NCBI GenBank assembly: GCA_016198325.1
Contig: JACQIV010000028.1
Span: 1 to 40,381 of the forward strand
Direction: 5' to 3'
Source of the DNA: Candidatus Curtissbacteria bacterium
GTDB lineage: Bacteria; Patescibacteriota; Microgenomatia; Curtissbacterales; GWA2-41-24
Length of the DNA: 40,381 nt
Of the stretch, positions 1 to 40,381 are shown piece by piece. Both the position numbers and the translations under genes were made by a program. Numbering within the stretch: the first letter of the stretch is position 1; each line of letters opens with the position of its first letter. The notes under the pieces are model-generated. The model saw only the letters and a list, made by a program, of their open reading frames with translations, searched no databases and was not told the origin of the DNA.

Positions 1-259
1 CACCATATGTAGTAATAAAAATAAGGTTCACCGGTGAAAAATTATAATTAACTGGAAAAAATAAAAAATCGGAAACACGTCCAAAGAAGAGTCCAGAAAC
101 GCAAGAAATTAATACTATGTCAAAAATATCACTATCTGCGATAAGTTCACGCCTAGCAGCCCTAAAAAAAAGAAAAATTCCAAGCAGAACTGCCAATCCG
201 TATAGAAAATATTTCAAAAGATCGACCAGTATCTGGGGTATTAACGTCAGAACCTCCAT
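1..259 (-). CDS. Partial CDS (N-terminal 86 codons, continues past window start): polytopic membrane protein, Lgt-like (prolipoprotein diacylglyceryl transferase)
   Basis: Absent from the ORF track because it is edge-truncated. Minus-strand ATG at 259-257 is preceded by an in-frame TGA. Translation MEVLTLIPQILVDLLKYFLYGLAVLLGIFLFFRAARRELIADSDIFDIVLISCVSGLFFGRVSDFLFFPVNY... shows the YG/TM/basic-loop/D/G-R pattern I recall from Lgt N-termini. The + ORFs 117..335 and 332..715 look like antisense or out-of-frame artefacts. Confidence 0.4.
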   Translation of the reverse strand, partial: MEVLTLIPQILVDLLKYFLYGLAVLLGIFLFFRAARRELIADSDIFDIVLISCVSGLFFGRVSDFLFFPVNYNFSPVNLIFITTYG

Positions 260-401
260 CGAGGATCAATTATATCTTCTTTTTGTAGGCAAAAACACTC
301 CTTATTCCCAGCAATATTACCTTCAGGATTTTTGATTTTCAGAGAGAATTGTGATAAATTGAGACTTAGGAGGCAGTCCTCCTTTTCTTTTTTACCCACC
401 C

Positions 402-887
402 ATGACCGCTACAGCCCACGCATTAATTGGAGCTTCAATTGCTGCTCGCATATCAAACCCGTATATTGGGATTCCCCTTGCCATAGCTTCACACTTTATC
501 GCAGATCTTGTCCCTCATTGGGACGCAGGAACAAATCACAAAAAAAAGTCGGCTTTTCGCCTCAAAATGGAAGCAACAGCAGACGTTTTATTGGGGTTTG
601 CGCTCGCATTTCTGATATTCAGAACAGTAGTCAATCCAAATTATTTATTTATTATGATCATTTCCGCCCAGCTCCCCGACTGGCTGGAAGCACCCTCCTG
701 GATGTTCGGGATTAAAGTTCCCCCATTTTCCTGGATGGATTATCTGGGGCACAAGCTTCAAACCCGCATGCAACTTCCCTGGGGACTGGTAACTCAGGTA
801 ATAATAGTTGGTCTAATAGTAGTTTTTACAGTCGATATCGTTTCCGTTAGTCAATCGCTCTTAGCTAGCTTACCTTTCTTTTCTTGA
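402..887 (+). CDS. Integral membrane protein, possibly YdjM/DUF457-like metal-dependent hydrolase
   Basis: 161-aa ORF with several hydrophobic segments. The N-terminal H..IG....H.IADLVPHWD pattern resembles membrane-bound metal-dependent hydrolases (from memory). Confidence 0.5.
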   Translation: MTATAHALIGASIAARISNPYIGIPLAIASHFIADLVPHWDAGTNHKKKSAFRLKMEATADVLLGFALAFLIFRTVVNPNYLFIMIISAQLPDWLEAPSWMFGIKVPPFSWMDYLGHKLQTRMQLPWGLVTQVIIVGLIVVFTVDIVSVSQSLLASLPFFS

Positions 888-892
888 CCCGT

Positions 893-1453
893 TTATTTTG
901 CACGTTCAACATATTGTCCCGAGCGTGTATCAACCCTAATTAATTCTCCCGTTTTTATAAAAAGAGGCACTTTGACCGTTAAACCATTCTCCAAAACCGC
1001 ATCTTTCTGGGCTGCCCCTGCAGTATTGCCTTTTGCAGACCCACCGGTTTGCGTAACTTTATAATCAACAATTTTGGCAAGTTCAACATTTACTGCCTTA
1101 TCCTCAATCAAAAAAAGAGTTACCTCCATACCCTCTTTCAAAAACTTAGAAACATCGGAAACTAAAGTTGCCGGAACCGTAAATTGCTCGTAAGTTTCCA
1201 TATCCATAAGATGTACTCCCCCGCCGTCTCTGTATAAATATTGGACTTTCTTTCTTGCAAGTTGCGCATCCTGTACCCTTGCGCCGGTGATAAATGATTT
1301 TTCAACGGTTGACCCGCTCTCCAAATTTTTGGCCTTAACCTTGACATTCCCGCTTCCCCTGCCCATTTTGATATGCTCGTAAGAAATCACCATCCAGTAT
1401 TGCCCATCCTCTTCGAATACAGCGCCAGACCTTAACTCTGTGACTGATATCAT
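893..1453 (-). CDS. efp: Translation elongation factor P
   Basis: 186 aa. The full-length EF-P pattern is present (ELR.G..FE.DG..W.V..YEH.K.GRG...V..K.KNL..G...E..F, C-terminal PLFI..GE.I.VDTR.G.Y..RA). Confidence 0.95.
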   Translation of the reverse strand: MISVTELRSGAVFEEDGQYWMVISYEHIKMGRGSGNVKVKAKNLESGSTVEKSFITGARVQDAQLARKKVQYLYRDGGGVHLMDMETYEQFTVPATLVSDVSKFLKEGMEVTLFLIEDKAVNVELAKIVDYKVTQTGGSAKGNTAGAAQKDAVLENGLTVKVPLFIKTGELIRVDTRSGQYVERAK

Positions 1454-1563
1454 TGGCCTTCCTCGTCCTCCGACCTGTCCGCCAAAGCTTTAGCATCGGC
1501 GGAAACTTTAGTGAAGGAAGAAAACACAGCATCGGACCGTAAATCAGTAACGGAAATCATAAT

Positions 1564-1854
1564 TTATTTCTCTAAAGAAGTCCCTTTGTCTGGAAGAAGT
1601 TTATCTAATTTATCAGCAGCCTCTTGTTCACTGTCTGCACTAATGTCGTCAATTGCCGCAACAGCCGGAAGTAGCTTCCTCGATCTTTTATACAAAGTTG
1701 CCCTAATAATTTCATCAGAAGATAAAGGACGATGCTCCTCCAACTGCCTAACAGCATTTTTTGCCTCTGGAGTAACTTCTGTTTCCGAAGCTTCTTTAGC
1801 CAGTCTCCTAATTTCTTTTCCGCTTTGAGCCGACTCGGCCATTTTCTCCTCCAT
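1564..1854 (-). CDS. Hypothetical small charged protein
   Basis: 96-aa ORF between the Nif3-like gene and efp on the same strand, with a helical charged composition. Its start region overlaps the Nif3 3' end by 47 nt. The opposite-strand ORF 1511..1828 is Ser/Leu-rich and looks antisense. Confidence 0.4.
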   Translation of the reverse strand: MEEKMAESAQSGKEIRRLAKEASETEVTPEAKNAVRQLEEHRPLSSDEIIRATLYKRSRKLLPAVAAIDDISADSEQEAADKLDKLLPDKGTSLEK

Positions 1855-2833
1855 TTCTCTTGACTCTAATTAACCCTGAAGCCGGAATAACCGAAACGGC
1901 ACGCGCCTCAAGTTCGTCCAAAAACAAATTAGCGCCGATTGAGTCGGAGACCATATGCCCGGCAACAACCAAATTTATATGGTGTTTTTTGGCCTCATCC
2001 CTATGTTCGTCTCCGGCATGCATTGTAATAACCGTCCCCACGCCGGCATGGGACATCCGTTCATATATTTCTTTTGCAGCCTCAGTTCCTCCCGTAAAGC
2101 CTCCGACAACAACCTTGCCCGCTCTGCCTTTTTCGCTGCCGGAAAATATATCCGGTCCGGCTTTAAACTTAATGGCTTGCGCGTATTCCGGAATCTTTTT
2201 AATTTCATGCATCACGTCCCCGACCGTGTCAAATTCGCGTGTTTCAAATATGTCGCGCATGTAGCGCCAGCCCATGTTGTCCCAAACCGTATGGATACAC
2301 ATAAGCGGAATGTTAAGAAGCCTGGCAGCATCTACGCTTCTGTAATGATTAACCGGTCCAAACCTTCTCTTTACCTGGGGAATGCGTTCCCGGAAAAGTC
2401 CTTCGGCAACATTTATTGGTACGCCGTACGTTGCCAGCATATCTACCTGCAGATCCATCACTTCGTGCAGGGAAGAGAGCGCGCCGCCTGCAGGATGGTG
2501 GGCAATCATCAAGTGGATGTTTTCCCCTTTTTCGTTAAGTCTATCTGTAAGAACCACTTCTCCTGTATCAAAATCTATGCCTGTAATCACCTTTTCTACA
2601 TTTGTTGTCGGGTCGCCAAATAGAATTCGGGTATCCGAATATGGATTTTCCAAAGTTTCCATATCGAACTCTTCTTTTTTGGAGGTCGGAAGATCTTCGA
2701 AGCGGTTCTTTATCCTTTCAAGATGCTTTTTTACCCCATCCTGACCACGCGGATCTGCATCCACCCCCATTTTTATCGCCAAATCGTAAATATCTTTTAT
2801 TGTCATTGTCTGCAAATGATATAACAAACTCAA
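1808..2833 (-). CDS. Nif3-like dinuclear metal-centre protein (GTP cyclohydrolase 1 type 2 homologue family)
   Basis: 341 aa. Motifs seen: IAHHP..., GTVITMHAGDEH and VVAGHMVSDSIG. The overall layout is typical of the NIF3/YbgI family. Confidence 0.8.
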   Translation of the reverse strand: MSLLYHLQTMTIKDIYDLAIKMGVDADPRGQDGVKKHLERIKNRFEDLPTSKKEEFDMETLENPYSDTRILFGDPTTNVEKVITGIDFDTGEVVLTDRLNEKGENIHLMIAHHPAGGALSSLHEVMDLQVDMLATYGVPINVAEGLFRERIPQVKRRFGPVNHYRSVDAARLLNIPLMCIHTVWDNMGWRYMRDIFETREFDTVGDVMHEIKKIPEYAQAIKFKAGPDIFSGSEKGRAGKVVVGGFTGGTEAAKEIYERMSHAGVGTVITMHAGDEHRDEAKKHHINLVVAGHMVSDSIGANLFLDELEARAVSVIPASGLIRVKRNGGENGRVGSKRKRN

Positions 2834-2920
2834 AACCCGTTCAACTAACGTCCAAGAAAAAATATTAACACAGCAGTGAGATCAAATATTTTAGTTCATA
2901 AATAGTATGTTGACTAAACT

Positions 2921-2946
2921 GTGTTAATGTTTTAAAACATTAACAC
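2921..2946. promoter_or_regulatory. Perfect 26-nt palindrome GTGTTAATGTTTTAAAACATTAACAC, putative operator overlapping the promoter of the downstream TrpR-like gene
   Basis: Verified base by base as its own reverse complement. It ends 1 nt before the ATG at 2947. TTGACT at 2910-2915 lies 17 nt upstream of TAAAAC at 2933-2938. Confidence 0.6.
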
Positions 2947-3381
2947 ATGAGTCAGATTTCTAAAAAAATACTTCCTAAAAGCGTTGAAGTAAGGCTTCTT
3001 GAAAATTTATGGGAAACATTTGGTAGCATTAGCAATAAAAATGAAGCAAAAATATTCTTATTTGATTTTCTATCCAAAACAGAAAAAGTAATGCTTGCCA
3101 AAAGACTGGCCATCGCCATCCTTTTAAAGAAAAATTACGATTTTCGTTCTATTTCAGACTTGCTTAAGGTATCGACTACTACGGTGAATACAATATATAA
3201 ATTAATAAGTTTGAACTCCGAAAGTTACAAGATGCTCATTTCAAAATATAACAGGGGGAAAACTACTAAAGAATTATTTCATGAACTCGAAAGTAGACTT
3301 ATAAAACTACACCCTAAAAATATGAAAAAAGATCTAGGACTTCTCAAAGTAAAACTCGGTCATCGTTCTGATGCGTTCTAA
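2947..3381 (+). CDS. TrpR-like / YerC-YecD family DNA-binding protein (paralog 1)
   Basis: 144 aa. The core E....L.K.EK.MLAKRLAIAILLKKNYDFRSISDLLKVSTTTV matches the Trp-repressor-like YerC/YecD fold pattern. It is clearly a paralog of 11140..11580. Confidence 0.7.
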   Translation: MSQISKKILPKSVEVRLLENLWETFGSISNKNEAKIFLFDFLSKTEKVMLAKRLAIAILLKKNYDFRSISDLLKVSTTTVNTIYKLISLNSESYKMLISKYNRGKTTKELFHELESRLIKLHPKNMKKDLGLLKVKLGHRSDAF

Positions 3382-3546
3382 TGTATTAAAACATTAATAC
3401 AAGCATTCTATATTTGTTTCTTGAGTTTTTTATCCGACAGAGCCAAATACGATATAATAACGGTCTCAAGAGGCCGGGTGCTGAAAAGAGTCGTTCTTGC
3501 TACGCAAGAAATGACAGACGCGTATTCTGGCAGGCATTTGTAATTT

Positions 3547-3630
3547 GCCGCGGTGGCGGAACTGGTATACGCCTACGTCTCAAAAACGTGGGGGCACAAG
3601 CCCATGTGGGTTCGACTCCCACCCGCGGCA
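3547..3630 (+). tRNA. tRNA-Leu (anticodon CAA), class II with long variable arm, no encoded CCA
   Basis: Folded by hand. Acceptor stem GCCGCGG/CCGCGGC (7 bp). D arm GCG/CGC with G13-A22, as in bacterial tRNA-Leu. Anticodon stem TACGT/ACGTG, loop CTCAAAA (U33, CAA). 15-nt variable arm with GGGC/GCCC stem. T arm GTGGG-TTCGACT-CCCAC. Discriminator A. Confidence 0.9.
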
Positions 3631-3656
3631 CTTAAACGGGGTTAGCTATTAAGGAA

Positions 3657-3890
3657 TTGTCAGTTTCTGATCTTAAGCCTGAACATATACAACAAATCCT
3701 GGAGGGCTGGGGACTCGAAAAACAAAGCGAAGACGTTTGGAATTTTTCAAAAACTACAGAAGATGGCAAAATAAAAAGGTTATCAATAGATAAAATTGGT
3801 AAATCCGCAAAGTACTTTTCAAATTACGAAAATGAAAAAACACCTATGAAATTTTCTTTTGGGGAGAAAATCCTAACGAACTTTATATGA
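3657..3890 (+). CDS. Hypothetical small protein
   Basis: 77-aa ORF with a TTG start preceded by AAGGA. No recognisable domain. Confidence 0.35.
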   Translation: MSVSDLKPEHIQQILEGWGLEKQSEDVWNFSKTTEDGKIKRLSIDKIGKSAKYFSNYENEKTPMKFSFGEKILTNFI

Positions 3891-3945
3891 TCGAATATAA
3901 AGGAGAGGGTCATTCTGTCAGAGGCGAGAGTATAAGAGTGAAGGT

Positions 3946-4383
3946 TTAGATAATCTTTTCTAACAAAATTCTAAAATCCCCTACCTTGGACTTTTTTTCA
4001 ACCTCCAGAAAATTGTATCCGTACTTTAATAAATAAGAAAGCATTTCGCGTTTGTTATTCCTGGTTTTGACCTTAATTGACTTATAGCCCTTCTGAATTG
4101 ACCATTTTTCCAAATAATCCATCATTGCTTTAAATACTCCTTTACCCCTAAATCTCGGATCCACCCCTGCCATCCAGCAGTAAAATGAACCGTCGTCATA
4201 CCGGCAATAACCAACAATAGCCCCGGCCAGTTTCTCTTCCACAAACCCTCCGATTACAAGATTATCTTTACCGCTGATTCTGTTTTTGTAAAAACCTTCG
4301 GTGTATTTTTCTCCAAACTCAGGCACTTTATTGGAGATATCTACCGCCATTACCAGTGATATTTTCGAAACGGTTACATTCAC
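3946..4383 (-). CDS. GNAT-family N-acetyltransferase
   Basis: 145 aa. The acetyl-CoA binding pattern V.P.FRGKGV.KAMM..LE is followed by the GY..I.V.T..NN..M...L.K.GY motif. The track start is GTG at 4383; an ATG at 4350 is an alternative. Confidence 0.75.
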   Translation of the reverse strand: MNVTVSKISLVMAVDISNKVPEFGEKYTEGFYKNRISGKDNLVIGGFVEEKLAGAIVGYCRYDDGSFYCWMAGVDPRFRGKGVFKAMMDYLEKWSIQKGYKSIKVKTRNNKREMLSYLLKYGYNFLEVEKKSKVGDFRILLEKII

Positions 4384-4437
4384 ACACGCAATTTAACAAT
4401 AAAAGAGAGCCTGTATCAAACTTTTTAAATGAAATTC

Positions 4438-5802
4438 TTAAAGGTCTGCAACAACCTGGGGCTCAACCGTAGCTTTTTCCCTATGTCTTTCAATTGAATA
4501 AAACCTGACTTTTTCCGCCTTGAAAATCAAATCTATATCCCCGATCGGGCCGTTTCTGTGCTTTTGAATGTCCAATTTAACTTCCTCCAGGTTTTCCGCG
4601 TCCGGCCGCCAGATAAACATAACAACGTCCGCGTCCTGTTCAATTGCTCCCGATTCCCTCAGGTCTGCAAGTTGCGGCTTTCTTGTACCTCTTTGTTCAA
4701 CCGCACGAGAAAGCTGAGAACAGGCAAGCACAGGAATTTTTAGTTCCCGCGCCAGGTTTTTAAGGCTTTGCGAAATTTCCGAAACTTCCTGGACCCGGTT
4801 ATCAAGCCTTCTGCCTGTAATTAGCTGAAGATAATCAACAATTAACAACGACAGTCCGTGCTCAACCTGCAGGCGTCTGGCCTTTGTTCTCATTTCCAGA
4901 ATATTTGCAGCCGGTGTGTCATCGATAAAAAGAGGCGCGTCCGCAAGTACACCCATCGCTTCCTGCAGTTTGTCAAAGTCGTTATCATCCAACTTTCCGG
5001 TTTTAAGTCTCCACGCGTCCACTTGCGACTGTGCAACCAATAACCTGTCAACTACCTCTTCCTTGCTCATCTCAAGGGAGAAAAATCCAACAGGTAAACC
5101 GTCGTTAACGGCAACATGGGCGGCGATATTTAGTGCCAAGGAAGTCTTGCCCTGGCCCGGCCGGGAAGCAAGGATCAACAAATTTGAATCCTGCATACCT
5201 GCAAGTTTACTATCCAAATCACGGAATCCGGTAGAAACCCCTCGCAACCCTCCTGCTTTTTTGTGCAACTCGTCAAGCCTGTCAAAACTTTCTGCAAGTG
5301 CATCCCTAATCGGAAGAAAGTTCTGCCTGAGTTGCTGTTGCGAAAGCGAAAACACAGCCTGCTCCGCTTCATCGAGTACCGATCTGACATCGGAAGTTTC
5401 CTCAAAAGCGGATTCGGAAATTTTGGCACTTGTTGCAATTAATTTCCTTTTAAGAAAATGGTCTTTTACGATTTGCGCATACTGGGTAATATTCGCGGCA
5501 CTCGGGACGGCAGCAGCAAGCTCTGCCAGATAAGCGGCTCCCCCGACAACATCAAACACCCCTCGTTTTTTAAGTTGCGCCGTTAAGGTGACTAAATCAA
5601 TCGGTTCACGCCTCTCGTAAAGTTCGTACATCGATTCGTAAATATCCCCATGGCCGGCCCTGTAAAAATGTTCCGGCCTTATAATTTGTGCAATAGCAAC
5701 AATTGCGTCGCGGTCGATCATTATTGCCCCGATTATCGACTTTTCGGCGTCCTGATCCTGTGGGGGCATTCGACCGGCAGTAGTTGCGGATTTTGATGCC
5801 AT
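4438..5802 (-). CDS. dnaB: Replicative DNA helicase DnaB
   Basis: 454 aa. N-terminal PPQD.EAE.S.IGA...D, Walker A ASRPGQGKTS, IVDYLQL and SQLSR..E.R motifs are present. No intein. Confidence 0.95.
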   Translation of the reverse strand: MASKSATTAGRMPPQDQDAEKSIIGAIMIDRDAIVAIAQIIRPEHFYRAGHGDIYESMYELYERREPIDLVTLTAQLKKRGVFDVVGGAAYLAELAAAVPSAANITQYAQIVKDHFLKRKLIATSAKISESAFEETSDVRSVLDEAEQAVFSLSQQQLRQNFLPIRDALAESFDRLDELHKKAGGLRGVSTGFRDLDSKLAGMQDSNLLILASRPGQGKTSLALNIAAHVAVNDGLPVGFFSLEMSKEEVVDRLLVAQSQVDAWRLKTGKLDDNDFDKLQEAMGVLADAPLFIDDTPAANILEMRTKARRLQVEHGLSLLIVDYLQLITGRRLDNRVQEVSEISQSLKNLARELKIPVLACSQLSRAVEQRGTRKPQLADLRESGAIEQDADVVMFIWRPDAENLEEVKLDIQKHRNGPIGDIDLIFKAEKVRFYSIERHREKATVEPQVVADL

Positions 5803-6459
5803 TTATTGTCTTTCTAAAAGCACAACTTCCCTTTCCTCCGGAAGTCTTTCTCGGCTGACAGAAAGTTTAGGAAGCGCCTCGGCTTTTTCCTTACCCATTG
5901 CGGTTAAAAATGCACTTACTTCCTCAAGCGGAAACTTAAGACCTTCGACCTTATAATGCATCGGCACAATTATTTTAGGTTCAAGTTCTGCAATAATATC
6001 GGGAGCATCTTTTCCGCTAATTGTGAAAACCCCGCCCACAGGTATAAGCAAAATGTCACAATTTGAAAGTATTTCCAGTTGTGCCTGGCTTAACGCTTTT
6101 TGGCCCAAATCCCCCAGGTGGACAATATCTACATCGTCAATACTAATATTATAAATTGTATTTTTACCCCTTTCGGCTCCCTCTTTATCATCATGAAAAC
6201 TGGGAACCCCTACAATATTTACACCGGAAGTTTCGTACTCTCCCGGTCCGGAAATAACAAAAGGTTCTTTACCTTCTGCAGACTTAACACTTGTTACATT
6301 ATTATGATCCTCATGCTGGTGTGTAACACACACGACGTCGCCCTCCAGCTTGAGCTTCGGAAGCCCGGTAAAATTAGAGTCATAGGGATCTACCACAACG
6401 GATGCGGACTTACCCTTAATCCTAAAACAAGCCTGCCCATACCACCAGATATCTACCAT
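5803..6459 (-). CDS. MBL-fold metallo-hydrolase (UPF0173-like)
   Basis: The HQHEDH motif is present and the protein begins MVDIWWYGQACFRIKGK. I prefer the ATG at 6459 over the track start at 6504. Its stop abuts the dnaB start (5803/5802). Confidence 0.75.
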   Translation of the reverse strand: MVDIWWYGQACFRIKGKSASVVVDPYDSNFTGLPKLKLEGDVVCVTHQHEDHNNVTSVKSAEGKEPFVISGPGEYETSGVNIVGVPSFHDDKEGAERGKNTIYNISIDDVDIVHLGDLGQKALSQAQLEILSNCDILLIPVGGVFTISGKDAPDIIAELEPKIIVPMHYKVEGLKFPLEEVSAFLTAMGKEKAEALPKLSVSRERLPEEREVVLLERQ

Positions 6460-6566
6460 ATATGTGCCAAAAGTTAGCCAAAAAATATTAGCACAAATTT
6501 CCATAACTTATCCATATATCAAATCGTTGCCAGTAACTAACTTTTATGCTAGTCTAAACACTTAAA

Positions 6567-7505
6567 GTGAGTTCGAAACCCGCAGTTGCCTCGTCTCTTG
6601 CTAGAATTGTTATTTTTCTTCTTATTGCTGCCGCTTTTCTTTATTTAATGTATTGGCTTTGGCAAAGACAACCCCGCCTAAATAAAGAGATTTCCCAGGC
6701 TAAAAAGAACGACCAGGTACAAAGTAACACGGAAGAAAAAAATTCCACTTTTGATCCAAAAGAAGGAACTGTCCTAGAAGACGCACAAATCAAACTTAAA
6801 GGCGAGGTTGGTGCAAATTCCTATGTTGCAGTTTACTCAAATGATTATCGTCAACTTACCAGGTCGAATGACAAAGGAACTTTTGAGACTGGAATAGAGC
6901 TTTCCGATGGCCTTAATATTTTCGAAGTTTCAGAATACTCACAGGAATTAAAAAAAGTCGGCAATAAGACAATTATGTATTACCTTCTTTCCGCAAAAGG
7001 CAAATTAGCTATCGACACTGTCTATGCCGGCAACGCAAAAAACATTTTTGACAATCTGCTTACTATCGGAACGCAAGATGGAGAAAAAAAGGCCAGGGCT
7101 TCAAAGCCAACGGTTATCGTTGCGCCTTCGGACGAAGAAGAATCCAAAAAGGAGGCCACCGCTTCTGTTCTATCTGGCGTACGGATCGGAGATTATGTAA
7201 TTGCACTGGGTAAAAAAGATAAGGAAGGGCTTTTGAGTGCCGAGAGAATTGAAATCTTGCGCGAAAATAAACCAAAAGCAAACACCCGCATACTTGCTAC
7301 AATTATTGCAGGAGATATCAAGTCTAACCTATTCAGGGGAAAAGACGAAGCAAATAAAGTCTTGGAATTTTCCATAGCAAAAACTACCGAAGTGGTTATT
7401 AATTCTCAAAAAGGCAAAAATGAAGATATAAAAAAAGACCGCAAAGCAATTATCTTTTTTGAAGGTGGGGATAAAAACATAGTCTTAAAGATCTTCCTAA
7501 TCTAA
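6567..7505 (+). CDS. Hypothetical N-terminally membrane-anchored extracytoplasmic protein
   Basis: 312 aa, GTG start. A single N-terminal TM segment (IVIFLLIAAAFLYLMYWLW) is followed by a beta-rich, Lys/Glu-rich sequence. Confidence 0.6.
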   Translation: MSSKPAVASSLARIVIFLLIAAAFLYLMYWLWQRQPRLNKEISQAKKNDQVQSNTEEKNSTFDPKEGTVLEDAQIKLKGEVGANSYVAVYSNDYRQLTRSNDKGTFETGIELSDGLNIFEVSEYSQELKKVGNKTIMYYLLSAKGKLAIDTVYAGNAKNIFDNLLTIGTQDGEKKARASKPTVIVAPSDEEESKKEATASVLSGVRIGDYVIALGKKDKEGLLSAERIEILRENKPKANTRILATIIAGDIKSNLFRGKDEANKVLEFSIAKTTEVVINSQKGKNEDIKKDRKAIIFFEGGDKNIVLKIFLI

Positions 7506-7551
7506 CCTCAAGTCTTTCCATAATCTGCAGAACTATTTACAATCAATATAG

Positions 7552-8450
7552 ATGCAAAAAGGACCCCCGACACCAAAAGGCTTCCGCGACATAAATCCCG
7601 ATACGGCCAAAAAAAAGGGCGGGCTAATTACCAAAATTACAACCATCCTTAGTGAAAATGGTTTCGTTCCTCTTGAAACCCCGACAATTGAATTTGCACA
7701 AACCTTGAAAGGAAAATACGGGGAGGAAGAAAAGCTTATTTATAAATTCAAAGACCGTGGAGGCAGGGACCTGGCTCTTCGCTACGACCTGACTGTTCCC
7801 CTTGCCAGGTATGTCGCAAACAATCCATCACTTCAGTATCCCTTCCGCAGATATCAAATCGGCCAGGTTTTCCGTGGTGAAAATCCACAGGCAGGCAGGT
7901 ACCGCGAATTCACCCAATTTGATTTTGATACCGTCGGAACAAGCAACATCGAAGAAGACGCAAAAGTTATAGCAGCAGCAATTAAATCGGCAAAAGCAGC
8001 CGGTCTAAAAACACCTACCATGGCTATAAACGACCGGGGAAATTTCGAAGGCATTCCGCCGGATGTTATCCGGGCAATAGATAAAATCCACAAAATTCAA
8101 AGAAAAGGGGTGGAGGCTGAACTTAAGGAAAAAGGGTATAAAACAGATGAAATTGAAAAGTATTTGAATGGACTTTTAAATTCCAGACCTACTGAAAACT
8201 TTAATCTTTTGTACAATATACTAAATACGACCTAAGGACAGACGTCGACTTCCATTTTGATTCAACTCTTGCCCGCGGGCTTGATTACTACACCGGTGCA
8301 ATTTTTGAATTAAAAGCAAACAATGACCCGAAATCATTATCGATAGGAGCCGGCGGGAGGTATGACAATTTAATAGGTAAATTTTCCGGCAAACAAATTC
8401 CCGCCGTCGGTTTTTCATTTGGCCTTGACAGAATTATGGACCTTATCTAA
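7552..8450 (+). pseudogene. hisS: Histidyl-tRNA synthetase-like catalytic core, interrupted by a frame shift and lacking an anticodon-binding domain
   Basis: Frame 1 (7552..8235) carries the PKGFRD, LRYDLTVPLARYVA and GRYREF.QFDFD motifs. The 0-mod-3 frame (open 8205..8450) continues with ...[21 protein letters not shown]...[34 protein letters not shown]-stop (motif 3). The switch must fall within 8205..8232. Confidence 0.75.
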
Positions 8451-9349
8451 TGCTTGTAATCCGCAATAAAGCCATCATTTATCTCACAATCGCTTCGCTG
8501 CTCTGGGGAGCAACAGCTCCGATTATGAAACTGACGTTAAACGAGGTTCCGATGTTCTCCTTAATTGTCATACGAATGACTTTTGCCGCTATCATTATGT
8601 ATCTGCTTTTCGGTAGATCGTTAATAGTTAACCACAAAGACATTAAGCTGTTTTTTTTTGCTGCAATATTTGGGGTCACCCTCAATCTTTCTTTATTTTT
8701 TACGGGACTCAAACTAACCCGTGCCATTAATGCATCTTTTCTTGTTGCAACCGTACCTGTTTTCACTCTAATAGCTGCGCATTTTGCTTTAAAAGAAAAA
8801 TTAACTTTAAAATTGATAATTTCTTCCCTGCTGGCTCTTGTCGGAGTTGTAATAATCATCGGGCGGCCGGACGGAACTATGACCCTAAAAAATCTTCTCG
8901 GCAATATCATGCTGCTTCTTGCCACAACTTCTTGGGTAGCGCATGAAATAATTTCAAAAAAACTTCTTAAAAAATACCCCGGAGAAACGGTTGCTTTCGT
9001 TACCATGGCAATAGGTGGAATTATTTTTCTGCCGCTGGCGCTTTGGGAAACCCTGGCAAACCCGACATGGATCCAGGCCCTTAGTACCCAGTCTGTTCTG
9101 GGTATACTTTACGGAATAGGGTTTTCTTCTCTGCTTGCCTATTGGGTATGGCAAAAAGGCTTGTCTCTTCTCCCGGCAGGAGAAGCATCCTTTTTCTTCT
9201 ACCTGGATCCCGTTTCCGGCGCCACCCTTTCTATTCTGCTATTGGGGGAAAAGATAACACCGGCACTCGTTGCCGGCGGAATCCTTATTCTTTCTGCTGT
9301 TATTCTTGCAGAACATAAACGAAAGGCCCATCCCTTGCACCGGGTCTGA
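8450..9349 (+). CDS. EamA/DMT-family transporter
   Basis: 299 aa with about 10 TM segments and the duplicated EamA architecture. Its ATG overlaps the hisS-like stop (TAATG). Confidence 0.8.
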   Translation: MLVIRNKAIIYLTIASLLWGATAPIMKLTLNEVPMFSLIVIRMTFAAIIMYLLFGRSLIVNHKDIKLFFFAAIFGVTLNLSLFFTGLKLTRAINASFLVATVPVFTLIAAHFALKEKLTLKLIISSLLALVGVVIIIGRPDGTMTLKNLLGNIMLLLATTSWVAHEIISKKLLKKYPGETVAFVTMAIGGIIFLPLALWETLANPTWIQALSTQSVLGILYGIGFSSLLAYWVWQKGLSLLPAGEASFFFYLDPVSGATLSILLLGEKITPALVAGGILILSAVILAEHKRKAHPLHRV

Positions 9350-9420
9350 GATCCGGACATTAAAATTGTAAAAATATGGCTATTTTGTTAGAATAACCGG
9401 ACATTTCAGGAAGTTTATCT

Positions 9421-9735
9421 ATGAAAACAGGCATACATCCAAAGTTCTACGAAGACGCAAAAGTTAGTTGTGTTTGCGGTAATGCTTTTACTACCGGCAG
9501 CACAATGCCGGAAATCCATGTCGAAGTATGCAGCAAATGTCATCCTTTCTTTACCGGAGAAATGAAATACGTCGACACACTAGGCAGGGTTGAAAAATTC
9601 CAGAAAAAGCAGGAAAAGGCAAAAGTTATTAAAGAAACTCAAATTCGCAAGAAGCTGGAAGGCCGCGCCAGACCGGAAAGACCGGACAGCCTTCGCGATT
9701 TATTTGCCCTGGCAAAAAAACAAGCCTCTTCCTAG
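9421..9735 (+). CDS. rpmE: Ribosomal protein L31 (Cys-containing type) with a basic C-terminal extension of roughly 35 aa
   Basis: [11 protein letters not shown]...C.CGN...[11 protein letters not shown]...VDT.GRVEKF. An AGGAAG Shine-Dalgarno sequence lies 8 nt upstream. Confidence 0.9.
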
Positions 9736-9745
9736 CTACCTCGCC

Positions 9746-9780
9746 TTATACTTGATACATGATACTTGATACCTGATACT
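9746..9780. repeat. Tandem heptad repeat (TTATACT TGATACA TGATACT TGATACC TGATACT) immediately upstream of prfA
   Basis: Read directly. There are four exact TGATACN units (9753-9780) plus one degenerate unit. The array ends 6 nt before the ATG at 9787. Confidence 0.85.
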
Positions 9781-9786
9781 CATTGT

Positions 9787-10716
9787 ATGGACTACTTAAA
9801 ACAGCAAATCGAAAAAATAGATCGGAAAATTGCAGAGGCCAAAAGCCTCATGCAGGATTCTGCTATGGCACCGTTAGCCGGTGAAGAAATCGCTAAATTG
9901 GAAGCGGAAAAGGCAGCCCTCGAGCAGTCAGTTAACGCTAAATCATCTACTAAACAGGAGGCTCATGGCTCCCAAAATAGCGCCATTTTGGAAATTCGGT
10001 CAGCAGCCGGCGGAGACGAGGCCGGCCTTTTTGCTGCCGACCTTCTGCGGATGTACCAAAGATACATAGCAGCCAAAAACTGGCAGTGGGAAGAACTGGA
10101 CAGGACCGAGGGAGGTCTGGGAAACATCAAAACAGTAATTGCTAAAGTATCCGGCAAGGGGGCTTTTGAGAAACTAAAATTCGAATCGGGTGTTCACAGA
10201 GTCCAGCGTGTTCCTGAGACGGAAAGTTCCGGTCGGATCCACACTTCAACCGCAACCGTTGCCGTTCTTCCGGAAGTTGCCCCGACAGAAATAACAATTA
10301 GTCCCCAGGACATTGAATTTGAGGCATTTCGGGCGGGAGGCCATGGCGGTCAAAATGTAAACAAAGTATCAACCGCCGTCCGTATTAAACATATTCCAAC
10401 AGGCATTATCGTTAAATCCCAGACCGAACGCTCACAAGGCCAAAACCGGGAAATTGCCATGCAAATTTTAAGATCCAAAGTCTACCAACTTGAAGAAGAA
10501 AAAAGGCACACGCAGATTACCGGCGAAAGAGCTTCTCAACTCGGAACCGGTGACAGGAGCGAAAAAATCCGCACTTACAACTTTCCGCAAAATCGCATAA
10601 CTGACCATAGAATAAATAAGTCGTGGCATAATCTTGAAAATATCATCGAAGGAAATCTCGATCCGATTATCAATTCGCTAAAAGATTTTGCGAGCCAGAC
10701 AAATATCGCAGAATGA
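9787..10716 (+). CDS. prfA: Peptide chain release factor 1 (PxT-type)
   Basis: GGQ motif ([13 protein letters not shown]). The tripeptide region [26 protein letters not shown] is RF1-like (P-x-T) and has no SPF. I prefer the ATG at 9787 (MDYLKQQ...) over the TTG at 9766, which lies inside the heptad array. Confidence 0.9.
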
Positions 10717-11102
10717 GACGCGTTCGGATAGAACTGAAAAATCGAGTGCTAAAATTTGTTAGACCGAAGGGAAAATCGCCAACCACAGAACTGGAAAAAC
10801 CTGGGAAAATATTGCCAAAAGAATGAACAGACCTTGAAGCCCACTCAACTAATTAAATCTGAGGGGAAGAACCGCTAACCCCATTTTTGAGGAGGGTACC
10901 GCTTAGATCATCTGGATGCTCGACATTTTCCTGGACTAACAAATCTATGGAGCATTTGTTTTGATCTTCTTTTCTAGCACTCCATAATGAGTAATCATCT
11001 TTCCGGTTTTCTTTCATAACATTCACCGGGCATTTTACTTTTCTATAGGCTACCTGTCAATAATACACGTCACACTTGTTAGACCCACAACACAGACAAT
11101 TA

Positions 11103-11132
11103 CTTCACTGTTTCGAAACAGTGAAGTATAAT
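11103..11132 (+). promoter_or_regulatory. Perfect 24-nt palindrome CTTCACTGTTTCGAAACAGTGAAG fused to a consensus TATAAT -10 box
   Basis: Palindrome 11103-11126 verified as self-complementary. TATAAT at 11127-11132 lies 7 nt before the ATG at 11140, which implies a leaderless mRNA. Confidence 0.65.
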
Positions 11133-11139
11133 TTCCTAA

Positions 11140-11580
11140 ATGACTCAAATCTCTAAGAAGATTGTGAAAAAGGATTTAGAGACAGAAATAAACGAAATCT
11201 TCTGGTCGACAATTGCAAGATTTAACAAAAAAGACGAGGTCACCCTCTTCTTCTCCGAACTGTTCACATATAACGAGAGAGTAAATCTTGCCAAGAGAAT
11301 TGCAATAGCTATCTTGCTTTCAAAAGGATATGACTGGAGATCCATCAAAGATTTAATAAAAGTGTCCGAGGGAACAATTGCAAAAATTTCCGCGAGGATA
11401 AACTCAGCCGGTTTCAAACTGCTTTTTAAAAAATTAGAAAACGATGCCCGGTGGAGAATGTTTTGGAATGACCTTGTTAAAACTTATTTGATTGCCACTC
11501 ACCCAGATAAATACGCTCGGCTTGGAGACGAAGGCGTTGAAAAAGTTATTCTTAAGAAGAAAAACAACTTGCTGCATTGA
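11140..11580 (+). CDS. TrpR-like / YerC-YecD family DNA-binding protein (paralog 2)
   Basis: 146 aa. The core ERVNLAKRIAIAILLSKGYDWRSIKDLIKVSEGTI is alignable to 2947..3381. Confidence 0.7.
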   Translation: MTQISKKIVKKDLETEINEIFWSTIARFNKKDEVTLFFSELFTYNERVNLAKRIAIAILLSKGYDWRSIKDLIKVSEGTIAKISARINSAGFKLLFKKLENDARWRMFWNDLVKTYLIATHPDKYARLGDEGVEKVILKKKNNLLH

Positions 11581-12077
11581 TTCGAAACAGTAGAGTGGAT
11601 TTAATTGAACAATATTCATATTTCGGATTATTTATAACTCTTCTGATAGAGGAAGCCGGTATCCCCCTGCCAATCCCAGGAGATTTATTTATTGGGACAG
11701 TGTCTGCTCTTCCAAATTCAAACTACTTCTTAATCGTTGTAACTGTTGTTACCGCAACTTTAATAGGTTCGACAATTCTTTTTACCCTCTCAAATAAAGT
11801 CGCGCATCCCCTACTATTAAAATTCGGCCCGAAAATTAAAATCACTCCCGAAAAAATTAAAAAAGTTGAAAAATGGTTCGAAAAATACGGTGGTTTCGCA
11901 ATTGTCATCGGCCGCCTCATCCCCGGTCTGCGAATAGTTACGCCAATTGTCGCCGGTCTTTTCGGAGTTTCATACAGGACATTCTGGGTTTACACCACAC
12001 TCGCCGCTTTCATATGGGCAAATATATATTTTGTAATCGGGAAATTCTTTGGAGAAGTATTGTCCAGGTTTTTCTAA
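11577..12077 (+). CDS. DedA/VTT-domain membrane protein
   Basis: 166 aa. Motifs EEAGIPLPIPGDLF and GR.IPG.R are typical of the DedA family. The TTG start overlaps the upstream TGA. Confidence 0.75.
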   Translation: MIRNSRVDLIEQYSYFGLFITLLIEEAGIPLPIPGDLFIGTVSALPNSNYFLIVVTVVTATLIGSTILFTLSNKVAHPLLLKFGPKIKITPEKIKKVEKWFEKYGGFAIVIGRLIPGLRIVTPIVAGLFGVSYRTFWVYTTLAAFIWANIYFVIGKFFGEVLSRFF

Positions 12078-12136
12078 TCAATTTCCGATTCTGTTCCTCG
12101 ACACCTTTCTGTTGAGTCCCCAGAGTCGGACCTTCT
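12078..12136. repeat. Type-1 59-nt palindromic repeat, degenerate copy (C)
   Basis: Gap-free alignment to copy 19328..19386 gives 45/59 identities. It fills the convergent gap between the DedA stop (12077) and the HtrA stop (12142). Confidence 0.75.
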
Positions 12137-12141
12137 ACCCA

Positions 12142-13308
12142 TTATTCGTTCGGTGCTTCGCCAAGCACCAAATTTAAATCCTTGGTGTTTCCGTCACGCC
12201 AAACCTGGGTTGACACCCGATCCCCAACCTTTTTATCTCTGATTGCTTTGGAGAGTGAATCGTTTTCTGTCAATTTCTTACCGTCAAATTGCGTAATTAT
12301 ATCCCCAACTTTTACTCCCGCTTTGTCTGCAGACGATGCTGAAACAACTTCCCGGACCAATTCTCCTTCCGGGACATCGTTTAAGAGAGCTGTTTCCCTG
12401 GAAATGTGCGTATATCTTACCCCAAGAAACGGCCTGGAAATCTTTCCGCCGGAACTTTGAAAATCGTTAATTAATTGCTTTGCTATATTTATCTTTATCG
12501 CAAAACCGATATTCTGCGCTTCCGCAACCGCGGTATTAATTCCGATAACCTGCCCGCCGGAGTTAACCAACGGCCCACCGGAATTTCCGGGATTAATAGC
12601 AGCGTCCGTCTGAACAAGATCGTCCAGTCTTTCCGCAATTCCGGTAGAAGGATCTACAGGTGAAACTCCACGACCCAATCCCGAAACAACACCTGTAGTA
12701 ACCGTATTTTCAAATCTTCCTAAAGCATTTCCAATCGCTATCACTTTTTGGCCTACCTTCAAGTGTTCGGAGTCGCCAAGTTCCAAGGGTGTTAAATCAC
12801 TAGCATCCACTCTAACAAGCGCAAGATCGTTAAAAGGGTCGCGGTTAACATCCACAATCGGCAGTTTTTTTTCGTCCCCATTGTTTCCCCTTATGATGGC
12901 AATATATTTTGCATCTTCACTCGAAACTACATGTTTGTTGGTTAGTATCAACCCGTCTTTGGAAACAACAAACCCGGTTCCAATTCCGGACTGCTTTTCC
13001 CTGTTTGTCGGCAGACCAAAAAACGGATCGATTAGCTGCTGGTTTTCAACAGCAACGGAAACAACCGACGGCGAAACTTTTTCAACAACGTCGATGACTA
13101 CAGATTCCTCGTCGACAACCCTAGTGGTCTGGACAGTTTCTTTATTTGTTTGAATTTTTTTTTCAAACGGCAGGGATTTATTGAACATGCGGCTTGCTGC
13201 TATCAGTCCGACTACTATCAATGCTACGATAACGAGTACTACGGTATTTCGGGGTTTTGAGCTCTTGGAAATTTTTAACTTATCCGCGCCAGGAACAGTC
13301 AGTGCCAT
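12142..13308 (-). CDS. HtrA/DegP-family trypsin-like serine protease with C-terminal PDZ domain
   Basis: 388 aa with an N-terminal TM anchor. Contains TNKHV (His), D.ALV (Asp) and GNSGGPLVN (Ser), followed by a PDZ-like C-terminus. Confidence 0.9.
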   Translation of the reverse strand: MALTVPGADKLKISKSSKPRNTVVLVIVALIVVGLIAASRMFNKSLPFEKKIQTNKETVQTTRVVDEESVVIDVVEKVSPSVVSVAVENQQLIDPFFGLPTNREKQSGIGTGFVVSKDGLILTNKHVVSSEDAKYIAIIRGNNGDEKKLPIVDVNRDPFNDLALVRVDASDLTPLELGDSEHLKVGQKVIAIGNALGRFENTVTTGVVSGLGRGVSPVDPSTGIAERLDDLVQTDAAINPGNSGGPLVNSGGQVIGINTAVAEAQNIGFAIKINIAKQLINDFQSSGGKISRPFLGVRYTHISRETALLNDVPEGELVREVVSASSADKAGVKVGDIITQFDGKKLTENDSLSKAIRDKKVGDRVSTQVWRDGNTKDLNLVLGEAPNE

Positions 13309-13350
13309 AACAATTAATTAGAAATCAGTATACTTCAAAATTCAACAAAA

Positions 13351-14592
13351 CTAAATAATTTCGAGCGCACGGTCCAGCTGCGGGTCTCTATTTTGTTTTG
13401 TGTCCTCGTTTGTCAACTCCACCTTCTCGTTCGGCTCAATTCCCTTTTCGTGTATAGAATTACCATCCGGCGTTAACCAGCGGGCAATTGTAATATGAAG
13501 CCCGGATCCGCCAGGCAATTCTATTGCATCCTGTACCGATCCTTTGCCAAAAGTTTTTTCACCGACAATTTTGCCTCTGTCCTTATCTTTTATAGCACCG
13601 GCAAATATTTCAGCAGCAGACGCGGACCCTCCGTTAACAAGTACAACAAGCGGTGTCTTCATAAACTTGCCCTCATGGTCGCTAGCTAGCGACCTGATGC
13701 TTCCGTCTGCCGATTCCTGTTTTACAATCGTCCCTCTTGAAAATTCGGAAGCCAGGTGAATTGACGATGTCAAAAGTCCTCCGGGATTATTTCTCATGTC
13801 AACAATTATCCCTTTCACGTCTTTTGCAGCAACTTCCGAAACTGCCTGGTCCCATTCACTGTCTGTCTGTTCTCCAAACCTGGTAACTCTGAAATAGGCA
13901 ACTTCACCTTTTTTCGATTGTCTATATTCAACCTCAACAGATTTTACGCTTATCTTGACGCGTTCTACTTCAACATCATAAGGCTTGTCTTCGCTTTCGC
14001 GCTGCAGTGTTAACTTAACCTTACTGCCAGCCGGGCCGCGGATCAGATCCACTGCTTCCGGTAATGTAAGGTCGAATGTTTCCTTGTCGCTTATCTTCAA
14101 TATCAAATCTTTTGGCCTGACTCCTGCTCTTTCGGCAGGTGTACTTTTAAGCGGAGTGATAACAACAAGCCTTTTTTTGTCGTTAAAGCCGATTTGTATT
14201 CCGACACCTTCGTATGAACCGGAAAGGTCTGCCCGGATTGATTCGTTTTGCTTCGGATCGAAAAAGGCGGTATAAGGATCCCCAAGCGACCTGACCATTC
14301 CGGAAATAGCTCCATATAATAATTTTTGCCCTTCAATGTCCTGCTTGTCAAAGTATTTTTGGGGTAGTGAATTAAATACTTCCCAGAAAAGTGAAAAGTC
14401 TACGTTTTGTCCTGCCGGTGGCAGTTCGTTCGTAATGGAAATTTTTGGAACAAAATTCTTTCTGTCGATTTCAATCTTCTTTTGCCCGATAACAAAACCG
14501 ATTAAAAGAAAAACGACAGCAACTACTGCAAACTGGACAAAGAAATTTATGAAATAATTGCGGTTTTTAGGAGAGTGGGCTTTCTCATCCAT
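13351..14592 (-). CDS. S41-family C-terminal processing peptidase with PDZ domain
   Basis: Motifs DLR.NPGG, GGSASAAEI.AGA and GSVQ are present. I prefer the ATG at 14592 (MDEKAH...), which avoids overlapping rpsR. Confidence 0.85.
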   Translation of the reverse strand: MDEKAHSPKNRNYFINFFVQFAVVAVVFLLIGFVIGQKKIEIDRKNFVPKISITNELPPAGQNVDFSLFWEVFNSLPQKYFDKQDIEGQKLLYGAISGMVRSLGDPYTAFFDPKQNESIRADLSGSYEGVGIQIGFNDKKRLVVITPLKSTPAERAGVRPKDLILKISDKETFDLTLPEAVDLIRGPAGSKVKLTLQRESEDKPYDVEVERVKISVKSVEVEYRQSKKGEVAYFRVTRFGEQTDSEWDQAVSEVAAKDVKGIIVDMRNNPGGLLTSSIHLASEFSRGTIVKQESADGSIRSLASDHEGKFMKTPLVVLVNGGSASAAEIFAGAIKDKDRGKIVGEKTFGKGSVQDAIELPGGSGLHITIARWLTPDGNSIHEKGIEPNEKVELTNEDTKQNRDPQLDRALEII

Positions 14593-14599
14593 CTTTCTA

Positions 14600-14824
14600 T
14601 TATCTTTGAACAAAGGGTATAAGAGCAAGGAACCGGGCGCGCTTTACCGATCTGGTAAGTTGCCTCTGGTGTTTCGCGCAAACCCCGGTTTTGGCACGCC
14701 CAAGAATTTTTCCTCTCTCCGAAGTGAACTTACGAAGATACACCGTGTCTTTATAATCTATTGTTGCCCCCTCTTCGCAAACCGGGCATTTTCTAATTCT
14801 TCTTCTTCTTGTAATTATTGGCAT
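14600..14824 (-). CDS. rpsR: Ribosomal protein S18
   Basis: 74 aa. Sequence: IDYKD...LRKF.SERGKI..R..TG.CAKHQR.L....KRAR.LAL.PF. Confidence 0.95.
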
Positions 14825-14827
14825 TTT

Positions 14828-15373
14828 TTAAAAAGGAAGGTCGTCAAGGTTCAAATCTTCTTCCTCTTCTTCCTTTTTTTTATCTGATTTTTCCTTTTTA
14901 TCTTTTTCTTTTTCTCCCGTCTCACCATCTACTTTTTCCTCTGCTTCTTTTTTTGTTTGGGGTTCGGTAACCGGCACAGGTGCTGCTGCAGTTTCCAGAA
15001 TTTCATGGTCTTCCGAACCGCCTTCGAATTGCCGCTTTGAATCCAGAATTCTCATATCGTCAATGACAACTTCTGTCATGGATTTTTGCTGGCCATCCGG
15101 TGATTCCCATGACCTTGTGGAAAGTCTTCCTTCCACATATACTTTTCTGCCTTTTGATAAAAGTTGTGAACAAAGTTCGGCAAGCTTATTCCAGGAAACA
15201 ACTCTTGTGAATTCCGTCTCTTCTTTCTTGTTACCATCGGAGGCAACATATGCCCTGTTAGTTGCAACCGTAAAGGAGCAAACAGCAGCGCCGGAAGGAG
15301 TGTACCTGAGTTCCGGGTCACGTGTAAGATTCCCAATCAACATTACTTTATTTAATGAAGCACGACTCGCCAT
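14828..15373 (-). CDS. ssb: Single-stranded DNA-binding protein
   Basis: 181 aa. OB-fold N-terminus (LNKVMLIGNLTRDPELRYTPSG) and an acidic tail ending DDLPF. Confidence 0.95.
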   Translation of the reverse strand: MASRASLNKVMLIGNLTRDPELRYTPSGAAVCSFTVATNRAYVASDGNKKEETEFTRVVSWNKLAELCSQLLSKGRKVYVEGRLSTRSWESPDGQQKSMTEVVIDDMRILDSKRQFEGGSEDHEILETAAAPVPVTEPQTKKEAEEKVDGETGEKEKDKKEKSDKKKEEEEEDLNLDDLPF

Positions 15374-15378
15374 TTTAT

Positions 15379-15413
15379 TTGTCAGTTGTCATTTGTCAAT
15401 TGCTTATTGTTAT
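15379..15413. repeat. Tandem heptads TTGTCAG TTGTCAT TTGTCAA (TTGCTTA TTGTTAT) in the rpsF-ssb spacer
   Basis: Read directly. There are three exact TTGTCA cores at period 7 plus two degenerate units. On the coding strand they read TGACAAN repeats just upstream of the ssb ATG. Confidence 0.8.
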
Positions 15414-15850
15414 CTTGTCCCTTTCTTAACTTTTGCCTTCGTTGCAGTTTTAGCTTTTACTGCTTTAGGTTTCACTTTTGTTTTTACTTCTACTTTTGTT
15501 TCCTTTACCAGCCCTTCCTTTTTGGGCTTTGCTACAGTTTTGACGGTTACCTTGCGCGCCTCCGTTGCCTTAATCTGGGATCCTTTTGTTTTTGTAATAA
15601 GATACCTTAGCAACATCTCTTGCTCAAGCCGCAATTTTGAAGCGATTCTATTGACTGCATCTCCTTCTGCCGTGAAATTGAAAACGAAATATTCCGCTTC
15701 CGACTGCCCGGAAATAGAATAGGCCAGATTTTTCCTACCCATCCTCGTTACTTTAAGGTCGGTAGAAAGCTCCTTAATATTTTTCTCCGTTTTTGAAAAA
15801 AGAGACTCGGCTTCGTCTACTTTAACAACCATCATCAATTCGTAATTCAT
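15410..15850 (-). CDS. rpsF: Ribosomal protein S6 with Lys-rich C-terminal extension
   Basis: 146 aa. The N-terminus MNYELMMVV......G.RKLAY.I is S6-like, and the gene sits in the canonical rpsF-ssb-rpsR order. Confidence 0.9.
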   Translation of the reverse strand: MNYELMMVVKVDEAESLFSKTEKNIKELSTDLKVTRMGRKNLAYSISGQSEAEYFVFNFTAEGDAVNRIASKLRLEQEMLLRYLITKTKGSQIKATEARKVTVKTVAKPKKEGLVKETKVEVKTKVKPKAVKAKTATKAKVKKGTR

Positions 15851-15991
15851 AAAAAGGGCTAAGTTGGTACTTTGGCTATTTTGGAAAAATTAGAAAGCAA
15901 AAAGACCCTGCTACCTCTTAACCAAAGCAAATAATATCAAATCAAAGCCGGGAAAAACAAGAAGCCAAGTATCTTGTTACTTGTTACTCCC

Positions 15992-17113
15992 CTATACACT
16001 AAACCTAAACTCCACAACCATTCCGTCGCAAACTTCATCCTTTTTCCCTATCGTTAAAACTTTACCTGCAGCCCGCGCGGCTTTCCAACCACCAAGATCA
16101 ACAAATTGCCTCCAGTCAATTACGTCTGCTGCAATAAAACCCCTTTCAAAATCCGTATGGATTACCCCCGCAGCTTGTGGCGCCAAAGATCCGACTTTTA
16201 TTGTCCATGCCCTTACTTCCTTTGGGCCTGCAGTTAAATATGTAGCCAAATTCAACAGTTCGTAACCTTTTTTAATTAGCCTTACAAGCCCCGGTTCCTC
16301 AAGTCCAACTTCTTTGAGGTATTCCACAGCTTCTTCGTCGGAAAGAGCTGAAAGCTCCTCTTCCAGCTTTGCGCTTATGAACAAGGTCCGACCCTGTTCG
16401 TAGACGGCTGACTGTCCGGTCGCCAGGGTCGGACCTTGTGCCTGTCCCGACAGGGCACTTTCATCCGAATTAACTACCACCATATACTTTTTCGCAGAAA
16501 GCAGAGAAAGCTCCTTGATCTTCTCCAAATCATCAGCTTCCATAACATCAGCAAGCCACTTGCCTTCTTCGATAAGTTTCTTTGCTGCCTCCATCGTTTC
16601 AAGAATTTTTCTGCGGGGATCATTTTGAGTAGCCGTTTTAAGTTCCCTGTTGAAACTGTCAATTCTTTTCTCCAAAGTTTCCAAGTCTTTCAATAGTAGC
16701 TCGTCTTTTAATACTTCGAGGTCGTCTTTCGGGCTAGTACCGGTTTGGATAATATCCGGGTTTTTAAAATCACGCACAACAAAAACAATCGCATCTACTT
16801 CCCGGATATGAGACAAAAACTGGTTTCCCAAACCCTCTCCTTTATGTGCACCCTTCACCAAACCGGCTATATCCACAAAGCGGACAATAGCGGGAATTAC
16901 CTTAAACCCCGGAGACAACCCTTCGGATTTTTCTACCGTTTCCTTCAATGCACCAAGCCGTGGGTCCGGAACTTCTACAACCCCTACGTTTGGCTCAATA
17001 GTCGTAAACGGATAATTCTTAGCCTCGGCAACTTGTTTTTTTAAAAGGGCATTAAAAAGCGTCGACTTCCCAACATTCGGTAGTCCAACTATCCCCACGA
17101 AAAGTGATGACAT
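15992..17113 (-). CDS. ychF: Redox-regulated ATPase YchF (Obg-family)
   Basis: 373 aa. Contains GIVGLPNVGKSTLFNAL, DIAGLVKGAH.GEGLGNQFL, LEEPGL and TAGPKEVRAWTI..G..APQAAGVIHTDFE.GFI. Confidence 0.95.
   Translation of the reverse strand: MSSLFVGIVGLPNVGKSTLFNALLKKQVAEAKNYPFTTIEPNVGVVEVPDPRLGALKETVEKSEGLSPGFKVIPAIVRFVDIAGLVKGAHKGEGLGNQFLSHIREVDAIVFVVRDFKNPDIIQTGTSPKDDLEVLKDELLLKDLETLEKRIDSFNRELKTATQNDPRRKILETMEAAKKLIEEGKWLADVMEADDLEKIKELSLLSAKKYMVVVNSDESALSGQAQGPTLATGQSAVYEQGRTLFISAKLEEELSALSDEEAVEYLKEVGLEEPGLVRLIKKGYELLNLATYLTAGPKEVRAWTIKVGSLAPQAAGVIHTDFERGFIAADVIDWRQFVDLGGWKAARAAGKVLTIGKKDEVCDGMVVEFRFSV
16381..16439. repeat. Type-1 59-nt palindromic repeat (copy A) embedded in frame within ychF
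   Basis: 16-bp perfect inverted arms: ACAAGGTCCGACCCTG (16381-16396) and CAGGGTCGGACCTTGT (16424-16439). It is 50/59 identical, without gaps, to the intergenic copy 19328..19386. Confidence 0.85.
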
Positions 17114-17174
17114 GAGGGAAATTATACTTTAATAAGCATGTTATCTCGAGTTTCAGGTAACCTTTATTGAAAAC

Positions 17175-17203
17175 TAGACAAAATTTCACAATTATAGTAT
17201 ACT
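17175..17203 (+). promoter_or_regulatory. Sigma-70-like promoter (TAGACA - 17 nt - TATACT) placed for a near-leaderless transcript
   Basis: -35 at 17175-17180, -10 at 17198-17203, ATG at 17214 only 10 nt after the -10 box. No Shine-Dalgarno sequence. Confidence 0.5.
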
Positions 17204-17213
17204 ATAGGCTAAC

Positions 17214-18074
17214 ATGACGGAACGACAAACTAATGGATTTTCATCGATTGAAGTTGCATCGCCTCCAGTCAGAAAAAGAGGACGTTATGCGATACCTGGA
17301 CCCCATCCTGAAACACTTACCTTTCTTGTTGATGTAACACAAAGTAAATTATACGAAAATCTTGATGCGAGAAGAAGAAATTTAATTGGAATTTACTATG
17401 GTTCACAAGCTACTTTAGAAGACCTTGTCCAGGTAGCCCAAGTTACGTCTAGAAAGAGTGTAAGGCAACTGATTATCTCAGGCATGGAAGAACTCTGGAG
17501 AAATCTCCCTTCCGATTTACAAGAAAAACATCCCAGGGAGAAAGTTATTAAATTCAAAAAAAGGTTCGACCACCGTGCAAAAGAAAGAATGAGCAAATCA
17601 CGCACGTTTTATTGGCAAGATCATGTTCGTAGAGACTCCATAAGCGAAAGATTAAAATCAATAAATGAAGAAAGGAGTCCTTCCAACGAGGCGAGGAGGT
17701 TAATGAGTGCAGCATCTAAAAGGATGTGGCAAAATCCCGAATATAGATCTAGGATAACTGAGGCCACTAAAAGGATGTGGCAAAATCCCGAATATAGAGA
17801 TCGGATGAGCAGAATTGTTCAAAACCGTGTTGTTTCGCCAGAAACAAGAGCTAAGCTTAAAGAAATACTCAGTGAAATATATTCCGCACCGGAAATGCGA
17901 GTTAAGTTAGATGAAGCCCGCGAAATGGCCCGAACACCAGAATCAAGAGATAAGATGAGTAAAGCTCGTAAATCTTTATGGCAAGACCCGGTATTAAGAG
18001 AAATCATGATTGAAGCAATGAGAGAAGGCTGGAAAAGAAAGAAGGCAGCTGTCAAAGGACAATATATGATTTAG
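17214..18074 (+). CDS. Putative DNA-binding protein: N-terminal HTH-like region plus an array of NUMOD3-like short repeats
   Basis: 286 aa. Repeated units of the form S.E.R..MS.A.K..WQNPEYR..M occur at least 5 times. Two units are encoded by identical 32-nt DNA repeats (17716-17747 and 17767-17798). Confidence 0.6.
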   Translation: MTERQTNGFSSIEVASPPVRKRGRYAIPGPHPETLTFLVDVTQSKLYENLDARRRNLIGIYYGSQATLEDLVQVAQVTSRKSVRQLIISGMEELWRNLPSDLQEKHPREKVIKFKKRFDHRAKERMSKSRTFYWQDHVRRDSISERLKSINEERSPSNEARRLMSAASKRMWQNPEYRSRITEATKRMWQNPEYRDRMSRIVQNRVVSPETRAKLKEILSEIYSAPEMRVKLDEAREMARTPESRDKMSKARKSLWQDPVLREIMIEAMREGWKRKKAAVKGQYMI

Positions 18075-18362
18075 TAGTCATTTTCATTAGAAGTTGGAAA
18101 GAAACAAGAGTTTATAGGTATTCGCAAAAGTCTTCGTTTTTAAGGAAATAATCTTCTCTTCGGAACCTCAGTCGATACTATCCTTCCAAACATATCTCTG
18201 CCAGAAATTATTCTTTCTTTCCTCAATTTTGGTAGACGAAATTTAATCTCAAACGGAATATATCCAGCCAGGAAATGTTCATTTACATCCTGACTGTCCA
18301 ACGGAAAGATTCATGAGAAAATTGTAGCAAATTCAACCAGGTCCATTTTTTTTACCTCTTCC

Positions 18363-18842
18363 CTACCTCACTACCAGTCTTCCCCGCATACCCAAATTCC
18401 TTTGGTCTGCAACGGACGAAAAGTATTCATAACTTCCCGGTCTGTCTGCCACAAACTCGATTGTTTCCTCCTCACCGGGCGAAAGAACCCTGGTTGATAC
18501 GTTGAACTCCTTTATTGTCCAGGTGTGCTCTCCCCTGTTAACCTTAAAAGTCACCCTCACTCTATCGTATGCCTCAACCTCCATCTCTTTAACCGTAAAA
18601 TTAAACCCCTCGTTTTCCATTAAAAATTCCTTTGTATTTTCATTCACTTCCGCTTGCGAAATAACCGGCGGAGTCCCGCTTTTGGTAACCGGAGACGGAG
18701 AGGTAACCGGAATGATTACGGGGCTCGGCTCCCGTCTTGATACCGGTGAAACAAGCCCAATAAATAACTTAATTGCAAAAACCACAAGAAGAATTATGAA
18801 AATAAGACCAATGAAGGCAGCAATAAAGACCCGTTTGTCCAT
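18363..18842 (-). CDS. Membrane-anchored cupredoxin-fold-like protein (copper ligands apparently not conserved)
   Basis: 159 aa. An N-terminal TM segment and a Pro/Ser linker are followed by ...V.F.V..GEHTW.I.EF......L.PGEEETIEF.ADRPGSYEYFSSVADQRNLGMRGRLVV, which resembles the plastocyanin/amicyanin C-terminal pattern with Ser where Cys is expected. Confidence 0.5.
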   Translation of the reverse strand: MDKRVFIAAFIGLIFIILLVVFAIKLFIGLVSPVSRREPSPVIIPVTSPSPVTKSGTPPVISQAEVNENTKEFLMENEGFNFTVKEMEVEAYDRVRVTFKVNRGEHTWTIKEFNVSTRVLSPGEEETIEFVADRPGSYEYFSSVADQRNLGMRGRLVVR

Positions 18843-18901
18843 ATTATAGGATCAAACTATACCTCATTAAGGCTAAAAGTACAAAATTTTGTGAAAAAGG
18901 A

Positions 18902-19276
18902 TTAGGTGGAACCTTGCGATAAAAGCTTCTTTACCTTCTGAACCAACTGGCCCGGAGTGGTGTCTACTTTCATCAGGTAATCAACAACACCCATGTCATA
19001 CGCAATTTTTTCTTCCCCTCCCAAGTTGGTTAGAATAATAACCGGTATATCTTTCGTACGCACGTCCTTCTTGAGAAATTCCAAAGCCTCAAAACCATTC
19101 ATATCACCCGGCAGCATGATATCAAGGATTATAAGATCAAATTTAGATTGCCTGGATGTAACAAGAGCAGATTTACCCTTCGTTTCTCCCACTACTTCGT
19201 AACCCTCGGAGGTGAATTCCTCTTTATATAGATCCAAAAGCGCCTTATCGTCTTCTATTATCAGGATTCTGCTCAC
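18902..19276 (-). CDS. Stand-alone response regulator receiver (CheY-like) protein
   Basis: 124 aa. ILIIEDD at the N-terminus, the phospho-acceptor context DLIILDIMLPG, then T and K motifs. No output domain. Confidence 0.85.
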   Translation of the reverse strand: MSRILIIEDDKALLDLYKEEFTSEGYEVVGETKGKSALVTSRQSKFDLIILDIMLPGDMNGFEALEFLKKDVRTKDIPVIILTNLGGEEKIAYDMGVVDYLMKVDTTPGQLVQKVKKLLSQGST

Positions 19277-19327
19277 ACATCTAGTTTATCCCATCCATGC
19301 AAGAATGCGGGATAACGGGCAGTTCAA

Positions 19328-19386
19328 ACAAGGTCCGACCCTGTTCCTCGACGGCCAACTGTCGAGTCCCCGGAGTCGGACCTTGT
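19328..19386. repeat. Type-1 59-nt palindromic repeat (copy B), intergenic
   Basis: Outer arms ACAAGGTCCGAC/GTCGGACCTTGT (12 bp) and inner stem CTCGAC/GTCGAG. It lies between 19390..19725 and the response regulator gene. Confidence 0.85.
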
Positions 19387-19389
19387 ACC

Positions 19390-19725
19390 TTAATTTCTTT
19401 TAACCTTTTTGATATCTTCCTTTAGTTGAGATTTAATCTGTTTTGCCGTATCTGTTATTTTCTCTTCTATTTTTTCAACTTTGGAATTTAAATGCTCCCA
19501 GATTTTTTCGTCCTCCCCTAAAGCCATAAGCTCCAAAAACTTTTTTTTATCAGAATCGGTGAGATGGAAAAGTATCGTATCGATTATTGCCGCGTGTAAA
19601 TTAATATGCGCAAGGTCCATAAGCTCCTCTTTCTCGCTGCCGGATACAGTTGTCAAGCCAAGATCAGTTTCAAGATCCTCCAGGCTAACAAGTTGGCTGT
19701 AAAAATGTTTCGGTCGCGACTTCAT
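19390..19725 (-). CDS. Hypothetical helical protein
   Basis: 111-aa ORF whose start overlaps the upstream gene's stop by 4 nt. No recognisable domain. Confidence 0.5.
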   Translation of the reverse strand: MKSRPKHFYSQLVSLEDLETDLGLTTVSGSEKEELMDLAHINLHAAIIDTILFHLTDSDKKKFLELMALGEDEKIWEHLNSKVEKIEEKITDTAKQIKSQLKEDIKKVKRN

Positions 19726-20633
19726 AGCTTTACCGGTCCTAATGGAATGGTATCACTTGGGTCGTCTATAAAAAAATACAATACTCCCCCTTTTCTCGAG
19801 CCGCTTCCCAGACCAAGGTGGTACATTACTTCCGGAGACCCTCCAAGGTGTTTACCGGTCCACTCGGCAGGCCCGGCATCACCAATAACCGTAACTATTG
19901 CTTGCCCTGCCTTAGGATTAACAAGGAGCATCTTGCGGAATTTAAAAAACCCGCGGTAATCGGAAAGGCGCGTGTTATATTCCGGTGCCAAAAAAGTCTG
20001 GACGGCTATATACCACCTTTCCCTTTCAACATCTTTTTGAGTCATATTCTGTCCCGCTCTTGTGAAATATCCCCAAGCTCCTCTACCCGGAGCCATTCCC
20101 GAAGAATAGATCATTTTATTGGCAACTTCTGAAGGACTTAGATGGGTTGCCATCGTGTCTCCCGGATATCTCATTAAATGCTGTTCCGCACCGATTACCC
20201 CATACGTACGATTCAAACGCAACCCGTTAATTTCATGCCTTACCTCCATCCCAAAAGTCCGCGATAAAATTTCATCAAGCTTGCCTTCCTCGTCTACCGT
20301 CAGCGGGCGAACCTGTTGGGGCAGCGCAGACTTAAGTTCATCCAGTAGCGCTTGTTTTTTATCAATTGGTGCTATCTCTGCCACTGCCTCCTCTTTTGGC
20401 CTAATTACTTGGTTGGTAGCAGCAGCCAGTGCGTTAGAAGCAGGCAAAGAAGAAGCAAGCATTGCAAGCCCAACTGCAGCCGGGGCAATTTTCTCCTTGT
20501 CCGGCAAAATATCGGAGACAAATTCCAGTGCCTCCTTGTGTTTTTGATGAAGTGCAGCCTTGGCTTGCTTATGCCTAACAAGCCATTTTTTCCGAAGAAC
20601 TTGATACTGGGATTTTTGCCTTTTCCCTGGCAC
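19722..20633 (-). CDS. Hypothetical secreted/anchored protein; C-terminal part weakly RlpA/DPBB-like
   Basis: 303 aa. The segment LLVNPKAGQAIVTVIGDAGPAEWTGKHLGGSPEVMYHLGL resembles the V.V.DRGP....DLS..A...LG core of double-psi beta-barrel proteins. The assignment is weak. Confidence 0.55.
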   Translation of the reverse strand: MPGKRQKSQYQVLRKKWLVRHKQAKAALHQKHKEALEFVSDILPDKEKIAPAAVGLAMLASSLPASNALAAATNQVIRPKEEAVAEIAPIDKKQALLDELKSALPQQVRPLTVDEEGKLDEILSRTFGMEVRHEINGLRLNRTYGVIGAEQHLMRYPGDTMATHLSPSEVANKMIYSSGMAPGRGAWGYFTRAGQNMTQKDVERERWYIAVQTFLAPEYNTRLSDYRGFFKFRKMLLVNPKAGQAIVTVIGDAGPAEWTGKHLGGSPEVMYHLGLGSGSRKGGVLYFFIDDPSDTIPLGPVKL

Positions 20634-20708
20634 GGACTAATTATAGAGCAGCCAAGCCAAATGATAAAAGCTAACAAAAAGTCCGGAATTGGTATTTAAT
20701 TAATATAG

Positions 20709-21041
20709 ATGGAAGAAGTTCCAACACTTTGTCCAAATTGCAAAAATATCATTTCGCAAATAGATATCTCTTGCCCTAAATGCGGGAAAAAGGTAAAAGA
20801 CACTTCCCTTACAACCGGCATTCAAAAACAATTCTTTCTTTATTTTCTCAGTTTTTTCCTGCCGTATTTTGCCATATGGCCGGCAATAAAATATTTAAGG
20901 CAACCAAACCCAACTTCCAAAAAAGTCGGTGTAGTTGCCATAATCTTAATAATTACCTCACTTTTGCTTTCGGTGTACTTCACCAAAACATTACTAAATT
21001 CCCTAAACAGCAAGCTGGACTATTACCGGGGATTAAATTAA
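20709..21041 (+). CDS. Zinc-ribbon membrane protein
   Basis: 110 aa. CPNC...x...CPKCG at the N-terminus followed by two TM segments. Confidence 0.6.
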   Translation: MEEVPTLCPNCKNIISQIDISCPKCGKKVKDTSLTTGIQKQFFLYFLSFFLPYFAIWPAIKYLRQPNPTSKKVGVVAIILIITSLLLSVYFTKTLLNSLNSKLDYYRGLN

Positions 21042-21158
21042 ATATTTTTTTAGAATAGCTTAACTTTAGAAGCTGATTATATAGGAACAATCTACTTTTT
21101 TTCTTTCTTTTCAAAAACAATTGCATTTCCAAGCTTCCCAGATTAAAATCCCAAAATA

Positions 21159-21998
21159 ATGCAGAAGGAATCATCAAAAGTCGGACCTTTTATCAGAACT
21201 GCAGCTGTCTTAGGTGTTCTAACGTCAGGCTTTTTCATACGGGAGAATCCCAATACCTTCGCCCAGGAGGATAAACAGGCTCAAAGCTTCGCACTCGACA
21301 TGGATCCGGACGCAAGTCCGGCAAATACACCCGCATCTCTCGGTTCCCGCGAAATATGTGCACAAATTATTAATAATAATCTCCTCGATGCTGACGAGGA
21401 TGGCATAGACGGAGTTGATTTCGATATTACGGCGCAAAATATCCCCGAAAGTACAAAAATGATTGCTTTTTCCTTTACTCTGGATTATCCGCCGCAAAAT
21501 TTAATAATTACGGAAAAAAATACAAACGGACTTTTAGGCACCGCCCCGGATTACTCAAAGTTTGATGCAAGCCTCTCTCTTCCGGATTCCAGCGGAAGTT
21601 ACACCGTCAGCGTTGCCGATCTTTCTACTCAGGGTGTGTCCGGTTCGGGATTCTTGACTCGCATCAGGGCAAAAGCAACCGATAATACCATCAAGGGTAA
21701 CTTTGCCTTAATCCTTTCGGGAGCTGCTCATATCGACCGTAATAATGGAGTATGGCCGCCAAAAAACTTGGAAAATAGCCAGATTGCCATAAACGAAGAA
21801 TGCGGCGCATCACCGGTAACAACTCCCCCATCCGTCGAAATACAAACTCCGGATGTTCCTACAGAAAAACCGCTCGAATTTCCTTCAACCGGTGGACAGC
21901 CACAAAAAAATGTTTCCCGCCTTGGTTTACTCTCAATCTTTTCCGGTGCGCTAATAATTGTCTCCGGATTAAAAATTATTAGAAAAAACAGAAGTTAG
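21159..21998 (+). CDS. Secreted surface protein with LPXTG-like C-terminal sorting signal (FPSTGG + TM + RKNRS)
   Basis: 279 aa. Signal peptide, then a cohesin-like beta-rich middle region. The C-terminus LEFPSTGGQP...LLSIFSGALIIVSGLKIIRKNRS has the architecture of a sortase substrate. Confidence 0.65.
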   Translation: MQKESSKVGPFIRTAAVLGVLTSGFFIRENPNTFAQEDKQAQSFALDMDPDASPANTPASLGSREICAQIINNNLLDADEDGIDGVDFDITAQNIPESTKMIAFSFTLDYPPQNLIITEKNTNGLLGTAPDYSKFDASLSLPDSSGSYTVSVADLSTQGVSGSGFLTRIRAKATDNTIKGNFALILSGAAHIDRNNGVWPPKNLENSQIAINEECGASPVTTPPSVEIQTPDVPTEKPLEFPSTGGQPQKNVSRLGLLSIFSGALIIVSGLKIIRKNRS

Positions 21999-22648
21999 TC
22001 TTCAAGGGGACCTTCTAGCGTCGCCTCTGTGCTTGCTGCCTGCCCGGTTAATGCTTCTATTGCCCCTTTAGAAAGATCCATTAGCAGTCCGTTTGCGTCA
22101 CAGCCTGGACAGGTATCTTTTATTACTACCTCGATGCATGAATCGTGATCGCAAACACGTACCCTATCCCCGCATTTAAATGGTGAGCTGTTGGGTCTTG
22201 CCGCCGTAGTTGGGTCATAAGGATCAAAGGCCTCCCCCGTACAACCAAGAGTGTCATTCAATCCGTAACCATCGTCTACACCATAATAGGTAATCCTTCC
22301 GCTTAACAAATACGGGCCACTTTTAGGCATTTCGATAGTGCCGGAGGTCGCAATTTCCCGGGCCGGTTCTAAGGGTGTCTCTATTGAGGCAGGTTTAGTC
22401 AAGGGCGTCGGTGACGGTTGAACAAACCGCTCTTCTTTATGGTCTAAAGCCAACATTATTTTATCGTCCGGATCCGGATTATTTATCTCCCGTCTCGCCG
22501 TAATATTATTGGAACTGTCCATACCTCTGGCTTCGATCAAACCGTTCACCGCATAAAACACGGTACCTATCATCATTCCGCTAAAAACCACTCGGGCTAC
22601 TAATTCCTTAGGTTTCAAAAATATTCCTTCTTGTTTCTCTCTCTCCAT
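21995..22648 (-). CDS. RlpA-like double-psi beta-barrel (DPBB/3D-type) protein, membrane anchored
   Basis: 217 aa. GRITYYG.DDGYG.....GCTGE.FDP...TAA......F.CGDRVRV...D.CIEVVIKD.CPGC.....MDLS.GA.EAL. An AGAGGA Shine-Dalgarno sequence lies upstream. Confidence 0.7.
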   Translation of the reverse strand: MEREKQEGIFLKPKELVARVVFSGMMIGTVFYAVNGLIEARGMDSSNNITARREINNPDPDDKIMLALDHKEERFVQPSPTPLTKPASIETPLEPAREIATSGTIEMPKSGPYLLSGRITYYGVDDGYGLNDTLGCTGEAFDPYDPTTAARPNSSPFKCGDRVRVCDHDSCIEVVIKDTCPGCDANGLLMDLSKGAIEALTGQAASTEATLEGPLED

Positions 22649-22732
22649 TTATTTTTCCTCTTATAAATAGAGAGTGTGCTAAAACTCCGCGCCAAAACTC
22701 CGGCCAAAGGTCAAAATACGGGGGAAATAGAC

Positions 22733-22758
22733 AAAAAAAGCCTCGCGACAAACGAGGC
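22733..22758 (-). terminator. Rho-independent terminator on the minus strand (GCCTCG-loop-CGAGGC followed by U7)
   Basis: Stem 22740-22745/22753-22758 with a 7-nt loop. An A7 run on the + strand at 22733-22739 gives a U-tract on the - strand. Confidence 0.6.
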
Positions 22759-22818
22759 CAAGAATTTACAAATCATTTCCCCAAAAAGCAAAAAGCCTCT
22801 TTTTGGGTGTCCTAAATT

Positions 22819-23266
22819 TTAGTCAGACCCTTCCTTGGCACCCGTCGCCCCGCTTTCCCGCGGGGATCGGGTTGTCGGATGCTTAAAACCTACCCTTCAT
22901 CGCTGTTTGATTACAGCTGCGAAGTACACTACTTGAGTGGATTTACCCGTATTTGTTTCGGGTAGAAGGTAGATTTTGCGCAGGAAGTATTATGCGCGCT
23001 TATTCCCTCGCCTGGTGGCGAAGAACAGTTCTAGCATCACTCTTTTTTTCGAACTTGTTCGAAAAAAGTTCTACTTATTTAATTGTTAACTCTGAATATT
23101 CTACCCGAAAACGAATATTGAATCAACCCCTTAGGATTGTCCCAAGGCTCCAATTTCGAATATTTTACTTCTGGAAGAATAGCCGGATATTAACCGGATT
23201 TGTGACTTGGAATCTTCGTCCCTCTCTCCCCAATAAGCAATTCGCCCGCACATCCTGAAAATTATA
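22819..23266 (-). other. Promoter-driven gene-free unit: either a decayed SRAP-like (MCGR...) CDS or an uncharacterised ncRNA
   Basis: Minus-strand TATAAT at 23266-23261 lies 7 nt upstream of the ATG at 23253. That ATG opens only a 40-codon ORF, MCGRIAYWGERDEDSKSQIRLISGYSSRSKIFEIGALGQS. Downstream frames are riddled with stops. The terminator at 22733-22758 closes the unit. Confidence 0.35.
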
Positions 23267-23333
23267 CATTAGAGAGTAAAGCAGTTGAGCTTGTGAAAAG
23301 AAACATACATATTGCAGCGGGTGTAAAACGGTT

Positions 23334-23354
23334 GAACGAGGACTGTCCTCGTTC
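23334..23354. repeat. Type-2 palindrome GAACGAGGAC-T-GTCCTCGTTC (single unit)
   Basis: Perfect 10-bp arms, located 12 nt beyond the stop of the Cas4-like gene. Confidence 0.85.
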
Positions 23355-23365
23355 TAACAAGCTTT

Positions 23366-24118
23366 TTATTCAACTTCGGAAGCAGCTTCGCGGTATTTGC
23401 AGAAATCGCAATCGTCGCCGGGCTTGGGAAGTTTATCGTTTTTAAGGCATTCGATTGCGGAAAGAATTACCCCTTCCACCCAATCGGTGTTACCTTCGTA
23501 TGGAATTACCTTAATATCAAATTCCAGTTTTGCGTCAAACGCTTCTTTATCGGCGCGTCCGTTGCAGTAAACAAAATACCCCGTGTCGCTAACTTTATGT
23601 CCGTTTTTGGCAAACAACCACTGGTAAATTTCCATCTGCCGCTTGTACCCTATCTGCCACTCGGCATCCAGAGTTACTTCATCTTCTTTGCTGGTCGCTT
23701 TGTAATCTACAATAATAAACTCCCCTTTTGGATTAACCCAGACATCATCTACCCCGCCTGTGACAATCACGTTTGAGTGATCGATTCGGAATGTGATGCC
23801 GGCACGTAGTGAATCGCGCCATTCGTCTATTTTTTCGTGAGCAAGCGGAATTGCGTCCACTTTATAATGTTTCATTAAAGGATGCGCCGTACCTTTTGCG
23901 CGGTGGATATCAAATTCTTTTTTTAGTAACTTATCTACTGCGGAATTTAAGGAAAAAGGATAACCCGGGGGTTGAGCTACTCCAAGGCGTCTATCCAAAT
24001 AAAAACATCGCGGACAATTTATATAAAGGTCGATTTTACTGCGGCTTAAACGGAAGGTATCTTTAGATGAAGGGTCAAAAAGATTCCGTGTTCTTTTGGG
24101 ATTATAATAATCGCTCAT
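23366..24118 (-). CDS. PD-(D/E)XK nuclease, Cas4/RecB-like with Cys cluster (orphan; no cas genes in the window)
   Basis: 250 aa. Contains LYINCPRCFYL (N-terminal Cys motif), GGVDDV (Asp), IIVDYKAT (D-x-K), QMEIYQWL (QxxxY) and a C-terminal CDFCKY. Confidence 0.75.
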   Translation of the reverse strand: MSDYYNPKRTRNLFDPSSKDTFRLSRSKIDLYINCPRCFYLDRRLGVAQPPGYPFSLNSAVDKLLKKEFDIHRAKGTAHPLMKHYKVDAIPLAHEKIDEWRDSLRAGITFRIDHSNVIVTGGVDDVWVNPKGEFIIVDYKATSKEDEVTLDAEWQIGYKRQMEIYQWLFAKNGHKVSDTGYFVYCNGRADKEAFDAKLEFDIKVIPYEGNTDWVEGVILSAIECLKNDKLPKPGDDCDFCKYREAASEVE

Positions 24119-24269
24119 AACTATTACTTTTTATTTTTCTTTGGTTTCCTAATTTCCCTTTTTTGTTTTCCCTGGCTATGTGCCACAAAAACCACCTTCC
24201 TTCCCCATTATTATATATTACAACTACCTAAGAAAAACTTATTTAAAAGAAGAGACCTTGTCGGGGGAG

Positions 24270-25304
24270 TCAAAAAGGACTATCAGTTTCACAACCGTCT
24301 TCATCGTAGTTATGTCCATCGAAATATGAAATATCACCACGTGCGTCCCCGTGAGATAAATAAGTTTGTTCCCATTCATCGACCATCGCATCCACAGCTT
24401 CTTCATTTTGCATTAGTTCGTTTTGTGATGTTTCTGCGACTTGATAATTATCTTCATTTATTTTTCCAAATATTTGGCTATTTTCTTCTGCACCATTTTT
24501 AATTATTTCAGATACATTAACAAGATTTTTATTTACCGTACCGAATTGTAAACTTCCTAATTCCGGATTTTTAAATCTCAAATACCTAATCTCGTGTCTT
24601 GGTTGACGCGAACTGTACCTTCTTTCTACATTGCAACCCTTAAGTGGATTCTTATAAGCACTAATTAGTTCTTCTTTGATTATGTTTTTGTGTTCATCAT
24701 TAAAATATTCAAGATTAGGTAACAAAATACTTCTTCTTGCAACGAGTATATTATTTTCCGGTTGCATCGCACTATTTGTGTAATTTGGTATAAATCTAAC
24801 ACTATCATCTGTACGAACACCTTTAATAAAAAGAAGGTTTATCTGAAATCTACTTAAGTCTATTTGTTTAAAATCTGCCGTTAATGGGAACCACAGCGAA
24901 ACAGAAAACTTGTCAAACAACTCCTTGTTAAAATCACTATTAGACCATCCATTTATGTAGGGGGCATGAGTTTCTCTTCTGTAATTAAATTTTAATGTTT
25001 CTGAAATCTCGACAAATTTCGTTGTTCCGGAATAGGCAAATATTTCTGCATTTTTTTCGTAAAAATCGGAAATATTTGTTGTTTCTGTGCGTTTTACGTC
25101 AGCATGCAATGGATAAATCACATCGTCTTTAAGTTCGCTAATTAAATTACTCAAGCCCGTTTTTACAATACATTCGGAATAAAGATTTGTAGCTTGTTCA
25201 TGAATTCTTAACTTAAGCTCCCTGTCGTTGAAAACTCCACGATCTGGAGGAGGTTGAAGGGGTTGCGTAGGTGGACGGTATTCTATATCTTCTTTTAAAC
25301 CCAT
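24270..25304 (-). CDS. Hypothetical protein, no recognisable domain, acidic C-terminal tail
   Basis: 344-aa uninterrupted ORF in a visibly AT-rich stretch. TATAAT at 25319-25314 lies 9 nt upstream of the ATG, with no Shine-Dalgarno sequence. Confidence 0.65.
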   Translation of the reverse strand: MGLKEDIEYRPPTQPLQPPPDRGVFNDRELKLRIHEQATNLYSECIVKTGLSNLISELKDDVIYPLHADVKRTETTNISDFYEKNAEIFAYSGTTKFVEISETLKFNYRRETHAPYINGWSNSDFNKELFDKFSVSLWFPLTADFKQIDLSRFQINLLFIKGVRTDDSVRFIPNYTNSAMQPENNILVARRSILLPNLEYFNDEHKNIIKEELISAYKNPLKGCNVERRYSSRQPRHEIRYLRFKNPELGSLQFGTVNKNLVNVSEIIKNGAEENSQIFGKINEDNYQVAETSQNELMQNEEAVDAMVDEWEQTYLSHGDARGDISYFDGHNYDEDGCETDSPF

Positions 25305-25551
25305 AGTGAAAGTATTATACGCTGGTGTGCAAGGTTTATAAAAAAAATTTAAACACTCTCTATGTGCAATCTAATAAGTCAAATGACATAACCCTGAGTT
25401 ACTAAAGTCCCGAACGAAGCTATGGATATCAAGTAAGTTTCGGAGTGCAAGCACGCCATCATTAAAATTTCGAAGCGCAAACGAGGAAATAGTACCGGGA
25501 TGTGGATTTCGGCAATTTGTTAAGGCGGTATTTAGTATAAAGTATGCAGTC

Positions 25552-25830
25552 TTAAGCCTCAGACGTTAAGGCGTAGTTTTGGAAAATGGTGCTGTACATA
25601 AGAGAATCTTCTGCAATATCCTTTTTATTTTTTTGAAAAAGAATTCTTTTTGTATTTAATATGGACTTTTGAATATAAACCGGCAGTTTATTTTTTTTGA
25701 CTTCCTCAATTCTTTTTAATGCTTCTTCCCTGAATCTTTCAGCAGTTTTGTCCGACCCATTGCGAAAAGCAAGCGCTACTCTTTTGAGGTCCATTGACAA
25801 GGATGATATCGTTATTTGTTCTTCACTCAT
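25552..25830 (-). CDS. Hypothetical small helical protein
   Basis: 92 aa. Its start overlaps the stop of the upstream gene by 4 nt (ATGA). Confidence 0.5.
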   Translation of the reverse strand: MSEEQITISSLSMDLKRVALAFRNGSDKTAERFREEALKRIEEVKKNKLPVYIQKSILNTKRILFQKNKKDIAEDSLMYSTIFQNYALTSEA

Positions 25831-26165
25831 ATTATTTCTTTAAAAAAATATCTTGTAAGCCTCTCGTACTCTTTTTTTATTTTATCACTTTGTATTTCAT
25901 TACTTGTGTTGTTATCATTAGGCCTAATATTGATAAACGAATTATAGTCAATTATTTTCGTTTCCAAATCGATTCCCCCACCCCATAAATCTGACTGATT
26001 TGAGTTTTGTTTAAGTAATAATTGTTTTGATTCAAAATGCCTGTTTGCACCAGCCGAACAAATCTTTTTTTTTATATCAATTACAGTCTTGATATAACTT
26101 TGGAATTCTTTCTGAAGTTTTTTTATTTCTTCTTTGGTATAGGGAGTTTCTTTGGCAATTATCAT
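25827..26165 (-). CDS. Small uncharacterised protein resembling the family I recall as DUF5674
   Basis: Taking the ATG at 26165 gives MIIAKETPYTKEEIKKL...VIDIKKKICSAGANRHFESKQLLL..NSNQSDLWGGGIDLE...IDYNSFINIRPNDNNTS.EI.SD.I. The GG..H...E..LL..GS.Q.D.WG / INIRP pattern is recalled from memory. The track's longer TTG start at 26273 would run into the repeat. Confidence 0.55.
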   Translation of the reverse strand: MIIAKETPYTKEEIKKLQKEFQSYIKTVIDIKKKICSAGANRHFESKQLLLKQNSNQSDLWGGGIDLETKIIDYNSFINIRPNDNNTSNEIQSDKIKKEYERLTRYFFKEII

Positions 26166-26269
26166 TCCAAGATAATAGCACCAGGATAAGGACTTCGGCA
26201 AAAATAGTGGGTAATTCGTAGTTGGTAGCTTGTAGCCCTTTACTTCAAAAAAAGTCTTGGACACTTTCA

Positions 26270-26353
26270 ACAAGGTCCGACCATGTACAACTAACGAGGA
26301 CTGTCCTCTTCAAGAAGAGTCGTGCCCCTGGTCTAAATGAGGACAGTCCTCGT
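26270..26353. repeat. Chimeric repeat: type-1 left arm (26270-26288) abutting a 60-nt type-2 composite element (26294-26353)
   Basis: ACAAGGTCCGACC (the type-1 arm) is followed by ACGAGGACTGTCCTC...GAGGACAGTCCTCGT. The composite matches 27681..27728 except for a 12-nt indel (GTGCCCCTGGTC) and 2 substitutions. Confidence 0.8.
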
Positions 26354-26382
26354 TCCGTCGTTGTTTTCCTTATTGCCAATCC

Positions 26383-26757
26383 GTGATAGAATTCACAGGC
26401 TCTTATTTTGCTGTAAATAAATTTATGGCAGAAAGAATCGCAAGAAATTTAAACAGGCGCGGAAGAAGCTCTAAGTACTGCCCGAGACGTGATGTTAGTC
26501 CCCGACAGGAATTGAGTGAGTCCACTCCTTGGGAAAGAACAGAAGTAATCCTCTCGCAGACACTTAAAAACTACTCCGAACTCTACACTCACCATACGGA
26601 CGCACTTCTTGAATTTTTTACGATCAAAACGCAAACACCCATCGACCAGCAGAGAGAAAAGCTTAATCAATTCATCGAAAAACACAAGGGGTCGATTGAA
26701 ATACTCAAACCGGCGTTCACGAAGATAAACGAAATTATTAGCCAGCAACGCTTTTAG
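26383..26757 (+). CDS. Hypothetical protein
   Basis: 124-aa ORF with a GTG start; the alternative ATG at 26425 gives MAERIARNL.... No recognisable domain. Confidence 0.45.
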   Translation: MIEFTGSYFAVNKFMAERIARNLNRRGRSSKYCPRRDVSPRQELSESTPWERTEVILSQTLKNYSELYTHHTDALLEFFTIKTQTPIDQQREKLNQFIEKHKGSIEILKPAFTKINEIISQQRF

Positions 26758-26768
26758 GTTGAAGCCCT

Positions 26769-26789
26769 AAACGAGGACAGTCCTCGTTT
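26769..26789. terminator. Type-2 palindrome AAACGAGGAC-A-GTCCTCGTTT acting as a likely bidirectional intrinsic terminator
   Basis: Perfect 10-bp arms flanked by A/T runs on both sides, sitting between the convergent genes 26383..26757 (+) and 26812..27039 (-). Confidence 0.65.
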
Positions 26790-26811
26790 TACTCGTTTCT
26801 AACCTCTTTAA

Positions 26812-27039
26812 CTATTCCCCACCCAAGTTTTCGTTCTGTTTTTGTTGAAGCTGGTTTTGGAGATCATTAACTTTATTTTGGACATCACGCGGGTTGGTTG
26901 GAATATCTTGACCTGCTCCAAGGTCAACAGCATTATTCGCTTCGCTTTTTGAAAGTAGCTTTGAAGTTATCAGGATCATCACTACCGCCAAAATTAGTAC
27001 ACCGATAATCAACACTATAAAACCGGCAAGACCACGCAT
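26812..27039 (-). CDS. Small single-pass membrane protein
   Basis: 75 aa. N-terminal TM segment (GFIVLIIGVLILAVVMILI) followed by a Gln/Asn-rich tail. Confidence 0.5.
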   Translation of the reverse strand: MRGLAGFIVLIIGVLILAVVMILITSKLLSKSEANNAVDLGAGQDIPTNPRDVQNKVNDLQNQLQQKQNENLGGE

Positions 27040-27042
27040 AAG

Positions 27043-27633
27043 CTAAGTATAGAGTTTATTGAGTAAAGAGTTAAGATCTGTTTTCTTAACTTCAAAGCGA
27101 AGCAGTTTTTCGGCAGGAACTGTGAAAGATTTATGCAGAATAGAGTCGACTTTCCTCCAGTGGCTTGCCTCCAAAAAAGCGCTGTTGAAGATTAATCTTT
27201 TTTGCTTCTTGGTCAGTTTCTTAAAATCGGGGTTTTCCGGCAACGTTTTCACAACTTCAATTGTTCCAGAAAGCTGGGCATGGCAATAATCCATGACTGT
27301 TTTTAAAGACATAAAACTGATAAATCCTCTGTGAATTTTGTGCCTGACATCGCCGTTATCTTCTATTACTCTTGCGTGATATGCAGCAAAATCTTTCTTC
27401 AAAAAAGTGGCATCATAATTTTCTTCATCAAGGGACGGATCCATAAGACCCATTTCAGTTAAAAAATCCCTAATTATTCTTACGCCTTGTTCCTGAAACT
27501 CATTAAGCCTTCGCTTTGGGACCTCGATTGCCGGGTCGGGAAATTCGTCATTCCGGCTGACAATATGGAACTGTGGTCTTTGTTGTTCTTGTGTTCTTTC
27601 CACAAAAAAAGGAGCGTCGCTTCGGCGTTCCAT
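27043..27633 (-). CDS. Hypothetical protein
   Basis: I prefer the ATG at 27633 (MERRSDAPFF...). The track's longer start at 27681 would read through the type-2 repeat. No recognisable domain. Confidence 0.55.
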   Translation of the reverse strand: MERRSDAPFFVERTQEQQRPQFHIVSRNDEFPDPAIEVPKRRLNEFQEQGVRIIRDFLTEMGLMDPSLDEENYDATFLKKDFAAYHARVIEDNGDVRHKIHRGFISFMSLKTVMDYCHAQLSGTIEVVKTLPENPDFKKLTKKQKRLIFNSAFLEASHWRKVDSILHKSFTVPAEKLLRFEVKKTDLNSLLNKLYT

Positions 27634-27680
27634 AAGAGGGAATGATAACAGTGTTGAGGCTAAATGTAAAGGGACACCCA

Positions 27681-27728
27681 ACGAGGACTGTCCTCTTCAA
27701 GAACAGTCTAAACGAGGACAGTCCTCGT
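27681..27728. repeat. Type-2 composite palindromic element (48 nt): ACGAGGACTGTCCTC...ACGAGGACAGTCCTCGT
   Basis: The two terminal units are reverse complements of each other, and each unit is itself palindromic. It lies between 27738..28211 and 27043..27633. Confidence 0.85.
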
Positions 27729-27737
27729 ACCACTCAA

Positions 27738-28211
27738 CTACTTATACTTCGGCTTAATCTGGAACAATATGTAAAGCCCGATTACCGCTCCCAGAATAGT
27801 TCCTACAGAAATGCTTAAAAGAGACGATCCGATGCTAATAATTTCCGACCAAAATAAAAGATTCCAACCAGCCATTTTCCCTGCTTTAAGGCTAGGAAAG
27901 GCAACAATCATCATCAAACTTGATACCGCAAGTCCGATCGTTGAAATTAGTCCAAGTCCGTAATTACTGTACCTGCCGACTATGGCAAAAGGTGCAAACA
28001 CCGTAAAAATTCCAAAAGCCGCCAGTGCTCCGATAAGTCCAAGAATACCGAAAATAATTGCAAGCCACGGAGTTATTTTGAAAAGTGTAGCGACCGCATT
28101 GGCCGGCAAGGGAGGTAGCTTTTTAAAAATATCCTCAAGGGATTTAATTATGCTGTCTATGTTAATCACCTCCCTATCTCGAAAGAGAGTAATTAACCAA
28201 AATACTAGCAC
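27738..28211 (-). CDS. Polytopic membrane protein, unknown function
   Basis: 157 aa with about 4 TM segments. The start codon is uncertain: an AGGGAGG lies internal to the track N-terminus. Confidence 0.6.
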   Translation of the reverse strand: MLVFWLITLFRDREVINIDSIIKSLEDIFKKLPPLPANAVATLFKITPWLAIIFGILGLIGALAAFGIFTVFAPFAIVGRYSNYGLGLISTIGLAVSSLMMIVAFPSLKAGKMAGWNLLFWSEIISIGSSLLSISVGTILGAVIGLYILFQIKPKYK

Positions 28212-28250
28212 TAAAAAGAAGTTGAAAGCAATGAGTTCCGGATGAAGTAC

Positions 28251-28901
28251 TTAATATCCCGCGCCCAAACAGGCGGCTTTAGCCTGGGGATCTGTTATCT
28301 GGTCGCAAATCGAAGAACCCTGGTTTTGCTGTGTTTGACCTGCCGCAGGAGATGAAGCCGGTTTCGTAATTGCTCCAATATCCATGAATTTAATGTCTGC
28401 TGGAGGTGTAAAAACGGAATTATCAACGCTCCAATTTGAACAATTCATGTCCACCTGCTTTTCTACATCTAACTGCTGGGATTGTCCCGCAACCGGGCTG
28501 GCCTGAGTTTGAGTCTCGTCCATCTTCATTTTTACTCCCTGCGGCATACCGGATGCCCATGAATATGTATAAGTACCGTCCGAAATCATGTGGCTTTCCA
28601 TAGTTTTCCCTTCAACCGCGGTTGTAAAATCTCCCCTCATCTTACTTCCTGCTACAAAAACCTTACCTTCGTATGCCGAATCCCCCATTGGATATTTAAC
28701 AGAACACGTTACATTTTTACCACCGGAAAGCAGGCTCTTTATCGAACCTTTAACGATTCCTTCGTCTTCAGCCGTCTGCTCCTGAGTAGTTGTAGGTTGG
28801 CTTGTCGAGGGCGATTTTTTATTCATCACCAAATATCCGCCAACTAAAATTGCAATTACTATTGCAATTGCACCGGCGATTAAAGGTGTGTTTTTCGGCA
28901 T
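28251..28901 (-). CDS. Membrane-anchored extracytoplasmic protein, unknown function
   Basis: 216 aa. N-terminal TM segment, a Thr/Gln linker and a beta-rich domain with conserved-looking Cys residues. Confidence 0.6.
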   Translation of the reverse strand: MPKNTPLIAGAIAIVIAILVGGYLVMNKKSPSTSQPTTTQEQTAEDEGIVKGSIKSLLSGGKNVTCSVKYPMGDSAYEGKVFVAGSKMRGDFTTAVEGKTMESHMISDGTYTYSWASGMPQGVKMKMDETQTQASPVAGQSQQLDVEKQVDMNCSNWSVDNSVFTPPADIKFMDIGAITKPASSPAAGQTQQNQGSSICDQITDPQAKAACLGAGY

Positions 28902-28955
28902 GGTCGAAAGTATACTTGAGCCTTATCTATAAATCAACCAGACTGTTGTAAAAGC

Positions 28956-29228
28956 TTGTCAAAAAATTCAACCGACCTTTACATTTCCGAATTGAAACCG
29001 GAGGAATTTGCGCACGAAGCACCGCCATTTTATCATACGGAAAATTTAAAAATTGTAGGGGAACCCCTAATAACATTCGACGATGTTTACCACCGTGCAG
29101 AAACCTGGAACCAGGTAACCAAAGTTGATAATGTGAGCGATAGGGTTTTCGTTGAAGACACAGATCCTCGGTTATCAGAATTCCTGATAAAAGCCCCGTG
29201 GCTCCACCCTTATAACCCTCAAGGCTAG
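28956..29228 (+). CDS. Hypothetical small acidic protein (uncertain)
   Basis: 90-aa ORF with a TTG start. Its composition is more protein-like than the overlapping minus ORF 28927..29247. No Shine-Dalgarno sequence or domain support. Confidence 0.3.
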   Translation: MSKNSTDLYISELKPEEFAHEAPPFYHTENLKIVGEPLITFDDVYHRAETWNQVTKVDNVSDRVFVEDTDPRLSEFLIKAPWLHPYNPQG

Positions 29229-29278
29229 TAATCGGCTTGTACTCCAAATCCTAATCCGTTTGTGGATATAATTAGTTA

Positions 29279-29533
29279 GTGCCGGATACTGAAGAACAAA
29301 AAATTATAGATAAAACCGTCGAGAAAGTATTAAACATTCTCGGAAAAAACCCCGCAGCGCGTAAAATTCAAAGCAGCCAAATATTAACCGGAATATTCGG
29401 AGTAATAGGATTCGCGTTGTTTATAAAAGGTGTTGAAAAGTATTTCATCGAACTTCCTAGTTATTTCCTTATAACATTGGGGATTATTATGATGGCCCTA
29501 GCGGGCGTAGTCCTGCAAAAAATTTCCAAGTGA
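29279..29533 (+). CDS. Small two-TM membrane protein
   Basis: 84 aa, GTG start, with a 4-nt overlap onto the downstream gene. Confidence 0.5.
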   Translation: MPDTEEQKIIDKTVEKVLNILGKNPAARKIQSSQILTGIFGVIGFALFIKGVEKYFIELPSYFLITLGIIMMALAGVVLQKISK

Positions 29534-29964
29534 TGGTATTCAATAAAACAACCGGTCAAATTCTAATCAGGCTTTCAAAAGGAGAAGAACTTATTGAAAA
29601 CCTGACCAAATTTTGCCAGAAACACGGCATCAAAACAGCACAAGTTATGGGTATTGGTGCCGTACTTTGGGCGGATATAGGACACTATGATCTTTCTAAA
29701 AAAGAATACCTGTACAAAAAATATGAACACACCATGGAGTTAACTTCCCTGCTTGGCAATGTTTCCGAAAAAGACGGCAAGCCATATTTACACCTGCATG
29801 TAAACATTTCGGACAAGGACGGGAAAACTTACGGCGGACATCTCAAAGAAGCAGTTTGCGCCGGGACAATTGAGATTTTCCTTACCCCAATCGAAACTAC
29901 GCTTAATCGCCGATTCGATAACGAAACCGGCCTTGCCCTCTGGGATTTATCGTCAGCGAAATAA
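29530..29964 (+). CDS. PPC-domain (DUF296) protein
   Basis: 144 aa. The pattern G.G.....IG.YD...KEY......ELTSL.GN......KPYLHLH...SD.DG...GGHL......GT.EIFL is typical of the PPC/DUF296 fold. Confidence 0.7.
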   Translation: MMVFNKTTGQILIRLSKGEELIENLTKFCQKHGIKTAQVMGIGAVLWADIGHYDLSKKEYLYKKYEHTMELTSLLGNVSEKDGKPYLHLHVNISDKDGKTYGGHLKEAVCAGTIEIFLTPIETTLNRRFDNETGLALWDLSSAK

Positions 29965-31365
29965 TTTAAGAAGATCCGAAAGTCTCTCGGTCTCTGCCGG
30001 ATAAATCCAAATTAGATTCATAACTACGAGTACGTTCACCATCAAAAAGATTATGAAGTAAAAGGTTATAACTATGCGACGGTACTTTGCAAAAATCCAA
30101 CTGACGAGAAAAACCATAAATGCAAGCAAAAATGTGTACTGCCACAAGTAATGGTATTGTCTGCCTAAAAATAAAAACCCAAACCGGATAGTTGTAGATC
30201 CTAAAATCAACATCAGAAACAGCATTTCAAAAAATCCCAAACTTTTCCAGAGCTTTGCCATAAATACTGCTAATAATATTGAAGAGAACGGAAAGAGCGG
30301 GTATATGTACTTATTAAAATAGGAAAAAGCCCCGGACCCGCTTGCACCAAGAACCATAAGTGTTAAATACATAAACGGAAAAACCAAGAATATAAAAACC
30401 GGATCATTAACTTTTATTTTTTTATCTCCACTTATCCAAAAGGGAGATGTTGCAAATAAAATGATAGATGCTAACATTCCCCCGTCGAAAAACAACCTGT
30501 TTTTGGCGCTTATTCCCGGATAAGCAAAAATAGCGTTAATTACTTCCGGCAAGCCGGCGATGGTTTTTACTTTTACGTCATTTTGTAAAGAAGCCCAAAG
30601 GCTAAAATCATACAAATACCCGATTAGAACATAGACAAGGACAGAAAGACCAACTGCCGCAAATGCAATTACCCCGCCCAAATATTTCTTGTTTGCAATA
30701 TAAACAGTTGCAGCGGCAAGCCCGACTGTTACGCCAATTTGCTTGGTTAGCATTGCCAAAAAACTGAGCAGCGCAACCGTCACAAGAGAAATCTTAAATG
30801 TGACCTTATTTTTCAAAAATAATAAAACCGTCAGAAGTGTCCCCAAAAGTAGAGGCGTGATCAAATTTTCGGTCACCGACATTCTGTTTGCCAACACGAT
30901 TGTCGGATTTGTAGAAAAAAGGAGGGAACTGATTAAACCAACATTTTTCCCAAAAACAAGTGCGGCGACGGTTCCTGTCAGAAATACAGTAACGATGCCC
31001 AGAAGAATAGGCAAAATCCTGATTGTACGGTGTGTGACATCAAAAACTTCTCCCCCATGAAGTAAATTTACGTTCGCACCCGACAACCAAAAATATAACG
31101 GTTGTTTTTCAATAACGGGTGAAACTATCTTCCATTTAACACCGAACCTTTCAACTTCGGTTGAATTTTTATAAGAGTTTAGATATGACCAGCTCCTCGG
31201 GGTACCCTCTTTTAACCAGGTAGCCCCTCCCCACGCGTAGTGCACTTCGTCAAAATCTTCGTATGGCGAAGGAACCATATCGTAATCCTTGAGCCTCAAA
31301 AAGAAACCAAATATAATTATTAAGAGTAATAAAAGTAAAAAACGGAAATTCGTAAAAGACTTCAT
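29953..31365 (-). CDS. GT39/ArnT-like (PMT_2) membrane glycosyltransferase
   Basis: A polytopic membrane protein of about 470 aa. An N-terminal loop with DE..HY motif (YEDFDEVHYAWGG) follows the first TM segment. I prefer the ATG at 31365 (MKSFTNFRF...). Confidence 0.7.
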   Translation of the reverse strand: MKSFTNFRFLLLLLLIIIFGFFLRLKDYDMVPSPYEDFDEVHYAWGGATWLKEGTPRSWSYLNSYKNSTEVERFGVKWKIVSPVIEKQPLYFWLSGANVNLLHGGEVFDVTHRTIRILPILLGIVTVFLTGTVAALVFGKNVGLISSLLFSTNPTIVLANRMSVTENLITPLLLGTLLTVLLFLKNKVTFKISLVTVALLSFLAMLTKQIGVTVGLAAATVYIANKKYLGGVIAFAAVGLSVLVYVLIGYLYDFSLWASLQNDVKVKTIAGLPEVINAIFAYPGISAKNRLFFDGGMLASIILFATSPFWISGDKKIKVNDPVFIFLVFPFMYLTLMVLGASGSGAFSYFNKYIYPLFPFSSILLAVFMAKLWKSLGFFEMLFLMLILGSTTIRFGFLFLGRQYHYLWQYTFLLAFMVFLVSWIFAKYRRIVITFYFIIFLMVNVLVVMNLIWIYPAETERLSDLLKLFR

Positions 31366-31448
31366 GCACTTGCATTTTATACAAGATGCGCAAAAAGGTA
31401 AAAGTAATGCACTTGCAATAAGACTAACCAAAAGTGTACAAATATTAG

Positions 31449-32183
31449 ATGCTCGCATACATTCTGCTATTTACCTTTTTGGGCGGAATAGGTTCACTCG
31501 CTGGAAGTTTTTTTCTTCTTGCCAAAAAACAACTGACAGAAGTCTTTGCAGACAGGTTGGTGAGTTTCGCCGCCGGTGTATTAATCGCCACAGCATTTTT
31601 GGACCTATTACCCGAAGCACAGGAATTGGATGGGGAGAGCAACATTTTCCTGTTTGCCCTGATAGGATTTGTAATGTTTTTCCTCGCAGAAAGGTTTCTT
31701 AGGCTGTTTCATTTTCATCACGGCCACGGGGAAAAACCGACAAACCTTCTGATACTTGTCGGTGACGGAGTACATAACTTCGTAGACGGTGTAACAATTG
31801 CGGTTGCGTTTTTAACCAATATGAGTCTTGGTATCACTACTTCTTTTGCAGTAGCTGCTCATGAAATACCTCAGGAAATAGCTGATATGGGAGTTTTACT
31901 GGCAAACGGTTTGACAAAAACTAAGGCGTTAATTTATAACTTTCTGTCTGCATTAACTGCTATTTCCGGTGCACTTTCTGCATACTTTTTTGCAGATTTT
32001 ATCGAAAAAAACATTGCCATCTTTTTAGCACTTGCCGCCGGACATTTTATTTACATTTCCGCAAGCGATTTAATTCCGGATCTTCACGAAAAAATAATCG
32101 AGGGCAAAAAAGTTACACAAGCCGCAATTTTCCTCTTGGGGATTATTTCCGTGCTTATATTTACAAAAATTTTTGAGGGTTAG
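31449..32183 (+). CDS. ZIP-family divalent metal transporter (ZupT-like)
   Basis: 244 aa. Contains the HEIPQEIADMGVLL signature, a His-rich loop (HFHHGHG) and about 8 TM segments. Confidence 0.85.
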   Translation: MLAYILLFTFLGGIGSLAGSFFLLAKKQLTEVFADRLVSFAAGVLIATAFLDLLPEAQELDGESNIFLFALIGFVMFFLAERFLRLFHFHHGHGEKPTNLLILVGDGVHNFVDGVTIAVAFLTNMSLGITTSFAVAAHEIPQEIADMGVLLANGLTKTKALIYNFLSALTAISGALSAYFFADFIEKNIAIFLALAAGHFIYISASDLIPDLHEKIIEGKKVTQAAIFLLGIISVLIFTKIFEG

Positions 32184-33112
32184 CTGAAGGCCTCGTACGC
32201 CAGTTGCGCCGCCCCATGTGCAGCTGAAACTTCCGGTCTAACACAAAGCGCATTTGCAAAATCCGCTTTTACCAACTTATCCAATAGTTTTGAAATGTAG
32301 ATATTTTCAAAAACGCTTCCGCTTTTAACAACAGTGAACCTATCCCGCTTCCCGAAACCCAGTTTTACGGCAACAGCTTTTATCATTTCATTAAGTTCCC
32401 ACGCAGCCCTTCCGGCAATTCTTGCAGCAACGTTGTCTTTAATTTCTATTGCCTGCTCCAACAGTTTCGCTGTTGTTGCCACCTCAACTTTGCCCCATGG
32501 TTTTAGATATACCAGATGTACAATTTCATCAAGCGATTTGACACGAAATGCTTTTTGGAACAAGCCGGAAAGGGCAGTTTTTTCGCCTCTTCCGTCCAAA
32601 CTTTTAATAATCGCCTTAAGTATTAAACTTCCGATAAAATATCCACTGCCTTCGTCCGACAGTAAATAGTCCAACCCTCCCGCTTTTGCGAATTTGCCCG
32701 CTTTGTTTCTTCCCAGACAGTTCGAACCGGTGCCGGAAATAACAACAATTGCGTCCTTTTCACCAGTCCCCGATCTCATTGCAGCCAAAGTATCGTTAAC
32801 AACCATTGGCATATCGGAAAATAATTTCAGAAAATAAACATTGCTTTTAATAAGCTTCTCCCAGTCCTTTTTTTGACCTTGAGTATCAACACCGGCAATC
32901 GCAAAACAGCCAAAAACTTCCGCATCGCTTTTTATATTCTTGGTTATCTCCTTAACTGCATTCTCAATGCTCGCAAAAGACTTCTTTAATCCAAACACCG
33001 ATGCATTTGACCCGCCGGAGAATGACTCGGCAAGTACCTTCCCGCTACCATCAAGCAACATGGCGGACGTCTTACTCGCTCCCCCATCAACACCGACAAA
33101 TAATTTCTTCAT
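32180..33112 (-). CDS. BadF/BadG/BcrA/BcrD-type ATPase (N-acetylglucosamine kinase-like)
   Basis: 310 aa. N-terminal GVDGGASKT phosphate-1 motif and SGTGSN, consistent with the ASKHA fold. Confidence 0.75.
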   Translation of the reverse strand: MKKLFVGVDGGASKTSAMLLDGSGKVLAESFSGGSNASVFGLKKSFASIENAVKEITKNIKSDAEVFGCFAIAGVDTQGQKKDWEKLIKSNVYFLKLFSDMPMVVNDTLAAMRSGTGEKDAIVVISGTGSNCLGRNKAGKFAKAGGLDYLLSDEGSGYFIGSLILKAIIKSLDGRGEKTALSGLFQKAFRVKSLDEIVHLVYLKPWGKVEVATTAKLLEQAIEIKDNVAARIAGRAAWELNEMIKAVAVKLGFGKRDRFTVVKSGSVFENIYISKLLDKLVKADFANALCVRPEVSAAHGAAQLAYEAFS

Positions 33113-33213
33113 TTAGTTTTTCTCGCAAATTCTTTCGCATTTTTGGGACAGCAATTAGTAGAAATCGTTATAAGTTACAAGTTATAAAATTGACTCGATT
33201 GTAGGCAGGTAAC

Positions 33214-33780
33214 CTACTTTGCGTCTCCGCAGGAAACGTAAGTTGCAGCTTCGGACGCACTCTTATGAACATTAATTGCAAGCGGCAAGAATGCCTTAAG
33301 TTCTCCAATCGTTACTGGAATAAAAGACGAAGAATTACCGTCTACAACATTTTTTAGTGGCCACTTTATTTTACCCGCCGCAGAGCATGCGCCCTCGTGG
33401 ATATGAGCAGGCTGGGTACCATTTGTGTTGTTTGTGCTTAATTCCACTTTTGTTTTCCCGTTTTCTTCGGTAATTAGCACCAAACCGTCCTGGCCGGATC
33501 CATTCTGCGCTTTTAATTCAACTATCATCTGGTTACCGGTAAGACCCTGTCCTTCTCCGGCCGGAGCCTGAACTAAGGGCGATGCAAGTTCCGGCGTAAC
33601 TTCCGCTTTTTTGTTCTTGGCAAAGAAATAATAATAAACACCGGCATAAATAATTACCGCCGCAACCAAATAAACAATAATGTTCTTGGGAGATAAAATA
33701 TTTTTAGCGTAATCGGGCTTTGGTCCGGAAAAAGACTTATCAGAAACCGGAATTTCGTCGGGCATATCCTTTATAATCAC
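33214..33780 (-). CDS. Membrane-anchored CHRD-domain-like protein
   Basis: 188 aa. A TM anchor is followed by AHIHEGAC...G and INVHKS motifs, which resemble the CHRD domain. Confidence 0.55.
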   Translation of the reverse strand: MIIKDMPDEIPVSDKSFSGPKPDYAKNILSPKNIIVYLVAAVIIYAGVYYYFFAKNKKAEVTPELASPLVQAPAGEGQGLTGNQMIVELKAQNGSGQDGLVLITEENGKTKVELSTNNTNGTQPAHIHEGACSAAGKIKWPLKNVVDGNSSSFIPVTIGELKAFLPLAINVHKSASEAATYVSCGDAK

Positions 33781-34247
33781 TTTTTAACAGCGATTTTGTC
33801 AATAGACTCCCTGATAGGATTTTCCCTGTAATAATCGGATGCCAACTTGAAACTTTCGTCAGACCTTAAAACGCTAATACCGGCATTTACCTCATTTGCC
33901 ATATATCTAAATGTGTTTCTGGCAGATCCTTCTAGAACTAAGGCCTGAAGAATGCGGTACATTTGAGACTTAATCTCCAGTGCCGCGTCTGCATTATTAA
34001 TATCCCTGCCCAGCTTCTCGACAATTCCACTTAATTCCTCCTCTTTGTCGGAAACATCCAGTCCTTCCCTTCTGTTAAAAATAGTTTCAGCAGCAACTGT
34101 CGTAAGATCAATAAGCAAACCGTTTATTCCTAGTTTTTGAACAAATTCGGTTTCGATTAAAAATGCGCTACCTAACTTCCAGGCGTTGTATTTCGCTTGT
34201 ATTTTAGCGAACCACCCCGGGCTAGATTTTTCAGGACTCTCCCGCAT
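33777..34247 (-). CDS. Hypothetical helical protein
   Basis: 156 aa. Overlaps the downstream CHRD-like gene by 4 nt. Confidence 0.5.
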   Translation of the reverse strand: MRESPEKSSPGWFAKIQAKYNAWKLGSAFLIETEFVQKLGINGLLIDLTTVAAETIFNRREGLDVSDKEEELSGIVEKLGRDINNADAALEIKSQMYRILQALVLEGSARNTFRYMANEVNAGISVLRSDESFKLASDYYRENPIRESIDKIAVKK

Positions 34248-34482
34248 TGACTAATTTTAACCCCAGCTTCTGCAAAATTTCTATCGTACAATTCCCTTCC
34301 CATTTTTAACTATTACCAATATTGGAAGGTCCTGGATATTTGTCAATATATGATTATAATCTCCGTTTAATACAAGTACGTTATAGTTATACGTATAAGC
34401 TCATAGAATAATTATGAACTAATATTTTATCCTTTTACTGACTTGGAATAATTCATCTGCTATTGTAAGATTAGGAGACCGA

Positions 34483-35013
34483 ATGTCAAACATAACTTAC
34501 ATTATTGCCCCGATTATTCTTTCCGCAATTCTTTCCTTTTCATTAGCTGTAACACTTAACTTTATTTATCAAAAAAAACTCTGGTCACATGATGCGAAAA
34601 TCGTCATCTGGCAACTTTTCTTCTTTTCGTTAATCATACTTTCTGCAAATATCCGCCTTGTAAGAAATAATCCCCTTTCCGTACTTTTTATATTAACTGC
34701 CACTGGCATCCTTGCAACAACTATTGCGTCCCTCGGAAAAAAGTCTTTTTTCCCGTTTGCTAAACCGTCTCCTACTAACAAATTAATAACATCCGGCCCA
34801 TACAAAATAGTCCGCCATCCTTTTTATTTTGCGACTCTACTTTTTTGCATGGCATTTGTAATCACGAAACCATTACTTATCGTCTTTCTTTTTGCCCTAA
34901 TGTACATTCTTGATAAAAAAGCAAATATTGAAGAGGGACATTTGCAGGAAAGGTACGAACAATACAGACAATACCAAAAGAGTACGAAAAAGCTGATTCC
35001 CTTTTTATATTAA
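34483..35013 (+). CDS. ICMT/PEMT-family membrane methyltransferase
   Basis: 176 aa. TSGPYKIVRHPFYFATLLF is the family signature. An AGGAGA Shine-Dalgarno sequence lies upstream. Confidence 0.75.
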   Translation: MSNITYIIAPIILSAILSFSLAVTLNFIYQKKLWSHDAKIVIWQLFFFSLIILSANIRLVRNNPLSVLFILTATGILATTIASLGKKSFFPFAKPSPTNKLITSGPYKIVRHPFYFATLLFCMAFVITKPLLIVFLFALMYILDKKANIEEGHLQERYEQYRQYQKSTKKLIPFLY

Positions 35014-35023
35014 TTGGAAAAAC

Positions 35024-35674
35024 CTATCCGGCGAACAAAAAGGCCGCATATTTACCGTCATATACACCACAACCGTTGGAATAATCTCCTAACATATTGG
35101 CATTATGCCCAGGACTTTTTGCCCACTGCACATTTACCACATAAAACGAACCTTTGGATCCCATTGCAATATTCTCCGCCCCAGCCGAAAATCCTAAAGC
35201 ATGTAATGGCTCACTCCAGTTCTGGTGCGAAAAATCTCTCCTTATTTCGGCAAGCCTGGCATTTGCAATAGAGCAAATCGAATCTGAAATATTTAAAGGC
35301 ACTTTTCCGTTTTTATTTCTGTATTCGTTTACTTCTCCGTTTATGTCTCCAACAACCGGAACTTGAATGCTCCGATAGGAATTCTTGTCAACAGCTGTCG
35401 ATGAGACAGACGGAGTCGGAATTGTCTCCACCACTTCAGGACTAGAGCTATCATCAACAACGGATGGAACAATGGATGGATTTATCAAAGCCGGAGTTTT
35501 AGAATCCCCAAGCACATTATTTGAAATTACATGGGGTAGCGACAAAGTTTTCCGGAGTGAGGCTGTATTTATATTACCTGGAGAATAAGTCAGCCCTGCA
35601 AGAAACAGTGGCAAGAGGAGGAAGGTTAAGGCAAGCAGTCTAAGCAGAGAATTTATTATCCTTATCCTTATCAC
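35024..35674 (-). CDS. CAP/SCP (YkwD-like) domain protein, secreted
   Basis: 216 aa. Signal/TM segment and Ser/Pro linker, then N..R...G..PL......L...A..........FSH..., GEN, W..SPGH..N.L. Confidence 0.75.
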   Translation of the reverse strand: MIRIRIINSLLRLLALTFLLLPLFLAGLTYSPGNINTASLRKTLSLPHVISNNVLGDSKTPALINPSIVPSVVDDSSSPEVVETIPTPSVSSTAVDKNSYRSIQVPVVGDINGEVNEYRNKNGKVPLNISDSICSIANARLAEIRRDFSHQNWSEPLHALGFSAGAENIAMGSKGSFYVVNVQWAKSPGHNANMLGDYSNGCGVYDGKYAAFLFAG

Positions 35675-35717
35675 GAACGCTCCAAATAAAGATATTAAAA
35701 CAACGCTTGGTTAATTA

Positions 35718-36362
35718 CTAGTCGTCGCCCGAATCCGACTCACCACTTTTATGACCATCGTTACCACTTTCATTACCTTTTTTATCTTCCTTACCTTTAC
35801 GATCTTTATCCCCTTTTATTTCTCCGGAACCCTTCTTAGCAGCCTCGATTGCTTTTTCCAATTTATCCGAAAGGTCCGGGTTGGAACGCTTAGACTCCTC
35901 AAACCGGATCCCTTGATTCCTCAGGTTTTCTTTTAACTGTTCTTTTTCTTCGTCTCGCGTCTTAGAACTTGCCTCCTCGACCGCCTTTTTGTACTCATCT
36001 GTTGCTTTTTTCAGCGTTTCTTCGTCTTTTTCGCCTGCAACTTTTAGGACCTCGTTTGCCCGAAACTCAACCTTTTTCTTCACATCGCCTGTAATTTCGA
36101 CAACCAAATCCTCCGAAAGTCTTTTTACGGAGTAAAGGGCGTCCCCCGGAACAGAAGCCTGCGATAATTTTACTAATCCTGCCCCTGCCAATATTAACAT
36201 CACAAAAGAAGTCAAAACCAAGCGGAAAAATATCGGGAAAAAACGCCTCGGTTTTTTATTAAGTTTCCCGACAAGTTCAAGCCAGCCGCCCTCTGACAAC
36301 GCAGGAGATGGCTGCATGTTCAGGTAAATACTTTTTATTTGTTCAAACTCTTCTCGTCTCAT
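35718..36362 (-). CDS. Putative anti-sigma factor (single TM; DUF5667-like extracytoplasmic region)
   Basis: 214 aa. Overlaps the upstream ECF sigma gene by 4 nt. A TM segment is followed by the PGDALYSVKRLSE motif, which I recall from DUF5667. Confidence 0.55.
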   Translation of the reverse strand: MRREEFEQIKSIYLNMQPSPALSEGGWLELVGKLNKKPRRFFPIFFRLVLTSFVMLILAGAGLVKLSQASVPGDALYSVKRLSEDLVVEITGDVKKKVEFRANEVLKVAGEKDEETLKKATDEYKKAVEEASSKTRDEEKEQLKENLRNQGIRFEESKRSNPDLSDKLEKAIEAAKKGSGEIKGDKDRKGKEDKKGNESGNDGHKSGESDSGDD

Positions 36363-36883
36363 ATTTCAAGCTCAATCCTGCATTTTGCCATAATTCGGTG
36401 TATTCGAACCCTGAGCGCACCTTCCTTCATTTTCATTACGCGGGCAACCTCCCCGGTCGAAAAATCTTCGAAATATCGCAGCACTAGTATTTGTTTTTCG
36501 ACAGGCTCTAAACCCTCTAACAATTTCCAAACCATAGCTTCCCTCTCTTTTGTCTGTAAGTCTTCACTAAGATCTTCATGCGATGGCGCATCGAATCCTG
36601 CAACAAAAGGCTGCTCCTTTTTCTTTCTCTGCCAGTCAATAACTAGATTTCTGGCAATCTTAAAAAGATAGGCCTGAAAAGTTCCTCTGCTTTCGGAGAA
36701 TGTGGACAAGGCCTTCCATGCTTTAAGAAATGTTTCTTGACAGATATCTTCTGCCTGTTCCCTCTTCCCGGCGAGGTAGTAGACGAAACGGAAAATTTTC
36801 GGCAAAAATATTTCGTAGATCTTTCCGTACGCATCCCTTTCACCTTTTTTCGCCCTCCTAACTAAACCTTCAACTTCATCCAT
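36359..36883 (-). CDS. ECF-type RNA polymerase sigma-70 family factor
   Basis: 174 aa. Region 2 (YGKIYE....IFRFVYYL.G....AEDI.QETFLKAWK) and a region 4 HTH (LVLRYFEDFSTGEVARVMKMKEGALRVRIHR). Confidence 0.85.
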   Translation of the reverse strand: MDEVEGLVRRAKKGERDAYGKIYEIFLPKIFRFVYYLAGKREQAEDICQETFLKAWKALSTFSESRGTFQAYLFKIARNLVIDWQRKKKEQPFVAGFDAPSHEDLSEDLQTKEREAMVWKLLEGLEPVEKQILVLRYFEDFSTGEVARVMKMKEGALRVRIHRIMAKCRIELEI

Positions 36884-37010
36884 GAGGGCAATTCTAATCT
36901 ATTAAATAGAACGGATAAAGTGCCGATTTGTAACATTTTGAGGGCAGGAAGCTGCTGACAAAAAAACTGCACTAATTCAGGCTGGAAGTTAAATACTCAT
37001 TAGAAAGTTT

Positions 37011-38345
37011 CTAAAAAATAAAGGGGCTTTGTAATACTTTTGCCTTCTCTTCGGGAAAAAAGGTCCCTCTTGTTCCGTAATCCCACCACGAGTACATGAT
37101 AGACGGGTCAGACGAATGGGGCAGTCCATTGCAACCACCTCCGGGATAAATGTTACCAATTGTACATTCACCGCCGAAACCGTGGCCGAGTTCATGAGCA
37201 ACTCCTCCCTGCGCTTCTCTATTTTCGTCGGCCCACCACTCCGGCCAGTTCGGATCGATAATACCCCCCAGCAATCTACCCATTTGGCTTGGGATAGATT
37301 GTGAACCCGGCAATACGAAACTGCAGCCAAGATTTTCGGAACCCACCATCCCTCCCCAGACATTATCCATAGGTGTCACAAAGTAATAGTCCCGTTTAGA
37401 GTCGCAGGGATGCATGCCGTTGGCAACAGTCGCTTCCCTTATGCCCTGATACCAAATTCCGCCGCCGTTACCTAACTGTGAATGAAGCTCGGCGTCAGTT
37501 TTACTGCTCCTAAAGAGAATTGCCGGAGCGAGCTTAAAAGTTTTGCCACCTAACTGGTTCGCGTACCAACTTCGTACCTGATTAAAGCTGGCACTTACCT
37601 GAGTTTTGTATGAATCCTCGTCTCCCACGTTAGTATCACTTGCAAGGTAAATGACCGGAACCACTTCATAGCCTGACGCGTAAGATACGGAAGAACCGGC
37701 ATCGTAATAACAATACTTTGTATAACCCCAAGCCGGGTCGCCAAAAACACTATTTGTACAGTTGACGCCATTAGTATATGTACCGTATGCGTAGGAGTCG
37801 TTTGCACCGTACCGAACCTGTTTCGTGCCGGAAAACGTACAAAACTGCCATTCACTTGCACAAGTTATCCAATTTTCAATTGGACCTGGCGTCGGAGACT
37901 CATTAGGTCCGGAACTGATAACGGAAATCAGACCGGGGCTTGGAATTACTGGATCGTTCAACGCAAGTAAACTGCTACCACCCACTGAATCTTTACAGAA
38001 TGCCCTGTCTTCAGACTCCATATATGCACAAATTAAGTATTCCGGAGGAACCTTTGCATTATCCACACTATACACATATTCGTATTGAGGATATTTTGGA
38101 TCTTTCGGTACTGTTTTCAATTCTGATTCGGTCTCCAAGTCTGAAAGTGAAACCGGATAATAGCCACTAATGACAAGGTATGCGTCAAGCGATCTTGATA
38201 AAAACGCAACGTCGTTTTTCCTTATTGTGTCTCTAGAACTATAAATTCTTTTTAATGGATTTAATGCAACTAATATTGCGACGGAAAGAATACCAACAAC
38301 AGTAATAACTGTTAATAATTCAATTATCGTAAATGCTCTCTTCAC
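37011..38345 (-). CDS. Type IV pilin-like N-terminal domain fused to a Cys-rich module and a C-terminal HExxH zinc-metallopeptidase-like domain
   Basis: 444 aa, GTG start. Contains MKRAFTIIELLTVITVVGIL (prepilin cleavage/methylation motif with Glu5), a Cys-rich WQFC...VRYG...C.N..FGDP..G..K.C module and GGVAHELGHGFGG. Confidence 0.7.
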   Translation of the reverse strand: MKRAFTIIELLTVITVVGILSVAILVALNPLKRIYSSRDTIRKNDVAFLSRSLDAYLVISGYYPVSLSDLETESELKTVPKDPKYPQYEYVYSVDNAKVPPEYLICAYMESEDRAFCKDSVGGSSLLALNDPVIPSPGLISVISSGPNESPTPGPIENWITCASEWQFCTFSGTKQVRYGANDSYAYGTYTNGVNCTNSVFGDPAWGYTKYCYYDAGSSVSYASGYEVVPVIYLASDTNVGDEDSYKTQVSASFNQVRSWYANQLGGKTFKLAPAILFRSSKTDAELHSQLGNGGGIWYQGIREATVANGMHPCDSKRDYYFVTPMDNVWGGMVGSENLGCSFVLPGSQSIPSQMGRLLGGIIDPNWPEWWADENREAQGGVAHELGHGFGGECTIGNIYPGGGCNGLPHSSDPSIMYSWWDYGTRGTFFPEEKAKVLQSPFIF

Positions 38346-38518
38346 GGCGAAAAATCTGCAGAATCAGAAAAAGGTAAGGGATGCCTTCCGTCACGGTTGT
38401 AATTGTTAATCATTTCAATTTTGGGAGTTATTTCCGTTTTAATGAAAAGTCTTTTGTATGTAAAAATACCTAAAACGAATAAAGACAACACTAACAAAAA
38501 TGCAATTATGTATTTCAT
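38342..38518 (-). CDS. Small (58 aa) single-TM protein translationally coupled to the pilin-like gene
   Basis: Below the ORF-track cutoff; found by hand. Sequence: MKYIIAFLLVLSLFVLGIFTYKRLFIKTEITPKIEMINNYNRDGRHPLPFSDSADFSP. Its TGA overlaps the downstream GTG start (GTGA). Confidence 0.45.
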   Translation of the reverse strand: MKYIIAFLLVLSLFVLGIFTYKRLFIKTEITPKIEMINNYNRDGRHPLPFSDSADFSP

Positions 38519-38582
38519 AAACCAACCTAATTAATTATGCCCCAGAAGTGGTTAAAAAAGAATAAGATATAATCAGCGCTAT

Positions 38583-40352
38583 ATGAAAAATATTTTAAAT
38601 ATCATCAAGATTGCCAAACCTCTATGGAGCTTAGTAGGCATAATTGCCTTTCTGATATTAACTGGCTCCGCGTTGGAGCTTATTGCCCCCATCCTTTCTA
38701 AATTTATTGTTGATGAAATTGTAGCCCAAATCCAAAACAAGGACGGCAACCTGCAAACACTAATCAGGTTAATCGCTCTGGTTTTTACCACCAGCCTTCT
38801 CGGCATAATCATCTCAGGTATCAGTAACAGGCTAGGAGACCACTTTTCCGGCAAGCTTCGCAAATTCCTCACGGAAAAATTTTACGATAAAGTCTTAACT
38901 TTACCCCAAAGCTATTTTGACAGTGAAATATCGGGCAAAATCCTAAACCAGCTGAACCGTGCTATCGACACTATCCAGCAGTTTATAAACGGCTCCACCA
39001 ACTTTATCCTCCCCACCTTTTTACAAAGCATTTTCACAATTATTGTCCTTGCGTATTACAACCTGCCTATTGCCGCTTTTACTTTCATCCTTTTCCCGAT
39101 TTATCTGACGATCTCTTATTACTCCGCCAAAAAATGGGGCGAGCGTCAGGTTGAAAAGAACCAAATCGAAGATTACAATCGCGGCCGTATCCAGGAGGTT
39201 ATCGGCAACATTAAACTTGTTAAAAGCTCGCTTTCTGAAAAGGGTGAATATAACCAAGTTTCGTCAAACCTTGACAAAATCAACAAAATTTACGCTAAAC
39301 AGAGCAATGTCTTTCATATTTTCGACTTCTCCAGGAACCTTAGTCTTATCCTGATATTACTTGCTATAAATATAGTCGCTTTTTATCAGACTTTTCAGGG
39401 TGTGATAACGCTTGGAACGCTCGTCCTTATCCTGCAATTAGTTGCCCAGGCCAGGCGTCCGCTTTTTGCCATGTCCTTCATCTTGACCAATATCCAAAAC
39501 GCCGAAGCCGGTTCCAAGGAATACTTTGAGATCCTTTCGCTCCCCGCGAAAGAGCACTACAAAAAAGATGAGAAGGTAAAAAAACTTAAAAATCCCGAAC
39601 TTGAATTCAGAAAAATCAGTTTTAAATATGAAAAAAGCGGAATGGTTTTAAATAAAGTTTCCTTCAAAATCGCACCGCGCGAAATGGTTGCATTGGTCGG
39701 AGAAAGCGGAGCCGGTAAGACCACAATCGTAAATCTAATCTGTAAGTTTTACGAGCCGGCATCCGGTGAAATTTACATTTCAGGTAAACCATACTCAAAG
39801 CTCTCGCACAATTTTGTAAGGAATAATATTTCCCTTGTCTTCCAGGAAAGCGAACTGTTTTCCTCAACAATCCGAGAAAATGTCGCGTATGGGAGAGGAA
39901 AATTTTCCGAAAGGCAAATCACCGAAGCGCTAAAAAAAGCAAACGCATGGGAATTTGTTAAAAGTCTTTCTAAAGGTTTAGATAGTGAAATTGGCGAACG
40001 CGGCGTCAGGCTTTCAGGGGGCCAGAAACAAAGAATCCAAATTGCCCGTGCAATTCTAAAAGACGCCCCAATTTTAATACTGGATGAAGCAACATCATCT
40101 TTGGATGCAAAAAGCGAAAAAGAAGTGCAAGTAGGTCTCGAAAACTTAATGAAAAATAAACTTGTGATAATTATCGCCCACCGCTTCTCCACAATCCAGA
40201 ATGTCAGCAAAATATTGGTCGTCGATGAGGGTAAAATTGTGGACTCAGGCAATCCGCAAGCTCTTGCTCAAAAACCGGGAATCTATTCCGACCTTCTCAA
40301 ATTCCAAATCGAAGGCAACAAAAAACTTTTGGAAAAATTTGAAATATATTAA
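38583..40352 (+). CDS. ABC exporter, fused permease/ATPase (MsbA/type-1 exporter-like)
   Basis: 589 aa. Six-TM N-terminal domain, Walker A GESGAGKTT, signature LSGGQKQR, Walker B ILILDEATS. Confidence 0.9.
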   Translation: MKNILNIIKIAKPLWSLVGIIAFLILTGSALELIAPILSKFIVDEIVAQIQNKDGNLQTLIRLIALVFTTSLLGIIISGISNRLGDHFSGKLRKFLTEKFYDKVLTLPQSYFDSEISGKILNQLNRAIDTIQQFINGSTNFILPTFLQSIFTIIVLAYYNLPIAAFTFILFPIYLTISYYSAKKWGERQVEKNQIEDYNRGRIQEVIGNIKLVKSSLSEKGEYNQVSSNLDKINKIYAKQSNVFHIFDFSRNLSLILILLAINIVAFYQTFQGVITLGTLVLILQLVAQARRPLFAMSFILTNIQNAEAGSKEYFEILSLPAKEHYKKDEKVKKLKNPELEFRKISFKYEKSGMVLNKVSFKIAPREMVALVGESGAGKTTIVNLICKFYEPASGEIYISGKPYSKLSHNFVRNNISLVFQESELFSSTIRENVAYGRGKFSERQITEALKKANAWEFVKSLSKGLDSEIGERGVRLSGGQKQRIQIARAILKDAPILILDEATSSLDAKSEKEVQVGLENLMKNKLVIIIAHRFSTIQNVSKILVVDEGKIVDSGNPQALAQKPGIYSDLLKFQIEGNKKLLEKFEIY

Positions 40353-40381
40353 GAAGCAGTAAATATCACACCTCGGGGGTG

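What the first reader, a model, noticed from the sequence alone, without database searches (positions are those of the whole stretch)
16381..16439. A 59-nt nested-palindrome repeat lies in frame inside the conserved ychF gene
The segment has perfect 16-bp inverted arms (ACAAGGTCCGACCCTG / CAGGGTCGGACCTTGT). It aligns without gaps to the intergenic copy at 19328-19386 (50/59 identical) and to the copy at 12078-12136. In ychF it is translated as ...GQAQGPTLATGQSAVYEQGRTLF..., with the two arms giving QGPTL and QGRTL. It falls in the variable region between the VNxDE strand and the conserved ISAK.E.EL helix. Compared with E. coli YchF as I remember it, the element appears to replace the native sequence there rather than add length. 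This recalls the Rickettsia palindromic elements, which are known to insert in frame into protein genes. I am not aware of this having been described for this kind of genome.
Basis: partly seen in the sequence, partly recalled or inferred. Interest (0 to 1): 0.7.

Follow-up and report, generated by a model that had tools for sequence, protein, structure and literature searches.

The report
Mobile palindromic repeat inside ychF gene
The 59-base palindrome inside the ychF gene is a real copy of a small hairpin repeat found across the ultra-small Patescibacteria (CPR) bacteria, which sits next to its own transposase-like gene in other CPR genomes and often lies in frame inside essential genes, adding a floppy surface loop.

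Summary
Window 16381-16439 has perfect 16-nt inverted arms and is 50/59 identical to the intergenic copy at 19328-19386. It is read in frame as codons 225-245 of YchF and is predicted to be a disordered loop.

It is not a recent one-off insertion. All six sequenced orthologs with at least about 75% identity carry a palindrome at the same site. Their arms covary (7 of 15 pairs changed on both sides). More distant relatives have none. Only the 27-nt centre is specific to the window lineage, and it matches the window's intergenic copies.

The arms belong to a repeat unit, CARGGTCSGACCYTG, usually found as inverted doublets. A collection scan found it in at least 119 genome stretches, 84 of them named Patescibacteria of many classes. 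About half of the canonical doublets lie in open frames inside real genes (GatA, GatB, GlyRS, LigA, TsaD, UvrB and others).

In 11 loci the same units flank, on both sides, an IS200-like Y1 (HUH) transposase gene. This is the REP/REPIN-RAYT arrangement.

Best reading: a REPIN-like element of a CPR-wide REP/RAYT family, tolerated in a YchF loop. In-frame REPs are known in other phyla. I found no description of them for CPR.

The parts
15992..17113 (-). ychF gene (373 aa), the host of the element
   Evidence: ORF, translation. Pfam MMR_HSR1 and YchF-GTPase_C. Aligns end to end with solved YchF structures, E = 1e-94.
16381..16439 (.). REPIN-like doublet read in frame as YchF codons 225-245 (AQGPTLATGQSAVYEQGRTLF)
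   Evidence: The AlphaFold2 model shows coil at residues 217-242, with pLDDT below 50 at 225-237.
16381..16396 (.). First REP unit (arm), ACAAGGTCCGACCCTG. In ychF (minus strand) its complement is read as QGRTL.
   Evidence: Matches the family consensus CARGGTCSGACCYTG with 0 mismatches. The consensus comes from 441 units.
16397..16423. 27-nt centre (spacer) with a weak inner hairpin. It is specific to the window lineage in ychF and matches the centre of copy 19328 at 20 of 27 positions by my count.
   Evidence: Orthologs have 9-12 nt here instead. The tree places the window inside the clade, so the centre is derived. A leftover GACAGG lies just upstream in the gene.
16424..16439 (.). Second REP unit (arm), CAGGGTCGGACCTTGT. 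In ychF its complement is read as QGPTL.
19328..19386 (.). Intergenic copy, 50/59 identical to the ychF copy, with a well-formed inner hairpin CTCGACGG/CTGTCGAG. It lies just after the stop codon of ORF 19390-19725 (-).
   Evidence: It is part of an insertion of roughly 80 nt, by my count, relative to ortholog locus L002, where the two genes overlap. The upstream gene gained a new stop codon.
12078..12136 (.). Degenerate copy (42/59) that fills the gap between the stops of two convergent genes, 11577-12077 (+) and 12142-13308 (-)
   Evidence: The same gap holds different filler in L001 and almost nothing in L003.
26270..26286 (.). Single REP unit, ACAAGGTCCGACCATGT, at the start of ORF 25827-26273 (-), followed by hairpins of a second family
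21177..21189 (.). Possible single unit with one mismatch (AAAGTCGGACCTT), read as KVGPF near the N-terminus of ORF 21159-21998 (+). This assignment is tentative.
   Evidence: My arithmetic gives about 0.05 such matches expected in the window.

Best explanation
The segment is a REPIN-like doublet. It consists of two inverted REP units built on the core GGTC(C/G)GACC (consensus CARGGTCSGACCYTG) around a 27-nt spacer. It belongs to a repeat family spread through Patescibacteria (CPR). In other CPR genomes the same units flank an IS200-like Y1 (HUH) tyrosine transposase gene, as REPs flank RAYT genes.

Shown:
- The repeat family exists in the window and far beyond it.
- The ychF copy is in frame and encodes a low-confidence loop between the G4 strand and the SAK strand.
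- A palindrome has occupied this site since the common ancestor of the P0001-P0007 clade.
- Its two arms have stayed complementary through changes on both sides.
- The window's centre matches the window's own intergenic copies.

Inferred:
- Copies are made by the RAYT-like enzyme acting on the hairpin in single-stranded DNA.
- A copy landed in the dispensable YchF loop and was tolerated. The unit has no stop codon in any of the six frames, and it encodes G/P/S/T/R/D-rich peptides.
- Arm complementarity is kept by selection on the hairpin, by hairpin-templated repair, or by conversion or re-insertion from the genome's REPIN pool.
- The window lineage overwrote the old short doublet with its current long form.
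For: - Family in the window.
- Mobility: copy 19328 is an insertion relative to L002, and the gap at 12078 differs among three genomes.
- Ancestry at the ychF site: perfect 15-nt arms with 9-nt centres in L001, L002 and L003. Decaying arms in L005 (13/15) and L006 (12/15). One arm-like unit in the sister L007. Nothing in more distant YchF.
- Covariation: 95.6% of cells paired, 7 of 15 pairs changed on both sides, 0 of 500 shuffles reach the observed value, and pairing collapses when partners are slid by 1-3 columns.
- Spread in CPR: the genome scan returned at least 119 stretches. Of these, 84 are named as CPR lineages, 8 are unnamed, and 27 are other phyla. I estimated about 34 chance hits.
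- Doublets: inverted doublets dominate, with centre bases CG or GC in 118 cases, CC in 4, and 33 singles.
- Second scan: the CCCTG variant gave 63 metagenome loci.
- In-frame copies: 33 of 64 canonical doublets lie in long open frames, against 841 of 1280 random positions. Pfam confirmed the hosts GatA, GatB, GlyRS, LigA, TsaD, a class I aaRS, a UvrD-like helicase, UvrB and a glycosyltransferase. GatB shows a net +7 aa against chain 3al0_B.
- Transposase link: a 218-aa ORF passes the Pfam Y1_Tnp cutoff (32.9 bits, cutoff 23). Its best NCBIfam hit is REP_Tyr_transpos. It carries CLMPNHFHL and YIHLNP motifs. Repeat cores lie within 210 nt on both sides of this gene in 11 loci.
- Transposase family: 6680 homologs, and every named one among the 120 listed is CPR.
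- Direct link to ychF: the first unit in L001 ychF, GACAGGGTCCGACCCTGTCA, matches 20 of 21 bases of the unit that flanks the transposase gene in L186.
- Structure: residues 225-237 have pLDDT below 50, and 217-242 are coil.
Against: - No RAYT-like gene lies in the 40-kb window or in the roughly 60 kb of close-relative loci. So the link for this particular genome rests on sequence identity of the units.
- The RAYT-like protein scores 33 bits against the NCBIfam REP_Tyr_transpos equivalog, whose cutoff is 80.
- The units lack the GTAG or CGTC tag of described REPs.
- The CTCTCC/GGAGAG arm variant of L002 and L003 was seen only in ychF in the little flanking DNA available. It may therefore have evolved in place.
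- No experiment shows transposition, and none shows that the peptide is made.
Confidence: 0.75

Rival explanations
1. The hairpin is a functional nucleic-acid element of ychF itself, for example an mRNA structure that tunes translation or decay. On this reading it is kept by selection, and its likeness to the intergenic repeats is secondary.
For: Strong arm covariation across orthologs in a part of the protein that appears unconstrained. The site has been held throughout the clade.
Against: The same unit occurs in many unrelated genes and in intergenic DNA across CPR. Among genic copies, the sense strand is the more stable fold in 13 cases and the antisense in 20, so there is no sign of selection at the mRNA level. 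CPR YchF outside the clade lacks the hairpin. No Rfam family matches. Arms are decaying in L005 and L006.
Confidence: 0.07
2. The palindrome arose in place, by inverted duplication of native codons (QGxTL before ISAK). The intergenic copies would then be unrelated to it or derived from it.
For: The second arm lies where relatives have (E/Q)G-x-x-(I/L), for example QGEFLKISAK in P0091 and EQGQALLISAK in P0008. Each arm is itself nearly palindromic, so the two arms are also near-direct repeats.
Against: The arms equal a consensus found in hundreds of copies in distant CPR classes and next to RAYT-like genes. The 27-nt centre matches the intergenic copies.
Confidence: 0.05
3. The unit is chiefly a protein-binding or DNA-uptake signal, like the USS and DUS of competent bacteria. 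It would spread by recombination and drive, not by transposition.
For: The core is conserved across a whole superphylum, which is unusual for REPs. USS also occur inside genes (my own knowledge). Saccharibacteria are naturally competent (abstract of PMC10187176, listed).
Against: Density is low, about one unit per 8 kb in the window, against roughly one per kb for USS and DUS (my own knowledge). Units come almost always as inverted doublets with complementary centre bases. Copies are insertions that add residues. The units flank a transposase-like gene.
Confidence: 0.08
4. It is a classic MITE: a cut-down insertion sequence with terminal inverted repeats, moved by a DDE transposase and leaving target-site duplications.
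For: It has inverted ends and dispersed copies.
Against: No flanking direct repeat in 55 of 74 copies, and 1-2 nt at most in another 15. About half the copies sit inside longer, copy-specific hairpins. The linked gene is a Y1/HUH type, not a DDE type.
Confidence: 0.03

Closest known systems
REP / REPIN sequences with RAYT (REP-associated tyrosine transposase), as in E. coli and Pseudomonas (PMC3116915, PMC3479197, PMC3337134; listed)
   Same: Short G+C-rich palindromic units. They occur mostly as inverted doublets that fold into one long hairpin. There are many copies per genome. They flank a Y1/HUH transposase gene on both sides. Intergenic copies sit just after stop codons and between convergent genes.
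   Different: There is no GTAG tag. The units are very small, 15 nt. The core is shared across many CPR classes, whereas REPs are described as species-specific (PMC6006769). About half the doublets lie inside coding frames. The enzyme is only a distant relative of the curated RAYT model (33 bits, cutoff 80).
Intragenic GTAG- and CGTC-tagged REPs (Di Nocera et al. 2013, PMC3733652), for example in Opitutus terrae and Rickettsia conorii
   Same: REP singles and dimers lie in frame in genes of known function, uvrA and uvrB among them. They encode about 20-30 extra residues, and some genes carry two insertions. LigA and TsaD here also carry two.
   Different: The sequence family and the host phylum differ. 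No tag was found here. As that paper describes it, intragenic copies are a minority, with most REPs intergenic.
Rickettsia palindromic elements (RPE)
   Same: Palindromic repeats inserted in frame in unrelated housekeeping genes of a reduced genome. Nearly half of the copies are in ORFs (PMC10969869).
   Different: RPEs are about 150 bp, against 36-64 nt here. The host lineage differs. Per PMC3733652, CGTC-type repeats, which include some RPEs, lack a dedicated transposase.
DNA uptake sequences (USS/DUS)
   Same: A short conserved motif, often in inverted pairs, that also occurs inside genes.
   Different: See the third rival explanation: lower density, insertion character, and flanking of a transposase-like gene.

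Membership tests
REP/REPIN-RAYT system | A short palindromic unit repeated many times in the genome | tested here: met
   The window has 6 units within 2 mismatches, against 0.10 expected. The fetched loci hold 441 exact cores, with several copies per contig in L154, L186 and L120. The whole genome of the window organism was not available.
REP/REPIN-RAYT system | Units paired in inverted orientation across a spacer, forming one long hairpin (REPIN) | tested here: met
   Inverted pairs with centre bases CG or GC number 118, against 4 CC pairs and 33 singles. The window copies fold with z = -5.7 to -6.2. Compensatory changes between the arms are seen in ychF.
REP/REPIN-RAYT system | A Y1/HUH transposase gene (RAYT) flanked by the repeat units | tested here: met
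   Met in other CPR genomes: 11 loci have cores within 210 nt on both sides of the gene, and the gene passes the Pfam Y1_Tnp cutoff (32.9 bits, cutoff 23). No such gene lies in the window or in the close-relative loci, so the feature is untested for this genome.
REP/REPIN-RAYT system | The enzyme meets the curated RAYT model (NCBIfam NF047646 equivalog) | tested here: not met
   33 bits against a cutoff of 80. It is the only NCBIfam hit but falls below the cutoff. No solved relative was found by sequence.
REP/REPIN-RAYT system | A conserved GTAG (or CGTC) tetranucleotide at the foot of the hairpin | tested here: not met
   In 441 oriented units, each tag occurs in only 5-13 flanks. The conserved positions give CARGGTCCGACCYTG only.
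REP/REPIN-RAYT system | Extragenic location | tested here: not met
   33 of 64 canonical doublets lie in long open frames, against 66% of random positions. Ten hosts were confirmed by Pfam.
REP/REPIN-RAYT system | The enzyme binds and cleaves the REP hairpin in single-stranded DNA | not testable with these tools
   This needs biochemistry.
Rickettsia palindromic elements | Membership of an RPE sequence family (about 100-150 bp, in Rickettsia) | tested here: not met
   The elements here are 36-64 nt and occur in Patescibacteria. RPE length is taken from PMC10969869. I made no direct alignment to RPE consensus sequences.
Rickettsia palindromic elements | In-frame insertion into unrelated conserved genes, tolerated as a surface peptide | tested here: met
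   This is a likeness in behaviour, not family membership.
MITE (derived from a DDE insertion sequence) | Terminal inverted repeats together with target-site duplications | tested here: not met
   No flanking direct repeat in 55 of 74 copies.

The most novel reading that the evidence does not exclude
The repeat and its RAYT-like enzyme may be a domesticated, vertically inherited system common to Patescibacteria, not a mere parasite. If so, the hairpins, including those kept inside essential genes, would serve a cellular purpose. Candidate purposes are marking DNA for recombination or uptake, or control of replication or transcripts. That would explain why the 9-15-nt core is the same across classes that diverged long ago, and why arms stay paired in a coding loop.
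Probability: 0.15. Interest if true: 0.85.

Novelty: new member of a known kind. Interest (0 to 1): 0.62.

Why it matters
Patescibacteria have genomes of about 1 Mb and are usually described as streamlined. This work points to a hairpin repeat family, with a linked transposase-like gene, that is spread across the group. It sits in coding frames almost as often as chance placement would put it (52% against 66%).

If that holds, several things follow:
- It would account for part of the odd lineage-specific insertions seen in CPR housekeeping proteins.
- It affects gene calling, alignment trimming and phylogenies built from those proteins.
- It gives a natural series of tolerated loop insertions in essential enzymes.
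- A unit conserved across a whole superphylum is unusual for REPs, and it provides a clear sequence target for testing what RAYT-like enzymes do.

Tried and rejected
- **Rfam.** A search at gathering threshold over the window found only a tRNA.
- **Sequence strings in papers.** Searching for the repeat sequence returned only unrelated primer matches.
- **Literature on CPR.** Searches combining palindromic, in-frame, MITE, RAYT or REPIN terms with CPR names found nothing relevant.
- **First metagenome scan.** The long-form pattern with the exact 17-nt left end found nothing. The second scan, with the CCCTG variant arms, worked.
- **mRNA structure.** I tested for a sense-strand folding advantage and found none (13 against 20).
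- **Terminator role.** The consensus scan does not pick the elements, because they lack T-tracts. The second hairpin family looks more terminator-like.
- **Target-site duplications.** None were found.
- **GTAG or CGTC tags.** None were found.
- **RAYT-like gene nearby.** No hit in the window or in close-relative loci.
- **Solved structure for the RAYT-like protein.** No match by sequence.
- **ORFs beside the window copies.** Pfam gave nothing informative.
- **Not attempted.** I did not do a structure search (Foldseek) of the YchF model, because the loop has low confidence.

Full report
**1. The observation**

Window 16381-16439 carries perfect 16-nt inverted arms, ACAAGGTCCGACCCTG and CAGGGTCGGACCTTGT, around a 27-nt centre. 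Within 3 mismatches the arm has 9 matches in the window, against 0.20 expected from shuffles. The repeat finder groups 16380-16443 with 19327-19390 (84% identity) and 12077-12140 (70%). The element is 63% G+C in a 41% G+C window.

The segment lies in the minus-strand ORF 15992-17113. This ORF is YchF: it has Pfam MMR_HSR1 and YchF-GTPase_C, and it aligns end to end with the solved YchF structures 2dby and 1jal at E about 1e-94. The element is read as AQGPTLATGQSAVYEQGRTLF, codons 225-245, between VVVNSDE and ISAKLEEE. As single-stranded DNA both strands fold far better than shuffles (z = -6.2 and -5.7).

**2. The ychF site in relatives**

The closest YchF proteins, P0002-P0008, are 70-81% identical. 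Named relatives are Candidatus Curtissbacteria and other Patescibacteria. I fetched the DNA of six orthologs and read the site codon by codon.

| Locus | Arms at the site | Centre | Peptide |
|---|---|---|---|
| L001 | CAGGGTCCGACCCTG / CAGGGTCGGACCCTG, perfect | 9 nt | QGPTL SSL QGRTL |
| L002, L003 | CAAGGTCTCTCCTTG / CAAGGAGAGACCTTG, perfect | 9 nt | QGLSL SG(L/F) QGETL |
| L005 | 13 of 15 paired | 12 nt | |
| L006 | 12 of 15 paired, plus a wobble | 9 nt | |
| L007 (70% identity) | a single arm-like CAAGGACAGGCCTTG | none | |

More distant CPR YchF proteins read NSDExDLxKExPIxGAIRISAKLE and show no trace of a palindrome.

A neighbour-joining tree built without the loop puts the window inside the clade P0001-P0007, with P0008 as sister. 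So a short doublet is ancestral to the clade, and the 27-nt centre is a change in the window lineage. The window also keeps GACAGG just upstream, as in L001, followed by two extra codons and then the new unit. This looks like an overwrite of the old copy. The span from NSDE to AKLE is 24 aa in element-free relatives, 29 aa in the nearest orthologs and 37 aa in the window.

On an alignment of the six orthologs (A2), the 15 arm pairs are 95.6% paired. Seven pairs show changes on both sides. None of 500 shuffles reaches the observed values, and pairing drops to 28-48% when the partners are slid by 1-3 columns.

**3. The other copies in the window behave as insertions**

Copy 19328 lies in a 113-nt gap between two genes. 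In L002 those genes overlap by 4 nt. In the window the upstream gene ends early at a new stop codon just before the element. Copy 12078 fills the gap between two convergent stop codons exactly. L001 has different G+C-rich filler in that gap, and L003 has almost nothing. A single unit lies at 26270. A one-mismatch unit at 21177-21189 is read as KVGPF in ORF 21159-21998.

**4. The family outside the window**

I scanned one genome per species with AAGGTCCGAC, a gap of 12-42 nt, then GTCGGACCTT. By record title, 84 are Patescibacteria lineages: Kaiser-, Lloyd-, Zambryskii-, Yonath-, Nealson-, Moran-, Falkow-, Nomura-, Adler- and Yanofskybacteria, Paceibacterota, Saccharibacteria, and the Microgenomates groups Woese-, Collier- and Beckwithbacteria. 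Eight are unnamed "bacterium" records and 27 are other phyla. My own estimate of chance matches is about 34. Most non-CPR hits lack the fuller motif.

The usual form is AAGGTCCGACCTT, 8-14 nt, then AAGGTCGGACCTT. Over 441 oriented units the consensus is CARGGTCCGACCYTG. Adjacent units are almost always inverted: 118 pairs have centre bases CG or GC, 4 have CC, and 33 units are single. The CG class is inflated by the way the loci were chosen. In 35 of 74 copies the flanks extend the hairpin by 3 or more copy-specific base pairs.

A second scan, of metagenome contigs, used the CCCTG/CAGGG variant seen in the window and in L001. It gave 63 loci with 68 copies, some contigs carrying 3-5 identical copies.

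**5. In-frame copies are common**

Of 123 hits, 48 lie in a stop-free frame with at least 50 codons on each side. Among canonical doublets away from locus ends the figure is 33 of 64. Random positions in the same loci score 841 of 1280. So the doublets are only mildly depleted from coding DNA.

The peptides depend on the reading frame: RSDL, GPT(L/F), GRT(L/F), KVRP or KVGP. Pfam confirmed ten hosts, with the domain match running across the element:
- GatA
- GatB
- GlyRS
- LigA (two copies)
- TsaD (two copies)
- a class I aminoacyl-tRNA synthetase
- a UvrD-like helicase-nuclease
- UvrB
- a TPR membrane protein
- a glycosyltransferase

Against Thermotoga GatB (chain 3al0_B) the element is a net 7-residue insertion in a loop. 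The same sites recur in related genomes: GatA in L009, L025, L066 and L116; GatB in L014 and L018; GlyRS in L075 and L113.

**6. A linked transposase-like gene**

In L154, L186 and L129 two identical doublets bracket a 218-aa ORF. The ORF passes the Pfam Y1_Tnp (IS200-like) cutoff at 32.9 bits against 23. Its only NCBIfam hit is REP_Tyr_transpos, at 33 bits, below the equivalog cutoff of 80. It carries a CLMPNHFHL (HUH) motif and a YIHLNP motif.

A tblastn search of all fetched loci found relatives in 16 loci. In 11 of them repeat cores lie within 210 nt on both sides of the gene. The protein family has 6680 members at E of 1e-10 or better, and every named member among the 120 listed is CPR.

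The first unit in L001 ychF, GACAGGGTCCGACCCTGTCA, matches 20 of 21 bases of the unit that flanks the gene in L186. No such gene lies in the window or in the close-relative loci.

**7. Structure**

An AlphaFold2 model built from 41 aligned sequences has mean pLDDT 78. Residues 217-242 are coil, with pLDDT below 50 at 225-237. This stretch lies between strand 209-216 and strand 243-246. The element therefore encodes a loop of low predicted order, and the last residues of its second arm run into the SAK strand.

**8. How it most likely works**

The anatomy matches REP/REPIN elements moved by a RAYT-type enzyme. The matching features are small hairpin units, inverted doublets, and units flanking a Y1 transposase gene. 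Transposition itself is inferred, not shown.

The unit has no stop codon in any of the six frames (my own reading of the consensus). It codes for small, polar, turn-forming residues. A copy landing in a dispensable loop can therefore be carried.

Paired arms could persist through selection on the hairpin, through hairpin-templated repair, or through conversion or re-insertion from the genome's pool. Three observations favour exchange with the pool:
- The window's centre matches its intergenic copies.
- GACAGG is left over upstream of the new unit.
- Arm types do not follow the YchF tree: P0003 groups with P0001 and P0002 but shares arms with P0005 and P0007.

None of these is decisive, because the tree's inner branches are short.

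**9. Comparison with what is known**

In-frame REPs are already described for GTAG- and CGTC-tagged families, notably in Opitutus terrae and Rickettsia conorii, including in uvrA and uvrB (PMC3733652). RPEs are the classic case of frequent in-frame insertion (PMC10969869).

This family differs in four ways:
- It has no tag.
- Its units are very small.
- Its core is shared across many CPR classes, whereas REPs are described as species-specific (PMC6006769).
- A large share of its copies lie in coding frames.

I found no paper that links REP, REPIN, RAYT or palindromic elements with CPR. The library does not cover all journals. I file it as a new member of a known kind, with unusual spread and unusual tolerance inside genes.

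**10. Limits**

- The loci were chosen by the pattern, so counts of pairs and cores are inflated by ascertainment.
- The "genic" calls rest on open frames. Ten of them have Pfam support.
- Lineage names are the record titles of metagenome-assembled genomes.
- The link between the window's own genome and a RAYT-like gene is indirect.

Noticed in passing
window 23332-23359, 26287-26321, 26333-26360, 26767-26794, 27674-27735: A second hairpin family (AACGAGGACAGTCCTCGTT and its complement) sits between gene ends. Some copies are followed by short T-runs, so they look like shared, two-way terminators. Two copies lie next to the single REP unit at 26270.
   Followed up: partly
window 17214-18074 (+), with a 51-nt tandem repeat at 17703-17804: A 286-aa ORF lies between ychF and the cupredoxin-like gene. 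In L002 those two genes are 117 nt apart and this ORF is absent. It contains repeated S..KRMWQNPEYR motifs and has no significant Pfam match. It may be an inserted gene.
   Followed up: partly
L186 2931, L154 6877, L129 1386, L017 1031, L092 1239, L104 1714, L063 1740, L080 3027: The RAYT-like genes themselves carry one repeat unit in frame, read as DRVRPC, EGRTF, KGRTF or QGRTL where I read the translation. It sits at a similar position ahead of the HUH motif. This could be a self-recognition or control site.
   Followed up: no
Proteins P0032, P0033, P0055, P0076, P0090, P0100, P0105, P0110, P0119 (alignment A1): Other CPR YchF proteins carry different odd, low-complexity insertions at the same loop and at two other loops. 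Examples are ...NENPKSETRNPKQILNTNDP..., ...SFATSFAKATEVKKA... and ...AFAKASVGQAGFAKA.... This suggests further repeat families inserted in frame.
   Followed up: no
L001 6743-6790: The gap between the protease gene and the VTT-domain gene holds a different G+C-rich filler (CCTTCGACTTCGCTCAGGACAAG) at the spot where the window has its degenerate REP copy.
   Followed up: no
L035, L040, L107, L059, L065: A 62-nt nested form has the same outer ends and a conserved inner hairpin (…GAAACCTTTTGCAAAAGGTTTC…). It is found in three contigs of one Patescibacteria MAG, one further metagenome-assembled contig and one Saccharibacteria MAG. Its layout is like the window's long form, but the centre is different.
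   Followed up: no
L001 32-1048: A reverse-transcriptase (RVT_1) gene lies about 650 nt upstream of ychF in the closest relative. It is absent from the window at that position.
   Followed up: no
L050, L061, L071, L074: Canonical or variant units occur on contigs binned as Bdellovibrionales, Bacteroides, Pseudomonadales and Burkholderiales. These could be mis-binned CPR contigs or real transfers.
   Followed up: no

Follow-up and report, generated by a model that had tools for sequence, protein, structure and literature searches.

The locus analyzed here raises the question of what a set of near-perfect palindromes represents among the genes of an AT-rich region: whether these sequences delimit gene cassettes, as an initial annotation had proposed, end or regulate transcripts, or belong to a repeat that spreads in its own right. 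The window, that is, the whole 40,381-nt stretch of DNA analyzed, is an entire contig from the core chromosome of a bacterium of the ultra-small CPR (Patescibacteria), and counts given for the window cover 40 kb of this genome.

Type-2 palindromes and their relation to type 1

The 17-mer GAGGACNGTCCTC was identified six times in the contig (at 23338, 26296, 26339, 26773, 27683 and 27714), against a chance mean of 0.05 and with none of 100 dinucleotide shuffles reaching six instances. The six units, of the form GAGGAC-W-GTCCTC, match the 17-mer at 16 to 17 of its 17 positions, have flanks that are unrelated between copies and are spread over four loci. Allowing up to three mismatches returned no type-2 site in the window beyond the six, in agreement with the earlier statement that the remaining 36 kb holds no further copies. 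The type-2 loci, and those of a second palindrome family (type 1), are as follows:

12095..12137, partial type-1 composite, between convergent genes
16381..16439, type-1 composite in the YchF reading frame, units 42 nt apart centre to centre, translated as QGPTL…QGRTL
19328..19386, type-1 composite, intergenic, between two minus-strand genes
23334..23354, single type-2 unit (GAACGAGGACTGTCCTCGTTC), perfect 10-1-10 palindrome, 11 nt past the stop of the Cas4-like gene
26270..26286, single type-1 unit (ACAAGGTCCGACCATGT), 7 nt from composite 1
26293..26354, type-2 composite 1 (arms 26293-26315 and 26332-26354), consisting of a T-centred unit, a 32-nt spacer and an A-centred unit
26769..26789, single type-2 unit (AAACGAGGACAGTCCTCGTTT), perfect 10-1-10 palindrome, between convergent 124-aa and 75-aa ORFs
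27680..27728, type-2 composite 2, equivalent to composite 1 minus a 12-nt segment (GTGCCCCTGGTC), with T- then A-centred units, 9 nt past the stop of a 157-aa gene and upstream of the 212-aa gene

The perfect 10-bp arms ascribed to the two single units were confirmed, as were the shared core of the composites and their separation by two substitutions and a 12-nt indel, which is bounded by GTC repeats. The common core, TCTTCAAGAA(G/C)AGTC, has no other exact copy in the window, where a single site with two mismatches lies at 27295-27309. Element lengths range from 21 to 62 nt, and the arms of composites, in the window and in the CPR families described below, from 13 to 20 nt. Separate assemblies from two other samples contain the same sequence (1 SNP in 14 kb; 99.95% identity over 2.2 kb), and it is therefore not an assembly artefact.

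Together, the two families contribute at least 10 units to the 40 kb. Their 17-mers have 12 of 17 positions in common; of the five that differ, one is the central base and the others make up two symmetric pairs that leave the palindrome intact. The architecture is also the same, with the 42-nt unit spacing of type 1 comparing with 43 and 31 nt in type-2 composites 1 and 2. The kinship of type 2 with the type-1 core suggested earlier thus held up, as did the adjacency of composite 1 to a type-1 arm. The ORF bearing the type-1 copy in YchF is intact and full length when compared with solved YchF. The data support the view that type 2 is a genuine repeat family with kinship to type 1.

All type-2 copies in the window are intergenic, and random intergenic placement of four loci would bring them within 4.4 kb with P = 0.009. 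This clustering and the exclusively intergenic location would also fit a local function.

The palindromes lie in a variable accessory region

As initially described, the region is AT-rich: GC content is 38.1% at 23334-27728 and 41.9% in the rest of the window, falling to 33.9% at 24119-26293, the lowest-GC 2.2-kb stretch of the contig. Its genes, two of them ORFans, are listed below:

23366..24118, minus strand, Cas4-like PD-(D/E)XK nuclease gene (PF12705, E 4.5e-14)
24270..25304, minus strand, 344-aa ORFan with 33% GC and a positive codon score
25552..26273, minus strand, overlapping 92-aa ORF and DUF5674 gene (PF18924, E 2.4e-19)
26383..26757, plus strand, 124-aa ORF (likely ATG 26425), with composite 1 and the 26769 unit on its two sides
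26812..27681, minus strand, 75-aa membrane ORF and 212-aa gene (likely ATG 27633)

The Cas4-like protein has at least 8000 homologues, is about 80% identical across CPR and is encoded in synteny with 217-aa and 279-aa genes in the relative L177; the gene is a conserved anchor adjoining the variable region and is not itself variable. For the 344-aa protein, two large protein searches (1.84 billion cluster representatives) yielded no homologue. A word-indexed protein search was likewise empty for the 212-aa protein, whose only relative, 40% identical, was found by tblastn in L176/L177. The genes beside the Cas4-like gene are wholly different in three relatives, where they encode GmrSD, an NmeDI-like nuclease, a reverse transcriptase and toxin-antitoxin proteins. 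This complete difference in the fetched relatives indicates that the palindromes occupy a variable accessory region. The initial annotation had proposed a comparison of related genomes for such variability with breakpoints at the palindromes; the region does differ completely, but type-2-like palindromes are absent from the variable regions of the relatives. The units were also said to sit at the edges of the island and at every change of transcription direction within it. Their positions are as described, but the strand of the 124-aa ORF is contested: codon scores favour the plus strand (+0.10 vs -0.18 per codon), whereas a public gene call made on an identical contig has an ORF on the minus strand in its place.

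Hairpin stability, transcript ends and promoters

For the 23334-23354 unit, RNA folding of either strand predicts a hairpin of -15 to -16 kcal/mol (z about -3.5). A single long hairpin is predicted for composite 1, with 16 bp in its stem and energies of -34.5 and -41.9 kcal/mol for the two strands (z -6.2 and -7.6). Composite 2 likewise gives a long hairpin, with 15 bp in the stem and an energy of about -31 kcal/mol, and the z-scores of composite hairpins range from -4.5 to -7.6. Such stable hairpins, three of the four loci being located 9-22 nt after stop codons, could potentially be purpose-built terminators or mRNA-stabilizing structures of the island, resembling each other through local duplication and involving no mobility. 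The 26769 unit, which is followed by TTTTACTCGTTTC on the plus strand and hence by TTTT, had been considered a clear terminator. That role is plausible, but a consensus terminator scan does not flag the unit, and its TTTT belongs to an extended stem. The only unit passing the scan is the one at 26308-26296 on the minus strand, and terminator-like sites in the window are at chance level (23 vs 19.8 expected). Composite 1, moreover, lies between two divergent gene starts, those of the plus-strand 124-aa ORF and of the DUF5674 gene. A terminator role alone would not conserve the sequence of the stem, and here that sequence is shared among copies with unrelated flanks.

The units could alternatively be operator sites through which a dimeric DNA-binding protein co-regulates the island genes. 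They are perfect 8-1-8 palindromes, promoter-like -35/-10 pairs begin about 10 nt downstream of both composites (TTTACA-17-TATCAT at 27670-27642 for composite 2 and the 212-aa gene; an extended -10 at 26383-26391 for composite 1), and the 12-nt indel changes the unit spacing from 43 to 31 nt, approximately one helical turn. Two of the four loci, however, are at gene 3' ends and off promoters, no DNA-binding domain was detected among the island proteins, and copies of the motif in housekeeping ORFs of other CPR genomes cannot be operators. We consider this explanation very unlikely. Genuine operator-like palindromes are present in the window, directly at TrpR-like genes, and they differ in appearance from type-2 units.

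An occupied site in a closer relative

A closer relative (L036/L045/L022), with proteins 67-79% identical to those of the window and synteny with window positions 400-5800, carries AAACGAGGACTGTCCTCGTTT in an insert of about 190 nt between a 161-aa gene and the EF-P gene, where the window has 5 nt. The unit in L036 is identical to the 26769 unit of the window at 22 of 22 nt and, as would also suit a terminator, lies between convergent genes. Its location between core genes indicates that type-2 palindromes are not specific to the island. No direct repeat suggestive of target-site duplication was found at the five sites of this lineage (those of the window and L036).

This occupied site bears directly on the proposal that the units delimit and mobilize gene cassettes as recombination sites, either attC-like or mediating inversion. 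The region does vary between relatives; two directly oriented A-centred units that share CTAAAYGAGGACAGTCCTCGTT stand on the two sides of its only plus-strand gene, and inversion of the spacer between the arms is seen in other genomes. Pfam scans of about 50 window ORFs, however, detected no integrase, transposase, recombinase or Y1/HUH protein, and the motif occurs outside islands and inside genes while being absent from the relatives' variable regions. Integron attC sites are similar in being imperfect palindromes (55-140 nt) that lie at cassette 3' ends and recombine as folded single strands, but the window has neither integrase nor attI, the flanks of the units do not fit the R''/R' consensus (RYYYAAC…GTTRRRY) and the gene blocks are of mixed orientation. 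The cassette proposal is not supported and appears highly improbable.

Distribution of the composite element across CPR genomes

The exact two-unit composite pattern, GAGGACTGTCCTC-N10-40-GAGGACAGTCCTC, comprising 26 fixed bases, gave five matches in 185,579 genomes (one per species), all five in CPR. A relaxed pattern returned at least 119 loci, of which approximately 92 belong to CPR, and the matches listed come from about 54 MAGs that represent many classes; since this pattern also catches ordinary terminator hairpins, of which kind the 27 non-CPR matches are, and since the number of loci is a lower bound, this CPR share is semi-quantitative only. Up to eight loci per MAG were present among the matches listed. 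Entire elements, spacers as well as arms, are found again in other genes and lineages, and their spacers fall into families of 12, 13, 15, 16 and 28 nt. No protein family is shared by the neighbours of the elements in the fetched loci. On the most likely reading, which we regard as probable, the general unit consensus would be CAAGGAC-W-GTCCTTG, or more broadly AAGG-N5-CCTT, with CGAGGAC-W-GTCCTCG as the dialect of the window.

The CPR composites are mostly located within genes or beside gene 3' ends. Among 94 analyzed, 41 (~44%) are contained in ORFs of 150 aa or more, each of them in frame, 33 lie at most 80 nt from a gene 3' end, and none splits a gene or breaks its frame. Confirmed hosts are LigA, UvrB, PcrA/UvrD, DnaG, GatA, TsaD, NifS/IscS, LeuS and UvrA. 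The in-gene copies encode peptides of the RTVL…RTVL type and add 12-18 residues; comparison with solved UvrB shows the copy in that protein as a clean insertion of 18 aa. In LigA from four lineages the arms are identical even at synonymous sites, with the spacer inverted in one lineage, and a second LigA site is found in three states, either empty or occupied by a type-2 element or by an AAGG-CGAGA-CCTT hairpin. In 19 additional hairpins the arms enclose other 5-nt cores and remain perfectly complementary; a single TsaD gene has five of these. The synonymous identity, the inverted spacer and the complementary arms point to constraint at the level of DNA or RNA and not of protein. The copies close to gene 3' ends would again agree with dedicated terminators, but that explanation leaves the identical stems, the conserved spacers and the in-frame copies unaccounted for, and it appears unlikely.

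Dependence on DNA uptake is generally assumed for CPR bacteria, and the existence of motif dialects, of coding as well as intergenic copies and of inverted pairs could suggest uptake signals enriched by biased uptake, like the DUS of Neisseria or the USS of Haemophilus, both of which often form inverted pairs acting as terminators. Such signals occur about once per kb genome-wide and arise by substitution, whereas the type-2 density is far too low and uneven (6 units within 4.4 kb of the window and none across the other 36 kb; in CPR loci, about one additional unit for every 15 kb), and the copies in genes keep their spacers conserved and are true insertions. An uptake role was rejected, its probability being minimal.

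A probable miniature nested-palindrome repeat and its possible spread

Taken together, the type-2 palindromes are probably a lineage dialect of a CPR-wide, non-coding miniature repeat built of nested palindromes, a family of which a literature search found no description. The replicating entity would most likely be the composite, in which two inverted units surround a short spacer within 35-60 nt and form one long hairpin; single units would be remnants or half-copies. Mobility is suggested by the distribution of the repeat and by the differences between orthologous sites. Copies appear to have dispersed to unrelated sites by copy-and-paste, probably through a single-stranded hairpin recognized by a putative trans-acting enzyme, and persist only where harmless, in intergenic DNA or as in-frame protein insertions of 12-18 residues. 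The copies in the window may thus have accumulated in an accessory region that is variable and weakly constrained, where RNA hairpins just after stop codons may serve incidentally as transcript-end or insulator structures.

In architecture the type-2 elements resemble the REP/REPIN sequences of Pseudomonas and Enterobacteria, which are associated with RAYT transposases, mostly form inverted doublets around a spacer within one hairpin and leave singlets that resemble remnants (PMC3116915). Two of the four window loci are T..A doublets with 15-16-bp stems, and type 1 is alike; several sequence groups a few bases apart coexist in a genome, as types 1 and 2 do, and copies cluster and lie near gene ends. 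REPINs, however, are essentially extragenic, unlike the in-frame CPR composites and the type-1 copy in YchF; they have a single-copy RAYT (Y1/HUH transposase) gene with the repeats on its flanks, and Pfam scans of the ~50 window ORFs found none. REPINs number tens to hundreds per genome; the counts here are at least 10 units of both types in 40 kb and up to eight perfect composites per MAG among the matches listed. The window units also lack the GTAG/CTAC tetranucleotide and are themselves near-perfect palindromes.

In-frame insertion recalls the Rickettsia palindromic elements, which span ~100-150 bp and whose conserved peptide has 30-50 residues (PMC10969869). Both are palindromic repeats of reduced genomes in host-dependent bacteria, have no known transposase and insert in frame into unrelated housekeeping genes whose protein is kept (LigA, UvrA/B, DnaG, GatA and TsaD here, and YchF for type 1). 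The CPR elements are shorter (35-60 nt, 12-18 residues) and, of the window families, only type 1 is intragenic; sequence homology is unlikely given the different phylum. Bacterial MITEs (Correia, ERIC, SPRITE, BOX/RUP), usually of 100-400 bp, with target-site duplications and a parent IS whose ends match theirs (PMC10969869), are likewise small non-autonomous elements with terminal inverted repeats, comparable to the 13-20-nt arms, that cluster, insert adjacent to each other and, when transcribed, provide terminators, promoters or targets for RNase III; they differ from the type-2 elements in that the five sites show no direct repeats and the window contains no IS.

A TIGR guide-RNA array was also considered and rejected. 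These arrays comprise 5-15 tandem units with alternating edge and loop repeats, 9-nt spacers and an adjoining Tas gene, whereas the type-2 elements are dispersed singles and doublets, with no tandem array and no Tas (Nop-domain) gene. The mitochondrial double-hairpin elements and GC-cluster or palindromic repeats of Allomyces, yeasts and Volvox (~25-80 nt; PMC2670323) are organellar and unrelated in sequence, but they too are very short mobile elements, of one or two hairpins, that have invaded both intergenic and coding DNA of small genomes.

Type-2 palindromes in the window

The type-2 palindrome (GAGGAC-W-GTCCTC) is represented in the window by six copies of GAGGACNGTCCTC, at 23338, 26296, 26339, 26773, 27683 and 27714. 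The mean expected from shuffled sequences is 0.05 copies, and none of 100 shuffles reached six. As the initial annotation had accurately described, the six copies resolve into two single units and two composites:

Type-2 palindromes of the window
23334-23354: single unit, perfect 10-bp arms around one base
26293-26354: composite of a T-centred and an A-centred unit
26769-26789: single unit, perfect 10-bp arms around one base
27680-27728: composite of a T-centred and an A-centred unit

No further type-2 copy was detected elsewhere in the 40,381 bases of the window, which is the entire contig, when up to three mismatches to the 17-mer were allowed. Both composites contain TCTTCAAGAA(G/C)AGTC, which has no other exact copy in the window, and they differ by a 12-nt indel bounded by GTC repeats and by two substitutions. 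When folded as single strands, the solo units yield hairpins near -15 kcal/mol, and each composite folds into a single long hairpin whose stem measures 15-16 bp (-31 to -42 kcal/mol, z -4.5 to -7.6). At the gathering score, Rfam matched only the tRNA-Leu; across 22.5-28 kb, with E up to 1, it returned just two matches, both at chance level. The DNA of the window was also assembled independently from two other runs, with one SNP in 14 kb.

Three metagenome contigs from a closer relative (L022, L036 and L045; L-numbers denote loci fetched from other genomes or metagenomes) encode proteins 67-79% identical to those of the window and are syntenic with its positions 400-5800. In these contigs the homologue of the 161-aa gene is separated from EF-P by an insert of about 190 nt that contains AAACGAGGACTGTCCTCGTTT, identical over 22 nt to the unit at 26769 in the window, and a degenerate copy of the C-terminus of EF-P. 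Since the relative carries a unit at a site where the window has only 5 nt, the family is dispersed within the lineage, and its occupancy of orthologous sites varies.

Distribution of composite elements across the CPR

One genome for each of 185,579 species was scanned for composite patterns. The exact pattern GAGGACTGTCCTC-N10-40-GAGGACAGTCCTC returned five matches, all in CPR MAGs (two Portnoybacteria, Yanofskybacteria, Nealsonbacteria and one labelled 'Saccharibacteria'); all five are perfect nested palindromes, each with distinct flanks and a distinct spacer. The relaxed pattern AGGACTGTCCT-N8-38-AGGACAGTCCT, which also picks up ordinary hairpins flanked by A-runs and T-runs, returned at least 119 stretches (at least 121 composites). 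Among the matches listed, about 92 loci came from about 54 CPR MAGs, with up to eight loci from one MAG, and their hosts include Roizman-, Woese-, Doudna-, Uhr-, Berkel-, Kuenen-, Vogel-, Nomura-, Campbell-, Zambryski-, Nealson- and Yanofskybacteria as well as Paceibacterota. The 27 non-CPR matches among those listed mostly resemble such ordinary hairpins. Several copies each were found in an Eggerthellaceae MAG and in two AT-rich 'Proteobacteria' MAGs, so the family or analogues of it may extend beyond the CPR. Neither the T..A nor the A..T order of the composite patterns had a match in 2.9 million viral contigs.

Scans for single units had little power, most of their matches being unrelated terminator hairpins that coincidentally share the same apex: the 19-mer had five matches in the species genomes against about four expected by our own estimate, the 17-mer matched 47 metagenome stretches, approximately what chance and natural hairpins would give, and it had one match in the viral contigs. 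The only true relatives among the single-unit matches were L022, L036 and L045.

Architecture and recurrence of whole elements

The consensus unit is CAAGGAC-W-GTCCTTG, of which type 2 of the window is the variant CGAGGAC…GTCCTCG; type 1 (CAAGGTC-S-GACCTTG), a related family in the window, departs from type 2 at the centre and at two base pairs, both swapped so that the palindrome is preserved. Entire elements recur across different genes and lineages together with their spacers (for instance TTTGATTCTGTA, TGGGGnAnnnCTCTTA, TGCCAGATTCTGGCA and a 28-nt palindromic spacer), a signature of templated copying. Loci that had been picked only for type 2 held 19 more hairpins with AAGG-N5-CCTT arms and other cores that were still perfectly complementary.

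In Nealsonbacteria (L060 2790-2850, L145 7130-7180), a strong, conserved promoter-like TTGACA-N17-TATACT lies on the minus strand, about 60-80 nt from two copies of the 49-nt element of that genome.

Copies inside genes

The positions of 94 CPR composites were classified: 41 fall well within ORFs of 150 aa or more, compared with 81% for random positions; another 33 are no more than 80 nt from the 3' end of a gene, and 20 are elsewhere. Full-length host ORFs identified by NCBIfam are LigA, UvrB, PcrA/UvrD, DnaG, GatA, TsaD, NifS/IscS, LeuS and UvrA, and PilD was identified as a further host by eye only. The in-gene elements are read in all three frames (RTVL…RTVL or RTVL…GQSL; GLS…DSP; DCP), the RTVL frame accounting for about 60% of them. 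In none of the 94 cases does a composite split a gene into two frames, which argues against an intron or a ribosomal or translational bypass for the in-gene copies and favours their translation under purifying selection. Copies are tolerated only in frame or between genes.

Set against solved structures, the UvrB element appears as a clean insertion of 18 residues separating conserved motifs, and the LigA element lengthens its host by about 9 residues compared with the E. coli enzyme. In four LigA lineages the arms of the element are identical at synonymous sites, and at the first LigA site the 16-nt spacer is inverted in one lineage (L165 versus L065, L098 and L166). A second LigA loop (L087, L173) exists in three states, holding a type-2 element in Zambryskibacteria and an AAGG-CGAGA-CCTT hairpin in three lineages, and being empty in a fourth. 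The constraint is on the nucleic acid and not on the protein, because synonymous sites are identical, the spacer is inverted, the LigA loop has three states and the alternative cores are complementary.

The window holds a type-1 example of the same kind. The composite at 16381-16439 lies in frame within an intact YchF GTPase gene, where it is read as QGPTL…QGRTL, in a region that aligns to the solved YchF without length change. An intergenic element at 19328-19386 is a near-copy of it, with about 80% identity. Five of the 19 hairpins with other cores are in-frame insertions in a single TsaD gene of a Paceibacterota genome (L103 2174-3208), where their AAGG-N5-CCTT arms enclose five different cores.

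A hypervariable locus beside a conserved Cas4-like gene

The window belongs to the core chromosome of a CPR/Patescibacteria bacterium and encodes DnaB, EF-P, RF, L31, S6, SSB, YchF, HtrA, CtpA and an ECF sigma factor together with the CPR-typical families DUF5667, DUF5663 and DUF5674. The palindromes lie in the part of the contig with the lowest GC (33.9% for 24119-26293 versus 41.9% outside the island, 23334-27728), and the probability that four loci drawn at random from intergenic DNA would cover no more than 4.4 kb is 0.009. The 344-aa protein of the island has no homologue in either of two large protein databases; the 212-aa protein had none in an indexed search, and its sole relative, found by tblastn, is 40% identical. 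A search for close relatives through the PMT_2 gene yielded just one, 47% identical.

Homologues of the Cas4-like PD-(D/E)XK gene (23366-24118) number at least 8000, with about 80% identity across the CPR, and in one genome the protein is 92% identical where neighbouring proteins are only 52-58% identical. In relatives, the gene keeps the 217-aa and 279-aa genes as neighbours on one side; the other side is taken up by unrelated defence or mobile genes, namely GmrSD, an NmeDI-like nuclease, HTH regulators, a reverse transcriptase, type III restriction-modification genes, MazE and Fic. In the window and in L176-L181 the gene always has a shifting set of defence or mobile genes next to it. The window lacks a CRISPR array, and searches for defence systems and phage families matched only this gene. 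Given a conserved anchor with unrelated genes on its other side, 24.1-27.0 kb is a hypervariable accessory locus.

The initial annotation had proposed that the palindromes bracket and partition an AT-rich island into gene cassettes. A variable, AT-rich island is supported by the lowest GC of the contig and by the replacement of gene content in relatives. A role of the palindromes in bracketing or mobilising cassettes is not supported: GGWC-N-GWCC palindromes number zero in the Cas4-anchored loci of these relatives, and a unit also occurs outside the island. A weak co-occurrence of the Cas4-like gene and a unit in L004 was not reproduced in L176-L181. In the annotation of the window, the palindromes should be labelled repeat elements and not regulatory sites or cassette boundaries.

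Relation to known repeats and mode of propagation

REPINs, which are copied with RAYT transposases (PMC3116915), are alike in architecture, but the CPR elements are not restricted to extragenic DNA and have no known RAYT. Rickettsia RPEs likewise go in frame into housekeeping genes, but the CPR elements are two to four times shorter; the elements therefore fit neither definition. They also differ from MITEs in having neither the target duplications nor the parent IS that define these. Integron attC sites are excluded by the absence of an integrase from the window, the lack of an R''/R' consensus and the mixed gene orientation, TIGR-Tas arrays by their different architecture, and uptake sequences by too low a density and by the in-gene copies being insertions. 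The closest analogues in size are mitochondrial double-hairpin elements. The classification that suits the elements best is a novel form of miniature palindromic repeat, whose interest past the window comes from the spread across the CPR and the in-gene copies. A full-text literature search of incomplete coverage (palindromic, MITE, in-frame insertion, motif) returned no description of such elements in the CPR.

The elements constitute a multi-copy repeat family that forms hairpins, differs in presence or absence at orthologous sites and shows spacer inversion. By analogy with REPINs and RAYTs, they are probably copied via a folded single strand by a trans-acting enzyme, single units probably being remnants of composites; some copies may instead come from fold-back or template-switch. 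Neither an enzyme nor a target duplication was found for the elements, and an all-against-all comparison of ORFs in loci L001-L061 revealed no partner protein beside them. Copies just 3' of stop codons might act as transcript-end or insulating hairpins, roles described for other small repeats (PMC10969869).

The most far-reaching reading, to which we give slightly less than an even chance, is that of a CPR superfamily, new to the literature, of 35-60-nt nested palindromes (AAGG-N5-CCTT, with lineage dialects such as types 1 and 2), actively copied as DNA hairpins by a putative, possibly CPR-specific enzyme into intergenic DNA and into in-frame loops of essential replication, repair and translation proteins. 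CPR genomes are about 1 Mb and are usually portrayed as poor in repeats and mobile DNA. If the reading is true, the elements would be a bacterial counterpart of Rickettsia RPEs and mitochondrial double-hairpin elements, would supply minimal CPR genomes steadily with protein insertions, and would add a new case of selfish DNA lasting in minimal genomes. A dispersed family of hairpin repeats that many CPR classes share and that LigA, UvrA/B, DnaG, GatA, TsaD and aminoacyl-tRNA synthetases tolerate would also account for some of the unusual short insertions seen in CPR proteins, yield markers useful in strain typing and in checking MAGs for mis-assembly, and point to a putative hairpin-recognising enzyme.

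Other features of the window

GC skew is negative nearly throughout the window (cumulative -8.9 over 40 kb), which suggests a strong strand-composition asymmetry without a switch in the window. Two different 28-nt perfect palindromes, at 2920-2947 and 11101-11128, lie directly upstream of the two TrpR-like genes (2947-3381 and 11140-11580) and look like autoregulatory operators; a related 20-nt palindrome at 3382-3401 precedes the tRNA-Leu. The region 6567-8235 may hold a split, truncated or HisZ-like gene: a 312-aa ORF without a Pfam match precedes a 227-aa ORF (7552-8235), whose histidyl-tRNA synthetase match is limited to profile positions 1-159 of 308. A further non-coding element may occupy the 377-nt gap at 28902-29278, whose sole ORF (106 aa) has a negative codon score and is uncalled on the identical public contig. 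Finally, a conserved structured RNA or a leader may be encoded by a non-coding stretch of about 310 nt on the minus strand (22733-23048) that lies upstream of the 217-aa DPBB/RlpA-like gene. Its counterparts in L181 (3829-4233) and L176 (12664-12970) are 88% and 82% identical, where flanking proteins are just 49-58% identical; it has no Rfam match, it ends in a canonical terminator (22759-22739), and its consensus fold comprises 94 pairs, five of them with compensatory changes.
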